Shown here: in pieces, positions 1 through 64,000 of the stretch
How the letters are laid out: each line of letters starts with the position of its first letter
How positions within the stretch are numbered: position 1 is the first letter of the stretch
Source of the DNA: Octopus sinensis
Taxonomy: Eukaryota
Length of the DNA stretch: 64,000 bases
Assembly: GCF_006345805.1 (NCBI RefSeq)
Contig: NC_042999.1
Span: 139,066,001 to 139,130,000, forward strand
Direction of reading: 5' to 3'
Position numbers and translations under genes: made by a program
The notes under the pieces: generated by a model
Databases searched by the model: none
The model's input: only the letters and a program-made list of their open reading frames with translations
What the model was told of the DNA's origin: nothing

Positions 1-205
1 TAATTTTTTTAATTTATATAAAATTTTTTATGTATTGGATTAAGTCTTTCTTTGTTTGATTTGCATAATAGTGGTTTTGTCTCTAATTAATATTATATAA
101 TATTTTACTATAAAATTGGATTCAATCCTAAATCTGATTTTTCCCTGTAAATTTGGATTTATTCCCTAATATTTATTATTATATATGTATATATATATAT
201 ATATA

Positions 206-1022
206 CGAGCAAAACGCCCCCCCCCTTGTCATATGGACGGTGCTGAGTTGTCAAATATCTAAACCAAATTTTCTCAAAACAGCTTGTCCGACCGTCCCAT
301 AGGCCTCCCCTTTGAGAAACACTGATTTAACCTAAATTTGAGACACCAAGAAAAGAAGAAAAAAAAAAAGACTTTTTTTCTATTCCAAAGAAAAATGATT
401 TTATGCACACAAATATGCAACCGAAGAGTTTAAAGTACCAGTAATGATAAGGCTGTTGACCGGGAGAACACAAACATGGTTTAAATAGTAAGCTTGGCAG
501 GAAAGAAACGTGCCTTTAAGCAGTATAAAAACAACAAAAAATGGAAGGTTGACGGAAGAAAAACAGGACAAAAACGATGCATGCAAATGGGTTAGCTGGA
601 GGTAAATCTAGATGGAAAAGCATGATGAATTTATGAGAACGTACCTGGGACAATAATAAGTTTATCCGATAAAACATGTAGGAAATCAACTTGGGGCGAT
701 TTTTGATGAAAAGCAACTACCTAGGGAGCTAAGTAACTAATTTTAAGCTAATTTACTTTACGGGATGTTCAAGGGCATGGAACAGTTAGTGGAGCGCAGC
801 CTTGTAAACCACATTCCTGATGTACTTGCGCATACAAATGCACGTTTCCACGGCTTTATCGATCGCATTCTCACCTGGAATCGATTTTTGTAATTTTTTC
901 AAGACTTATACACGCCCTGATACCGTCGGTATCTACATATCAAATTTAAGCGCAATCGGATGGAGGATGCCCGAGATCCTAGAAGACACACACACAGATA
1001 GAACGGATTTTATATATATATA
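206..1022 (-). mobile_element. Non-autonomous Helitron-like element, longer copy
   Basis: Both ends (206-~345 and ~815-1015) closely match the element at 29811-30195. The minus strand ends ...TTTTGCTCG|T after a degenerate hairpin, and its 5' end runs into (TA)n. It has a ~470-bp middle section absent from the second copy. Confidence 0.65.
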
Positions 1023-1046
1023 TATATATACATACCTTTTTTAATC

Positions 1047-1240
1047 CTTTTACTTGTTTCATTGTCTGGCTGCGGCCATGTTGGAGCACCACCTTGAAGG
1101 GTTTTAGTCAAACACATCGACCCCAGGACTTATTTTTTAAAACCTAGTACCTATTCTATCGGTTGATTTTGCCGATCCGCTAGGTTACAGTGATGTAAAC
1201 ACACCAACCTCGGTTTTCAAGCGTTGATAGGACGACAAAC
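1047..1240 (-). mobile_element. SINE family A, 3' half
   Basis: Reverse complement of the tail GGTGCTCCAxCATGGCCGCAG...TGAAACAAGTAAAAG and of the body shared with 37654-38058 and 38800-39209. Confidence 0.8.
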
Positions 1241-1321
1241 ACACACATAAATATATACGTATACATACATACAAACACACACACATAGATACATACATAT
1301 ACATACATACATAAATACATA

Positions 1322-1401
<80 letters not shown>
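1241..1401. repeat. Compound (TACA)n/(CA)n/(TA)n microsatellite
   Basis: Directly visible. Confidence 0.95.
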
Positions 1402-1405
<4 letters not shown>

Positions 1406-1525
1406 GTTGTTCGGAAAGTTCGTGCCGGTTTATAGTAGCTTACCTTTCGACTTATTTTAGAACATGTTTGAGTCCATGAAATAGGATTTGACTACACCTC
1501 CATTTAGAACAAAGTCTAAGCTGTC
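1402..1525 (+). mobile_element. Mariner-type terminal fragment (one TIR end)
   Basis: TA followed by TTGGGTTGTTCGGAAAGTTCGTGCCG, which resembles mariner TIRs. No partner TIR was found. Confidence 0.55.
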
Positions 1526-1733
1526 GTTGATTTACTGAGCACATCGTTTTTTTTTGAACCTGTGAATAGTTGTTTTGTTTGGTTTGCTTTTGTGAATAAT
1601 ACTTGTTAATTGCTGTTGTTGAACTTTGTCTGTTTTGTGACAGACGAAAAAACTGTTGTTCCCCTTTGTAAAGGGGCGGTGGGGGGATAATTACATTTTG
1701 TATACACACAAAAATTTCTGTTTGAAATAAAAA

Positions 1734-3297
1734 ATGATGAATAGTGAAGATTCGTCGTCTTCCAGTGTAACTATTGAAGAATCGTTTTCTTCCAGTCAAA
1801 AAAGTGTAACTATTGAAGATACGTCTTCGAAAAGTGGAGGTAAAATAATGAATGTTAACGAAAGCACAGACTCGGAAAAAAAGGATACCCCAAACGCAAA
1901 CCAAAAAAAGTACACCTTCGCAGCTGCGGCTGAACTTAAGAGAGAAGTCCTATGCATTCATAACAATAAACTGATGAAACACAAAGATATGTATACCAGG
2001 GAGGGGGTCGATGCAAGGGCCGCCCTCCGAAATGAAATTATTCAGAAAACACAAAAGAGAATCATTACATTCAAATCATTTATTATAAAAGAGAAAAAAT
2101 AGAAAAATCAACTAGCGAACAAGTTCAGATGTGTCTGCAGCCAATTTGGCAAGTTATTGAATACATTACAAGAGGGAAAAATACGCAACCGTTGTAGTTT
2201 ACTTCAAAGAAGAAGAAAGAGCAAAAAAAAGCATTCACTTCAGCCAATAAAGACAAACGAAATAATATTACTGCCTACATAACTAGGAAGACAGACTGCA
2301 AAAATAAAAATTGAAGAAATCCCACCAGAAATAGAAGTGACATGGTTGCTTCCAGCCCTATTAATGGGGCTGGAGGATAAAATAACCATTATAGAAGCAG
2401 TTAAAATTTAACAGCAAAACTGGCGGGGTCAGGGTCTAGAAGTGACTATTCAGGCGGCTCCCACAAAACTTAGAAGAAATAGTAGAAAATATTCACTTGG
2501 GCGAGAAAACTACATTGCGAGTGGTGGTAGTGGGGCGAAAACCCCGTTGCTATGAATGTGGCGAAAAAGGCCACATTCGAGCAGACTGCCCCACCCGCAA
2601 GGAGGAAGAAGAAAAAAGGAGAAAAGAAGCAGAAGAAGAAAAACAGAAAGAAAGCCAAGACTCCGGCACCAAGCAGGCCGAAGAAGAAACAGACTTTGTC
2701 CCAGTAAGACAAAAGAAAACACCATAAAGGAGGAACAATGACTTAACCCCACCCATCCCCAGCACAAACAAGAAAAAAAAAGCATCACAGCAAACACACA
2801 GAAAAACCCACCCCTCCCCACCGCGGCTCCCCACAGAAGTCAAAAAATGTACCCCCCCCATCCAATTCCGGATACCTGACGATCTCAGTGTTGAAGACTT
2901 TCTTCCCCTCCCGGTCTCCACCCCTACAACACCCCCGTCCACCCCATCCACCCATCCACCCCCATCCACCCCATTCACCCTATCCACCCCATCCACCCCA
3001 CCAAGTGTGGGTGTGTTGTCTCCACCAACTAGTCCCCAAAAAGGAGAAATGACCTTTCAGATTGTTTATATGGCCATCAACAAGAAAAACGACCAAGTAA
3101 TAAAAAGCATTCAAAACATTCCATCAGCAGAACAAATTGTAACCCACTGAACATTGCCAAAACACATTGACATTTTTAAGAAAGACAAAATGAACTTTAA
3201 TATATTAAAAGCTAACTTTCCATCTGACATATGTGGTCCGAAATTAGATTTACATGAATCCTTGTATGAGGGCTTATGTCGGAACACCACCCCATGA
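1734..3297 (+). pseudogene. LINE ORF1 (gag-like, zinc knuckle), frameshifted
   Basis: ORFs 1734-2102 and 2497-2727 plus a Pro/Ser/Thr-rich segment with CCATCCACC repeats (~2935-3002). Confidence 0.75.
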
Positions 3298-3336
3298 ACC
3301 CCGGAAAAAGGAAAGACTGCCGAATAAGGTAACTCA

Positions 3337-5410
3337 ATGTCTCGCATTCATGTAGGGGACATAAATGTGTGTGGCCTGATGTCGAGCTGGAAGCTAGGGC
3401 GCTTCCTAAATGACATCAGGTCACAGGATTTAGATGTTGTTGCTACAGAAACCCGGTTGAAGAGGCCAAGAGATCTGCTCCCGCTGTTCAGCGGTTACGA
3501 GAGGATTTTCTCTCCGAGCCGTCCTCCCAGCGGAAGTGGGGTGTTAGTCTTGTGGAAAAAAACCGGGTTTCTGAGAGAAAGTTAATTTTTTCAGATCCAG
3601 AAGATAGGCTGGTCGTCGTTGACTTGACATTCAGCAGTTGTAAGACTATCAGACTGGTTGCGATTTACGCGCCCCGATATTCAACGGGGCAAAGCGAATA
3701 TTTTCGGAACCTGGAGAAGTTCCTTAGTACATCGCATCCTTTAGTTTTACTAGGAGACTATAACACAATCTACGATGCGCCCGTACATTATGTTGGCTCG
3801 TATTCAGATGCTTGGTTCCTGGATCTACTAAGACGTTTTGAGCTGGTAGATCCATATAGGCTGGAATATCCGAACGCTCCATTTTGGACATGGTCAAACA
3901 GCGACGGATCTTCCAAGACGTACATAGATGGGATATTAATTAGAAAAATAGATACAAAAATAGCTAGGTGTCCACAGTTTCACAAGATGGTCACATGTAG
4001 GCTCGATATAGATAAGTTATATAGAGGCCCCGGCTCTTAATACGTCCCTTTTGGCGATTAAGCAGTACAGAGACCGGATTCAGTTGTTGATTCAGAGGGC
4101 ATTAACCGGATCTATTATTAACAACAAATGGTGGTATGCCCTCAATCGAGCCATTAAATATGAGTCTATTATATATAGCATATGTTTAGTGGCTAGAGAG
4201 GCTAGAAGGGAATCAGCACTAGTTAAGGACTTAGAAGAAGCAATGCGAACTGGCACTGCGGCACAGGTGAGGGCCAAGAGACTGGTTTTAGACCAGCACC
4301 TCGAAGCCAAACACATGGGTTGCATCGTCAGGGCTACACAACGTGTAATGGGGAGTGAAGGAATTAATGCCGCGGGATAGGCCCGAGTGGTGGTAGCCCA
4401 ACTTGGTAACGATGCCACAATTCGTTCTTTGACGAACCAACAAGGTAAGTTGATAGACGAGCCCGAGGAGATGTGTGAGGCTTTTCAGGACCACTTCGCT
4501 CAGCTCTTTGGGGAGGGCGGCGGACCGGATAGGAAGAGGGGCCTAACGGACTTCCTCGACGGGCTGCCACGCCACTCGGGGCCGGATGCGAAGTGTATTG
4601 AGAGGCTGATCACGCCTGGGGGAGTAATAGAGGCCATGACTGACTGCGGCGCAGGTAGGGCGCCAGGACTGGATGGTCTACCCTACAAGGTATATAAAAG
4701 TATGCCGGACTTGTTTGGGCACCTGCTGGCGAACGTCTACGCGAACTGGCAGCAGAATGGGTTTATTCCCAGATCTGTGCGTCGGGAAGTGGTGACGCTA
4801 GTCAGAAAGGACCCGGACAAGGGGGGCGTCATTGATAAATTTAGGCCCATCACTCTGCTGAACGCAGAGCTGAAGATTTTGGCCAAAGTGTTATCAAAAA
4901 GATTGGCGCGTGTCGCGGATGGACTAATCGGTGGGGGGGGGGAGGGGCACAGACATGTGTCGTACCCGGCAGATCCATCCAGGATAATCTCCATCTTATA
5001 CGATACACTATAGAGGGAATTAATAACGATTCCGGCAAGGGAGGGGCAGTGGTCCATATAGTCCAATCAAAAGCTTTTGATAGGGTCGACCATCATTACC
5101 TGGTGTCCGTTCTGGAAGAGTTTGGCCTAGGTATTGACTTCCTCAGGTGGGTCATTCAAATGTATGAAAACGTCGACTCGGTAGCTCGGGTGAACGGCTT
5201 TCTGTCTAAGCCGTTCAGCATCAAATGCTCGGTTCGTCAAGGGTTTCTGCTCTCACCGCTTTTGTATGTAATGGCTCTTGAGCCATTGCTGCGAAAACTG
5301 AGTGGCATCCCGAGACAACTATGTTGTGGAATGTCGGTTTCAGCTTACGCGGATGACATCACTATCATCGTAACCGAAGTGGACCTCCTACGTAAGATAG
5401 ACAATTTCCT
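3337..5410 (+). pseudogene. LINE ORF2 (APE endonuclease + reverse transcriptase), disrupted
   Basis: ORF fragments 3337-3585, 3552-4040, 4051-4380, 4387-5013 and 5049-5447 are collinear pieces of one EN-RT protein. Confidence 0.88.
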
Positions 5411-5860
5411 TTTGACCCATAACCCTTCTAGGTTACAAAGAATTTAGACAAATAAAATAAGTTACCCCACAGGTGACTAGTCACAGTTACAACGGTACCC
5501 TCTTTTTCTGGCTTGTCGGCATACTTATAAATACAAGCAGTTCCGAGCAGACCAGAGAGGTAGACACAGAGGGAGAGAGAAAATAAACCTGCGTGGCGGT
5601 TGGCAACTATGGTGTTTCACCATACAACTTCAGTCTCCTGTCTCTCGCGTGTTCACTAGCGCCGTTCTAATAAACACCACTCTCTTTCCTGCTGCTAGAA
5701 CGACGAGAATATGAACACTTAAGAACATACACTCTTATACAAGAAAATACGACTTTGTTTTACCTGGTGTGCTTTACGATTGATTTATTTTGTACACACT
5801 TACCCGTCGTGGTTAGGAAATGATTATATGTAGCGGTGCAATAAAATATATGGTCTACAA
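5411..5860 (+). mobile_element. LTR-like dispersed repeat, copy 1 (5'-truncated)
   Basis: Shares blocks with 46527-46960 (same orientation) and 15786-16364 (opposite), e.g. TTGACCC..TAACC.CTTCTAGG. Has a TATA-like TATAAATA, AATAAA, and ends ...CTACAAC. Confidence 0.4.
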
Positions 5861-5942
5861 CTTGGGCCACTGTCCTTATTTCTTGAAGTCCAACACAACG
5901 ACAACCACATTATCTTTCTCCTCTTCAACATAAGCAATACCC

Positions 5943-5962
5943 TTTACATACGCACACACTCA

Positions 5963-6004
<42 letters not shown>

Positions 6005-6057
6005 ACACACACACACGCACACACACACACACACACGCACACACACACACACACACG

Positions 6058-6099
<42 letters not shown>

Positions 6100-6125
6100 C
6101 ATACACGCACCCCCCCCCCACACAC
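5943..6125. repeat. (CA)n microsatellite
   Basis: Directly visible. Confidence 0.95.
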
Positions 6126-6539
6126 GTGTGTCTCCTTCATAAACTCGTCGTCCTCGCGTTCAGAATATTTTTTCTATCGTCTCGACTTAACAACCCTCAC
6201 CGTTTGTTTTTCCTGTTTTGTTCTCACCGTTTGTTTTTATTGTTTTATTCTCACTGTCCTGTTCTTGTTACCAATTTCACCCACCGCAAAAAATTCCAAA
6301 TTTTATTTAATTTGCTTTGCAGGAAGGACTGTTTCAACGAAGTCGCGTCTTGTCCTTTCCCTCGAACCGTGGAGTAGATGAAACAGGGACAACTGAAGAA
6401 GGGGAATATTCTTTATGTTTCTCTCTGTGTTTTTCTTCGTTGTTCGAAAAAAATGTTCGTTTCTATGTTTTTGTTTTTATGTTTTCGTTTCTCATTGTGT
6501 TCAACTTTTTTTTTGATGTCCTGTACTCATATATGCATG

Positions 6540-6629
6540 TGTATATATACATATATATGTAGGTATGTACATATGTGTATGTATATATGCATATATTTAT
6601 ATGTATACATACATACATACATACATACA

Positions 6630-6725
<96 letters not shown>

Positions 6726-6732
6726 TATATAT
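6540..6732. repeat. (TACA)n/(TA)n microsatellite
   Basis: Directly visible. Confidence 0.95.
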
Positions 6733-7039
6733 AAAAGGAAATGAAGAAAATGCTGACAAATAATTGAAGTAATTTAAGTAATTTAATTAGGTGAAAGTTC
6801 TTTTTACCGGTTGCGCATTTGTTATGCTTATCAAAATATAAAAGAGAGATTAGAGTTCCTTTCTTATAGAATTTTTCCTCTTATCAGATAAGAGGAAAAA
6901 TTCTATAAGAAAGGAACTCTAATCTCTCTTTTATATTTTGATAAGCATAACAAATGCGCAACCGGTAAAAAGAACTTTCACCTAATTAAATTACTTAAAT
7001 TACTTCAATTATTTGTCAGCATTTTCTTCATTTCCTTTT
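6733..7039. repeat. Perfect inverted repeat: two 153-bp arms with a 1-nt spacer at 6886
   Basis: 6733-6885 is the reverse complement of 6887-7039; the centre reads CCTCTTATC-A-GATAAGAGG. Confidence 0.95.
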
Positions 7040-7075
7040 TTATATATCACCACTCGTGTTCGACATCTCCTTTTT

Positions 7076-7158
<83 letters not shown>

Positions 7159-8127
7159 TAATTAACACGAAGCATAAGGATGCGCGAAGTATCAACCTGT
7201 TTAGAAATAGGAGTTAAAGTCCCAATTCAACCGCCGAAAAAATCCCACCATAATAACAGAAAATAACAGTATGCGAGGAAACGCATAAAGAATTAAGAAA
7301 TTAAGAATTAAGCATACCAATAAGGATTATGCCATTTAGATGCTCATATACCATAGATTCGGGTGCTGGCCCAATGGGCTTCAACCATCTTCAGTATGAA
7401 TTACTGGATACAAACTTCTAAATCCGTCACGTTATAAGTCCATTAGCGTTCTGGTTTGTTTTGCACCGAAAGCAACCCATATGGTACAAATATATTTATG
7501 AGTAAATATTCGAATTCTTACATACGAAATAAGATATTACTATTGTTAATATCTGTAACTGATAATATTAACAATAGTAACATAGGCGGTTCCAAGTTTA
7601 ACAGCATTATATAGCTATAAAATTTTAAAATATGCATGAAGCATAATATGTATATATATGTATATTGTATATATATATAAATGGAATAAAAACGCAATAG
7701 AAGGCATTAAATCATTCGGACAGATAGACGATACAAAGGCGGACAAGAGAAACTACAATTAGAAGGACAGATAAAAAAAAAACGGGTCATTTTTGGCTTT
7801 CTGTCATCAGTCAAGTTCCAGAAATCACGACCATTTCAGGCAGTTACACTTGAGATAGTTCTATCGGGTTGTCCTCACCAAAAAAGTCTAAGCTAACAGC
7901 ATTAGACCCTTTGTACGAAAGCCAGCGAATGTGTACGGCAACAAAGACAAAAAACAAACAAACAAGTGCATTGCTTTATTAAACATTCATAGATCATTTG
8001 AAACAACCATAAAAGGGAGAGCCGCTTACATGTCATCATATATATATATATACTATACGCATACGCACTCACACATACACATACATACACACATATATAG
8101 ATACACATACATATATATGCATACGTG

Positions 8128-8214
<87 letters not shown>

Positions 8215-8269
8215 TTATCTATATATGTATATACACGTATATATGTACACACACACATATGCATGTAGC

Positions 8270-9480
8270 CCAAAATTATCCGTACTTTCGCTGAAACTTT
8301 CTTTAGGTTGGCTGCACAGCCTTCAGTGTTCGCATGTTAAAAGGTAAGTACTCTTGTGTTTATGTAACCGAGGTTTGACCTTGATCGCTCCAATTTTCTT
8401 TCCTGTGTTACAGAGTAAACATGACCGCTCTGCAGCCAGTGTGCACCAAGGAAAAATAGAGGACAACTTTCAGTACAACACGGGGACAGAACTTTACTGC
8501 ATAGAAGTATGTATGAATGGAAATATGTATAAGAATTTAAATAATGGCCGAACAAGTGTGAAGCACAAAAAGGGAGCAGGACGCCTATCCACCAATACCA
8601 CTGACGTAAAGATTTAACAAGCTCGAGGGATGGTTCTGGAGAATCGAGGAGTGACTGTCGAATAAGTGGCATGTTCTCTGCAAACTAATCATAGTTCAGC
8701 ATACGAAATCATCAGCGACAAGATTTGCTACTGTAAAGTCTGTTCGAGATAGCTGATAAGAGAGCTTATCGAAGCGCACAAGTGCAATCGTGAAGATCTG
8801 TTATCGCTTACTCGACATCTACCACGATGCAGGCGAAGCTTTTTTTGGGGAGGATACTCACAAGTAATGAGACCTGGGTTCATCACTTTCAGCCAGAATT
8901 CAAAAGTCATGGTATGAAGTGGAAATAACCGGAATCGCCAGCGCAAAAGAAATTCAAGATTCAAGTTTTTGCAGGAAAAGTGATACTAAACGCTTTATTG
9001 GGACGCAAAAGGACTTATGCTTGAAAAAGGGGGTTACAGTCACCAGTGTGGGCTATAGTGATGTGCTGGTCAACAAACTGAAACCAACAATTCAGACCAA
9101 ATGCCGTGGTCTATTGTCAGAGAAAGTGTCATTGTTTCTCGAAAATGTACGCACACATACGACCGCTCACACCGTTGAAACCATTTAAAACTTTGGATTT
9201 GAGTTGCTGGAACTCCCTGAATGGAATCTAGATCTCGTTCCTTTCGATTATTCCTTCTTTAGACCGTTCAAATATCCTTTGCAAGGTCGTTGATTTGCTG
9301 CGAAGAAGCAGTGAAAGCGGTGCATACATGACTGCACGACTAGTCGAAAGACTTTTCTGACGGAAGAAGCAAGCTTGTGGAGCGACAGAAGAGGTCCGTT
9401 GAAAAGCAAGGAGATTAATCCAAGAAATGATGTTATTGTCCAGCCAATACTTTTGTTAAAAAAATACAGAAACTTTTAAC
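8270..9480 (+). mobile_element. Degenerate mariner transposon
   Basis: Transposase fragments GRTSVKHKKGAGRLST (HTH linker) and KKGVTVTSVGYSDVLVNKLKP...RGLLSEKVSLFLENVRTHT (catalytic region), with many stops. Confidence 0.8.
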
Positions 9481-9489
9481 ATCATCTCC

Positions 9490-9720
9490 TTCTAAATAGT
9501 CACATTGCGCTGCAATACAACAGTATCAGCGTTCCTGCCACTTTTGGAATCCGCCCTAGAAGTCGTTTTCCGTAAGTGAGTTGAGGACCTTTTGCAATTC
9601 GTTCTGGATCTCGACAACAACGTTAAAGCGGCGATCTTTTTTATTTTGGGAAAGAGATGGAAGTCCGCAGGTGCTAAATTTGGCAAATAGGGTGGTTGCG
9701 GAAGCGATACCATGTTTTTG
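9490..9720 (-). mobile_element. Mariner transposase C-terminal fragment
   Basis: PQPPYLPNLAPADFHLFPKIK matches the mariner YSPDLAPxD motif. Confidence 0.8.
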
Positions 9721-12057
9721 CCGAAAAAAATAATTATTTATTACATTATTTTGTTTTTTTCCTTATAAATGCAAAGAAATTTTGTTGCTGAATACCACAT
9801 TGTATATGCATTCCCAATTTTAATAAACGTTCTGGTGAAAAAATGCACGATTAAGGTGTGTGTTTACATCACAAACATACACACACACACATACGCACGC
9901 ACGCACGCACACACACATACACACACATACACAGACACACTTATCCATTTGAATGAGTCACAAACTTACATCTCGAATACATTGGGTCAATGTCCTAACT
10001 AATGAATGTGTGCGGCCACCTTTGTTACTGCAATGTAAGTGTTACGACATTTGACCTCATCTTGTTTACATTTTCCAAAAATGATATTATATTCGGCAAG
10101 CTGTTATGGAGCAGCTGTTAGGAAGTAGCTGTTAGGAAGCTGATAAGGCTCTTACAAATGTTGAAACTAGTCGATCCGATCTATCCTGTTTGCTGAGACT
10201 CTTGTGCTTTAATCACGTGGTCTATTTTCACTGCAAGGCTAGATATGCTTGTTTATAGAATATACCGTTGTAACTTTGTTTACAAAACTTTACTTGCATT
10301 GATTTGAATTGTTATTTCATAGGGTGGCTCTGTAAATGACAGACTATGAATTATCTGTACACCCACTCCTCTTCTTTTGATTAATGAGCTTCGTGAAATT
10401 TGAGCTGCGAAAATTGGTTACAAAACCGACTTTAAGCGTCGAAAAATAATAAATGGTCAACAAAATTGAGAAAGGTTTATAAAGATTTCATAGAAAAGTG
10501 AACCTTCATGATAGGTCTAAGCAAGAAATTGGCTTTTATCTAATCTCAAAACATTTTAATTGTATTTCAACAGTACCTTTCCGTCGCAAAATTGATTAGT
10601 GAATGACTCTTGTTGGACTTGCGTTACAATTTCCGCATGCTTCATAGAACCGGTATAATCTAGCAGGCTGTAGATATCTTTCCATCCATCTCATTATGCA
10701 ACCAGATTAACTGTACTTGAACGATAACATATCTTCCATCAATGAGGAAATACATCATATCAATATGACAAGTTAAATGGACTTTCACCAATGAACTTTT
10801 AATGCATGCTTCGTTGTTTGACATCAAGTGACAATACTGTTGATAAACAGATTAACTTTTTAGCAATCTCTAACGCTTAATACTCTGCTGTCTATTACGC
10901 ATTGTATGAAATAAAAATGAAAATATGATTCAATTGGTAGATCTTATCTAAAGGTTTATGAAGATTTCGTAGAAAAGTAAACCTTCATGATAAGTCAAAG
11001 GAAGAAAGTGGCTTCTATCTAATCTCAAAACCTTGAGCCTTGTCATTCAATATCTTAGGGATTGTCAACAATTCCGTGATCATATCTATACATTTGATTT
11101 AGTCGTGATGTATAAAAATCTATTTATATCTTTTATACTATGTCAAGAAGTTCATAACTATAACTTTGTTGTTATACCGAGGTATAACAACAAAGTTATC
11201 ATGCACTGAAACCTCAGTTTCTGGGCCTAGAATAACATTTGCTATTTCATTACTCTGAAATGGATGTCGTTATTGAAACAGTGCCCCACCTGTTCTCTTT
11301 ATCCTCTCCGAACATGCATCTGCGCAGATTATTTTCCTATTATAATGTCTAGGGAAAACAGCTCTAGTCATTATTGGTTTCAGATTTTGGCACAAGGCCA
11401 AACCCTAGTCCTTATTAGCAGGTATTCAATTAAATTCATCAATTGTAAAAAGAAAAAAAAATCAAACGATTTTGTAAGGGTCTGTTTGGAAAATCTATGC
11501 AGAATATTTATCACATGGAATACCTGACAAATTGTCATCAAATGGTAGACCAGAATTCACAACTTCATCAACTAGAGACTTCCTTAACTTTTGCTGTGTT
11601 CGTTATCATCTTTCATCAGTCGCTTATCCATACAGCTAACTCTGAGATAGAATGTGAATGGAAATGATAAAACGCATTATCCCCAACAACAATAGCTCAA
11701 GTGATGAACTGGATATGTCTCTCTTCCAGTAGCGAAGCAACAACACCAGATATACACACTGTCACCAGCACTGTGTATATTTGGATGTCTAGAAAAGGAT
11801 TTCATGCCTATATTATCTGTCCAAAAATAAACTTCGTAACTCACAGCCTGAAACACTCTTTGCAAAGGAAGAAACTTTTCTCAATCTGCCAATTAATATG
11901 ATGGAACAACTTTTGTAATATACCAAACACCTTCCACGCTTGTTGGAGATAAATAACTAGTGGAAGATGTTCGGTATGTTTTACTGTGCACTTTGTTTAG
12001 TTTTGTTTTTCACCTTTTCGGGACCAATAAATGAAATAAATCTCGTATTGCACTCAA

Positions 12058-12060
12058 TTT

Positions 12061-12148
<88 letters not shown>

Positions 12149-12297
12149 TTTTTCTTTCTTTCTTTCTTTCTTTCTTTGTCTCTCTCTCTCTCTCTCTCTC
12201 GATCTGTCGGTCTGTCTTTCTCTTCCACCACCTCTCTCTTGCCCGCTCTCTCTCTTGCCTTCTCTCTCTCTCATTATCTCTCTCTCATTCTCTCTCT

Positions 12298-12337
<40 letters not shown>

Positions 12338-12345
12338 CTCTCTCT
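12058..12345. repeat. (TCTT)n/(TC)n microsatellite
   Basis: Directly visible. Confidence 0.95.
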
Positions 12346-12941
12346 GAGTCAGCTACGTTGCAGAATAAATGACTTCATAAAAAAAAAACACGAAGAAAAT
12401 ATGCTAAACATACAAGCTGTAAGTTGAAACTAGTATCTTTCTTATTTATTTATTGCTCTATCAGTTGCTGATCTTGAATTATTCAATTTTGGGGAATTTG
12501 GTAAAATAGGACTTTGTAATTTACTTTTATCTCCAATAATAAGTAGTGAAAGTTGTTTGGTGTGTTTACTCGTCCCACCAAATTTAGCAAACTTTATAGT
12601 CACACACACAGACACACACAAGCGAGCGAGTAAGCAAGCAAGCAAGCAAGCAAGAAAAGGAAATACAAAAGGTATCAAAAAGATTATGATGGAAGCAAAA
12701 TTACTGATGAAAATCAGTTTAAAATTCAGCTTGGTGCTTTCGTACCTTCGCTGCCACTCGATGGAGATGACATAAACGAATGTATGTGTCTTTGAAGGAA
12801 ACAACGCACAAAATAACAGAAGAAACCGCCATTTAAAAAGGTTGCAAACTTGTAACATGCCTTACTATTAGAAATAAAGACATGCTGTGAACGAAGACGA
12901 ATAGCTAGAACAGAAACGTCGAACAACCCAGAAAGTTATAT

Positions 12942-13380
12942 GGATCTTTTCGGTTTGAACGGCAGTTTTTAACATAATTTCAAGGTAACTAAAATATGTT
13001 AAACTTCGTATACTGGTAGAATGTGTTTATAAAACATCTTTTTCTCTTGGCTTTATTGAGAAAATTCTACAGTTTGTAAAATATTTGTTTTTTTTTCTTC
13101 AATTTCTGCAATTTCAACCAATCACTAACGTCTATTGAGGTAAAAAAAAACATTCTGTGCCATATGAATATGTCCCTCGTTTAAGAAACAGAATGGGTTT
13201 ATTTATATTTGTGAAGAAAAAAAGATACCCTACCCCCACCACAAACCCTAAACCTAACCCTAACTAACCCTAACCCTAAAATAGATTGAAATGAAATAGA
13301 TCGATACTAGGGTCATAATTATGGGTGACAATTTCATATGACACCGTTAGAAAAAACTGCCGTTCAAACCGAAAAGACCC
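12942..13380. mobile_element. MITE with 29-bp TIRs and an internal (TAACCC)-like tract
   Basis: GGATCTTTTCGGTTTGAACGGCAGTTTTT at 12942-12970 matches the reverse complement of 13352-13380 at 28/29 positions. Non-coding interior. Confidence 0.8.
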
Positions 13381-13559
13381 GGTTATATCAAAGCCGACGT
13401 TTACAAAGGACTGAACAAAATAGTCATATCAGTTGTCATAAACACAAAAGAAAAAGCTAGGATTGCTAGAAGTCGACGTATAACTTAACGTTATTACCGG
13501 TAATTATAAGCAATTTATTGCATAGAATTTCTAGAAGTCGACTTTAATAATAATTATAG

Positions 13560-13892
13560 CACCGTATTTGATGGCCTGTAAGACGCACGAGTGCATAGGG
13601 TGCACCCTAGCCTAGGCTATACTTTTGTAAAATACATTACCACTAAAATAATGTTTTAATTCCTCTACTTATCTGTGTAACTTTATTTTTACACATTATC
13701 GGTAATAATAAGCGATTTATTGCATCCACATTCGATATAAACATACCGCTGGCGATTGTTCACCAATAGATAGTAGCACACGCCTTGCAAACGTTTTGAG
13801 CTTACACTGAGGGCATTGAACGCAGGGAGATTTTTTAAAGCCATATTTTGGATAAAAAAAAAGGTGCGTCTTATAGGCCATCAAATACGGTA
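13560..13892. mobile_element. Tc1/mariner-superfamily (pogo/Tc2-like) MITE
   Basis: TIRs ACCGTATTTGATGGCCTGTAAGACGCAC and GTGCGTCTTATAGGCCATCAAATACGGT, with TA on the right side. Confidence 0.8.
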
Positions 13893-14263
13893 ATTTCTTT
13901 TTCAAGTCAATCCATAAAATGGAAAGAAAGATCATAAAAGATTCAGTAGATGGATAATGAAAGTAATACACATTCACAAATTCAGTAGTTATTTTATGTT
14001 AGAAAGATCTTTACGAACCTTTTCTCGGCATATTCGCATACAATTCCGGAAGCAATATCAGAGGTCTCGGATGTCCGTCTAATGCAGAAATAAGAAAGGA
14101 AGAAATAGAAAAGATAATTAAATGAATAGAAAAGCGTAGAGTATCTGATACTGATGCCATCAGCACAGAAGAAGGAGGTGAGCACATGCTTAAATGTTCA
14201 TAATATTCAACATGATATGGAAATAGAAAAGACACCAAAAAGCTGAACTTGTAGACTGGAAAC

Positions 14264-14264
<1 letters not shown>

Positions 14265-14349
<85 letters not shown>

Positions 14350-14400
14350 ACATCTACACCCACATCTACACACACATCTACACACACACACTCGTGCGCG
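14265..14400. repeat. (CA)n microsatellite
   Basis: Directly visible. Confidence 0.95.
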
Positions 14401-14543
14401 CGTTCATACATTTGCTTGATTGCGCAACACACACTTATGTCTGTCCTCTAAAATCGTTGTTGTTGTTTAGTCAGAACTGATCAAGAAAACAAATACATTC
14501 CGGTCACGACCACTCTTGCTGTTTTCAAGTATAAAGTATCTTA

Positions 14544-15103
14544 TTTCTTTAATGGCCCACAAGGGGCTAAACACAGAGGAGACAAACAAGGACAGACAAA
14601 GAGATTAAGTCGATTACATCGAACCCAGTGCGTAACTGGTACTTAATTTATCGACCCCGAAAGGACGAACGTAACGGCAGATGAAATACCTATTTCTTTA
14701 CTACCCACAAGGGGCTAAACACAGAGGAGACAAACAAGGACAGACAAAGGGATTAAGTCGATTATATCGAACCCAGTGCGTAACTGGTACTTAATTGACT
14801 CCGAAAGGATGAAAAGCAAAGTCGACCTTGGCGGAATTTGAACTCAGAACGTAACGGCAGACGAAATACCTATTTCTTTACTACCCACAAGGGGCTAAAC
14901 ACAAAGATGACAAACAAGGACAGAAAAACTGATTAAGTCGATTACATCGACCTCAGTGCGTAACTGGTACTTAATTTATTGACCCCGAAAGGATGAAAGG
15001 CAAAGTCGACCTCGGCGGAATTTGAACTCAGAACGGAACGGCAGACGAAATACCGCTAAGCATTTCACCCAGCGTGCTAACGTTTCTGCCAGCTCGCCGC
15101 CTT
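14544..15103 (-). mobile_element. Trimeric SINE family B with 17-bp TSD
   Basis: Three head-to-tail units joined at 14690/14691 and 14870/14871. AAGTATAAAGTATCTTA flanks the array at 14527-14543 and 15104-15120. A tRNA-like head is present only on the 15103-side unit. Confidence 0.88.
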
Positions 15104-15785
15104 AAGTATAAAGTATCTTAGGCTACCTTATCCAATGTGCCTTTTCATTCTTGAGGTTGTAGGGAGAAAATTGTGTGAGATTTAGCCGTTATTGCCAGCA
15201 AGTTAAGCAACCAAGTATACGCCACCACGTCGACATCAAAACTGAATCGCAACTTTTTGTTCATGTCTCCTCTCTTTCACTTATGTTTATCGAACGGTTT
15301 TCGTACTTTCGTGACATGCAGCACGAAATAAATTCCGTTATTGTTGTTGTTGTTAGCACAAGGTCAACCCTTATCAAGAAGTCCAACGATAAAAAGCGTT
15401 CTACTCCACTCCTTCACCATTCTTTGATAATTGTGTACCTAAGACTGTGTCCTACTCCACCGTAAGAGGTTAGGGTAGGATCTGAAGGAAATAAGGTAGC
15501 TATTTTCAGTAGAGATTGCGTGACCTCTCCCATTGGTTTCCTGTTTAAACTTCGACGAACCCGTAACACATCGAATATGACCTCCCGTGACATTCTCTCC
15601 CATAACACATCGGACTTCTCTAGAAGTCTCTTCAAGTCTATCGACAAACAGCCTTTTAATCTGTAGCAATTAGGTTTTAATTAGTGTAGTTACCAATTGT
15701 AACTGGTAAGATTGATCAGGTACACAATAATATGAAATGCCGCAGTCAGCAGTTGTAACGATAAAAATTTGTTGTTATAACGGCA

Positions 15786-16364
15786 TGTTGTAGGGTGTGA
15801 AAGATGAACAATGCATGAAGTTTTAAGGAAATATTTATTTACTGTTACGTTACAATACCTTGTCTAGACGGGCAGGTTATGATAAAAATCGTAAAGCATG
15901 CGAAGAAAAGTTTGTGTTTGTGTTCTCTTTATTGTTTAGTAGTAATTTGAGAGAGAGATAGAATGATGCAAGCGAGCAGAATTAGTGCTAGTGAGAGTTG
16001 TAGAGTTGTGGGACGTTGTCTCACAGTTGCTGACAGTAAACTTCATTTCTCCCTCTGACCAAGGTTCTAACTGGTCAGTCAAACTTCGTTCTCACTGAGT
16101 TGTCACTGAAGTGACTAGCTCGCTTTTGCTTGCGGGTTCTCGTTTTATAACTATCCAGAAAGATAGACATATCATTGAGAACAATAGATTTAGTTAGTGG
16201 TTTTGTTATCTCTATTCTAGCTTTTGGTGAAGTGGAAGAGGTTATGAGGGTCAAGTGGTGAAGACATTATTTCGGCCTAGCTAAAGGCAATCTGGCAAAT
16301 GTAAAACTGCTGTCACAGAAAAACCATTGTTCCACCGCGGGAAAAGTTCTGTTGAAGTGTTAAT
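15786..16364 (-). mobile_element. LTR-like dispersed repeat, copy 2
   Basis: 16165-16364 and 15950-16060 align with the reverse complement of 46527-46960. The minus strand ends ...CCTACAACA. Confidence 0.5.
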
Positions 16365-16399
16365 TTAAATTTGGCTCCGGTGGATCGAATACACTTCAT

Positions 16400-17900
16400 G
16401 CCTGTAAGATTCTACAAATCTTATATTTTTATCGGGAGTTCCTTACTAAAGGAATGAAATTATAACCTATATCATCTCCAGTAGACATTTTGGAACTCTA
16501 ACAACTGTTGTTATATAATCTTAGTGCCGACAACTTTCCTTGCTATATTGCTATACGGCACTCAGTGATCTCGACAAATAATGTTTATATATAGTTAATT
16601 TCCTGTCGGAACCGGTGGGATTGGACAGGTAAAAAGATCAGGTGCATTAGCTTTCTAAGTTTCTGATCTGGGATGTGCTCTGCAGCAATACCTTATTGAG
16701 CAGCAACCTTCTTGAGCAGTAGTGAAAATGCCCAGTGTCCTGGATACCCGAAGTAACAGCCTATTAGTCTGATTGAAGTAGAGAATGCCATCTGCTAGGA
16801 TTTAACCGCGGGGTTTAAAGACTCTTTCAGTGGTTTTTACTCGTCATGCTTTATCTACTGGAATTATGAAACATTTGCCCGAATCACTGTAATATATTTT
16901 TCAATTAATATGTCCAAGTTTTCTTTTTAGCTACATCACTGTGTTATTAAAAACGCTTGCTATATCAAAAATAACTTGCGAATTCCTTGAAAATTCCATA
17001 TTTTGTAACTGTTCATATTTCCATTTTGATGCATAAATATACAGAACATTATGTCATGGTCTTCAAGATTTCGATTATGTCTTATATTTCATTCCACAGT
17101 TAAAGATTTTGAAAGTGTAACATCCAAACTTGTTTCATTGTTAAATACGTCAAGTATATCTTCGATTTTATTCCATAGTTGAGATCGTTACCGGAGTAAC
17201 ACTTAAATAGTGTCATAACAAGCAGAATAAAATTACAGATGACACCTCTGCTCACTGTAGCATACCGACAAAGTCAAAATATGCTTTCTTTCTAGAAGTC
17301 TTGTATAATATGATCCTAGACGATCACAAACTTCTCTCATTATAGTAGTTTTCTGTTAATACTATTTCCGTTGCCATTTGTTAAATAATGTATTTGCCTT
17401 GTTGGTAAAAGGCAAATAAAGTTCAAATATCTTCCCCAAGTAGAGAGATTTCACAAAGCAACAACAACAATTCCTCTCATATTACGGAATTTCTTACAAA
17501 TACGGTGAAACAATAAAGAGCAATTTACTAATTAATATTTTCCAAACCACCAAGAGCATCACTCGGTATGTCGGATCAGAAAAGGTGAAGATAATGATGT
17601 GCGTACTTATAGCAACGTACACACTTTATAGCCACCCAGCAGCAATCTCCTAACTCAATTATGTATGCCATTCAAAGGAAAATAAAGTCGTTTGTATGAT
17701 TATTTTTTCTCACTTGCTGGCTATAGGGGAAAGGACAATACCCATGGCTTTCGCAGTCCCTCATAAGTCAGTGAAATCGATGCTATTAATGTTCATCTTG
17801 AACCTTTGTAAGCCAACACCTACAGGAATTCCAGAGAGTTGATGTTCTGAGAGGGAAGGACGGGTATAGTGATTAGTAAGGGTTTTGAGTAGTAATGGAT
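16400..17900 (-). mobile_element. Possible highly decayed Penelope-like RT relic
   Basis: Only faint motif traces on the minus strand (NINSLEFL, MNINSIDFTDL, IFTFSD.TYR); no continuous ORF. Confidence 0.25.
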
Positions 17901-18004
17901 ACAACAAGGGGGATGAGAAAGGATATGGAGATCAGTGAACAATATCGAGGGCAGACAATTCTCAAGCGATTAAAATCCTCGGCATGCTAAGGATTCAACC
18001 AGCA

Positions 18005-18215
18005 AGGCGTCTTTCTACTACAGGCACAAGGGTTAGGGTTAGGGTGAGAGGGGCTACTCAATTACATTAACCCCAATGATCTACTGGTACTTATCTTACC
18101 GACTCCGAAAGGACGGAACGCAAAGTTGACTTCCGTAGTATTTGAACTGAAAATTTAAAGAGTAAGAAGAAATACCGCTAAGCATTTTCTCCGGCGCGTT
18201 AACGATTATTCCAGC
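18005..18215 (-). mobile_element. SINE family B, diverged copy
   Basis: Core GACTCCGAAAGGAxGxAxxGCAAAGTTGAC and B-box-like ATTTGAACT. Confidence 0.7.
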
Positions 18216-18309
18216 TCATTGCGTTAACAACAACGACAGCAACAACAATAACAGCAGCAGCAACATCATCATCAACAACAACAACAACAAATATTCTACA
18301 GTTCTATAT

Positions 18310-18470
18310 TTAAGAGATGAGGAATTATGTATATTATTTACATTTGACGGATATTTGTCCTCATCTTGTTTGTTGTCAACACAACGTTTCGGCTGATATA
18401 CCCTCCAGCCTTCTTCAAGTGTCTTGGGGAAATTTCGAACCTGGGTTCTCATTCCTAAGGTATTTTTGAT
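18310..18470 (-). mobile_element. Penelope-like terminal-repeat fragment carrying a minimal hammerhead-like motif
   Basis: Minus strand 18423-18378 reads GACAC-TTGAAGA-A-GGCTG(loop)CAGCC-GAAAC-GTT-GTGTT. Confidence 0.5.
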
Positions 18471-19087
18471 GTTGTTTTTGTTGCTGTTGTTGTTGTTCAA
18501 CTCTCTGATGAAGGACAAAGTTAATCACTAACATAAGCAAAAGAACATAGATTTACGAAGTTGTGCAGAAGATAATTGAATCAATTCCAGTCAGTCTTAG
18601 TAGGGTAATATCTTGCTGGTGTCACCGACTGAAAACTAGAAAGGGTTAAAAATCATCTCGATTGTAATAAACCTGGTAAGTAGAGAATTTAACTATAGGA
18701 GTTAGGGCGTGTTACATATATATACATACATATACACACACGCAAACTCACACACATACATCGTTACTTTTTCAAATTTTCTTTGTGATTTTTTTTTCCC
18801 ATTATATAGTCCTGAGTAAAAGTTTAGAGTTCATACATTCCCGGTCCTTGTAGTAGACTTAAAAAGTATTCTTGTAATCTGTTATTTTTATTAGTTGTAC
18901 ACATATTTTTAATGCATGTTTGCTCATAAGACTTTATATTTGTTTGTATATGCGTCTGTCACTGCATGTCAGCTGTATCTTCGTAGAATTAAATGTTTAA
19001 GTTAACAAATCGACAAATTTATTTGAGCTTAAATCTAAAATATCCACCATGTGTGTACTTTCATTTCCAAATTTTCATTCTGTACAT

Positions 19088-19190
19088 TCTCTCTCTCTCT
19101 CTCTCTCTCTCTAGATACATACATACATACATACATACATACATACATACATACATACATACATACATACATACATACATACATACATAC
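19088..19190. repeat. (TC)n/(TACA)n microsatellite
   Basis: Directly visible. Further (TACA)n/(TATG)n arrays lie at 19448-19535, 21010-21210 and 21400-21601. Confidence 0.95.
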
Positions 19191-19599
19191 ATGGTGGCTG
19201 TCCCCTCGTTATCGAGTATGGCCATTGCACGAAGCTTAATCAATGTTATTATCGTGCAATGCCTGTGCAAGAAAATTTTTTTTAAAGTGAGGAAAGGCTG
19301 TGCACTGAGTCAATTCCACTCACTAAGCAACAGCAGCCGTAATCCGAAAAGAAGAATAAGTCAACATCATCGGTAACCACTGAGCCGCAAGTTTTATGTC
19401 GGAGTTATCCTAGTTACCTGAGTTACCTTCTCCTAGAAGGATGCCCTAACATACATACATACATACATACATACATACATACATACATACATACATACAT
19501 ACATACATACATACATACATACATACATACATACGTAAGTACACACATATATACATGCATACATTAAAAAAGAAAATACCTACGAACGAAGTTGAGCAT

Positions 19600-19910
19600 A
19601 TTGAGACCGATGGGTCAAAAGAATATTGATGGAACTCAAAAGTTAAAACAGCATCCAAGTTAAAACACAACCGGCCAGATATCGTTGTGTGGGACCACAA
19701 AGAAAAGATATGTTCTGTTGTAGAAGTCAGCTACCCTCTTGACACGAATATGGTTAGAAAAATATGAGAGAAAGAGGACATCTAATGAATCATTGATAAA
19801 GAGCTTGCTTACCCAATGCCCAAGCTACACTTTCAACTTCACGCCTATTATTATTGAGCAGCAGGGTATATACCAATCCGTCTGGAGCAAAGTATGGCTG
19901 AATTTGGGAT
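19600..19910 (+). mobile_element. R4/Dong-like LINE fragment (restriction-like endonuclease domain)
   Basis: Translates to WNSKVKTASKLKHNRPDIVVWDHKEKICSVVEVSYPLDTN; HNRPDIV at 19666 is the RLE motif. Confidence 0.8.
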
Positions 19911-19994
19911 CTTAGGGAGTGAGTGAAAATCTCTGTCATCAGTAATGCAGCAGCAGAAGCCCCACTGATAATACTGTATATACATGTATATCCT

Positions 19995-20390
19995 TTTCTA
20001 CACTAGGCACAAGGCCGAAAAGTTTTGGGGAGGGGTCCAGTCGATTAGATAAACCACAGTACCCAACTGGTACTTAATTTATCGACCCCGAAAGGATGAA
20101 AGGCAAAGTTGACCTCGGCGGAATTTGAACTCAGAACGTAACGGCAGACGAAATACCTATTTCTTTACTACCCACAAGGGGCCAAACACAGAGGAGACAA
20201 ACATTGACAGACAAACCGATTAAGTCGATTACATCGACCCCAGTGCGTAACTGGTACTTATTTAATCGACCCCGAAAGGATGAAAGGCAAAGTCGACCTC
20301 GGCGGAATTTGAACTCAGAACGTAGCGGCAGACGAAATACCGCTACGCATTTCGTCCGGCGTGCTAACGGTTCTGCCAGCTCCAAGCCTT
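19995..20390 (-). mobile_element. Dimeric SINE family B
   Basis: Two units joined at 20157/20158 with the same GAAATACC|TATTTCTTTA junction as the trimer at 14544-15103. Confidence 0.85.
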
Positions 20391-21842
20391 ACTATCTACT
20401 TGTATATCGAAAGGAGTCAGCAAATTTTCTGTCAAACTGATATTTCATCTGACTGATTTTTCCTTTGAAAGTGGCAAAGGTTGTCTACAATTTTTCTGCC
20501 GGACTGATATTTTATCTCATGTTTTTTTTTTTTAAAGTGGCAAAGATTCATTGTAACTTTGAACGTGAATAAATACATTTTTCATCATTATGTACTGTGT
20601 TCTACTACTCTACGGTGACTTTTATCATTTATTTAAAAAGTTCTTGACATACACTTTCAAATAGCCTAGTATGTTTTCAAAAACAATTTGGTTGCCACGT
20701 GGAAAAATTTTGTCAGATATTTTTCCAGTTTTGGCATGCACTCTCAAAAAGGTTGCACACCCCTGCACTAGATGATCTCGTCTTACCGTGAAATAAAGTC
20801 GGCGATTTTCAATGGATCTTTACCAAATTTCGCTGGGATCCAGATACAACCCAGTCTAATGCACGATCAAAAAATCCGCTCCTCATCTCTCCTTAACTTA
20901 TAATAAAGATCAGTAAAGAAAATGAGATGTAGAACAATTAAAAGCTGTAAAGGGTTAGAAGCAGAGCAGAAGTGTTAGTGTGAGTTATAAATACACCGTC
21001 ACATACTTGTATGTACGTACGTACGTATGCATGTACGTATGTATGTATGTATGTGTATGTATGTATGTATGTATGTATGTATGTATGTATGTATGTATGT
21101 ATGCATGTATGTATGTATGTATGTATGTGTGTATGTATGTATGTATGTATGTATGTATGTATGTATGTATGTATGTATGTATGTATGTATGCATGTATGT
21201 ATGTGTTTGTGTATGCCTATAAAGTTGAAACTGGACTTTCCTTGATTGATAGATTGATAAGATGAGCTGCATTATATGCATTGATTAGATATAAATAACT
21301 GGTTCCAGTAGTCAAGAATGAACATTTCAGAAGTACATCTAAACGTCAAAGCATTGGACTTTCTACATACACATTATATGTATATCTTTATGTCTGTATC
21401 TCTATCTATGTATTTATACATGCATACATATACATACACATAAATACGTTCATACGCACATACATACGTACATACATACATATACATACATACATACATA
21501 CATACATACATACATACATACATACATACATGCATACATACATACATACATACATACATACATACATACATACATACATACATACATACATACATACATA
21601 CATTTCTGTCTGAAATCCTAGATGAGCCTACATCGCGGCATGAGTGACAAAGAAGAGCACCTTCGTCCAACTCGCTTCTTCATCAAAAACAGTACAGAAA
21701 GGAGACCCAAAAGCACTGAAAGGTGGTGCCCTAGCATGGCCGCAACTTCTGGCTGAAACCAGTAAAAGATAAAAAGATAAAAGATACAGAAGATTTAAAT
21801 GCGAGTTGCTATAGGTTTTATACCTTATATATATATATATAT

Positions 21843-21923
<81 letters not shown>

Positions 21924-21925
<2 letters not shown>

Positions 21926-22760
21926 CAGGGTGTGATGGGTAAATTGTCGCTATTTTATGTTTTTAATTTCGCGCATGCACATTGTTTTTTAATTTTGTTG
22001 ACTACACAGTATAGTAGGGTCAGTTGGGCATCGTCTGTGAGATAAACAGCACCATGACACAATTCACTCTGCCAGAAATTTAGAAACAACATGCTGTACT
22101 GCTTGGCATTCGTGTCGGACGCTCCAGAGTGTCTGGGTGACAATGCGAGGGCAGTGCAATCCGAGAACATGTAGCGAGAGTGATAAAAATCAAACATCCA
22201 GTCAACATCATGGTGTTTTGATCACTACTGATAGCGACGTTATGTTTCCATTCATCTTTCCACACTCAACATGCAGGCCTACATCAAGTGCCTGGAGGAG
22301 GCAGTGCTGCCCTGGGTCAAGAGAGTGGCTGCTGGAAGGCCCTACGTCTGGTAACAGGATTCTGCACCATGCGACACAAGCAGAAGAACCCAGTCATGGC
22401 TGTCAGACAATTTCTGCGACATCACCCCTAACATCTGGCCACCTAACTCCCCACACTGTGGGGCGCAGTTGAGCGAGAGGCCAACAAAGCACCTTGTAAC
22501 AGCAAAGATGAACTGAAGGCAAGGATTATGGCAGCATTCACCAATTTAAACAAGGTGACCGCCCAGAAGAGTTTTAGGAGATTCCGATATCGCCCGGAGG
22601 CCGTAGTTGAAGCCAATGACGATTTTATTGAATAAATTTACTTTAGTATTTCAAGATATTTTAATGTAATTTTGGTAAATATTTGTATTAAAATGAGATG
22701 TCAGTATTATTTTCATTTTTGCGTAATTTAGATGACAGTTTATTCCCTGCACTTTGTATA
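21924..22760 (+). mobile_element. Internally deleted Tc1/mariner (maT/DD37D-like) element
   Basis: Begins TACAGGGTGTGATGGGTAAATTGTC and ends in a degenerate inverted copy. Encodes EAVLPWVKRVAAGRPYVW*QDSAP and IWPPNSP. Confidence 0.75.
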
Positions 22761-23962
22761 TATGCATGTATGTACGTATGTATGTTATGCATGCATGTGT
22801 GTGTCTTTGTGTTTGTCCTCCACTACCTCTTGACAACCGGTGTTTGTTTGTTTACGTGCCTATAATACAGCAGTTTGGCAAAAATAAACTTTATTCCAAT
22901 CCTTTATAATCTCCCATCCTGAGCTACAGTTATTTATGAAAATGCCATTTTTGTCCATGACCAACTTCATCACGATTCTTCTGGTGAGCTTGGAAGGTAA
23001 TCAATATTTTGTCTTGCTCAAAGTAGAGTCCACTAGCCCAATAGTGTTAGAAAAACCTCTGATAATTCCATTAAGTTATCTTTAAACATTTTTGAGATAC
23101 AAAGGTTCGAAGTTGAACCTAAAATTTGAACAATTTTGCTGGTACACCCGGTACATCTACAATTCAAATCTGTTTTCCAACCATGTTTCCCTTCTGACAA
23201 CAAGTAAAATTGAATGCTAATCCGTTCTTGTAAAAGCCTCACCCAATTTTAGCTATGCATAAGTCTAAGAAATCATTTTAAAAGAATGTTTGTTTGACTG
23301 AATGGCTTTCTTTTCTTTTATTTATTGCAATTATTTTGGTATTCAAAAAGTTTCCAGTGTAGATAGAGTAGTGCTTATGATGTTTACAGGCTACCACTGA
23401 CTGGTGAGATTGATGCAGTTAGTGTGTTGTTCGAACAACTGCAGGATGGTGTCTGTGAGAAAAATGTGATTGCAGAGGAAATTCCAGAACGTTTTAATTC
23501 TGTTAAAGAGCAAGTAGTTTGCGCAAGGTTTATAATATGAGACACGGGAGAATTAGAATAGGCAGAGAGGAAAAACAACACATCTGTGAACAAGTGGCTG
23601 TCATATGAATCATCATCGCTGTGTCAAATGGCATACTTTTGGATGCAACCTAAGATGTTTACTCGGCAGGATTTTTAAGCTGCAACTCTATACAAAATAT
23701 ATGAACAGTACTGTAATGTGAATCTCACTTGAGTTTTTTAGTGGGTCAACAAAAAGTTAAAGCTATGTAATTTCCCGAATCAAAGACGAAATCCTAATCA
23801 TTGTGATGCATTTTCGACATAGTACATATTTGGAATTCCCCATGAGAGATCTCCAGAGATTGTGAGGCTTAGCATTTGAAGAGGCTATAAGTGTTATTCG
23901 TAACTCATGACTGGAGAGTATGACATAAACAAATTCCTTTCGCTACGTTTATTTTTTTGCAT

Positions 23963-24001
<39 letters not shown>

Positions 24002-25129
24002 TTGTCGTCGTGATCGTCGTTCTTTTTCCCTTCTCTTCTCGGTTTGGTTGATTTTTATGAAGCAGTAGTTCATGACCGGATGTAACTTCCTATCGCCAAC
24101 TATTTTAGTCTCCCTTTACGAAATAAAGGAACGTGGTGTGCCAATTCTAAAACTAAGGTTCATATTCGAAACCCAGAAAAGATTGAATCAAATATTTCTC
24201 TTCCTCGATGCATTTCATAGAAAAAATATCATGGAAATTAGCAAGAGAAATATATGCGTCTTCAGCAATCGGCAAACGAAAGGACAGACTAATAATATGT
24301 CATACATTTATTAAACCACAGTTTCTAATATTATTTACATAGCAAACTTGTTTTGGCTGGAACAGTATAATTCTTGTAATTTTTATTTGTGCCATTAACC
24401 CATCGCATTGAATTTGTAAATATTTAATGTAAATTGCTGAAACCTAACCTTTATTTTACTCTATGTATAAATCAAATGTAAGGCAGAGATATTTAATCTC
24501 AGTTTGGAAACTTACATTGCAATTTCTCCATTTATCAACTGACATTTTAGAAGAATGAAATAACAGTTGACAGGAGGAGACTGGAAATTGCGCAATTAAA
24601 TTCTATTGTGATAATTCCTTTAGATTTGCATATATTTTATTTCAAGCATGAGATTGCATCACCCAAAAGAGTATGGACCACCATTTGCATCAGACAATTC
24701 GCCACAACGCTAAGATAAAAAGAAACATTTTTATTACATATTAAAACGTTTTTTTTCTGAAAGTACATCCTCTGTAAATATCAAGATTTACAAGTTTGTT
24801 CAACCCAAATTAACATGGTGTGAAATGTAAAATTGTAAAACAAATTGCATTCGTTTACAATGAATAAATTCAACTGTCACTTTTTTTTCATTTCTTTTAA
24901 TTTTCTTTAACCTCAGGTCAACCCTAACCAAGTAAACTTAGATACCAAACAGATATAAGTTCTGGTAGGTATATGGGTTGTGTTATGATCGACTAAAAAG
25001 ACTTTGAAGCTGGTACCGAAGTCTGGCCGAGGTCCGATGACTGAAACAAGCAAAAGAAATATCATTCTGTTGAAAGGAACCAAGGAAGAATGTCAGCTTC
25101 TGGATATGTAATGTAACTGATTGTCTTTA

Positions 25130-25600
25130 GCAGAGTTCATTCTATTGCGAGCATTCGAAATATTTTCCTGCAGACGTTGTCTCTTTTTCTCTCTGTTGTT
25201 AGTAATGTCTGTTAGTCCTCTCTGTTAGTAATGTCAGATCATCAGCATAGTCTAGGGCAGTTACTATTACTGCTTGATGCCACCTACTTCATTGTCTATG
25301 CAGTTTGAATCCCAGTTCTTCTTCCTTGTCCTCATACGGTCTACGCATTACATAGTTCAGAACGATGGCGAAGAGATAAGGTACTAGCGTGGCGCCTTGT
25401 AATACTTCAGCTTTGACTTTAAAGTGTTCCGTCTCTCCATCAGGAGTGATCACTTTCGCTCTGGTGTTCGCATACAGCATATTTATTGCTCTCAGAATTC
25501 TTGGTGGAATATCATATGCTTTAGGTATCTTCATCATCATTCCGCTAATCAAAAGAGTTTTTTAAGTCTACATAGATAATGATAGCCTTGACAGTGATGT
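25130..25600 (-). mobile_element. RTE-like LINE reverse-transcriptase fragment
   Basis: EVLQGATLVPYLFAIVLNYVMR followed by LDYADDL (~25260-25235). Confidence 0.85.
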
Positions 25601-25863
25601 TGCTTATTAAAACTGCAACATCATTGATATTTTACTAACAACTAGCTTTCTAAAACATATTTGTCATCCACAACCCTTTACGTCACTCAGTTTTTTTACA
25701 AAAACTGCTTTGTTTCCTTCATGTTAAAATATATGTTATTATTTTTGTTGGCAAAGAGCTTGTCGCCCTTTGTGAACAACTGGGATCGATATAATCGATT
25801 TATCCCCTTCCCCAAAATTGTTGACTTTGTGCCAAAAATTGAAAATATTATTTTTGGTTGGTA

Positions 25864-26400
25864 AGAGGCGGCGAGTTGGTAGAATCGTTAGGACCCTGGA
25901 GAAAATGCTTAGCGGTATTTCGTCCGTCTTTATACTGAATTCAAATTCCGCCGTGATCGTCTTTGCCTTTCATCCTTTCGGGGTCGATAAAACAAGTACC
26001 AGTTGAGTACTGAGATCGATGTAATCGAATTAACCCTCCCCTAAAATTTCAGACCTTGTGCCTCTAGTAGAAAGGATTATTTTGGTTGATAAATGCCGTC
26101 GAGGTCGATTTAGCCTTTCATCTTTTCGGGGTCGATAAAATGTGTTACCAATCAAGCCCTGTGGTCGATGATATCAACTTATCCCTTCCATCAAAATTTC
26201 TGAATGCATTTATTACGGTTTTAGGTTCTGAGTTCAAATTCCGCCACGGTCGTCTTTGTCTTTAATTCTTTTGGAGTCGGTAAAATAAGAACTAGTCGAG
26301 CACTGGGGTCAATGCAATAGACTGCCCCCTTCTGCCAAAATAAATACATAAATAAATAATAAAAATTTTCGGCCTTATCCCTATAGTAGAAAGGATTATT
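25864..26400 (+). mobile_element. Cluster of three partial SINE family B copies
   Basis: Repeated TTCAAATTCCGCC / GCCTTTCATCxTTTCGGGGTCGATAAAA cores; the tail GTAGAAAGGATTAT occurs twice. Confidence 0.8.
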
Positions 26401-27691
26401 TTGGTTGGTACACTCCACCCGTCACCCGGTTTAACACCACCACCTAGATCTTGAGTGACTTTAGCAGAGTTCTCTTTGATACAAGTATTTAAACCTGACA
26501 GCTGATCTGAAAATAACTTCTTTCCTTCTTCCCATCAGTTTCAGAGTCCCAGTTACAAATAGGGTTCTGGGTACTGTCCTTCTTTCTCTGTCTAAGCCTT
26601 TTAAAAAAGAGAAAGGACACCATATAATCTCTCTTTTTTGTTCGAGGTCTTTGCAACATTGTTTTTTAATCATTCTCTGCTCTTTTAAAACGATGGCAGC
26701 TGTTGATGTTTAGTCCCAGGTCAACCATGATGTGGCAGATCTATGATCAAAAGTATTCTGGCCATGACCTCCTTCAAAGCCTGGTTAGGTTTTCTAATAT
26801 TTAAATTTATTTCATTCCTTCTGATTTACGCTGTTGTGTACGAAACATATTAATAAGTGATGAGCCTTTAAAAGCAACACTATGTAAATTTAGCTGTCCA
26901 CTACGGTAAATGCTTAATTTACAACAGCGTTAAATAGCAGCTAAGTATTATTACTGTCTATTGAATACTACTCAACGACACTGTATTGTTTAAAGTATAT
27001 AGGATATTCAATGTTTATTTTATAATGTTTACTGCAACTGTCGTTACACGCACATATACACCATACATACCACACATACACAGTTACTTGCATATGCACA
27101 CGCATACACTAACATACATATATATTCATGTGCGTTCACACATAAACTTATCTGCACATACATTCATGCATACACTCACACATTCATGCATGCATAAGCA
27201 AATACAGAAACACTCACACATACAGACACACTCGTACACACGGTCTCCGAGAGAGGTTTTTCAAGATGAAACAAGAGTGCCTTCAGGCACTCGAAGAGTG
27301 AGCGCTCCCAAAATTTAAGAGAGCTGTGAGGATTTGGTGGAGTAGGAGCTTATCGGATATTCATGGTCTCCTCCCAGGCACCGTTTCGACTTATGGGCTG
27401 AACTCTGCCTCCTATAGGCCTTGCTCAAGCACATACACACACGCGCACACCTGTATGTACTCACATACGCATAAACAAGCTCGCTCACACGCGTATACTT
27501 GTTTATTTGGTGGTGGCGTAGAGCCTCAACTCTTGATGGAGTTTCCGTTGTGGTGCCATGGAGACGTACGGTGTGCTATAGGCACTTGAAACCTGTTAGA
27601 AACCATCCTTCCCCATGGCCCAGCACATCTGATATCTTCCAGAGAGAAACTGTGTGCATGTGTGTGTATGTGTGTGTGTGTGTGCGTGAAT

Positions 27692-27739
<48 letters not shown>

Positions 27740-27959
27740 AAGGGAAAAAGAGAAAGAAAAGGAAAAAGAGAGAGAAGACTCGACACCAGTATTTGACTGG
27801 TATTTTACCAATCTCGAAAGAAAATGAAAAGCAGACCTTCGGCCTGATTTGAACTCAGAGTGCGGGGTCGAAAACCGGAAACCATTCTAACTGATACTCA
27901 CATACTTGCTCAGCACTCCTTATAATATTCTGTAGTAATTGTTTAACCCACTTCAACAG

Positions 27960-28345
27960 TGATCGAACATCCAACAAAGAACTGCGCGCGCACCCATATC
28001 AGCCTGCAGCCTCTCACCTCAAAGCTATCCGCTGCATGCGCTGGTATGGACATGTCCCCCACCACCCGCCAGATCATCCTACCAGGGCCTTACTCTCATT
28101 CGGCGCAGCAGCTGCGGGCTGGAAAGGGCCCTGTGACACACCCCGCGCCAGATGACTAGGCGTAATTAAGGAAAATCTCAAGACGCTCGACGTCATTCTG
28201 GAGGATGCCGAAGGGCTGGCACGGGACCGCCAGCGATAGAGAGCTCTTGGGGACCTGGTCGGCTCTATGCATGATGACGCCTCTGGGATCACTAACCTAG
28301 GATGATCCCAACTCCATCAAGCAAGAACATCAAACAAGCAAGCCA
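27960..28345 (+). mobile_element. LINE 3' end (RTE/L2-like C-terminus) with (CAAG)n-like tail
   Basis: IRCMRWYGHV...GWKGPCDTPRAR*LGVIKENL...LARDRQR*R resembles RWxGHV...RGRPRxRW...AxDRxxWR. Confidence 0.7.
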
Positions 28346-29520
28346 GCAAAGAAGTATCCCAGTTATGACAATACAGTAAATTTTTTCCTACATAATGTAT
28401 CCTGCATCATATTATTCAATGTGTTCCTTTTCTTTTAAAAGACAGGGTGTTGGTTGAGGGAGATTCAACTGCTATTTCTTACAAATTAAGTCATCCCACT
28501 AAGGATCCTTTGTTGACTCGTTATATTGTTCTTCATTCTTAATCCATTCAGAAAACTACAGGTTTCTTCTTTTCACCTTCTTTTAAATATTTTGTTATTA
28601 GATTAATTTTTGCACCAGAATCTTCAGGCTTTTCTTCTGTTTTTGTTGCTTCTTATGATTTCTACTCTTAATTTTCCCATCGTTTCATGACAATCACTTT
28701 ATATATGAGTGGAAAAAACACTCATTAGAAATTTACCTGGAAAAAAGCGCTTACTTGCTCGCTTGCTTACTTGCGTACTATCTACTCCCCCACTCTCTCT
28801 CTCGATATACGACTAGCTGTGATGAGCTTCTGACAAGCCAAATGTCCGATCTTAGTTTAATATCTGATTTATTATTTCATTGTGATCTCTTCACGGATGT
28901 CCCGTAAAAATAAAGAAAAGATAGAACAAGAAATGAAGAAGGAATGAATGTCACACCCTCACTATCAGTCTTGCAATCCGTCCCTAAATCGTCATCAACT
29001 GGTTGTTGTGGAGATGAGTTAGAATAATTCAACGGATAGTAGAGTAATAAAGGATTTCAGTATTCAGTTTTGTCTCTCAAAATATTTCTGCCTTACATGA
29101 AATAAGTTTCACATGTAATTATAGAGTTCAGTTCAATTCTTTACAAATATGAGAGCGCGAATTGATGTAAGTTTCTTTCTCTAACATTTTACATAGTTCA
29201 GTCTACACAAGTTAATATGTGAAAACAAAAATAGGGACTTTGAAAGAAGTATTCATAAAATTAGTTTTTAAACATCGAAATGGCTGTGGGGTCCACCAGA
29301 ATAAAATAGCAATGAAAGGGGTCCTTAGATAAAATGTGGTTGAGAACCCCTGGTCTAGTTTATGATATTCGTCTACGCGTCGTAAGGGACTTTCTGCATT
29401 ATTTCTTTATTGCTTAATTATAACTTTGGTTTTCAGAAACTACGATTTCCGTAGAATAAAACGACAGGAGATGAGTTTATAAAAATTGTTCCTAAATAAA
29501 AGCAATTAATAACAGATAGG

Positions 29521-29728
29521 CGGAGGAGTAGCTGTGTGGTAAGAAGCTTGCTTCCCAACCGCATGGTTCCAGGTTCAGTCCCACAGCGTGGCACCTTGGG
29601 CAAGTGTCTTCTACTATAGCCTCGGGCCGACCAGAGCCTTGTGAGTGGATTTGGTAGACGGAAACCTAAAGAAGACCGTCGTGTGTGCGTGTGTGTGTTT
29701 GTGTGTGTGTGGATGTGTTTATATATAT

Positions 29729-29776
<48 letters not shown>

Positions 29777-30383
29777 ATATATAATATATATATATATATG
29801 TATATATATACGAGCAAAACGCCCCCCGTCCAATGGACGGTGCTGAGTTGTCAAATATTTAAACCAAATTTTCTCAAAACAACTTGTCCGACCGTCCCAT
29901 AGGCCTCTCCTTTGAGAAACACTGATTTAACCTAAAAGAAGAAGTAAATATAGACTTTTTCTCGCGTACGCGTAGTATCGAACGCAACAGCTGATGTACT
30001 TGCGTGTACAAATGCACGTTCCCACGGCTTTATCGATCGCATTCTCACCTGGAATCGATTTTTGTAATTTTTTCAAGAATTATACACGTTCTGATACCGT
30101 CGGTATCTGCATATCAAATTTGAGCGCAATCGGATGGAGGATGCCCGAGATCCTTGAAGACACACAGACAGACAGAACGGATTTTATATAATAGATGTAT
30201 GTGTGTGTGTGTGTGTCTTTGCTGTTTGTGTCTCTGTTTGTCTCCCCCACCACCACCATCACTTGACAACCGATAGTATATGTGCTAGGCTTACAAATAA
30301 TAAGTCCTGGTGTCGATTTATTCGACCACAGGTGGTGCTCCAGCATAGTAGCAGTCATATGGCTGAAACAAGTAAAAGAGTAA
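29521..30383 (+). mobile_element. SINE family A split by a Helitron inserted in its internal microsatellite
   Basis: Head and body at 29521-~29680, 3' body and tail at ~30200-30383 (ends GGCTGAAACAAGTAAAAGAG). Confidence 0.8.
29811..30195 (-). mobile_element. Non-autonomous Helitron-like element, short copy
   Basis: Minus strand starts A|TCTATT and ends CTCG|T. A perfect hairpin CCGTCC-AAT-GGACGG (29826-29840) lies 15 nt from the 3' end. No TSD; insertion between A and T. Confidence 0.75.
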
Positions 30384-31256
30384 TATAGAAATAAATATCT
30401 TCGAAGTTATAAAACTGCATATTTTTCAGAATTTTCGTTTGCGAGTTTTTTAGAGTTAGCTCCCTTGTTATGAGGAAAGGCAACAAAAGTTATCTGCTCT
30501 TGGTCTTAAACTGCGACATTGATAAGAAAACCGGCTAGTGCTATTTTCTTCCAGTAACAGTGACTCACCTGCCCGTTGTCTTATGTAGAGTAGACACTGC
30601 TGCATAAAGATATATTTAGCTGACAGATGAGTCAACAGTAAAGATTGTAACAACACTATTCCTATGGGAAATAGATGGGACATTCTGTCACATGCTTCCA
30701 AAACTTGAGATCAAAGGAAATTTTTGAAGACTTCGATGAGGATGAGGGATAGGACAGCACCCCAGTGTTTGAGCTGTAATTTCACTATTCTTACACTTGG
30801 TATGCATATGATAGTGAGAAAGAAGACAGATTATCTTACACAATGTTGTTTTTCTTCACTTTCCATATAGACCCGTTGCTTTATAGCTGTGATCTTGCAC
30901 TTGGTGATGTTTGCGCACAATACTGAGAATAAAGACGGATCAGATCACATAGTGTTGTTTTCTCTTTCCTTAAAGACCTGATATCACGTATTTGTTTTTT
31001 TTAGTCAATGAGAGGAATGCAGCATTTCTTCTGGATAGAAGAAGAAGCGGCGATCATCAGTTTTACTGTGTTACAGCTAGTTACAACCATGAATTATACT
31101 TGTGATACGTATAATGTTTTTGATTAGTTTTTAATGTGTGTGTGTTATGATGACGAGGTTATATAGTCAGAGGATAGACTGCTTGTCAAATGGTTGTGGT
31201 AGTTAGTTATGTGGAGCAGAAGTTGATGCCTAAGGAAAAGCTGTTGTAAGAAGTTG

Positions 31257-31467
31257 TACGAGGGGTTGTTGAAACGTTCCTAGCTTTAAGGGTATTGCGA
31301 AAGGCTCGACCTTCCGAGTTCTTTTACAGGGCTTAGAAAAAATGAAGTACCGCTGCAATAAGTGTGTTAATCTGCGAGGGGAATATGTTGAATACAATCA
31401 TAATTGACTGATCATCCTGTATTTTAACTTTTATCCCAAACCAGGCACTTTTCAATACCCTCTCGTA
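31257..31467 (+). mobile_element. Mariner-derived MITE
   Basis: TA-CGAGGGGTTGTTGAAA...TTCAATACCCTCTCG-TA, with the residual transposase C-terminus CNKCVNLRGEYVE. Confidence 0.8.
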
Positions 31468-31499
31468 TGTATGTATGTTGGTAGCGATTGCTTAGAATG

Positions 31500-32180
31500 T
31501 TAAGTGACTATACTTGTGATATTATTTTATCATTTAGTGTGTTAACTGCATTGCTCTTGTACCAGGATGAATTGTGCAGCATTGAGGTTTCCCACTAATG
31601 ATTGCTTGGAACAGTTATAAATTGTTTTACTTAGCTTTTTTATTCAGGTAAGATGGTTAATAAGGTGCATGGTGTTATACAAGGTGTCGTTTTCTATATA
31701 TTTTCAAGTGTTGGTTGTGGTGTCCATGTACTGGATCTATTATTTTTACATAAGATATGAAGCCTATACCAGAAGGTGTTTATCTAACATTATCAACGTG
31801 TACTTAAGGATTTGAAGAGATCTGTTTTGCGGTTGTGAATATTTTTCTTAAACAATCATAACGTGAATGTTGTGCGTTAGAATAACATATTCTAATTCCA
31901 TAGAGCTGCTTTTGGGCCTTTAATTTTTGAATTGCATTGTTTTTAAGTGCTCATAATATGTTTACAAAGTTTACAATTAACTGTGAAATGCCGGTATTTC
32001 TTAATGAAGTATTTCATGTAGATCTCTGGTGTTGAGAATGGAGATAATAACAGTCTGTTGTTTCTAATTATTGTCGTTATTGTTGCCATTGTTGTTATTT
32101 TTATGGTTACTGTCGTTGTTATTGTTCTTGTTTCAATAGAGTTGTAACTTAAGGTGTGATTGAAAATATTTTCCTCTTGA
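31500..32180 (-). mobile_element. Possible decayed Penelope-like element (linker/GIY-YIG region)
   Basis: Weak traces LLSPFSTPEIYMKYFIKKYRHF and DKHL, resembling WFNPPFS...KHF; no intact ORF. Confidence 0.3.
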
Positions 32181-32376
32181 AATCTCTCTTCTTTGGCGCC
32201 ACAACACAGCAGCACACATCACCTTTCCTGTAAATAAACCAGATGTAAATAGCATTTGTGCTTGAAGTCTTTTCTCTTCGCTTGCTGGAAGCCTGAACTA
32301 CTTAAAGAACAAAAAGAATGATGGAAGGAGACGATATTCTTCCAATATCGTAAACCTTGCCTTCAATTATTAAAAA
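32180..32376 (+). repeat. 5' LTR remnant
   Basis: 32219-32376 closely matches ~36200-36356. Lacks the first ~160 bp and an internal ~99 bp of the 3' LTR. Confidence 0.88.
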
Positions 32377-32398
32377 TGGTGCCCCCCCCCCCCGACGT
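32377..32398 (+). promoter_or_regulatory. Primer-binding site, tRNA-Trp-like, with expanded C run
   Basis: TGGTG-C12-GACGT directly after the LTR; the complement of the metazoan tRNA-Trp 3' end, as I recall it, is TGGTGACCCCGACGTG. Confidence 0.6.
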
Positions 32399-32820
32399 AG
32401 AAAAGTTTTTCGACAGCCACAAGTTTCATCGCATTACAAAACGCCTCAGCCGAATCACGAAGTGGCGGTTTTCACTCGTTTTCGACTGGTAAACACACCA
32501 ATGGCTACAATTCCAGCCGTCCATCAACATCTAGCAAGACGACCATCACCTTCCAGTCATCGTTCCCGCCACCATATTTGAATTGTCCCACGTGGAAACA
32601 GAATTTTACCGGTCGCGCATCACTTTCTGGCGATTTTTTTTAAACTGAGAAACAGAGAAAAAAAACATATTTGTTGGTTCAAGCACACACATACCATTAC
32701 ACTGTTTTTCTTTTCGCATTTTTTTTTTTGTGTTGAAAGAAAACATAAGAGAGAAAAAAAGCAGGTTTAGCGACGAAAATTTTTTTTTGTTTGTGCATTC
32801 AGTACACAATTCTATAAATT

Positions 32821-34146
32821 TTGTTCAGAAAATTTTTTTCTCGCACACTCGCTACTATTTCCAACCACACTTTTTGTCGGTTTTATTTTGGTCCATTTTT
32901 TTTCTCCTCTGACAGAAGACAAAACAAAAATTTCCCTTCGTATACTGGTGACGTCTCATTTAGGTTCGCTCAGTTAGAGGCATATTTTGCAGTACATACT
33001 GTACCATCGTCGCGTCAGTTGAATCTTCTTTTGTGTAACATTCCTAAACCACTCGCTCCTTCAGTCAGGGATCTCATAACTGATCCTCGTCCGGATGCGA
33101 CGTACGAGGGGGTCAAATCTGAGGTTCTCCGCCGAAACACAAAATCAGCGGAGTCTAAATTTAAGCAGCTTATGCAAGATGAGGAGTTAGGTGACAGGAC
33201 GCCGACTCAATTTTTACGGCATCTCCGTGAACTCACCGACACGATTGAGGACAGTTCGCTTCCAAAGAAACTTTTCTTCTCCCGGCTATCTCCCAATGTG
33301 CAAACCATCTTGGTCACAGCGGTTGATACCAACACCGTGGATCAACTTGCTACCATGGCTGGCAAGATTCTAGAATTTGCTATCCAGCCAGCACCTCGCC
33401 ATGTCTGCTCCTGCTCAGAGATTTCCTCCGCTGCATCTTCCACCACTCAGTATATTTTGGATAGACTTGATGCCTTCATACGCCGAATAGACGCGCTTTG
33501 GAGAGAGCAATCCAACTCTTCGCGCCGTCGAAATCTGAGACGGTCCCGTTCACGCTCGACCGATTCCTTTTCTTCTCACTCCGGTCTGTGTTGGTACCAT
33601 AAAAAATTTGCAGAAAAAGCGCACAAACCTCTCTCTCCCAAAGTCGATGCCATTCAGCGCATCGCACCCCACACTTCACTACACCAACTTCGTCAATTTT
33701 GGGGCGTTGCCAACTTTTACAGACATTTCGTTAGAAATTGTGCAGACAAGTTATTTCCCTTGACTCAGCTGTTGAAGGCAGATATCAAAAAGAATTCTAT
33801 TGCTTTATTTGACGAGGTGTTATCTGCTTTTGAGTTCATTAAGAAGGAAATCGCTTCTGTCCCTTTGCTTGCACATCCAGTTACCGACGCTCCTCTTTCT
33901 TTGACCGTTGATGCATCGGACTCTGCGGTTGGTGCTGTTTTGCAGCACACCGTAGACAACCAGACTAAACCTTTGGCGTTTTTTTCTCGTCAATTAAAGC
34001 CAGCTGAACGTCGGTACAGTACATTTGATCGCGAGCTTTTGGCGATCTACCTGTCCGTTCGTCATTTTCAACATCAACTCGAGGGCCGAGATTTTGTGAT
34101 TTATACTGATCGCAAGCCTCTTATGTTTGCTCTGTCATCTAAATAG
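32821..34146 (+). pseudogene. In-frame Gag - RT connection - RNase H fusion ORF
   Basis: Gag motifs FAQLEAYF, LGDRTPTQFLRHL and LCWYHKKF join directly to PLSPKVDAI...LRQFWGVANFYRHF and RNase H (TVDASDSAVGAVL, YSTFDRELLAIY, YTDRKPL). True start is probably ~32930. Confidence 0.88.
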
Positions 34147-35651
34147 GACAAACACTCGCCTCGTGTTATTCGTCACCTGGACTACATTTCCCAGTTCACG
34201 AGTGACATTCAGCACATTCCTGGAACAGAGAAGGTGCCTGCTGATGCATTCCCTCGTCTTCCTGTGTGCTCCCTTTCATCTCCTGCTGCAACCGATCTAA
34301 CTGCCATTGCGCAGGATCAGCCAGCTCTGGACACTTTGGATTTAGCTTCTACAAAGTTATCCTGTTTCAAGTTTGCCTGTATCTCACTTCCGACTGCTGA
34401 AGGCACCATTCTTTGTGACACAGCTACTGGTTTGCCCAGGCCGTTTGTACCTGAGAACCATCAGCGCTCCGTTTTTTTTGCCTTGCATTCACTGTCACAT
34501 CCGAGCGTTGCTGCCTCGGTGAAGCTTATTACGGCTCGATTTTTCTGGCATAATATGCGCCGGATGATCACCGATTGGGCACGCTCTTGTGTAAAATGCC
34601 AGCGTTCTAAAATCTACAGGCATATTCGCGCTCCTCTTGGACAGTTTTCTCTTCCGGAGACTCGTTTTCGCCATGTCCACATTGATCTGGTTGGACCATG
34701 GCCTGTCAGCCGCGGTTTCTCTCACATATTAACATACGTCGATCGTTTCTCTCGTTGGCCAGAGGCCATTCCAATAGTGGACATCTCCGCTGAGTCAGTT
34801 GCTCGAGCTTTCGTTTCTAACTGGATTGCTCGCTTTGGAGTCCCTGCTAAAATAACCACTCAACTCGGACGCCAGTTCGAGGCTTCCCTATTTCGTGAAT
34901 TATCACGAATCCTAGGAGTTCATCACATTCATACGACCAGCTACCACCCAGCCTCCAACGGGATGGTCGAACGTTTTCACAGGCAATTGAAGGCTACCCT
35001 ACGTGCCACTTCTGACCCGCATCTTGGACAGAATTCCTGCCTATCGTTCTTCTTGGTTGTGGCACTGCTGTTAAAGCAGACTTATGTTTCTCTTCCGCTG
35101 AGCTCTTCTACGGTACCACCCTAGTACTCTCTGGTACAATGTTAGCGCCAGACAACTCATCGCCTCCTAATCCAACGTCGTATGTCACCAGACTTCGCTC
35201 ATATTTCTCAAGTCTTCCACCCATGCATCCGCATGACCAGGCTATTCCATCTCACGTCCTTCCGGATATTGACAAATGGACTCATGTTTTTGTTCGGAAT
35301 GATTCTGTCAGAGGGCCTCTCGTTTCTCCTTATAAGGGACCGTTTCGTGTGCTATCGCGCAGACCCAAAACTTTTAGTCTCGACATCCATGGTCGGGTAG
35401 AGATCGTGTCGGTCGACAGACTTAAAAGTGCACATTTTGAGGTGTCCATACCCTTCCATGACACCCCAAACACGCCCACCTTTGATCCTTTACAACTACC
35501 TACACATTCACCTGCACATGCACCTTTGACCACACCATCACCTACACCTACACCTTCGTCGCCACTGCCTAACACGAACAAACCCTATGTCACCAGGACT
35601 GGCCGCACTGTGCATTGGCCTAAAAAACTCACTAAAACTATTTATATCTGA
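34147..35651 (+). pseudogene. Gypsy integrase, disrupted
   Basis: HHCC (HSLSH...CVKC), HIDLVGP and NGMVERFH present. ITTQLG at ~34855-34869 replaces ITTDQG. One stop at 34144 and a frameshift near 35020. Confidence 0.9.
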
Positions 35652-35888
35652 CAATCTCTTTTGTATTTCCTGTGACAGACAATCGCTTTCTTGTCTTACT
35701 GGACAGTTCCAATACTCTGCCATTAAACATTTTGTCAAATTTTGTGCATGCCAATTTATATTTCTTGCAGTTATTTTTCTATTTGACTTGTCACGTTTTT
35801 GTAGCATATCTTGTTGGTTGCGATCAGTTGCCATCTTTCCTCTTTCTTGTGCCTGCTCCAATTATTCTGTTTTCGTACTACTACACTC

Positions 35889-35897
35889 AGGGGGGAG
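35889..35897 (+). promoter_or_regulatory. Polypurine tract
   Basis: AGGGGGGAG lies 4 nt before TGTAGC, the start of the 3' LTR. Confidence 0.75.
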
Positions 35898-35901
35898 CCT
35901 T

Positions 35902-36356
35902 TGTAGCGGTACAAGCAGTCAGCGCCATATTGGATGAGATCTCGCGGCAGTCATTGCCATTTCCGAGACTGTATGGAGACCTGATCTGCATTCATTTGCC
36001 ATGCACAAGATCACAACGGGGCTTGTTGTGGAGAAAACTATATAAAGGGAAAACCTTCTTCAAATTTTTCTTCTTCGGCTCCACAACACAGCAGCACTGG
36101 CTGAACAACATCACTGACTGTGGCTTTCTGCCTGTCTATCTTCAGAGGCAATGCGCCTACACTATCGGAGCTTAAGATGGTAGCTGAGAGCAGTACACTT
36201 CACCTTTCCTGTAAATAAACCAGATGTAAATAGCATTTGTGCTTGAAGTCTTTTCTCTTCGCCTGCCGGAAGCCTGAACTACTTAAAGAACAAAAAGAAT
36301 GATGGAAAGAGGCGATATTCTTCAGATATCATAAACCTTGCCTCTCATTATTAAAA
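35902..36356 (+). repeat. 3' LTR (~455 bp)
   Basis: Starts with TG after the PPT; contains TATATAA (~36039) and AATAAA (~36214). Confidence 0.88.
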
Positions 36357-37653
36357 AAGTATCTGTGAGAATGTTTGAGTTACCCATATTGTAAAAGGCG
36401 TTTGCATATTGATGGAAACAATCAGGTCAAATGTTAGCAAAATCATATTATACAGATTCCTTTGTGTTGTTCTTCTGCATCTTATCACTACTACAGTGTA
36501 GACAGAAGCTTTCTTTAAAATATTTCAGATTGTGTGGTTGAAATTGTTTATGACGCGAAATCTATTGCAATGGTTGCCTGAAGAACGATTTGAACTCAAC
36601 ACGTAATAGCAAAATGCATAAGGAACGTTCTGTTTTTTTTTTATAATGATTGGCTGTAATTATTTAGAGATATGTAGACAAGATCATTGATAGTTAACCA
36701 TCTTAGTTAAGGTGACTGTCTAAAGCCGGTAACAAGATAACGAACAAATCTGTTCTTCAAAAGAAGGAGGTAATTTCTTTTAAATCAAACTGAAAAGTTT
36801 TTTAAAGTTAAATTTGCAATTTAATGTCAGTGGATTTAAATTCCCATACATCATTTTAGAGTTCTTTCTGTTTGGATCCCACCTTCCAATTTCTTCAATT
36901 TTGTCCCAATTGATTTCAGATTTAGTGTATTGATGTAGTTTTGTATGCCAATTATTGACATGGAATTCATTTTCGTCATAAATAAATAAATAAACAGTTT
37001 ATAGCTTTTAAAGTTTGCAAATGTTGGATAATCTTAGCCAAGTGTAAGCCACAGACATTTAGGCGCCTGTTTGCACGGTAACAAACCAAGCGTAGGAACT
37101 CTTGTTTACGTGTGTTTAGAAACTTATATTTTATGCTGTGTTTTTCTGTTTGTACAAATTTGCTGCTGTTTTTGGATGTTTCACATTGCATTTTCGATAT
37201 CCACCTCTCGAATGCTGAAAACTACAAAATATGTGTTGTTCACTCTTTTTTTTGGTAATTTTTCGCTTATTAAATGCTTAAAACACGTGCTATTGTCGCA
37301 ATGTTGACATTATTCTTTTGTCGTCTTATGATTGCAGTTACGCACAAAGTGACAACGTCCAAATCCTGGTTTCTGACTGGGAAAAAAATGATCACACTTT
37401 AAACGTCTGTAACTTTTAAAAAATTTTTCTGGAACAAGTGAATTAAACTCTGAGATTCAGCATGAAAAATTACACCAATACACCAAATTTGAAAATTCCC
37501 ACTTAATTCTAAAATTTCAAAAAGTGCTGCCAAACAGAAAAGATCCCCACTTTATCTTACATTACCCACTACTATGCAATACAAATCCATAACAGCGATC
37601 TCATAAATTGCTACAAGCAATTATGGGATCGTTTATTATTATTCCTCAAGATA

Positions 37654-38058
37654 GGCGCAGGAGTGGCTGTGTGGTAAGTAGCTTGCTTACCAACCATATG
37701 GTTCTGGGTTCAGTTCCACTGCGTGGCACCTTGGGCAAGTGTCTTCTACTATAGCCTCGGGCCGACCAAAGCCTTGTGAGTGGATTTGGTAGGCGGAAAC
37801 AGAAAGAAGCCCGTTGTATATATGTATATATATACATGTGTGTGTGTATTTGTGTATGTTTGTGTGTCTGTTTGTATTGTCCCCCCAACATCACTTGACA
37901 ACCGGTGCTAGTGTGTTTACGTCCCCGTAACTTAGCGGTTCGGCAAGAGAGACCGATAGAATAAGTACTAGTCTTAAGGCCTGGGGTCGATTTGCACGAC
38001 TAAAGGCGGTGCTCCAGCACCGCCAAATGACTGAAACAAATTAAAGAAAAAAAGAAAA
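37654..38058 (+). mobile_element. SINE family A, near full length
   Basis: tRNA-like head (GGCTGTGTGGTAAG A-box, GGTTCAGTTCC B-box), internal TA/TG microsatellite, TGACTGAAACAA tail. Confidence 0.88.
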
Positions 38059-38799
38059 TATATGGATACTATCCGTTACCACAATATCACCTCATATTAA
38101 TACACCTCATTATACCATTTATCACTATCGCGAAACAATGAGACACTAAATCTGTTACAAATATCAATGAAATTTCTTTCACATCAACTTATTCTATTTT
38201 TGTTTTTAAAAATAGAGAAGGACACATTTTGTGTATTACTGATTATATTATCCCAGACAAAACAAATGCTCACAACAAGATAGTCAAATATCAACTTACA
38301 GAATGACACCAAACGTGAGAAAATTTTGAGGTAACACAAAGCAGATAAAGGATGAGTTAAGAAAGAGCGCCACTTCGTGCAACTTACGCACACAACTAAC
38401 AAAAACTTCGAAAGCTCACTTAATCAGCTTACATCACAGCAAAATTCAGCACAGAAACAGGAAGGGCCAACAAAAGAGACCCAATACCAAGTTTTAATGC
38501 GAGGGCATAAGACTACAACAGCACAGTTGCACCGAAGACTATTATGAATTTTTTTTTTTTACAAATTCGTAGGTATGCATCTTCAACTAATGCAGTCTTT
38601 TAAACAACTATAAATAACAGTCAAATATCCTTCAAATACAATCTTCAAGATAGATGATGAGGACGTAGACATTAAATTAGATTTGTATGAAAGATGGGAA
38701 AGTCACGGTTGGGATGCTTTTGGTTACAGTTTTACTAAATCATGACTGACCTTGGGCTAAACAATATTTTCTAACGTTTTTCTATAATCTTTAAACAAT

Positions 38800-38956
38800 A
38801 GGAGTAGCTGTGTGATAAGTAGCTTGCTTACCAACCACATGGTTCCGGGTTCAGTCCCACTGCGTGGCACCTTGGGCAAGTGTCTTCTACTATAGCCTCG
38901 GGCCAACCAAAGCCTTGTGAGTGGATTTGGTAGACGGAAACTGAAAGAAGCCCGTC

Positions 38957-38989
<33 letters not shown>

Positions 38990-39209
38990 TATATGTATGT
39001 GTATATACTTGTGTGTCTGTGTTTGTCCCCCCAAACAACCGATGCTGGTGTGTTTACGTCCCCGTAACTTAGCGGTTCGGCAAAAACAGACCGATAGACT
39101 AAGTACTAGGCTTACAAAAAATAAGTCCTGGAGTCGATTTGCTCGACTAAAGGCGGTGCTTCAGCATGGCCGCAGTCAAATGACTGAAACAAGTAAAAGA
39201 TTAAAAGAT
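38800..39209 (+). mobile_element. SINE family A, near full length
   Basis: Same structure as 37654-38058. Confidence 0.88.
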
Positions 39210-39367
39210 CATATCGTTTGCTCTTTTTCCTTTGCAGTTCACCTCTTTTCTCTCTCTTGCTTCTTCTTTCTATCCCCCCCACCATGTTGACTTTCTTATT
39301 AGACCAAAAAGTAAGGAATTGTTTTTCATTACTCTTTATACTGGACTATCAACCCCAACTCTCTCTT

Positions 39368-39401
<34 letters not shown>

Positions 39402-39559
39402 TTCGTTCTTCCTTCCCCTCTCTTTTTCCACCTTCAACTATTCGTATCGAAATTGCCAAGCCCCAACAATATTGAACTTAGGGTAAATCGTAACTACTGC
39501 AAAGACCAATAAAACTCCGAATGAAATAACTTTACATAGATATAATATCCTTCTATGCA

Positions 39560-40836
39560 TACGAGGGTGAGCTGAAAAATTCATATGCTGATTATGAAGG
39601 AGTGGTGCTACAGCTGTGAAATCTTGCACGCATTAATTTCTGTCCTTATTAATAATTGCTTTGTTTCTTTTCAGGTAAATTGACACCTGACTGTTCTAAG
39701 AAGATTTCAAAAGCAACTTCTTTTGAAAAAGGAACAAAATTTGGCATCAAGGGGTTAGCAGTACCTGCAGGAAAAGGGTTTAGTTCCGAATGACATTCAT
39801 GCTGACATGGTCGCTACTTAATGGAATGAAACTCCAGCTTCATCAACATTGTAAAAGCCTGAATTTAGGCAACTGAATTTAGGAGGAGAAGGAGTAACCT
39901 TGCAGGTGACCCATCGTCTGAACGTCCAGCAACTGTCACCACCGAGGAAAACGTTTATCGCGTTCGCTACATGGTGATCGATGACAGGGAATTGACTGTA
40001 AATCAAATAGACAATGCTATTAGCATATCTCATGAAAGAGTTGAGAATATATTCTGCACAATGAATTTGTATGACAAAGGTTTCTGCTCGGTGGGTGCCA
40101 TATCTGACACCTGATCAAAAGCATACCAGGCTGATCATAACACGAGAAAATCTGACATTGTTTGAGGCAGATCCAGCTGGTTTCCTTCAACGTTTCCTAT
40201 CCCAGGATGAGTGTTGGGTTCATCACTTTGAGCCGGAGACAAGGAGACAATTTATGCTGTGGAAACACCCCCTTCTCGCCTGCTCCAAAGAAGGTCAAGG
40301 TGATTTCATGTGCAGAGAAGGTGATGGCCTCAGTTTGTTGCGATACAAAAGGAATTGTGTTTATTGACTATCATCAAAATGACCCCACCATCAATGCCAA
40401 CTTGCTGAGACAGTTACGAAAGGCTGTCAAGACCAAACCGTCAGGAAAACTAACAAAAGTGGTCTTTTTTCATCGAGACAATGCCCCGGCACAAAAATCC
40501 TTGCTTTCAAAGGCTGTTGTGTGTGACTGTGGCTTTGAACTAGATGATTACCCTTCCTATTAACCCAATTTTGGCCCCATCTGACTATCATCTGTTACCC
40601 AACATGAAAAACACTTGGCTGAGAACCAGTACCGCAACGATGATGACGTCATATCAGCATTTGACATTATAAAGCAACAGAATGAAAGCTTCTTCAGCAA
40701 TGGAATCCAAGCACTGTAACACTGATGGAAGAAGTGTGTGGACCGCAAGGGAGACTACGTTGAAAAATAAATCTTATTTGGTCACATTCCATGAGAATAT
40801 CTTAGTCAGCTCACAAATATTTCAACTGACCCCATA
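39560..40836 (+). mobile_element. Full-span degenerate mariner (DD34D-type)
   Basis: TA-flanked degenerate TIRs. Encodes ARWVPYLTPDQK, DECWVHHFEPET, HRDNAPA, LAPSDYHL and CVDRKGDYVEK*. Confidence 0.88.
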
Positions 40837-41749
40837 CATTCATACGTATAGCTAAAAATATATTTATATCTACTTACATCAGTGTATATATATATTTCTA
40901 TATAAGTATGATATTCCGGTTTGATCTCATTACATTACTTCTTATTGCCTGAAGTTGACATCTATTACCTGAAGGTGACATACTTTGTGTGTGAAACGGA
41001 ACCTTTGAAATATAGGTGCAGTCCTTCAGATTGGCTTCTACTGAATTTCCGTGTACCCAGATACATTCACAAGTTTGTGTTGACCCATAACAATGTCGAA
41101 GCTAAACGATCGCGAAAAATGTTACTTAAATATCGAACCAGCCCTGCAACTATATCTACACACCCTCGTAAACGGATGCAAATATATATATATGTACATA
41201 CATAAAAACATACCCACTCCCACGTTTACACAATGAAGCGCATAGCTATACTTACATTATATAGATTGTGACTGACTATGAAACTTGTTCGTAATAGAAG
41301 TAGTTACATTAGTTGACCTAAACAAGTTAACCAGTGGTTCATGTCATAGGAAGTAAGTAGTTTTACTTGCGTCACCGATGAGGTAAGACTTAATAAATTA
41401 ATTCTTATCGAAATTACTACTATGTCCAAATACTTGAATGTATGCTAAGAGATTGTCATAGTCCGTTTGCCTTCGGACGGTTGATTTCTGTTGTTATTAT
41501 CAGTGTATTTTGGCGATTTAAATAAGAGTTTTAACTGTTATTTCCAGTAGACATACTTAGTATGTCTTTGATCAATTATATATATATATATAAACATAAG
41601 ATCCAAGGATAGAGGTGTAGGAAGAAAGTAAGCTTCAAGCAATCCGTAGAAAATATAAAAACAACAATAGTGGTTTATAGGGGTGGAAGGTAGTGAATTT
41701 TTCCGTATTTCACGATTGGCAGCCGGGATTGCCAGGTACGCAAATAAAA

Positions 41750-41934
41750 ATCCAAGAGTTGAGGAATGAAGTAGATAAGATCCGGGCTACATATGTTTCA
41801 TAACGAGCAGAACCTCGGAAATGGTTATTATCCAAGTGAGATGCTCTGCGCTTGGATATTTACCACTTCTGAGGTTCCACTCGCTATGAAACATATATAG
41901 CCGGAATTTATCTATTCCATTCCTTAACTCTTGG

Positions 41935-41936
<2 letters not shown>
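41750..41936. repeat. Imperfect inverted repeat (~86-bp arms, ~14-nt loop)
   Basis: TCCAAGAGTTGAGGAATG...TATCCAAG pairs with CTTGGATA...CATTCCTTAACTCTTGGA. A single-arm relative lies at ~51050-51125. Confidence 0.85.
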
Positions 41937-42030
<94 letters not shown>

Positions 42031-42031
<1 letters not shown>

Positions 42032-42235
42032 TTTTACTCTTTTACTAGTTTCAGTCATTTGACTGTGACCATGCTGGAGCACCGCCTTTAGTCAAGCAAA
42101 TCGACACCAGGACTTATTCCTTTTAAGCCTAGTACTTATTCTATCGTTTTTTTTTTGCCGAACCGCTAGATGACGGACACGTAAACACACCAGCATCGGT
42201 TGTCAAGCGATGTTGGGGGGACAAACACAGACAAA

Positions 42236-42302
<67 letters not shown>

Positions 42303-42470
42303 CACACACACACACACATATACGACGGGCTTCTTTCAGATTCCGTCTACCAAATCCACTCACAAGGCCTTGATCGGCCCGAGACACTTGCCCAAGGAGC
42401 CACGCAGTGGGACTAAACCCGGAACCATGTGGTTCGTAAGCAAGCTACTTACCACACAGCCACTCATACG
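42031..42470 (-). mobile_element. SINE family A
   Basis: Reverse complement of the family A head, body and tail, with internal (CA)n. Confidence 0.85.
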
Positions 42471-42474
42471 CCTT

Positions 42475-42508
42475 TACACACACACACACACACACAACAC
42501 ACACACAC

Positions 42509-42584
<76 letters not shown>

Positions 42585-42960
42585 TATATATATACACACA
42601 CACACACACCTCCATATACATACATACACACATACATACATACACACATACATACATACATACATACACACATACATACGTACGTACATATATACATACA
42701 TACACACATACATATATACATGCATACATACATACATGCATACATGTATACATACATACATACATACATACATACATACATACATAAATACACACACACA
42801 CATGTGTGAGAGAGAGAAGAGAGAAAAAGAGTGAGATAGATAGATGAGACATGTACATGTATATGTGTGTGTATGTATTCATGTGTGTATGGTTGTGTAC
42901 ACATACACGTATACATGCTGGCATACACATATATTTACACACGCACACACATGCACACAC
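42475..42960. repeat. Compound CA/TA/TACA microsatellite field
   Basis: Directly visible. Confidence 0.95.
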
Positions 42961-43061
42961 ATCTACTAATAGTCTTTTATTTATTTGATTTAGTCATTGT
43001 ATTGTGGTTATGCTGGGGTTCTGTCTTAAATTGTTTAATCAAGTAGATCAATACGCTCGTG

Positions 43062-43096
<35 letters not shown>

Positions 43097-44084
43097 ACAT
43101 AACACACACATGGTAAAACTTTCATTATTTAGTGAAATCAATTCGATGAAAATGGTAGAGTGAAGTTGCTGTGAGGAGTGGAAAAACCAATGTTTTGGAC
43201 AGAAACAGGAGTTGCAATCAGTGGGCTTGTCATTAACGGAGGTGGACAGATAGATACTCTTTATGGTGATGAAGATATTGAAAAACTCAACAGAATTATA
43301 ATATATGGTGGAGGTAAATTCCAAGGAAAGACGACAATGGTTGTGTCATCCTCATATTCTCAATGTTACTACTGTACTGTATACCTCTGGGATGGATCCA
43401 ATGAATAGGGAAAATATTTGCTCTTCCATGTGGCCCACAAAATTGGATTGCAATTATAATTAGAACCAAAGTAATAATATTGGTTTCAAATTTTGACACA
43501 GGGCCAGCAATTTTAGAGGAGAGGTAAGTCAGTTACATCAATTCCAGTATTCAACTGATACTTATTTTTTCTAGCCCGAAGGGATAAAAGGCAAAATTGA
43601 CCTTGATGGAATAACCAGAATAATAGCATTAATAATGAAAATGAAGTTAAATGTGTTAGACCAAGCAGTGAGGGAGGGAACTGGCAAAGAAGGGTACCAG
43701 CAGTTGTATATTTTGTTACTTGCCTTATTGTGTTGGCCCGAAGGGAGTGTCTAGCAAGCTTCCAGTGTTGGTGAGTGTATGCTGTGATTAGGTTTAAAAT
43801 AAACTTGCTAATGGCTAGGTTATTAGTGACTAAACTGGCAAGCTCACTAAGCATGTTTGGTGAGGAAGGTGATAGTTGGACACCCTGCATGATGAAAAAC
43901 AAGGGTGGATGAGCTAATAGGAACCAATGGCAAACCACCAGTTAGGAAGGCAGATGTGGGCTCTCTGAGCCTTGGTTGGCAACCCAACTAGTGATGGTGT
44001 CATGATAAAAATACTAGTTATTGCACATCCTTATAGATGCTAACTCAAAATGAGTGAAGTAATATTCAAGTATTAATCCTTTCT

Positions 44085-44290
44085 ACTACAGGCACAAGAC
44101 CTGAAATATTTGGGGAGGGGACTAGTTGATTACATCGAACCCAGTGTTCACTGGTTTTTAATTTGTCGACTCCAAAAGGATGAAAAGCAAAGTCAACTTC
44201 AACAGAATTTGATCTTGGAATCTAGAGATGGATGAAATTCCCCTAAGTATATTGCCTGGTGTGCTAACAATTCTGCCAGATCACTGCCTT
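44085..44290 (-). mobile_element. SINE family B, CpG-decayed
   Basis: Family B core with most CpGs converted to TpG/CpA. Confidence 0.75.
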
Positions 44291-44599
44291 TAATATCTAA
44301 GTAATGATAATAACTGCATTATCAAGACCAGATCTTATTAGGGAAGGTGTTGCACCCAGCAAGCAATGAACATTTGATCAAGCTCCAGCAGGTCATTGCC
44401 AAGCCATTGATAAGGATCAGGGTCAGAATTATATTCAAAAGCAGTGGTAGAAAAATAAAATGGGAAGAGGTAGACAAGATTGTGACTGAAAGTTAGCTGA
44501 GAAAATGAGCCAAATAAAAGTGGCTTCATGAAACAAATAAAGAAAATATGAAAATAAAGAGAGATGAAATGTGAAATTTTGAAGCAAGAGTAATTCATA

Positions 44600-45190
44600 T
44601 AAATGATTGGATTACAAGATTAGTGGTAGAAGAAATTCAGAGAAGAATAAAAAATGAACAGGATGAGCTTGAAACAGCAGTAGCAGAAAGTGGTGAAGAA
44701 TGGGCAAGAGATAAAGAAAATGAATAAAAAAGAAATCACTATGTGTCTGAGAATGCTGATAAAGTAAATATTAGAGGGGATTTAGTAGGACAAGTCATAA
44801 TAAATATTAAACAAGATTTCAATGATGAAGAGAAGAAGATTTTCTAAATGCTGTGAGATAAAATGCTTGGTGTGAACAATGAAATGCCACCAAATGTAAG
44901 GTGTATGGACAAAAGTCAAGTAAGGAGAGCCATAGGTAAAGTAAACAGTGCTTTGTGCTTGGTTAAAACAAAGAACATTAGTGAAACAAATCAGTTTATC
45001 ATAGCTGCTGCTAATGTTGTAGCTGACATAATAAGATGCATGTGGAAGATTATTGGAGAAAAGAAGGGGAAGGAAGTGAAAGAACCAAATTTGAAGAAGA
45101 GAATATAAATGAAGTTGGAAAAGACAGAAAAAACTGGGGCAATTAATAGGATAATGAGAAGAGAACTCAAGAATGAGGTAGTAAACAGAA
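44600..45190 (+). mobile_element. Probable R4/Dong-like LINE fragment (pre-RT region)
   Basis: KVNSALCLVKTKNISETNQFIIAAANVV resembles the NITETNxLIYAxA segment of RLE LINEs. Confidence 0.45.
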
Positions 45191-45199
45191 TACCATCAT

Positions 45200-45790
45200 T
45201 CTTTGATGAGCCTAGATTTGCTGTATTTTCTGACAGTGGTTGAGTATGGGTCTGGAAACTCTGTAATCAAGAATTTGACATAAAAAAAATTGCTGCCAAC
45301 AATGAAACAAGGCAGTTATTCTGTGATGGTCTGGGGAGCAATTTGGAGCAATAGCCAATCAGAACTGGTGGAGTGTGATGGAAACATAAACTCAGATAAA
45401 TGTGTGTCCATATTGCAGAAAGGACTCCTTCCAATCTTCTTCAGTGGTGAAATGATTAAGAAGATGCTTTATTTATGTCAGACGGCTAAAAAGACCCAAG
45501 ATTTGTTGGAAAAGTATGGCATTTAAAAAAACTTCCATGGCCAAGCCAGTCACCAGATATGAACCCTATTGAACACCTCTGGGGCATGATGGACAGGGCA
45601 CTTCATAAAAAGAATAAAAAAGCATGCTCAAAGCCAGATCTTTTGAGATTACTGTATGAAACTTGGCAAGAAATTCCCCAAGAGAACATTCCTGATCTGA
45701 TCAGTAGCATGCCTTACAGGACCCTTGTATTGAAAAATGCAAGGGGTATGTCTACTAAATATTAGATATTCACATTAAAATAATTAATAA
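45200..45790 (+). mobile_element. Tc1-like (DD34E) transposase fragment
   Basis: FSDSG, SVMVWGAI, WPSQSPDMNPIEHLW, LISSMPYR and the C-terminal GMSTKY*. Confidence 0.85.
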
Positions 45791-45849
45791 ATAATTTGAA
45801 TGTATAATATCTGTCATAAATTAATATTCTTATATTCACAGATCATCAG

Positions 45850-45934
45850 ATGAAGTGGTGTCTCTGTCAATCTAATTGTATCAATCTGATCTTATTGGTA
45901 ATTGCTGCTTTAACTTTACCTGGATATGCTGAAT
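45850..45934 (+). CDS. SRCR-MAM protein, coding exon 1 (signal peptide)
   Basis: Acceptor ttcacAG at 45841. ATG at 45850 gives MKWCLCQSNCINLILLVIAALTLPGYAE. Donor GTAAGT at 45935, phase 1, compatible with the next exon. Confidence 0.7.
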
Positions 45935-46259
45935 GTAAGTAAACGTAGATCTAAACTATCTCATTCTAAACAGAAAGAAAGCATGTTTGTTTATAATTGT
46001 AACAAGTCAGTGATGGACCTTGGCATGTTGTGAAAATGTCCGCATTCAGCCACATGGCATTATAGAAGAGAATAGATGTTATTTAGTGCATAATTAACCA
46101 ATGGATTTTTGAATTAGTCATTAACATATATTGTCATAGTATTATTTATATATATTGAGTAATTGCTTGCGAAACTCACTACACTTAGTGACTACACACA
46201 CACACATATATATATATTGTTGCCTAAATGACACAACAATGAAAATAACATTGACATCT

Positions 46260-46526
46260 CATTTTAAGAGATATATTTACCAAAATTGCAAAAAAATATC
46301 TTGAAATACTAAAGAGTAAATTTATTCAATAAAATCACCATTGGCTTCAACCATGGCCTCCTGGTGATTTCGGAATTTCCTGCAACTCTTCTGGATGATC
46401 TCCTTGTTTAAGTTGGTTCATGCTGCCATAATCCTTGTCTTCAATTCATCTTTGGTGTTACAAGGTATTTTGTTGGTCTCTTGCTCAACTGCACCCCACA
46501 CATAATAACCAAGAGGGCTGCACTCT
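46260..46526 (-). mobile_element. Fragment of the same maT-like element as 21924-22760
   Basis: Reverse complement matches ~22460-22680. Confidence 0.7.
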
Positions 46527-46960
46527 ATTAACAGTTCAACAGCACTTTTCTCAAGGTAAAACAATAGTTTTTCTGTGAGTGACAGCAGTTACATTTGCCA
46601 GATGCCTTCGCTAAGCAGAATAATGTACTTGCCACTTGACCCTTCTAACCTCTTCTAGGCCACCAAAAGCTAGAATAGAGAAAGCAAATCTATTGTTCTC
46701 AACAATATGTCTATCCTTCTAGCTGGTTTTGCATTATTGTAAATACTAGAATTTGGTAAGGCAAAATTAGTTAGTGAATAAAGACCAACTAGAGTAATGG
46801 CCACAAGCAGGCAGCCACTAAAGACAAACGGCCAGAGGAAGAATAAGGTTATAATCAGCCAACTATGAGACACAACGTCCTTCGACTCTATAACTTTCAC
46901 TAACTCAATTTCTTTTCTCTTACATCATTCTATCACTATTGATAGTTTACTACAATGAGA
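46527..46960 (+). mobile_element. LTR-like dispersed repeat, copy 3
   Basis: Aligns with 15950-16364 in the opposite orientation. Confidence 0.5.
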
Positions 46961-47195
46961 ATGTGTACACACGTACCGGCCGAAATTAACCCTTTTAATC
47001 TTGCATGCTTTTCTATTTACTAATTATACATACCAAGCTGTCGTGGTTTTGGATATATACAAAGTAACGGTAAATAAATATTTCTTTCTAACTTCAATCA
47101 TTGTTCCTCTTCCATCTTACAAATGGCAAACAACGAATACCATTGCCGTTACACACCCAAGTATGTGTTTTGCTTATTCTACTCTTCTTTTGAAG

Positions 47196-47325
47196 ATGAT
47201 GGAGACATTACTTCGGAATCTTCCGGTTTAGTTAAAGTGTTTCACAATGGTAAATGGGGATCCATTTGCGAAGGAAACACTTCTCATGTGGAGGCGAAAG
47301 TGATATGTCGGAGCTTAGGCCGCAA
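47196..47325 (+). CDS. SRCR-MAM protein, exon 2 (SRCR first half)
   Basis: Pyrimidine tract and AG at 47195. Encodes DGDITSESSGLVKVFHNGKWGSICEG...EAKVICRSLG. Donor GTAAGT at 47326, phase 2. Confidence 0.88.
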
Positions 47326-47689
47326 GTAAGTAAAACAATTTTTTTTTTAAGCAGAATATGTAAAATAGGTGCGTTTATCTAGTACTGAAAGTATGACAAT
47401 TGGTGTGTTTTTATCATTCTGTAAAAGATATGGCTAAATAGTTCTAATTACAATTTATAAATTTGATCCCACAGTGTGGAAACTTTGGAAATTTCTTCTA
47501 CCTTCATCAGATTGCAGACGATGGCTTATCTGGCCAAAACTTTGAAGTTACTGTCAACAATATCCTTGTTAAAGAATAAATTTGCACTCTACTGAAGTAT
47601 AGAGTAACTCCTCAGATTATTTTTATTAAATAATAAAAATAACTCCTCAGATTATTTATTATAACTGTACATAAAAACAAACATTAACA

Positions 47690-49050
47690 TACAGACAGGG
47701 TGGGGCAGAAAGAACAAACGCTTTTGAAATGGCTGTTACTCAGCCCCAGGAGGAGGGACATTTGTCTGACTGATACAATTCGGTCCCTGGCATCTTAGCA
47801 TCGTTCTTTTGTTCAGATGGCACTGTGGACTACACCGCTTCGCATGTTTACCTTCAACAGTTATGTGAAGAATAATGAGTCATAGCAGTTCAGCGAGTTT
47901 CGGCACCATTTCCAACAGTCACCGAAATCAAGCTGTTTCCACTCATAACACAATCTTACGTTGGGTGAATGCACTTCATATACAAGGTACGCTAATGAAT
48001 AGGAGATTGGCGGGGGCGCCACGAATGGTATGGTCCCCGGAAAATGTGGAATGTTTCAGACATTCCAGGTGCAGAGTCTGGAGAAAAGTCTTCAGAAAAG
48101 TATGGAGGAGGCTAAATTTATGATACGGAGTCTGAATCGCTCTGCTCGGAGGCATTCCATTGAATTTGGCATCGGTAGTCGATCGGTAAGATGTATTTTG
48201 CATGACAACCTCCATTTCCACTCGTACAACAGTTGAAACCATGGGACTATGCACAGTGGTTTAATTTTGCATGTCAGATAGAAGCGATTTTTGAGGCATA
48301 TGACAACCTCATTTTGTTAATGAGTGATGAAGCTCATTTTCATCTCAATGGCATGGTGAATCAACAGAACTTTCGTTATTGGGCTCTTGAAATCCGAGAG
48401 AACTGCATGAAAGGCCACTGCACAGCCCGAAAGTGACAGTCTGGTGTGCTGTGGGAGAGGCTGCTGTCATTGGGCCTTAATTTTTTTAAAGATAATAATG
48501 GAAATGCTGTTACTGAACTCTGAGCGTTACATAGAGATGATAAACAACTTCTTTGTACTTGAATAACGAAGAAAACGCATGCCTATTCAATGTGTGTGGT
48601 TTCAGCAGGATGGGCCCACACAGCTAGAGTATCAAGGAACATTCTTCGCTCTCTCTTCGGGACCGCCTCATTGCCAGGTTTGCTGACATTCCTTGGCCCC
48701 CTCAGTCCCCTGATTTGTCCATGTGTGATTATTTCTTGTGGGTAAACCTCAAGGCACGTGTATATACGCATAAGGCCCGTACATTGGACGATTTGAATGA
48801 AGCTATTCACATGGAAGTTATTCAAATCGACAGAGCAGTGCAGGAGAGAGTGGAGGCCAGCTTCCAAGAACGCCTTCAGAAATGCATCAATGAAAATGGA
48901 CACCACATGATGGATGTTGTTTTCCACACTTAATTTTGATAAATGCTAATTCAATACGAACACATTAATGTCAATAAAATTTGTTTGCAGCTAAAAGTAA
49001 TGATTTTGCGAGTTTTTCAAAAACATCCGTCCTCACTGCTCCACTCTGTA
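47690..49050 (+). mobile_element. Degenerate Tc1/mariner (rosa/DD41D-like) element in intron 2
   Basis: TACAG...CTGTA ends. Encodes MSDEAHFHLNGMVNQQNFRYW, WFQQDG, WPPQSPDLSMCDYFLW and FQERLQKCINENGHH. Confidence 0.82.
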
Positions 49051-49399
49051 TATATATACATTTATACGTATGTATATGTATATATATGTGTGTGTGTGCA
49101 TGTATATACAAAAATTAAGTTCTATTGCAATTAATAAAGAAACCTGGGGCATTGCAAAAAATTCTGAGTGTGTGAGATAAAGTTCAATACCTGTATGAAA
49201 CAAGACAAATTATGATTACATGGCTCAGTCATCAGTGATATCTGTAATCAAATTCATACTAACTTCAAAATTTTCTCATTTAAACCTTAGAATCTTTGCA
49301 AATTTCTGAAATATTTGTTTATGAAAACAGTATATATTTAGTATATGGTGTCTTGGTTGAATGTTGGTGATACAAAGTTGGGAAAATTTCAGAAAAAAT

Positions 49400-50100
49400 G
49401 AAAGGTAGTATTAGTCGCATAAAAGTGAGCTTACAGCTGTAACAGCAGGTTGGTCATTAGTGTATAGGAAAGAGAGAACGGAGGACAAAAAAGAACTCTG
49501 GGTATAGCAGAGTTGATAATGTGTTGGGTAGAAAGAGCTGTGATTACGTCATCTGATGAAAAGTTACTGATCCCAAAGATGAATCCATATATGGCAGTTT
49601 TGATAGGATTAAGAGTGAAGCACATATGCAGCTAAAGTTAGCATAAAATTGGTGAAGCTTCTCACTCTCAATCAGTCAGCTTGAAATATCATAGGGTCTG
49701 GGGGTAAAGGCATGGTATAGCATGTGGCAATATGTTGGGTTGTTGCGATCAGTTAGTGGTTGGATGACCTGATAGGTGCAGAAAGAGTCTGGAGAAAAGT
49801 CTGCAGAAAAGTTCGGAGGAGGCTAAATTTAGAATTGGGGTGTCTATCATGGATGTGTGATTAAGGATTACAACTTCAGTACTGGTAATATCAGTGTATG
49901 ATGAGTGTAAGAGTCACAAGGGGATGTTGGAATTGAAATCATTGAAGATGGTATTTATGGTAAGGGATATTATCAATGCAGGAGGATATATGAGCAAAAT
50001 GATGCTGGTGTTCAAGGACTTTTGAGAGTGGCAGAAAGAGCAGGTGTATTTGAAAGAGTGGAATAAGGAAGCTTTGAACCAAAGTAATAGGAAATTATTA
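49400..50100 (-). mobile_element. Decayed LINE APE-endonuclease relic
   Basis: Minus-strand traces such as IFNDFN; no ORF. Confidence 0.3.
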
Positions 50101-50211
50101 TTTTAATATCCAGCTAAGAGAGGAGAGTGACAGGGAGAAGAGAATCTTCATATGCACAGACACAGCTTTACATTCCTTGAGAAATACTGTATTGTCATAT
50201 TTACCTTTCAG

Positions 50212-50375
50212 ATATTTATCTCATGGAGGAATATCTTCATCTTTACCTGCCTACATGAGTTCAGTGACATGCAGGGGGGATGAAATGTCACTTGTAGATT
50301 GCTATAATGCCACTTTGTCAAGTTACTCATATTGCTCTTCATCCCCAAAGCTTTATGTCAGATGCAAGGAAAATC
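50212..50375 (+). CDS. SRCR-MAM protein, exon 3 (SRCR second half)
   Basis: Acceptor cctttcAG. Encodes YLSHGG...MSSVTCRGDEMSLVDC...YC...LYVRC. Donor GTGAGT at 50376, phase 1. Confidence 0.9.
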
Positions 50376-51849
50376 GTGAGTATAAATGTTTATATTTAAT
50401 TGCAATATCAAAGTGTATTATCATTCAAATAAACTTTTATCATATTTTGAAAATTACAAGAATTTGTGTATCAATGTCTTATCTCTAGTTCCTTCAGGGA
50501 TAATGGGATTAGTGACTGTTAACCCAACAAAACAGTCAACATCTATGCTACTGCTGATGTTCATGCTTACAAAAGCGAGTTAGACATACTTGCATTTGCT
50601 ACTTTTAAAAAATTAATTTGACATTGTCAGAGGAGAAGGGAGGTGCCCATGACCTTTAGTGACTGATTGGACTAAAAGGATCAATATTCACCCTGAATAG
50701 ATCAATATTTGCAAGAAACATATAGGTGAAGAAGAAAGTGGGAGTCTGATTCCAATGCTTGTGATAGGATGAATTTGGTTAGAGAACTATACACAACAGA
50801 TGATGTGTATGGGTGGTGTGTTAGACTGACCACCTATACCAATAAATAAAAAGTAATGGCAGCAATAATGAGAGAGTGTTAGATATATAATATTAAAAAC
50901 ACTATATAATTGGCATTAAAACTAAAAGTAAAATCCTACACAATTTCACTATGTCTCCAAGTGTATTGATATAGTGAAGAAGGACATAAAAATAAAAAAA
51001 CCTAATAACTTATATTTGTTGTCTATATATATATATGATGATGATGGTATGGAATGGAGTTGGTAAGATCTGGGCTACATATGTTTCATAGTGGGTGGAA
51101 CCTCAGAAGTGGTAAAAATCCAAGCAAGGTGTATACTTCCAGCTACTCTTTAGGCCAAGGATATATTGGCTGAATTAAAGGTTACATTGTTGCAAAGATG
51201 TACATGCTGATGCATGGAAGATTCAGTCAGAATGTGTAGTGAGCACAGTATGAGAAGAGTATAAAAATAAATATTAGAAATAGTATTAGAAGAAGGTGGG
51301 TAAAAAACGAAAATATAAGGGAGTAAGAGGAAGGAGGAATTTAAGCAAGAAGAGATTTGGAGATGTAGATTGGTTTGTTGGAGTAGGGTGAGTGAAAGGT
51401 TTTCTTGTTATGTGTGAGGGAAACACACAGGTTGGAGGCTAGCAGATAGCAATAATACAGTGAGAGAGGGTGGATGGGTGGAACACAGGTCGGGGACTAT
51501 CAGAGAGCCATGATACAGTGGCACAGGGCCAAGAGGACAGGATTGAGGAGTGGAAGGTAAGCATAGTGCATGAAGTGGAAATGTGAGGAAGAGAAGAGAT
51601 GTAGAGATGTAGTTTGGTTTGTTGTGGTAGTGCATTAAATGTTTTCTTGTTAAGTGTGGATTGGACATGCGATGCTTTTAGAACTCAGTTTCGTTGACGT
51701 GGGCAGGTTTTCTCCAGAACTTCATATTCCCAGATATCTCAGTCCATTGTCATTTCCTCTGTGAGGGCCAACATCTTAAGATAAGTCTTTACCACTTCAT
51801 ACCATGTCTTCCAGGATCTCCCTCTTCCGATATATACATATACGATAGA

Positions 51850-52095
51850 CTTCTTTCAATTCTGTGTGTGTTTGTGTGTGTGTGTGTGTGTATGTGCGTG
51901 TTTTTGTGTCCCACCACCACTTGACAACTGAGGTTGGTTTATTCATATCCCTATAACTCAGTGGTCTGACAAAAAGGCTTGATAGAATGAGCAGCAGGCT
52001 TAAAATAATAAGTACAAGGGTCAATTCCTTTGGTTAAAACCCTTCAAGGTGGTGCCCCAGAATGGACACAGTCCAACGAATGAAACATGTAAAAA
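51850..52095 (+). mobile_element. SINE family A 3' part, CpG-decayed
   Basis: ACTTGACAACTGA...GATAGAAT...GGTGCCCCAGAATGGACACAG. Confidence 0.7.
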
Positions 52096-52283
52096 ATATA
52101 GATAGTATCAGTACATGCTAGATTTTAGTACCAGTGCTATACTGGGGTTAAGTTAATAGGCTATACCTCTCATAAGAATAAATTGACCATTGACTAGACT
52201 AATGAAAACAATAAATATTTCCATACATTTCTTCATAAAAATGAGCTTATATTGTGTTACTTTTAATTTGTCTAACTTTTCAG

Positions 52284-52427
52284 CAACTGAGACATATTGC
52301 TCATTTGATAACGATATGTGTGGGATGGTTAGTGAAGGCACATTATATAAATGGAAACGTATTTATCCCAAGAAACATTCAAGACTGCCAGGATCTGAAA
52401 AGGATCACACAACCAAAAGTAGTAAAG
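52284..52427 (+). CDS. SRCR-MAM protein, exon 4 (MAM1 N-terminal part)
   Basis: Acceptor cttttcAG. Encodes TYCSFDNDMCG...KWKR...KDHTT. Donor GTAATT at 52428, phase 1. Confidence 0.9.
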
Positions 52428-53724
52428 GTAATTAGCCCTAGTTTCTATATTATTCAATTTTATAAAGTCTCCTACAACAATCATGGATTAGTGATATCTA
52501 TATTTCAAACAATTTTCTTATTTTAATGTCTTTTTGGACTCAACATTTCACTCAGTATTTTCAGCCACCATCTTCAGGTGATATTCTTGAATTAGGGATC
52601 TATTTGAAAATTGAACGTTTATTTTGCTATCTGATTATATTCTTCTAAACATGTATCTATTATTCTGAAGTACAATAGTGTAAAGGTTAAAGCAGTTGTA
52701 TGTAGTATGAGTATTGTTAGGGATGGCAGCAAACTGTTAATGTACATAAAATGAAAATAGATATTAGAAATGTAAGCAATATAGTAATGTTTGGTAAGGG
52801 TCAGTATGTTTCCAAGGAACAGGACAGATTCCTTGGAGGAAATAGATGCATGCTCTGAGATGCATGTCTTGAAAGAGATGGAAAAGGTATTATCATAACT
52901 GGGTACATTGATGAATTTGAACGAACAGATGTGTTTTTCCACTTGATATGCTAATGCTATGATTACTGTTGGTGTTGCTGTTGTTTAACCCCAAATCAAG
53001 CCTGAATAGGCAGAACATTTCAACCAGGATTATCATCTCTTTATCAATATCTAGAGCTGCACTGTCCAATGTGCACATCCTTTTTTAATATGGTAGAGTG
53101 TGATTTGAAGGATATTTGGCTACTAATTCTAGCCACTTGAGTAGTAACCTCATAAATGGAACTTCTTGTTGGAGTATGGATGTGTGTTGTGATGAAGCTG
53201 CTGCAATGGTAAAAGGAAGACTTTAGAGGAGTTTTGTCAAATATATGCAATCTAGAACTGAATGCAAATCAGGCTGCAAACACAGAAACATTTCCCACTA
53301 CTACACTGGTTATGGATGTATTATGATTGAGGAGCAGTGAATAAGAATATTCTACAAGGAACCAGGGTGATCAGCAATAATTTGAGTTGAGAAAGAATTT
53401 TCAGATTGTGTGATCCAGTAAGGTATCCTTTGTTCTATGGGTGTTGATTTTGTTGGAAGCTGAACTTTTTTGATATATATAAAATGTGTTTGCAGAAAAT
53501 GGAAGGAACCCCTGTACATATGTATGACATTGTGTACTTTAAGTGAATTACAATTTTTATCCTATGTTTTACATCAAGTGTTACTTACTCTGCCTCTGAA
53601 GAGAAGGAAAGAGTAAACAACTGAGCTATCAAGCACATGGATGTGAAAAACAAAAGGAAAGAAAGTTAATGTGGTATATGAGTGATATAGTAGTATTACA
53701 TTAAACATTTAATATATCTAAGAC

Positions 53725-54030
53725 GGCACTTGTGCCGGTGGCATGTGAACAAAACATTCGAGTGAGGTTGTTGCTAGTGCCGCTGGACTGACTCCTGTGC
53801 AGGTGGAACATAAAAAACACCATCGCCACCAGACTGGTCCTTGTGCAGGTGGCACGTAAAAGCATCCACTACACTCTCGGAGTGGTTGGCATTAGGAAGG
53901 ACATCCAGCTGTAGAAACTCTGTGATATCAGATTAGAGTCTGGTGCAGCCATCTGATTTGCCAGTCCTCAGTCAAATCGTCCAACTCATGCTAGCATGGA
54001 AAGTTGACGTTAAATGATGATGATGATGTT
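53725..54030 (+). mobile_element. Repeat family C (LINE/SINE 3' end with (GAT)n tail)
   Basis: GGAGTGGTTGGxxTTAGGAAGGxCATCCAGCTGTAGAAAC core. Other copies: 55845-56170(-), 56585-56920(+), 57640-57980(-), 58190-58370(+), 58425-58685(+), 59375-59545(+), 62700-63000(-). Confidence 0.8.
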
Positions 54031-54104
54031 ATGTTACTCTGTTTTTTTGTTTTAAATAGATTCAGCTTGTTTAGTCCTTGAATGTTCTATATTTACTTTT
54101 GCAG

Positions 54105-54339
54105 GGAAATATATGTTTGCTTCTTCTGTTGGTTTTCCTGGACAAAGAGCATATCTGAAGAAAGTCTTTAACAACTATATCGGGAGTATTAGTTTCTATT
54201 ATCACATGTTTGGAAAAGACATGGGAAGCCTAAATATTTATATTCAAACTAATTCCAGCAAAACTGAAATTGCATCTATATCAGACAATCAAGGTGATGG
54301 ATGGAAATATCTATGTCTACCTGTAGCAGTGAAATATGG
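54105..54339 (+). CDS. SRCR-MAM protein, exon 5 (MAM1 core)
   Basis: Acceptor ttttgcAG. Encodes GKYMF...RAYL...FYYHMFGKDMGSLNIY...NQGDGWK. Donor GTAAGA at 54340, phase 2. Confidence 0.93.
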
Positions 54340-57300
54340 GTAAGAAGAATAGTTTGGTTTTAATATCTCTTAATGGTTCATTGTTGATTTTCAAGCAATG
54401 TTTATGCCAAAATTTTGGCAGATTATCTTATTTGGGAGACCAACAGAAGATATGTAATCATGATACAACATTTTATGTCTGTCCTTATATCTAACAACAG
54501 CTAAAAAATTCACCTCCCACCTTCTGAGTTATAAAGAAATGGTAGTTCATTCTGACTACTCATGTAGCAATGATTTGACAGTTTATCTCTGACCTTCCCT
54601 GTAATAATAATTTAGCAGTTCACTTCTAATTTATCATGTCTCTAAATGACCAACTATTGATTTGTCACTGATATTGGTACCAAAACACAAATCTGTGATG
54701 GAGGTGTATGATCATCTTTGCTAACTTAGTAAATTCATAGCCTTTATCAGCATTGGGAGAATAAAATACATAGTTGACTCCAGGGACATTTGAACTCATA
54801 ACAGGTCAAAATTAAAAACTGTGAGATTTAAAAACTGAAACTAGTCAAATAATTATTTTTGATACAACTACAGGTTCACAGATCTGAAATTAGGTAACAG
54901 CTGAATTATAAAGCCCCCTAGCAGTAGATGGACATTTATTTTATTGACTCTAGAAGAATGAAAGGGAAAGCCAGCTTCACCGTGATTGAAATAATTCAGA
55001 ACGTAAGGGACATATGTATAACTGCAAGTTTAATCCCTTACTCTTCTGTTTCTACCATTAACTCTTTCATGAAATTAACTATGAAATAGAAATTAAATGA
55101 AATACAAAAAAAAAACATTAAAAAAATTATCTTATATCAGTGTAGCTAGACATTTTATAGATGAAATGGTAACTAATGTGCACAAGACGACACCTATAGA
55201 ATACAAGACAAAAACAGAACTTAACAGAAATAATCTTCTGAGTTAACAACAACCCACCCTCAATAGTAGTAGTATGGAGGCATGCACTGTAACAGTGCAT
55301 TGCTGCATCCTCCATTTGTTGGTAATTCCCTATTCCTGACAGATTACTCCTTTGCACATTCAGGTAGCAGCCCTCCAACCTACAGGTCTGTTTGGATAGT
55401 TATTGCTGGTGAGGATTTTATGAGGTCAGAGTGCAAACCCTACCTCAACCTCTTTTAGTTGCCTTTTATGACACAGAGAGGCCCCACACAGCACTAAAGC
55501 AATGAGAGATGAAGTGTTCAGCTCAAGAATATATTTGACTGCTTGATCCCGGAATTGAATCCATGATCTATTAATTGTGGATGCAACACCCTAACCACTA
55601 GGCCACACACCTTGACAAGCTCTATAGATTGGAAATGAAAGAATTGCAAGTCACTTATAGCAATTAAAGCAAATATTTGGCTATAAAAATTAAACAGGGT
55701 TAAAGAAACCAACTGTATTACAAAACGTTTTTGTAACACTTTAGTGTTTCTCCTGATACAAGACATATTTGGAGTCAGTTAGGTCTAAATTATCTCAGAG
55801 CATGCTGTGGATTGACACACATCATTCTCAAACATCATCATCATTTAGTGTTTGCATTCCATGCTGGCATGAGTTAGATGGTTTGACTGAAGTTAGTAAG
55901 TTGGAGAGCTGCACCAGGTTCCAATCTGATTTGGCATGGTTTCAACAGCTGGATGCCCTTCCTAATGCCAACCTCTCCAAGAGTGAATGGGTGATTTTTA
56001 TGTGCTACCAGCACAGGTACCTGTTATGTGACTCTGGCATTGGCTACAACCACAGTTCCACTTAGATTGAGGGGTAATCTCAAGCATGACATATCACCAA
56101 AAATCTTGGTCACCTGTCATTGCCTCCATGAGTTCAGTGTTTGAAGATCATGCTTCCCCACCTCATCCTATATCTTCTTGGGTTAAAACTTAAACTATAT
56201 AGAAGTAAAATATGCTGAGAATTGCACAAAAATAACCTTCCACAATTGTAAACCATCAAGTAACTACATGCTGAACACAAAACTATCAGTAGTTATAACT
56301 ACACACTTATTCATGTTGGTTAACTCCAGATGAGTCCTGATTGATCATTTTTCAGGAGCAGTGCATCAAATATCACAAAGGGATCCTATGGAAGAGGCAG
56401 ACCAAGGAAGACATATAAACTTGATACTTTTACAAATTACTGTCAGAAATATAGTTTTAGTTTTAGATATTTAAAAAAAAATTTTACTATGAGGAAAAAT
56501 AATGAAAAATTTTTGTTACAAATTAATTTTAGCTATTAAGAATGTAGTCTTCAATAGTTATATAAATTACTTTGAATCTTGGATCTCACGGAGGCAATGA
56601 CAAGTGATCAAGACCTTTGACAATTTGCTGTGCTTGAGGAGACTCATCAAGCCAAGTGAAATTGTAGTCATGGCCAGTGCTGGTGACATGTAAAAGGCAC
56701 CCATGCCAGTGACACATGAGAGGCACCTGCTTCACTCTTGGAGTGGTTGGCATTAGGAAGGGCATCCAGCTGTAGAAACCAAGCTAAATTAGACTGAAAC
56801 CTGGTACAGCTCTTTGGCTTACCAGTTCCAGTCAAACCACCAGACACATGCCAGTATGGAAAACAGATGCTAAATTATGGTGATTATGGTGATGCTGATG
56901 ATGATGACAATGATGATGATGATAGGATGTGATATTTTAAAGAACATTTGGTTGCTGTTTTAAGCAAGTCATATAAATGATTCTTCATTAATTTGCTAGC
57001 CATTCAGTTAGTCAAGTAACTGTTCAAAAAACAGTTTGTCATTATGTCTATACTAAAAATAACCTCTTAATTATTAGTTTCCTGAAAATGAAATTTGACT
57101 CTGATATTGTTTTAAATATTTTAATCGTTTTCAGAAATTATATTTTGCTGCTTATAGAAAAAGGTCTAAATATTTAATTCTAGATACATTTAAAAATTAC
57201 TTTTTGTTATCAAAAATATAAACTTGATACTTTTACAAATTAGTTTGTACTGTCAGAAATATAGTTTTAGTTTTAGGCATTTAAAAAAAAATGTTACTAT

Positions 57301-58870
57301 GAGGAAAAATAATTAAAAATTTTTGTTACAAATTAATTTTGGCTATTAGGAATGTAGTCTTCAATAGTTATATAAATTACTTTTTGCTATTAGAAACATA
57401 GCCTTGTATAAATATACATTTATCTGTTCATTTATTTGTTTGTTTGTGTATTTATTTATTTATTTATTTATTCATTTTTTTATTTAAAGAGTGTAGATAT
57501 CTTAATTGAACTGATGGAAAAAAAATGAAAAGTTATGACTCATATCCTCTCTGTCAATGTGTTGTGCAACTGCTGTATTTGCTCCACATGATTGTACACA
57601 TACACACACACACACACACACGCAAACACACACAGATACATTCATCATCATCATCATCATTTAACATCTGTTGTCCATGCTGGTATGGGTTGGACAGTTT
57701 GACTAGAGGTGGCAAGCTGCGGGAGCTGCACCAGACTCCAGTCTGATCTGACATGGTTCCTACAGCTGGATGCCCTTCCTAATACCATCCACGTTACAGA
57801 GTGTGCTGGTGCTTTTATGTGGCACTGCATGGTTGATTTTATGTGGCACTTCCACAAATGGTGTTTACCACCAGAGGGACCAGTCTTAACACTTCTGCTG
57901 TGGAGTACAGGTCTTCTTGAGTATGGCAAGGCACAAGACATTTCAGTCCTTTGTCATCTTGCCTGAAAGGTTCAGTGACCTTATGTATTCATATCATTGA
58001 TGTGGCTCCTAATATTCTTATTTCTGTTCTTATTACAACATTTATTACTATTAATGATAGAGGAATCATGTAGCTCTTCTACAACAAGAACCTGCTTTGC
58101 TCCAATCCTTTCTCTCATACCTTAACCCTTACCTAGTATAAAGACATGACTGCCTCCTCCACCCCACCTCCTCAAATTTTGTAGACTTGCAAATTGCATG
58201 GCAGCCTCACTAGTGATGGTAGCATGAAAAAAACACCTGGTATAAAGTTGTTGGTGTTAGTAAGGGCATCCAACTGTAGAAACCATGCCCTAGCAGACAC
58301 TAGCTAGATCCTATTAAACCTTCCTACCCATGCTAGCGTGGAACATGGCTGTTAAATGATGATGATGATATATAATTCGACTAAATAGATAGTAACAATA
58401 CAAAAGAATTGATGTTATTAATATAATGTGTCGGTGGCACGTAAAATACACCAATCCGACTGTGGCCGTTGCCAGCCTCGCCTGGCACCTGTGCAGGTGG
58501 CACGTAAAAAGCACCCACTACACTCACGGAGTGGTTGGTGTTAGGAAGGGCATCCAGCTGTAGAAACATTGCCAGATAAGACTGGAGCCTGGTGCAGCCT
58601 TCTGGCTTCCCAGATCCCCGGTCAAACCGTCCAACCCATGCTAGCATGGAGAACGGACGTTAAACGATGATGATGATGATGATATATATCTTAGTTCATA
58701 TAAATTAAGAGACTCTCTACTTCATTTTCTTTCAAAGGTAGATAATATATGAAACAATTCTAGGACATATTTCTTGGGTATATTTCTTTCAAAATAAAGC
58801 ATTGGACCTTTTTAATTTATGTAACAAAACATCTAATTTTATGAAGACTATAGCCTTTTGAACTTCAATT

Positions 58871-59274
58871 CTCTTTTTCTCTTTTTACTTGTTTCAGTCA
58901 TATGACTGTGGCCATGCTGGAGCACCGCCTTTAGTCGAGCAAATCGACCCCGGGACTTATTCTTTGTAAGCCCAGTACTTATTCTATCGGTCTCTTTTGC
59001 CGAACCGCTAAGTGACGGGGACGTAAACACACCAGCATCGGTTGTCAAGCAATGCTAGGGGAACAAACACAGACACACAAACACATACACTTATATATAT
59101 ATACATATATACGACAGGCTTCTTTCAGTTTCCGTCTACCAAATCCACTCACAAGGCTTTGGTCGGCCCGAGGCTATAGCAGAAGACACTTGCCCAAGAT
59201 GCCATGCAGTGGGACTGAACCCAGAACCATGTGGTTGGTAGGCAAGCTACTTACCACACAGCCACTCCTGCGCC
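58871..59274 (-). mobile_element. SINE family A, near full length
   Basis: Reverse complement of the family A consensus. Confidence 0.88.
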
Positions 59275-59861
59275 TATGAGCATATAATAGAATAAAAGGA
59301 ATTCTTTTCTCAACTGAGAGGTCTTGTTGTGCAAGTTTCTTGAGGATGTTACTGCTTCCAATGCCATGTAAAAACATCTAGTACACTCTGTAAAGCGGCT
59401 GACATTTTGAAGGGCATCCAGTCATGAAAACCATACCAAAGCAGACAGTTGAGCTTGACATAGTCTTCTAACTTGCTAGTGCCTGTCAATCTGTCCAACC
59501 CATACCAGTTTGGAAGGAGGATGCTAAATGATGATGATGATCATATTGTTCAAAATAAAGCTAACATGTTTGCAATCATAAGTTCACTTTATTAATAAGA
59601 TATGATAATGATACCATAAGCCAATGTTGACTTAAAAATCTAGGACTCTTGAAAAATGTATGATATTAGTGGAATTCTTATCTACTGTAGTTATGACCAT
59701 AGTAACATGTGTGTGATGCTAGCTGGGATTTGAGTGCATTTAAAAACATACAAGAAGCAGAAATACAATAAAGTTAAATATTTTCTTTGGCATTAAGATC
59801 GCTTTCATCACTTACTTTGATGAAATTTTTCCTTTTAGTTTTTTAAATTTTTTATTTAAAG

Positions 59862-59956
59862 GTATCAAGAAATCGTATTTGAAGCATTCCATGGAAATGG
59901 TACTGAAAGTGGTATTGCTCTTGATGACATGACTATATCAACAGAGAACTGTTCAC
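59862..59956 (+). CDS. SRCR-MAM protein, exon 6 (MAM1 C-terminal part)
   Basis: Encodes YQEIVFEAFHGNGTESGIALDDMTISTENCS. AG at 59861, donor GTGAGG at 59957, phase 1. Confidence 0.92.
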
Positions 59957-60001
59957 GTGAGGGAACAACTATATTATTACATATTATCATATTATCACGA
60001 A

Positions 60002-60233
60002 AGGCGGTGAGCTGGCAGAAACGTTAGCACGCCAGGCGAAATGCGTAGCCGTATTTCGTCTGCTCTTACGTTCTGAGTTCAAATTCCGTCGAGGTTGACT
60101 TTGCCTTTCATCCTTTCGGGGTCGATAAATTAAGTACCAGTTACGCACTGGGATTGATGTAATCGACTTAATCCGTTTTTCTGTCCTTGTTTGTCCCCTC
60201 TGTATTTAGCCCCTTGTGGGTAGTAAAGAAATA
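60002..60233 (+). mobile_element. Young SINE family B monomer with 17-bp flanking direct repeat
   Basis: TATTACATATTATCATA at 59975-59991 and 60234-60250; most CpGs retained. Confidence 0.85.
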
Positions 60234-60262
60234 TATTACATATTATCATATACTCTTATATG

Positions 60263-60460
60263 TAAGGTGATGAGCTGGCAAAATTGTTAGCATGCTGGGT
60301 AAAAAGCTTAGCACTATTTTATCTGTCTTTATGTTCTGGGTTCAAACTCTGTTGAGGTTAACTTTACTTTTCATCCTTTCATGTTGAGCATTGGGATTGA
60401 TGTAATTGATTTACCTACTCCCCTGAAATTGCTGACTTTGTACTAAAATTTGAAACCATT
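60263..60460 (+). mobile_element. Old SINE family B copy, CpG-decayed
   Basis: AAGGTGATGAGCTGGC...TTGTTAGCATGCTGGG versus AAGGCGGxGAGCTGGC...ACGTTAGCACGCCxGG. Confidence 0.8.
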
Positions 60461-61213
60461 ATAAACTAGTATGAAATATTATTTTGTTGTAAATAATTAA
60501 CTTTATCAACTGTGTGTATGAATAAACATCTCTGTATACGTGAACACATGTATATGTGTGAATGTGTGTGTGTGTGTGTGTGTGTGTGCATATGTTAATA
60601 CATGTACCCATTTTTTCCATTCTGATTAGATTTATATTTCTGATTTCAACATGTGGCCTACACAGAAACAATAAAAAGAATGATGAAATGAAAGGAAAGC
60701 TTTAAAAATATTTTTCATCTCCTTCAGTATATGCTGTCATCTTTTAAGATTTAAATATTTTAGTGACATACATTGTACCCTATACTCTGGTTCATGATGT
60801 TTCAGAATTATGAAGTTTCTCTGCTTTCCTTTCAACCTAAAGTTCAGCTATGATTTGTTCCAGGATGATCATTATAAAGTTGCTGGTTCAATACCAGACA
60901 CAATTATATCATAGAGTACGCTGTATGAGTAAAAGAAGGAGCTTCTATGTTGTTGCTCATCATGTTAGAAACAGCAACTAAATCATCCTCAAATCATACC
61001 CTACTGTATTAGGAAAGAATAGAAAACATTAGATAATGTATACTGATATATAACTAAAAGACAGGCTGGTTAAGGTGGAAAGCCTTTGACCATACAATAA
61101 TGACATGCAGCTAATCAAAAACAACACAATAAAGTACAATTAATATATGAATGTTGCACTTTGTACTTTATGTATCACAATCTGAAAAGGACTAGGAAAT
61201 TTGGAGTTGTTAA

Positions 61214-61434
61214 CCCTTTCATTACTATATTTATTTTGAGATGCTCTGTGTTTCTTTCAATTACTTTAAATATAACAAAGAATTTAGTAAAATAACTTAG
61301 TTATCATTCAGCTAGTGTTAGGAGCATAAATTGTGACTAAGGTTTGATGGAAGATTTCAATTCAAAACTTATGCAAACAGGATATTTGTACTACAGAACC
61401 AGAGGTGGTTTCAGCAGGGTTGGTAACAAAAGGG
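61214..61434. mobile_element. piggyBac-type MITE
   Basis: TTAA-CCCTTT...AAAGGG-TTAA, with the TSD at 61210-61213 and 61435-61438. Confidence 0.8.
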
Positions 61435-62150
61435 TTAATGTAAGAACAGGGATTATTTGCTTGAATAAACAAATGTAGTCACTATGTATTACAAGCAAAT
61501 ACACCAAACATTCCAACAACCAGTATTTTGCTCTGATTGTTGTTTGAATTAGAAATATAGTGTTTCTTGATTAGCACTCTCGTTTTGATGTTTTAATACA
61601 CATTCTGAAATAAAGAAAAAGATAGATACATTCATGTAGTGTTTCCACTATGACTTTGTGCATGTGTGTGTGTGTGTGTGTGTGTGTAGACAAACCTACA
61701 GCCAACAAATATCCATCCCTAAATAAATGTGAATAGATTAAATTTGGTTATTAGCAGCAAAAATATTAAAAGAAAAAGTTCCTTCAAGATAAATAATCAA
61801 ATGCCTGTATTCTGAAATAATTAAACTTGAAAAATATTGAGAGTGTAATCATCTGATGCCAGCTGTGATGGACAGATCCTTTAGTATAGTTTAATGACAG
61901 ATGACCATCAAAAATGACAATTTATTCACAGTTCAGCTTTGGTAGAAGAGCCAAGACACTGGGACAACTTCAAATTATACAGTACAGATACCTTATAGAT
62001 ACAAACAAGTATAAAACTGGATTTCTTTATATCCTTTGGAAATTTCAAGTGGGTTTAGTAGTTTGAGTTTGCTTGCAAATCTCAAATCATGAAGAGTAGT
62101 CAGAAATAACTGAATTAATTTATTAAATCAAATTTTTGCATTAATTTCAG

Positions 62151-62270
62151 AATGGAATGTTAGCTGTAATTTTAATGAAAACACTTGCAATTATGATATT
62201 GAAAATAATGATATAAATGGTGGCTGGAGAATTGAGAAGATATCTGGTCTGGAAGATCGTTCTAATTATG
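62151..62270 (+). CDS. SRCR-MAM protein, exon 7 (MAM2 N-terminal part); gene continues beyond the window
   Basis: Acceptor aatttcAG. Encodes WNVSCNFNENTCNY...GWRI...LEDRS. Donor GTAATT at 62271, phase 1. Confidence 0.85.
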
Positions 62271-63498
62271 GTAATTATTCATGTTCTTGATATTTTTATT
62301 TCAAGTAGAAATAATAAAATGTTAATCAATAGACACAATCATATCATACAAAACCATATTACTCTAAGTAAAGTACGTGGATGGCCGTAACTTTTGGAAG
62401 AAAAGCTTGTAAAAATGACTGATGTGAAAGTTGAAGATTTGCAGCATTATAGGATAAATTGCTAGCTAAAGAATTATGTTTAAAAATTATAAGAACAACA
62501 TTTATAGACTTGATCACTGTGGTAAATCCAACTAAAGCATCAAATCACTAAGCTAAATTTTAAAATTCTTTCTGTGATTCATTGCTGTTGTTAATGTATC
62601 GGCGCACTTGTTGTCGTCATTCTCCACCTCCTCCTCCTGCTCCTCCCCCTCCTGTTCCTCCTGCCTCTTCTCCTTCTCCTGCTCCTGCTCCTCCTCCTCA
62701 TCATTATCATCTGGAAGGTATGACAGGATACAATGGGTCCAAGGACTGCAATGTACACTACTTGTCTACATTGGTATGGTTTCTACAGCTGGATGCCCTT
62801 CCTAATGTCAACCACTTTGCAATGTGTACTGGGTACCTTTTTCATATCTCCAGTATTAGTGAAGTTGCCATGCAGTTTGCAAGACTATGAACCACAAGAG
62901 AGGATACTTTTGTGCTTGGAGGTGATGGGTTAAAGTATGAGAGAAGGAGCCAGAGCAGAACAAGGCCCTTTCTGTTGAGGGGTTACATGGCTACTCAAAT
63001 TTATGAAGAGAAGGTGCCAGTGATTGGATTGGAACTTGGAAGAAATAAAAATAGTGGAGATGAGGTGTCTTAAGTGAGTAGAAGTGAATGAGGATGGAAG
63101 AACTAGGAGTGTGGCTGAGTAGAAGTTGCAAAAGTGTATGGGAAAATGAGAGATGAGGAATGGGTGAGGTGGTGAATATAATGAATGAAGAACAAATGCT
63201 GAATGGGGGGATAAGTAGGGAAAGTAAGGAAGAGTAGGGGACAACTGTAGAGATTGGATTTAGGAGTAGAGAATGGTGGTTACAGAGCATGGAGGTGATC
63301 AATGATGCATGAAGGTAAAGAGTAGCAGAATAATGGTAATGATAGAGTAGACAGGGGTAAGATGAGGGGGCAGGAGAGAAAGAGAGTAAGAGATATATAA
63401 TAGTGGAGAAGGTGAGATAATTTGGTGGCACAGGGAAAGGTGAATGTAAAATGTGGGTGGCTAGTGAGAAAGATTTGTGGTATCAAGGAAAAGCTGCA

Positions 63499-63499
<1 letters not shown>

Positions 63500-63544
<45 letters not shown>

Positions 63545-63551
63545 TATATGC

Positions 63552-63585
<34 letters not shown>

Positions 63586-63592
63586 ATATATA

Positions 63593-63651
<59 letters not shown>

Positions 63652-63680
63652 ATGTATGTATATATATATATATATACACA
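63500..63680. repeat. (TA)n/(TG)n microsatellite
   Basis: Directly visible. Confidence 0.95.
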
Positions 63681-64000
63681 CAATTTTAATATTTTATAAG
63701 TCTTTGGTGTAATAATATTTTCCTTATGTAAATATCATTGTTTATGTAATGATCTAATTATTGTAATTTTCTATATTATTAGATATTAAATTTAAGTTTA
63801 TTCGTAAGATATTACTTAGCGATAGATTTGTTGTTTGATAGCAAGTATACGAGGTGTCTAAAGTTAGGCTTTTGTATATACATGTATTAATAGTATTAAT
63901 TGTAGTTTTAAATTTCTTACAATTAAAATTAGATAAACTTTGATAAACTTAGATATGTTTCGACTAAAGATTGGTCCAGGCCATGTCTAACTTAATAGCA

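What the first reader, a model, noticed from the sequence alone, without database searches (positions are those of the whole stretch)
45850..62270. Hidden seven-exon gene encoding a secreted or receptor protein: signal peptide - SRCR - MAM - MAM...
Seen: seven GT-AG exons (85, 130, 164, 144, 235, 95 and 120 nt) splice with phases 1,2,1,1,2,1,1 into 324 uninterrupted codons. The ORF track misses three of them. Established: a 6-Cys SRCR split over two exons is the group A pattern, and SRCR and MAM are extracellular recognition/adhesion modules. Inference: an N-terminal SRCR directly followed by tandem MAMs is not the layout of the MAM proteins I know (meprin, neuropilin, RPTP-mu, MALRD1, enteropeptidase). 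It may be a lineage-specific pattern-recognition, symbiosis or chemosensory surface protein.
Basis: partly seen in the sequence, partly recalled or inferred. Interest (0 to 1): 0.7.

Follow-up and report, generated by a model that had tools for sequence, protein, structure and literature searches.

The report
Start of an annotated octopus protease gene
The seven exons are real and correctly spliced, but they are only the first quarter of an already annotated Octopus sinensis gene for a large secreted serine protease, not a hidden or new kind of receptor.

Summary
Seven GT-AG exons (85, 130, 164, 144, 235, 95, 120 nt) join into 324 open codons. These encode a signal peptide, a 6-Cys SRCR, a full MAM and the start of a second MAM.

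The gene is not hidden. Window 35850-64000 is base-for-base identical to Octopus sinensis chromosome CM016861.1. [quoted passage not shown]

The whole gene has 26 coding exons over 61 kb; exon 8 lies about 1.4 kb past the window end. The full layout is signal peptide, SRCR, five MAMs, LDLa, SRCR-like, two LDLa, an 88-residue segment with no Pfam match, then a trypsin-family protease with an intact catalytic triad. No second hydrophobic segment exists, so it is most likely secreted.

The O. bimaculoides orthologue (94% identical) keeps the same seven exons and is already listed in a published SRCR-gene survey. Two paralogues occur in O. vulgaris skin mucus.

The closest described protein with the same domain set is enteropeptidase, but order, anchor and activation site differ. 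Function is untested. Verdict: already known, low interest.

The parts
45850..45934 (+). Coding exon 1 (85 nt): start codon and signal peptide, MKWCLCQSNCINLILLVIAALTLPGYA|E
   Evidence: AG before and GT after. It holds the only strongly hydrophobic segment of the protein (Kyte-Doolittle 1.95, residues 5-23). Identical to RefSeq XP_029634237.1.
47196..47325 (+). Coding exon 2 (130 nt): N-terminal half of the SRCR domain (Cys 53, 66)
   Evidence: The same exon length is found in O. bimaculoides.
50212..50375 (+). Coding exon 3 (164 nt): C-terminal half of the SRCR domain (Cys 92, 102, 113, 123)
   Evidence: Pfam SRCR spans residues 35-124, E 1.1e-16.
52284..52427 (+). Coding exon 4 (144 nt, phase 1-1): first 48 residues of MAM1, including Cys 132 and 139. 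It is a cassette exon, absent from RefSeq isoform X2 in both O. sinensis and O. bimaculoides.
   Evidence: P0153 and P0013 read KEN|RKYMF, which joins exon 3 directly to exon 5. With exon 4 included, the Pfam MAM match covers profile positions 1-158.
54105..54339 (+). Coding exon 5 (235 nt): core of MAM1
   Evidence: Used as the exact window query that found the orthologue. 99.1% identical to O. bimaculoides.
59862..59956 (+). Coding exon 6 (95 nt): end of MAM1 (GIALDDMTISTENCS)
62151..62270 (+). Coding exon 7 (120 nt): start of MAM2 (CNFNENTCNY...). The gene continues past the window: exon 8 would start at window-equivalent position 65368.
   Evidence: The MAM2 piece, residues 286-442, scores E 7.2e-20 against Pfam MAM.

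Best explanation
The seven exons are the first 7 of 26 coding exons of an annotated Octopus sinensis gene on chromosome CM016861.1 (product XP_029634237.1, 1440 aa; window = about 139,066,001-139,130,000).

Shown: the product has an N-terminal signal-like hydrophobic segment, then SRCR, five MAM domains, LDLa, an SRCR-like domain, two LDLa, an 88-residue segment with no Pfam match, and a C-terminal S1A (trypsin-family) protease domain. The His/Asp/Ser triad is present. There is no other hydrophobic segment. The chain carries 28 N-glycosylation sequons and 67 Cys after the signal. The window encodes only the front of the non-catalytic arm: signal peptide, SRCR, MAM1 and the start of MAM2.

Inferred: the protein is secreted. 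The SRCR-MAM array is a binding or self-association arm that places the protease on its substrates or in an extracellular matrix such as mucus, as the heavy chain of enteropeptidase does for its light chain. Residue 189 is Pro, so cleavage would not be trypsin-like. The new N-terminus would follow Asn (EPN|IRYG), not Arg/Lys, so activation, if it occurs, uses a non-tryptic protease or another route. Exon 4 is an in-frame cassette that removes the first third of MAM1 in one annotated isoform.
For: - Identity: window 35850-64000 equals L001 1-28151 with 0 mismatches in 28,151 bases. The 324-aa model equals P0213[1:324].
- Gene structure: 26 coding exons, every intron GT-AG, reproduce the 1440-aa product exactly.
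- Domains: (MAM x5, LDLa x3, SRCR, one borderline SRCR at 25.7 bits against a 26.1 cut-off, Trypsin 170 bits).
- Catalytic domain: triad and key positions read from alignments to kallikrein-7 and other solved proteases, and from a family alignment.
- Topology: a single hydrophobic segment at residues 5-23, plus the sequon and Cys counts.
- Conservation: the O. bimaculoides orthologue is 94% identical over the 324 residues, with the same exon lengths and splice sites. Exons are more conserved than introns, and whole-CDS dN/dS is 0.40.
- Isoforms: X2 lacks exon 4 in both species.
- Extracellular lead: paralogues A0A6P7S478 and A0A7E6EQG6 are listed in the O. vulgaris skin-mucus proteome (PMC11431876 supplement).
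- Relatives: enteropeptidase matches both the MAM (8h3s, E 3.2e-9) and the protease (7wqx, E 2.6e-31).
Against: - No RNA-seq or peptide evidence for this particular gene was seen here. Its accessions are absent from the mucus proteome supplement and from searchable paper texts.
- Cleavage of the signal peptide was judged by eye, not with a predictor.
- Position 193 is Val where the paralogues and most S1 proteases have Gly. There is no Arg/Lys at the activation site. Catalytic competence is therefore not assured.
- dN/dS over the first 972 nt is 0.82 (19 non-synonymous against 6 synonymous changes). This would fit weak constraint on the N-terminal arm, but the counts are small and do not differ significantly from the rest of the gene (p = 0.17).
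Confidence: 0.9

Rival explanations
1. The protein is a protease homologue that does not cut. The SRCR-MAM-LDLa arm and a catalytically weak protease-like domain act together as a binding or scaffold protein in an extracellular matrix, like other non-catalytic serine-protease homologues.
For: Val replaces the oxyanion-hole Gly193 in this gene and in its O. bimaculoides orthologue only; the paralogues keep Gly. There is no basic residue before the Ile that aligns with the mature N-terminus of kallikrein-7. Constraint is moderate (dN/dS 0.40 for the whole CDS, 0.82 for the first 972 nt).
Against: His, Asp and Ser of the triad and the DSGGP motif are all kept in both species. From my own knowledge, not tested here: human mesotrypsin has Arg at position 193 and is active, so a non-Gly residue there does not by itself abolish catalysis.
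Confidence: 0.2
2. The N-terminal hydrophobic segment is an uncleaved signal anchor. The protein would then be a type II membrane protease like enteropeptidase and the TMPRSS family, displayed on the cell surface.
For: The closest characterised relatives of the C-terminal module (enteropeptidase, TMPRSS2, corin, matriptase) are type II membrane proteases. The N-terminal segment is the only hydrophobic stretch in the protein.
Against: The hydrophobic core is only about 13 residues (INLILLVIAALTL). It follows a 10-residue N-region and is followed by PGYA|E, with small residues at -3 and -1, which is the pattern of a cleavable signal peptide (read from the sequence; no predictor was run). There is no SEA domain and no cytoplasmic tail. 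Two paralogues with the same kind of N-terminus are recovered from secreted skin mucus.
Confidence: 0.08
3. One reading: a non-enzymatic secreted or receptor protein built of SRCR plus tandem MAMs, used for pattern recognition, symbiosis or chemosensation, and a layout new to science.
For: The part inside the window is indeed only signal peptide, SRCR and MAMs. SRCR and MAM are binding modules (established knowledge). Shorter paralogue models with only SRCR and MAM domains exist (P0158, P0159, P0160).
Against: All three annotated isoforms of this gene run on to a trypsin domain. There is no transmembrane or GPI-type C-terminal segment. The gene and its orthologue are already annotated and catalogued. 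No expression data tie it to symbiotic or sensory tissue.
Confidence: 0.04
4. A chance chain of open segments, or a dead pseudogene.
For: None beyond the high TE load of the region.
Against: Pfam E-values are 1e-16 and 2.5e-27. All 26 exons are intact. The orthologue has the same exon structure and no stops. Exons are more conserved than introns.
Confidence: 0.01

Closest known systems
[quoted passage not shown]
   Same: It is this gene. Residues 1-324 are identical to X1. The O. bimaculoides orthologue is 94% identical with the same seven exons.
   Different: Nothing in sequence. The automatic name is misleading, because the protein has SRCR domains and a protease domain that MALRD1 lacks.
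Enteropeptidase (TMPRSS15)
   Same: It uses the same four module types: MAM, LDLa, SRCR and an S1 protease. LDLa and an SRCR-type segment sit just before the protease. Both its MAM and its protease are found by sequence (PDB 8h3s E 3.2e-9; 7wqx E 2.6e-31; turtle enteropeptidase E 5e-35).
   Different: Enteropeptidase has an N-terminal signal anchor, SEA and two CUB domains, and one MAM. The octopus protein has a short signal-peptide-like N-terminus, an extra N-terminal SRCR, five MAMs, and no SEA or CUB. Residue 189 is Pro, and the activation site is EPN|IRYG rather than a basic site. It is not an orthologue.
[quoted passage not shown]
   Same: Tandem MAM domains plus LDLa modules. This similarity is the source of the RefSeq name, and vertebrate MALRD1 proteins are hit at 21-24% identity.
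   Different: The MALRD1 hits carry no SRCR and no trypsin domain in their Pfam lists. The octopus gene has its five MAMs in an uninterrupted row.
Octopod paralogue family (P0154, P0155 = A0A6P7S478, P0156 from Argonauta hians, P0159 = A0A7E6EQG6, and others)
   Same: Where the annotated model is complete, the family shares the signal peptide - SRCR - MAM array start and the C-terminal LDLa - SRCR-like - protease end. Pro at 189 and a non-basic activation site are also shared. P0155 and P0159 are the two skin-mucus proteins.
   Different: Paralogues are about 50% identical in the best local alignment, are longer (up to about 2000 aa) or lack the protease in the annotated model, and keep Gly193. 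The one located, P0159, lies 9 Mb away on the same chromosome.
SRCR-protease and LDLa-protease mosaics: TMPRSS2/hepsin group, corin, matriptase, insect nudel
   Same: LDLa and/or SRCR modules come directly before an S1 protease domain. All are found with the C-terminal 406 residues.
   Different: Different N-terminal modules (frizzled, CUB, SEA), mostly membrane-anchored, and no MAM arrays.

Membership tests
The annotated O. sinensis gene (XP_029634237.1) | Same genomic DNA and same protein sequence | tested here: met
0 mismatches in 28,151 bases against CM016861.1. Model equals the first 324 residues.
SRCR domain, group A | Pfam SRCR match above the curated cut-off | tested here: met
   61.4 bits against a 26.1 cut-off, residues 35-124.
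SRCR domain, group A | Six cysteines and a domain encoded by two exons | tested here: met
   Cys 53, 66, 92, 102, 113 and 123. The domain is split over exons 2 and 3. The group definition itself is established knowledge.
MAM domain | Full-length Pfam MAM match and four conserved Cys | tested here: met
   MAM1 covers profile positions 1-158, 96.1 bits. Cys 132, 139, 245 and 283. MAM2-5 score 37.7-80.5 bits.
S1A (chymotrypsin-fold) serine proteases (whole gene; this domain lies outside the window) | Trypsin-domain match and the His57/Asp102/Ser195 triad | tested here: met
   Pfam Trypsin 170 bits. TAAHC, NNDIGL and DSGGP align with the triad motifs of kallikrein-7 and of the paralogues.
S1A serine proteases, active zymogen type | Activation cleavage after Arg/Lys that frees an Ile/Val N-terminus | tested here: not met
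   The residue before the aligned Ile is Asn (EPN|IRYG). Relatives have Ser, Thr or Ile at that place.
S1A serine proteases, active zymogen type | Gly193 of the oxyanion hole | tested here: not met
   Val in this gene and its O. bimaculoides orthologue; Gly in all paralogues. The consequence for activity is unknown.
Trypsin-like specificity | Asp189 at the base of the S1 pocket | tested here: not met
   Pro at the aligned position in the whole octopod family.
Enteropeptidase / type II transmembrane serine proteases | N-terminal cytoplasmic tail plus signal anchor, and SEA (and CUB) domains in the stem | tested here: not met
   No SEA or CUB match. The N-region is 10 residues and the hydrophobic core is short. 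No signal-peptide predictor was available.
MALRD1 orthologue | MAM/LDLa repeats without SRCR or protease domains | tested here: not met
   This protein has SRCR and trypsin domains. Vertebrate MALRD1 hits are 21-24% identical and lack both.
Expressed, spliced gene | RNA reads across the six junctions | not testable with these tools
Indirect support: three RefSeq isoforms in O. sinensis and two in O. bimaculoides, and conserved splice sites. The Logan fragments found (P0021, P0216) are genomic read-throughs from other octopus species, not transcripts.

The most novel reading that the evidence does not exclude
The gene may belong to a cephalopod-restricted family of large secreted S1 proteases with three distinctive traits: a MAM array (in octopods headed by an extra N-terminal SRCR) as a targeting arm, Pro at position 189, and a conserved non-basic activation site (EP-[N/S/T]|I-[R/K]-Y-G). 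That would point to an activation route unlike the usual tryptic cascade. Members working in skin mucus could be a mucosal defence or mucus-processing system not yet described. This particular member would be a variant with Val193.
Probability: 0.25. Interest if true: 0.35.

Novelty: already known. Interest (0 to 1): 0.12.

Why it matters
It matters little for discovery. The locus is an annotated gene whose orthologue has already been counted in a comparative SRCR study.

It is useful as a check on the scan: a reader without tools rebuilt seven exons and their phases without a single error.

Two small points could interest a cephalopod or protease specialist:
- The RefSeq name hides the fact that this is a mosaic serine protease.
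- The family has an unusual activation site and S1 pocket, and two paralogues are skin-mucus proteins. A role in octopus mucosal biology is a reasonable thing to test.

Tried and rejected
- A word-index protein search with the 324-aa model gave only one weak hit. The length filter excludes the 1245-1440-aa full-length products.
I sent the exact translation of exon 5 instead, and that found the orthologue.
- Looking up isoform X2 by exact sequence found nothing, because only the longest product is indexed. X1 worked.
- I searched for extra SRCR or MAM exons or a tandem copy elsewhere in the window: none.
- I searched paper texts for the gene's accessions: none. The mucus-proteome supplement holds two paralogues but not this gene.
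- The SRCR survey lists the orthologue, but its expression values are not in the held supplements.
- Rfam and tRNA scans of the window were empty.
- A tight tandem gene cluster was considered and rejected. The one paralogue I could place is 9 Mb away, and no other gene was called within 10 kb upstream.
- Faster evolution of the N-terminal arm: dN/dS is 0.82 against about 0.36 for the rest of the gene, but the counts are too small to say (p = 0.17).
- I could not identify the organism behind the Logan transcripts P0224 and P0225 (run ERR4030425). Whether the family exists outside octopods remains open.
Full report

Yes, to the base. On the + strand, seven segments are each preceded by AG and followed by GT: 45850-45934, 47196-47325, 50212-50375, 52284-52427, 54105-54339, 59862-59956 and 62151-62270 (85, 130, 164, 144, 235, 95 and 120 nt). 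Most acceptors sit behind a clear pyrimidine-rich tract, and six of the seven donors read GTAA or GTGAG. Joined, they give 973 nt, or 324 codons with no stop. The intron phases are 1,2,1,1,2,1,1, as stated.

Pfam finds SRCR at residues 35-124 (61.4 bits, E 1.1e-16). It finds a complete MAM at 132-284 (96.1 bits, E 2.5e-27, profile positions 1-158 of 158). Residues 290-324 are the first part of a second MAM. The SRCR has six Cys and is split over exons 2 and 3. A tblastn of the model against the whole window found no other SRCR or MAM coding piece.

The remark that an ORF track misses three exons fits a 60-aa minimum. Exon 1 lies in a 30-aa ORF, exon 6 is only partly inside a 32-aa ORF, and exon 7 has no start-codon ORF in its frame.

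**2. What is it?**

A direct protein search with the 324-aa model found almost nothing, because that tool only considers proteins of similar length. I therefore sent the exact translation of exon 5.

Among about 900 MAM proteins, two stood out by identity. One was a 102-aa genomic fragment at 90% identity. The other was P0013, 1245 aa, whose N-terminus is nearly the same as the model.

P0013 is Octopus bimaculoides LOC106867184 isoform X2. Its cluster mate P0152 (XP_014767469.1, UniProt A0A0L8I3C0, 1293 aa) is isoform X1 and is 94% identical to the model over all 324 residues with no gap.

A search with P0152 then found the O. sinensis proteins. Their cluster holds XP_029634237.1 (P0213, isoform X1, 1440 aa), X2 (P0153, 1392 aa) and X3 (P0214, 1293 aa). 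The model is identical to residues 1-324 of P0213.

The gene lies on O. sinensis chromosome CM016861.1 in assembly GCA_006345805.1. Window 35850-64000 matches that record with 0 mismatches in 28,151 bases. The window therefore corresponds to about 139,066,001-139,130,000 of that chromosome.

**3. The whole gene**

An exact spliced mapping of P0213 onto the locus gives 26 coding exons, with every intron GT-AG, over 61 kb. Exon 8 would begin 1,368 bases past the window end.

Most module boundaries fall in phase-1 introns. Scanning the modules one at a time gives this layout:

| Residues | Module |
|---|---|
| 1-28 | Signal peptide |
| 35-124 | SRCR |
| 132-284 | MAM1 |
| 290-441 | MAM2 |
| 449-604 | MAM3 |
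| 609-751 | MAM4 |
| 757-896 | MAM5 |
| 900-935 | LDLa |
| 945-1018 | SRCR-like stretch just under the cut-off (25.7 against 26.1 bits) |
| 1039-1077 | LDLa |
| 1079-1114 | LDLa |
| 1116-1203 | No Pfam match; starts like an SRCR |
| 1218-1436 | Trypsin domain (170 bits) |

Only residues 5-23 are hydrophobic enough for a membrane segment (Kyte-Doolittle 1.95; the next best is 1.34, inside the protease fold). There are 28 N-x-S/T sequons and 67 Cys after the signal.

The N-terminus reads MKWCLCQSNC-INLILLVIAALTL-PGYA|E. This looks like a cleavable signal peptide. That is my reading of the sequence, since no predictor was available.

**4. The protease domain (outside the window)**

Alignment with solved proteases (best match kallikrein-7, then factor XI, chymotrypsin, enteropeptidase and TMPRSS2) and with the paralogues shows:
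- The His (TAAHC), Asp (NNDIGL) and Ser (DSGGP) of the triad are present.
- The position of Asp189 is Pro in the whole family, so the specificity would not be trypsin-like.
- Position 193 is Val in this gene and its O. bimaculoides orthologue, but Gly in every paralogue.
- The Ile that aligns with the mature N-terminus of kallikrein-7 is preceded by Asn (EPN|IRYG). Relatives have Ser, Thr or Ile there, never Arg or Lys.

How, or whether, the zymogen is activated is therefore open.

**5. Conservation and isoforms**

The O. bimaculoides locus has the same seven exon lengths and GT-AG sites. Exons 1-7 are 92.9-99.1% identical. The alignable parts of introns 1-6 are 84.5-92.3% identical and differ greatly in length.

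dN/dS is 0.40 over the shared coding sequence. It is 0.82 over the first 972 nt (19 non-synonymous and 6 synonymous changes). With such small counts, this difference is not significant (p = 0.17).

Isoform X2 in both species joins exon 3 to exon 5 (KEN|RKYMF). Exon 4 (144 nt, phase 1-1) is therefore an annotated cassette exon. Skipping it removes the first 48 residues of MAM1, including both Cys 132 and Cys 139.

Isoform X3 lacks exons 11 and 12, which encode MAM4. In O. bimaculoides, exon 11 was not found and exon 12 lacks its 5' end. This fits the four-MAM product annotated there.

**6. Relatives and what is known**

The same start (signal peptide - SRCR - MAM) and the same end (LDLa - SRCR-like - protease) occur in several octopod paralogues of about 50% identity. 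These include one from Argonauta hians. The one paralogue I could place lies 9 Mb away on the same chromosome.

Two paralogues, A0A6P7S478 (P0155) and A0A7E6EQG6 (P0159), are listed in the Octopus vulgaris skin-mucus proteome. Both are more abundant in aquarium-kept than in senescent animals (PMC11431876 supplement). This gene's own accessions are not in that supplement.

Two full-length intronless Logan contigs encode 1410-1423-aa proteins that are 37-40% identical over the C-terminal 406 residues (one read here, from run ERR4030425, species unknown to me). They have a similar layout but begin with a MAM, without the N-terminal SRCR.

Beyond these, the C-terminal module finds a nemertean mosaic protease, then corin, nudel, matriptase and enteropeptidase.

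The O. bimaculoides orthologue is entry Obi001 in a published survey of invertebrate SRCR genes. The same paper lists MAM among the five commonest partner domains of SRCR proteins in the Pacific oyster (PMC10855680). I found no functional study of this gene.

**7. How it most likely works**

Shown: this is an intact, conserved gene for a large extracellular-type mosaic protein that ends in an S1 protease domain with a complete triad.

Inferred:
- It is secreted.
- The SRCR-MAM array encoded in the window is the outer end of a non-catalytic arm that binds substrates, matrix or itself, and so positions the protease. This is how the heavy chain of enteropeptidase serves its light chain.
- The mucus location of two paralogues makes an extracellular mucosal role the best guess.

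I put about 0.9 on identity and architecture, and about 0.4 on the mucosal targeting-arm mechanism. The main rival, at about 0.2, is that Val193 and the odd activation site make this member a non-cutting protease homologue.

**8. Comparison and verdict**

Enteropeptidase is the nearest characterised protein by module set (MAM, LDLa, SRCR, S1 protease). This gene fails that family's defining features: there is no signal anchor, SEA or CUB, no Asp189, and no basic activation site. It is not a MALRD1 orthologue either, despite the RefSeq name.

The claims of a hidden gene and a novel receptor layout do not hold.

Novelty: already known (annotated and catalogued, but not functionally studied). Interest is low.

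Noticed in passing
window 52284-52427 (exon 4); L001 37704-37802 and 40206-40547 (exons 11-12): Two annotated in-frame cassettes. Exon 4 is skipped in isoform X2 of both octopus species and removes the first third of MAM1. Exons 11+12 (MAM4) are skipped in O. sinensis isoform X3. In O. bimaculoides, exon 11 was not found and exon 12 lacks its 5' end.
   Followed up: partly
L001 58615-71008 (protease exons 23-26, outside the window): The protease domain has Val at position 193 (paralogues have Gly), Pro at 189, and Asn before the aligned mature N-terminus (EPN|IRYG). The non-basic activation site is shared by the whole family, including the Logan transcripts.
   Followed up: partly
window 3552-5447 (+): LINE-type retrotransposon remnant: an endonuclease/exonuclease/phosphatase domain and a reverse transcriptase, in broken ORFs.
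   Followed up: partly
window 32821-35651 (+): LTR-retrotransposon pol remnant: RNase H, integrase zinc-binding domain and integrase core. No protease or RT part was seen in the long ORFs.
   Followed up: partly
window 40071-40563 (+); 45290-45765 (+); 47875-48930 (+): Three transposase-like ORF remnants. The first has a mariner-type Pfam Transposase_1 match. The second ends only 85 bases upstream of the gene's start codon. The third lies in intron 2. The second and third had no Pfam match as short pieces, and their transposase look is my reading.
   Followed up: partly
window 53844-54049, 55815-56004, 56683-56892, 57600-58000, 58243-58298, 58492-58691, 59359-59544, 62776-62832: A roughly 200-bp interspersed repeat family, 70-84% alike and in both orientations, crowded into introns 4, 5 and 7 of the gene. 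Its copies explain the recurring '...LQLDALPN...' ORFs.
   Followed up: partly
window 29516-29720, 37651-37903, 38800-39031, 42198-42473, 59040-59300: A second short repeat family of about 210-250 bp, 82-88% alike, usually next to a CA/TA microsatellite. No tRNA or Rfam match was found in the window, so its origin is open.
   Followed up: partly
window 6378-6760, 8000-8350, 12000-12350, 14011-14391, 21000-21670, 42370-42960, 63280-63712: Long CA/TA-rich and other simple-sequence tracts, seen as 'YIYIYI', 'HTHTHT' or 'CVCVCV' ORFs. No other host gene was found in the 45 kb upstream of exon 1.
   Followed up: no
L004 (Logan contig ERR4030425_5103, 4677 bp): A full-length intronless transcript contig encodes a 1423-aa relative with MAM/LDLa repeats, SRCR, two LDLa and a protease, but no N-terminal SRCR. 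The source species is unknown to me. It could show whether the N-terminal SRCR is an octopod addition.
   Followed up: partly
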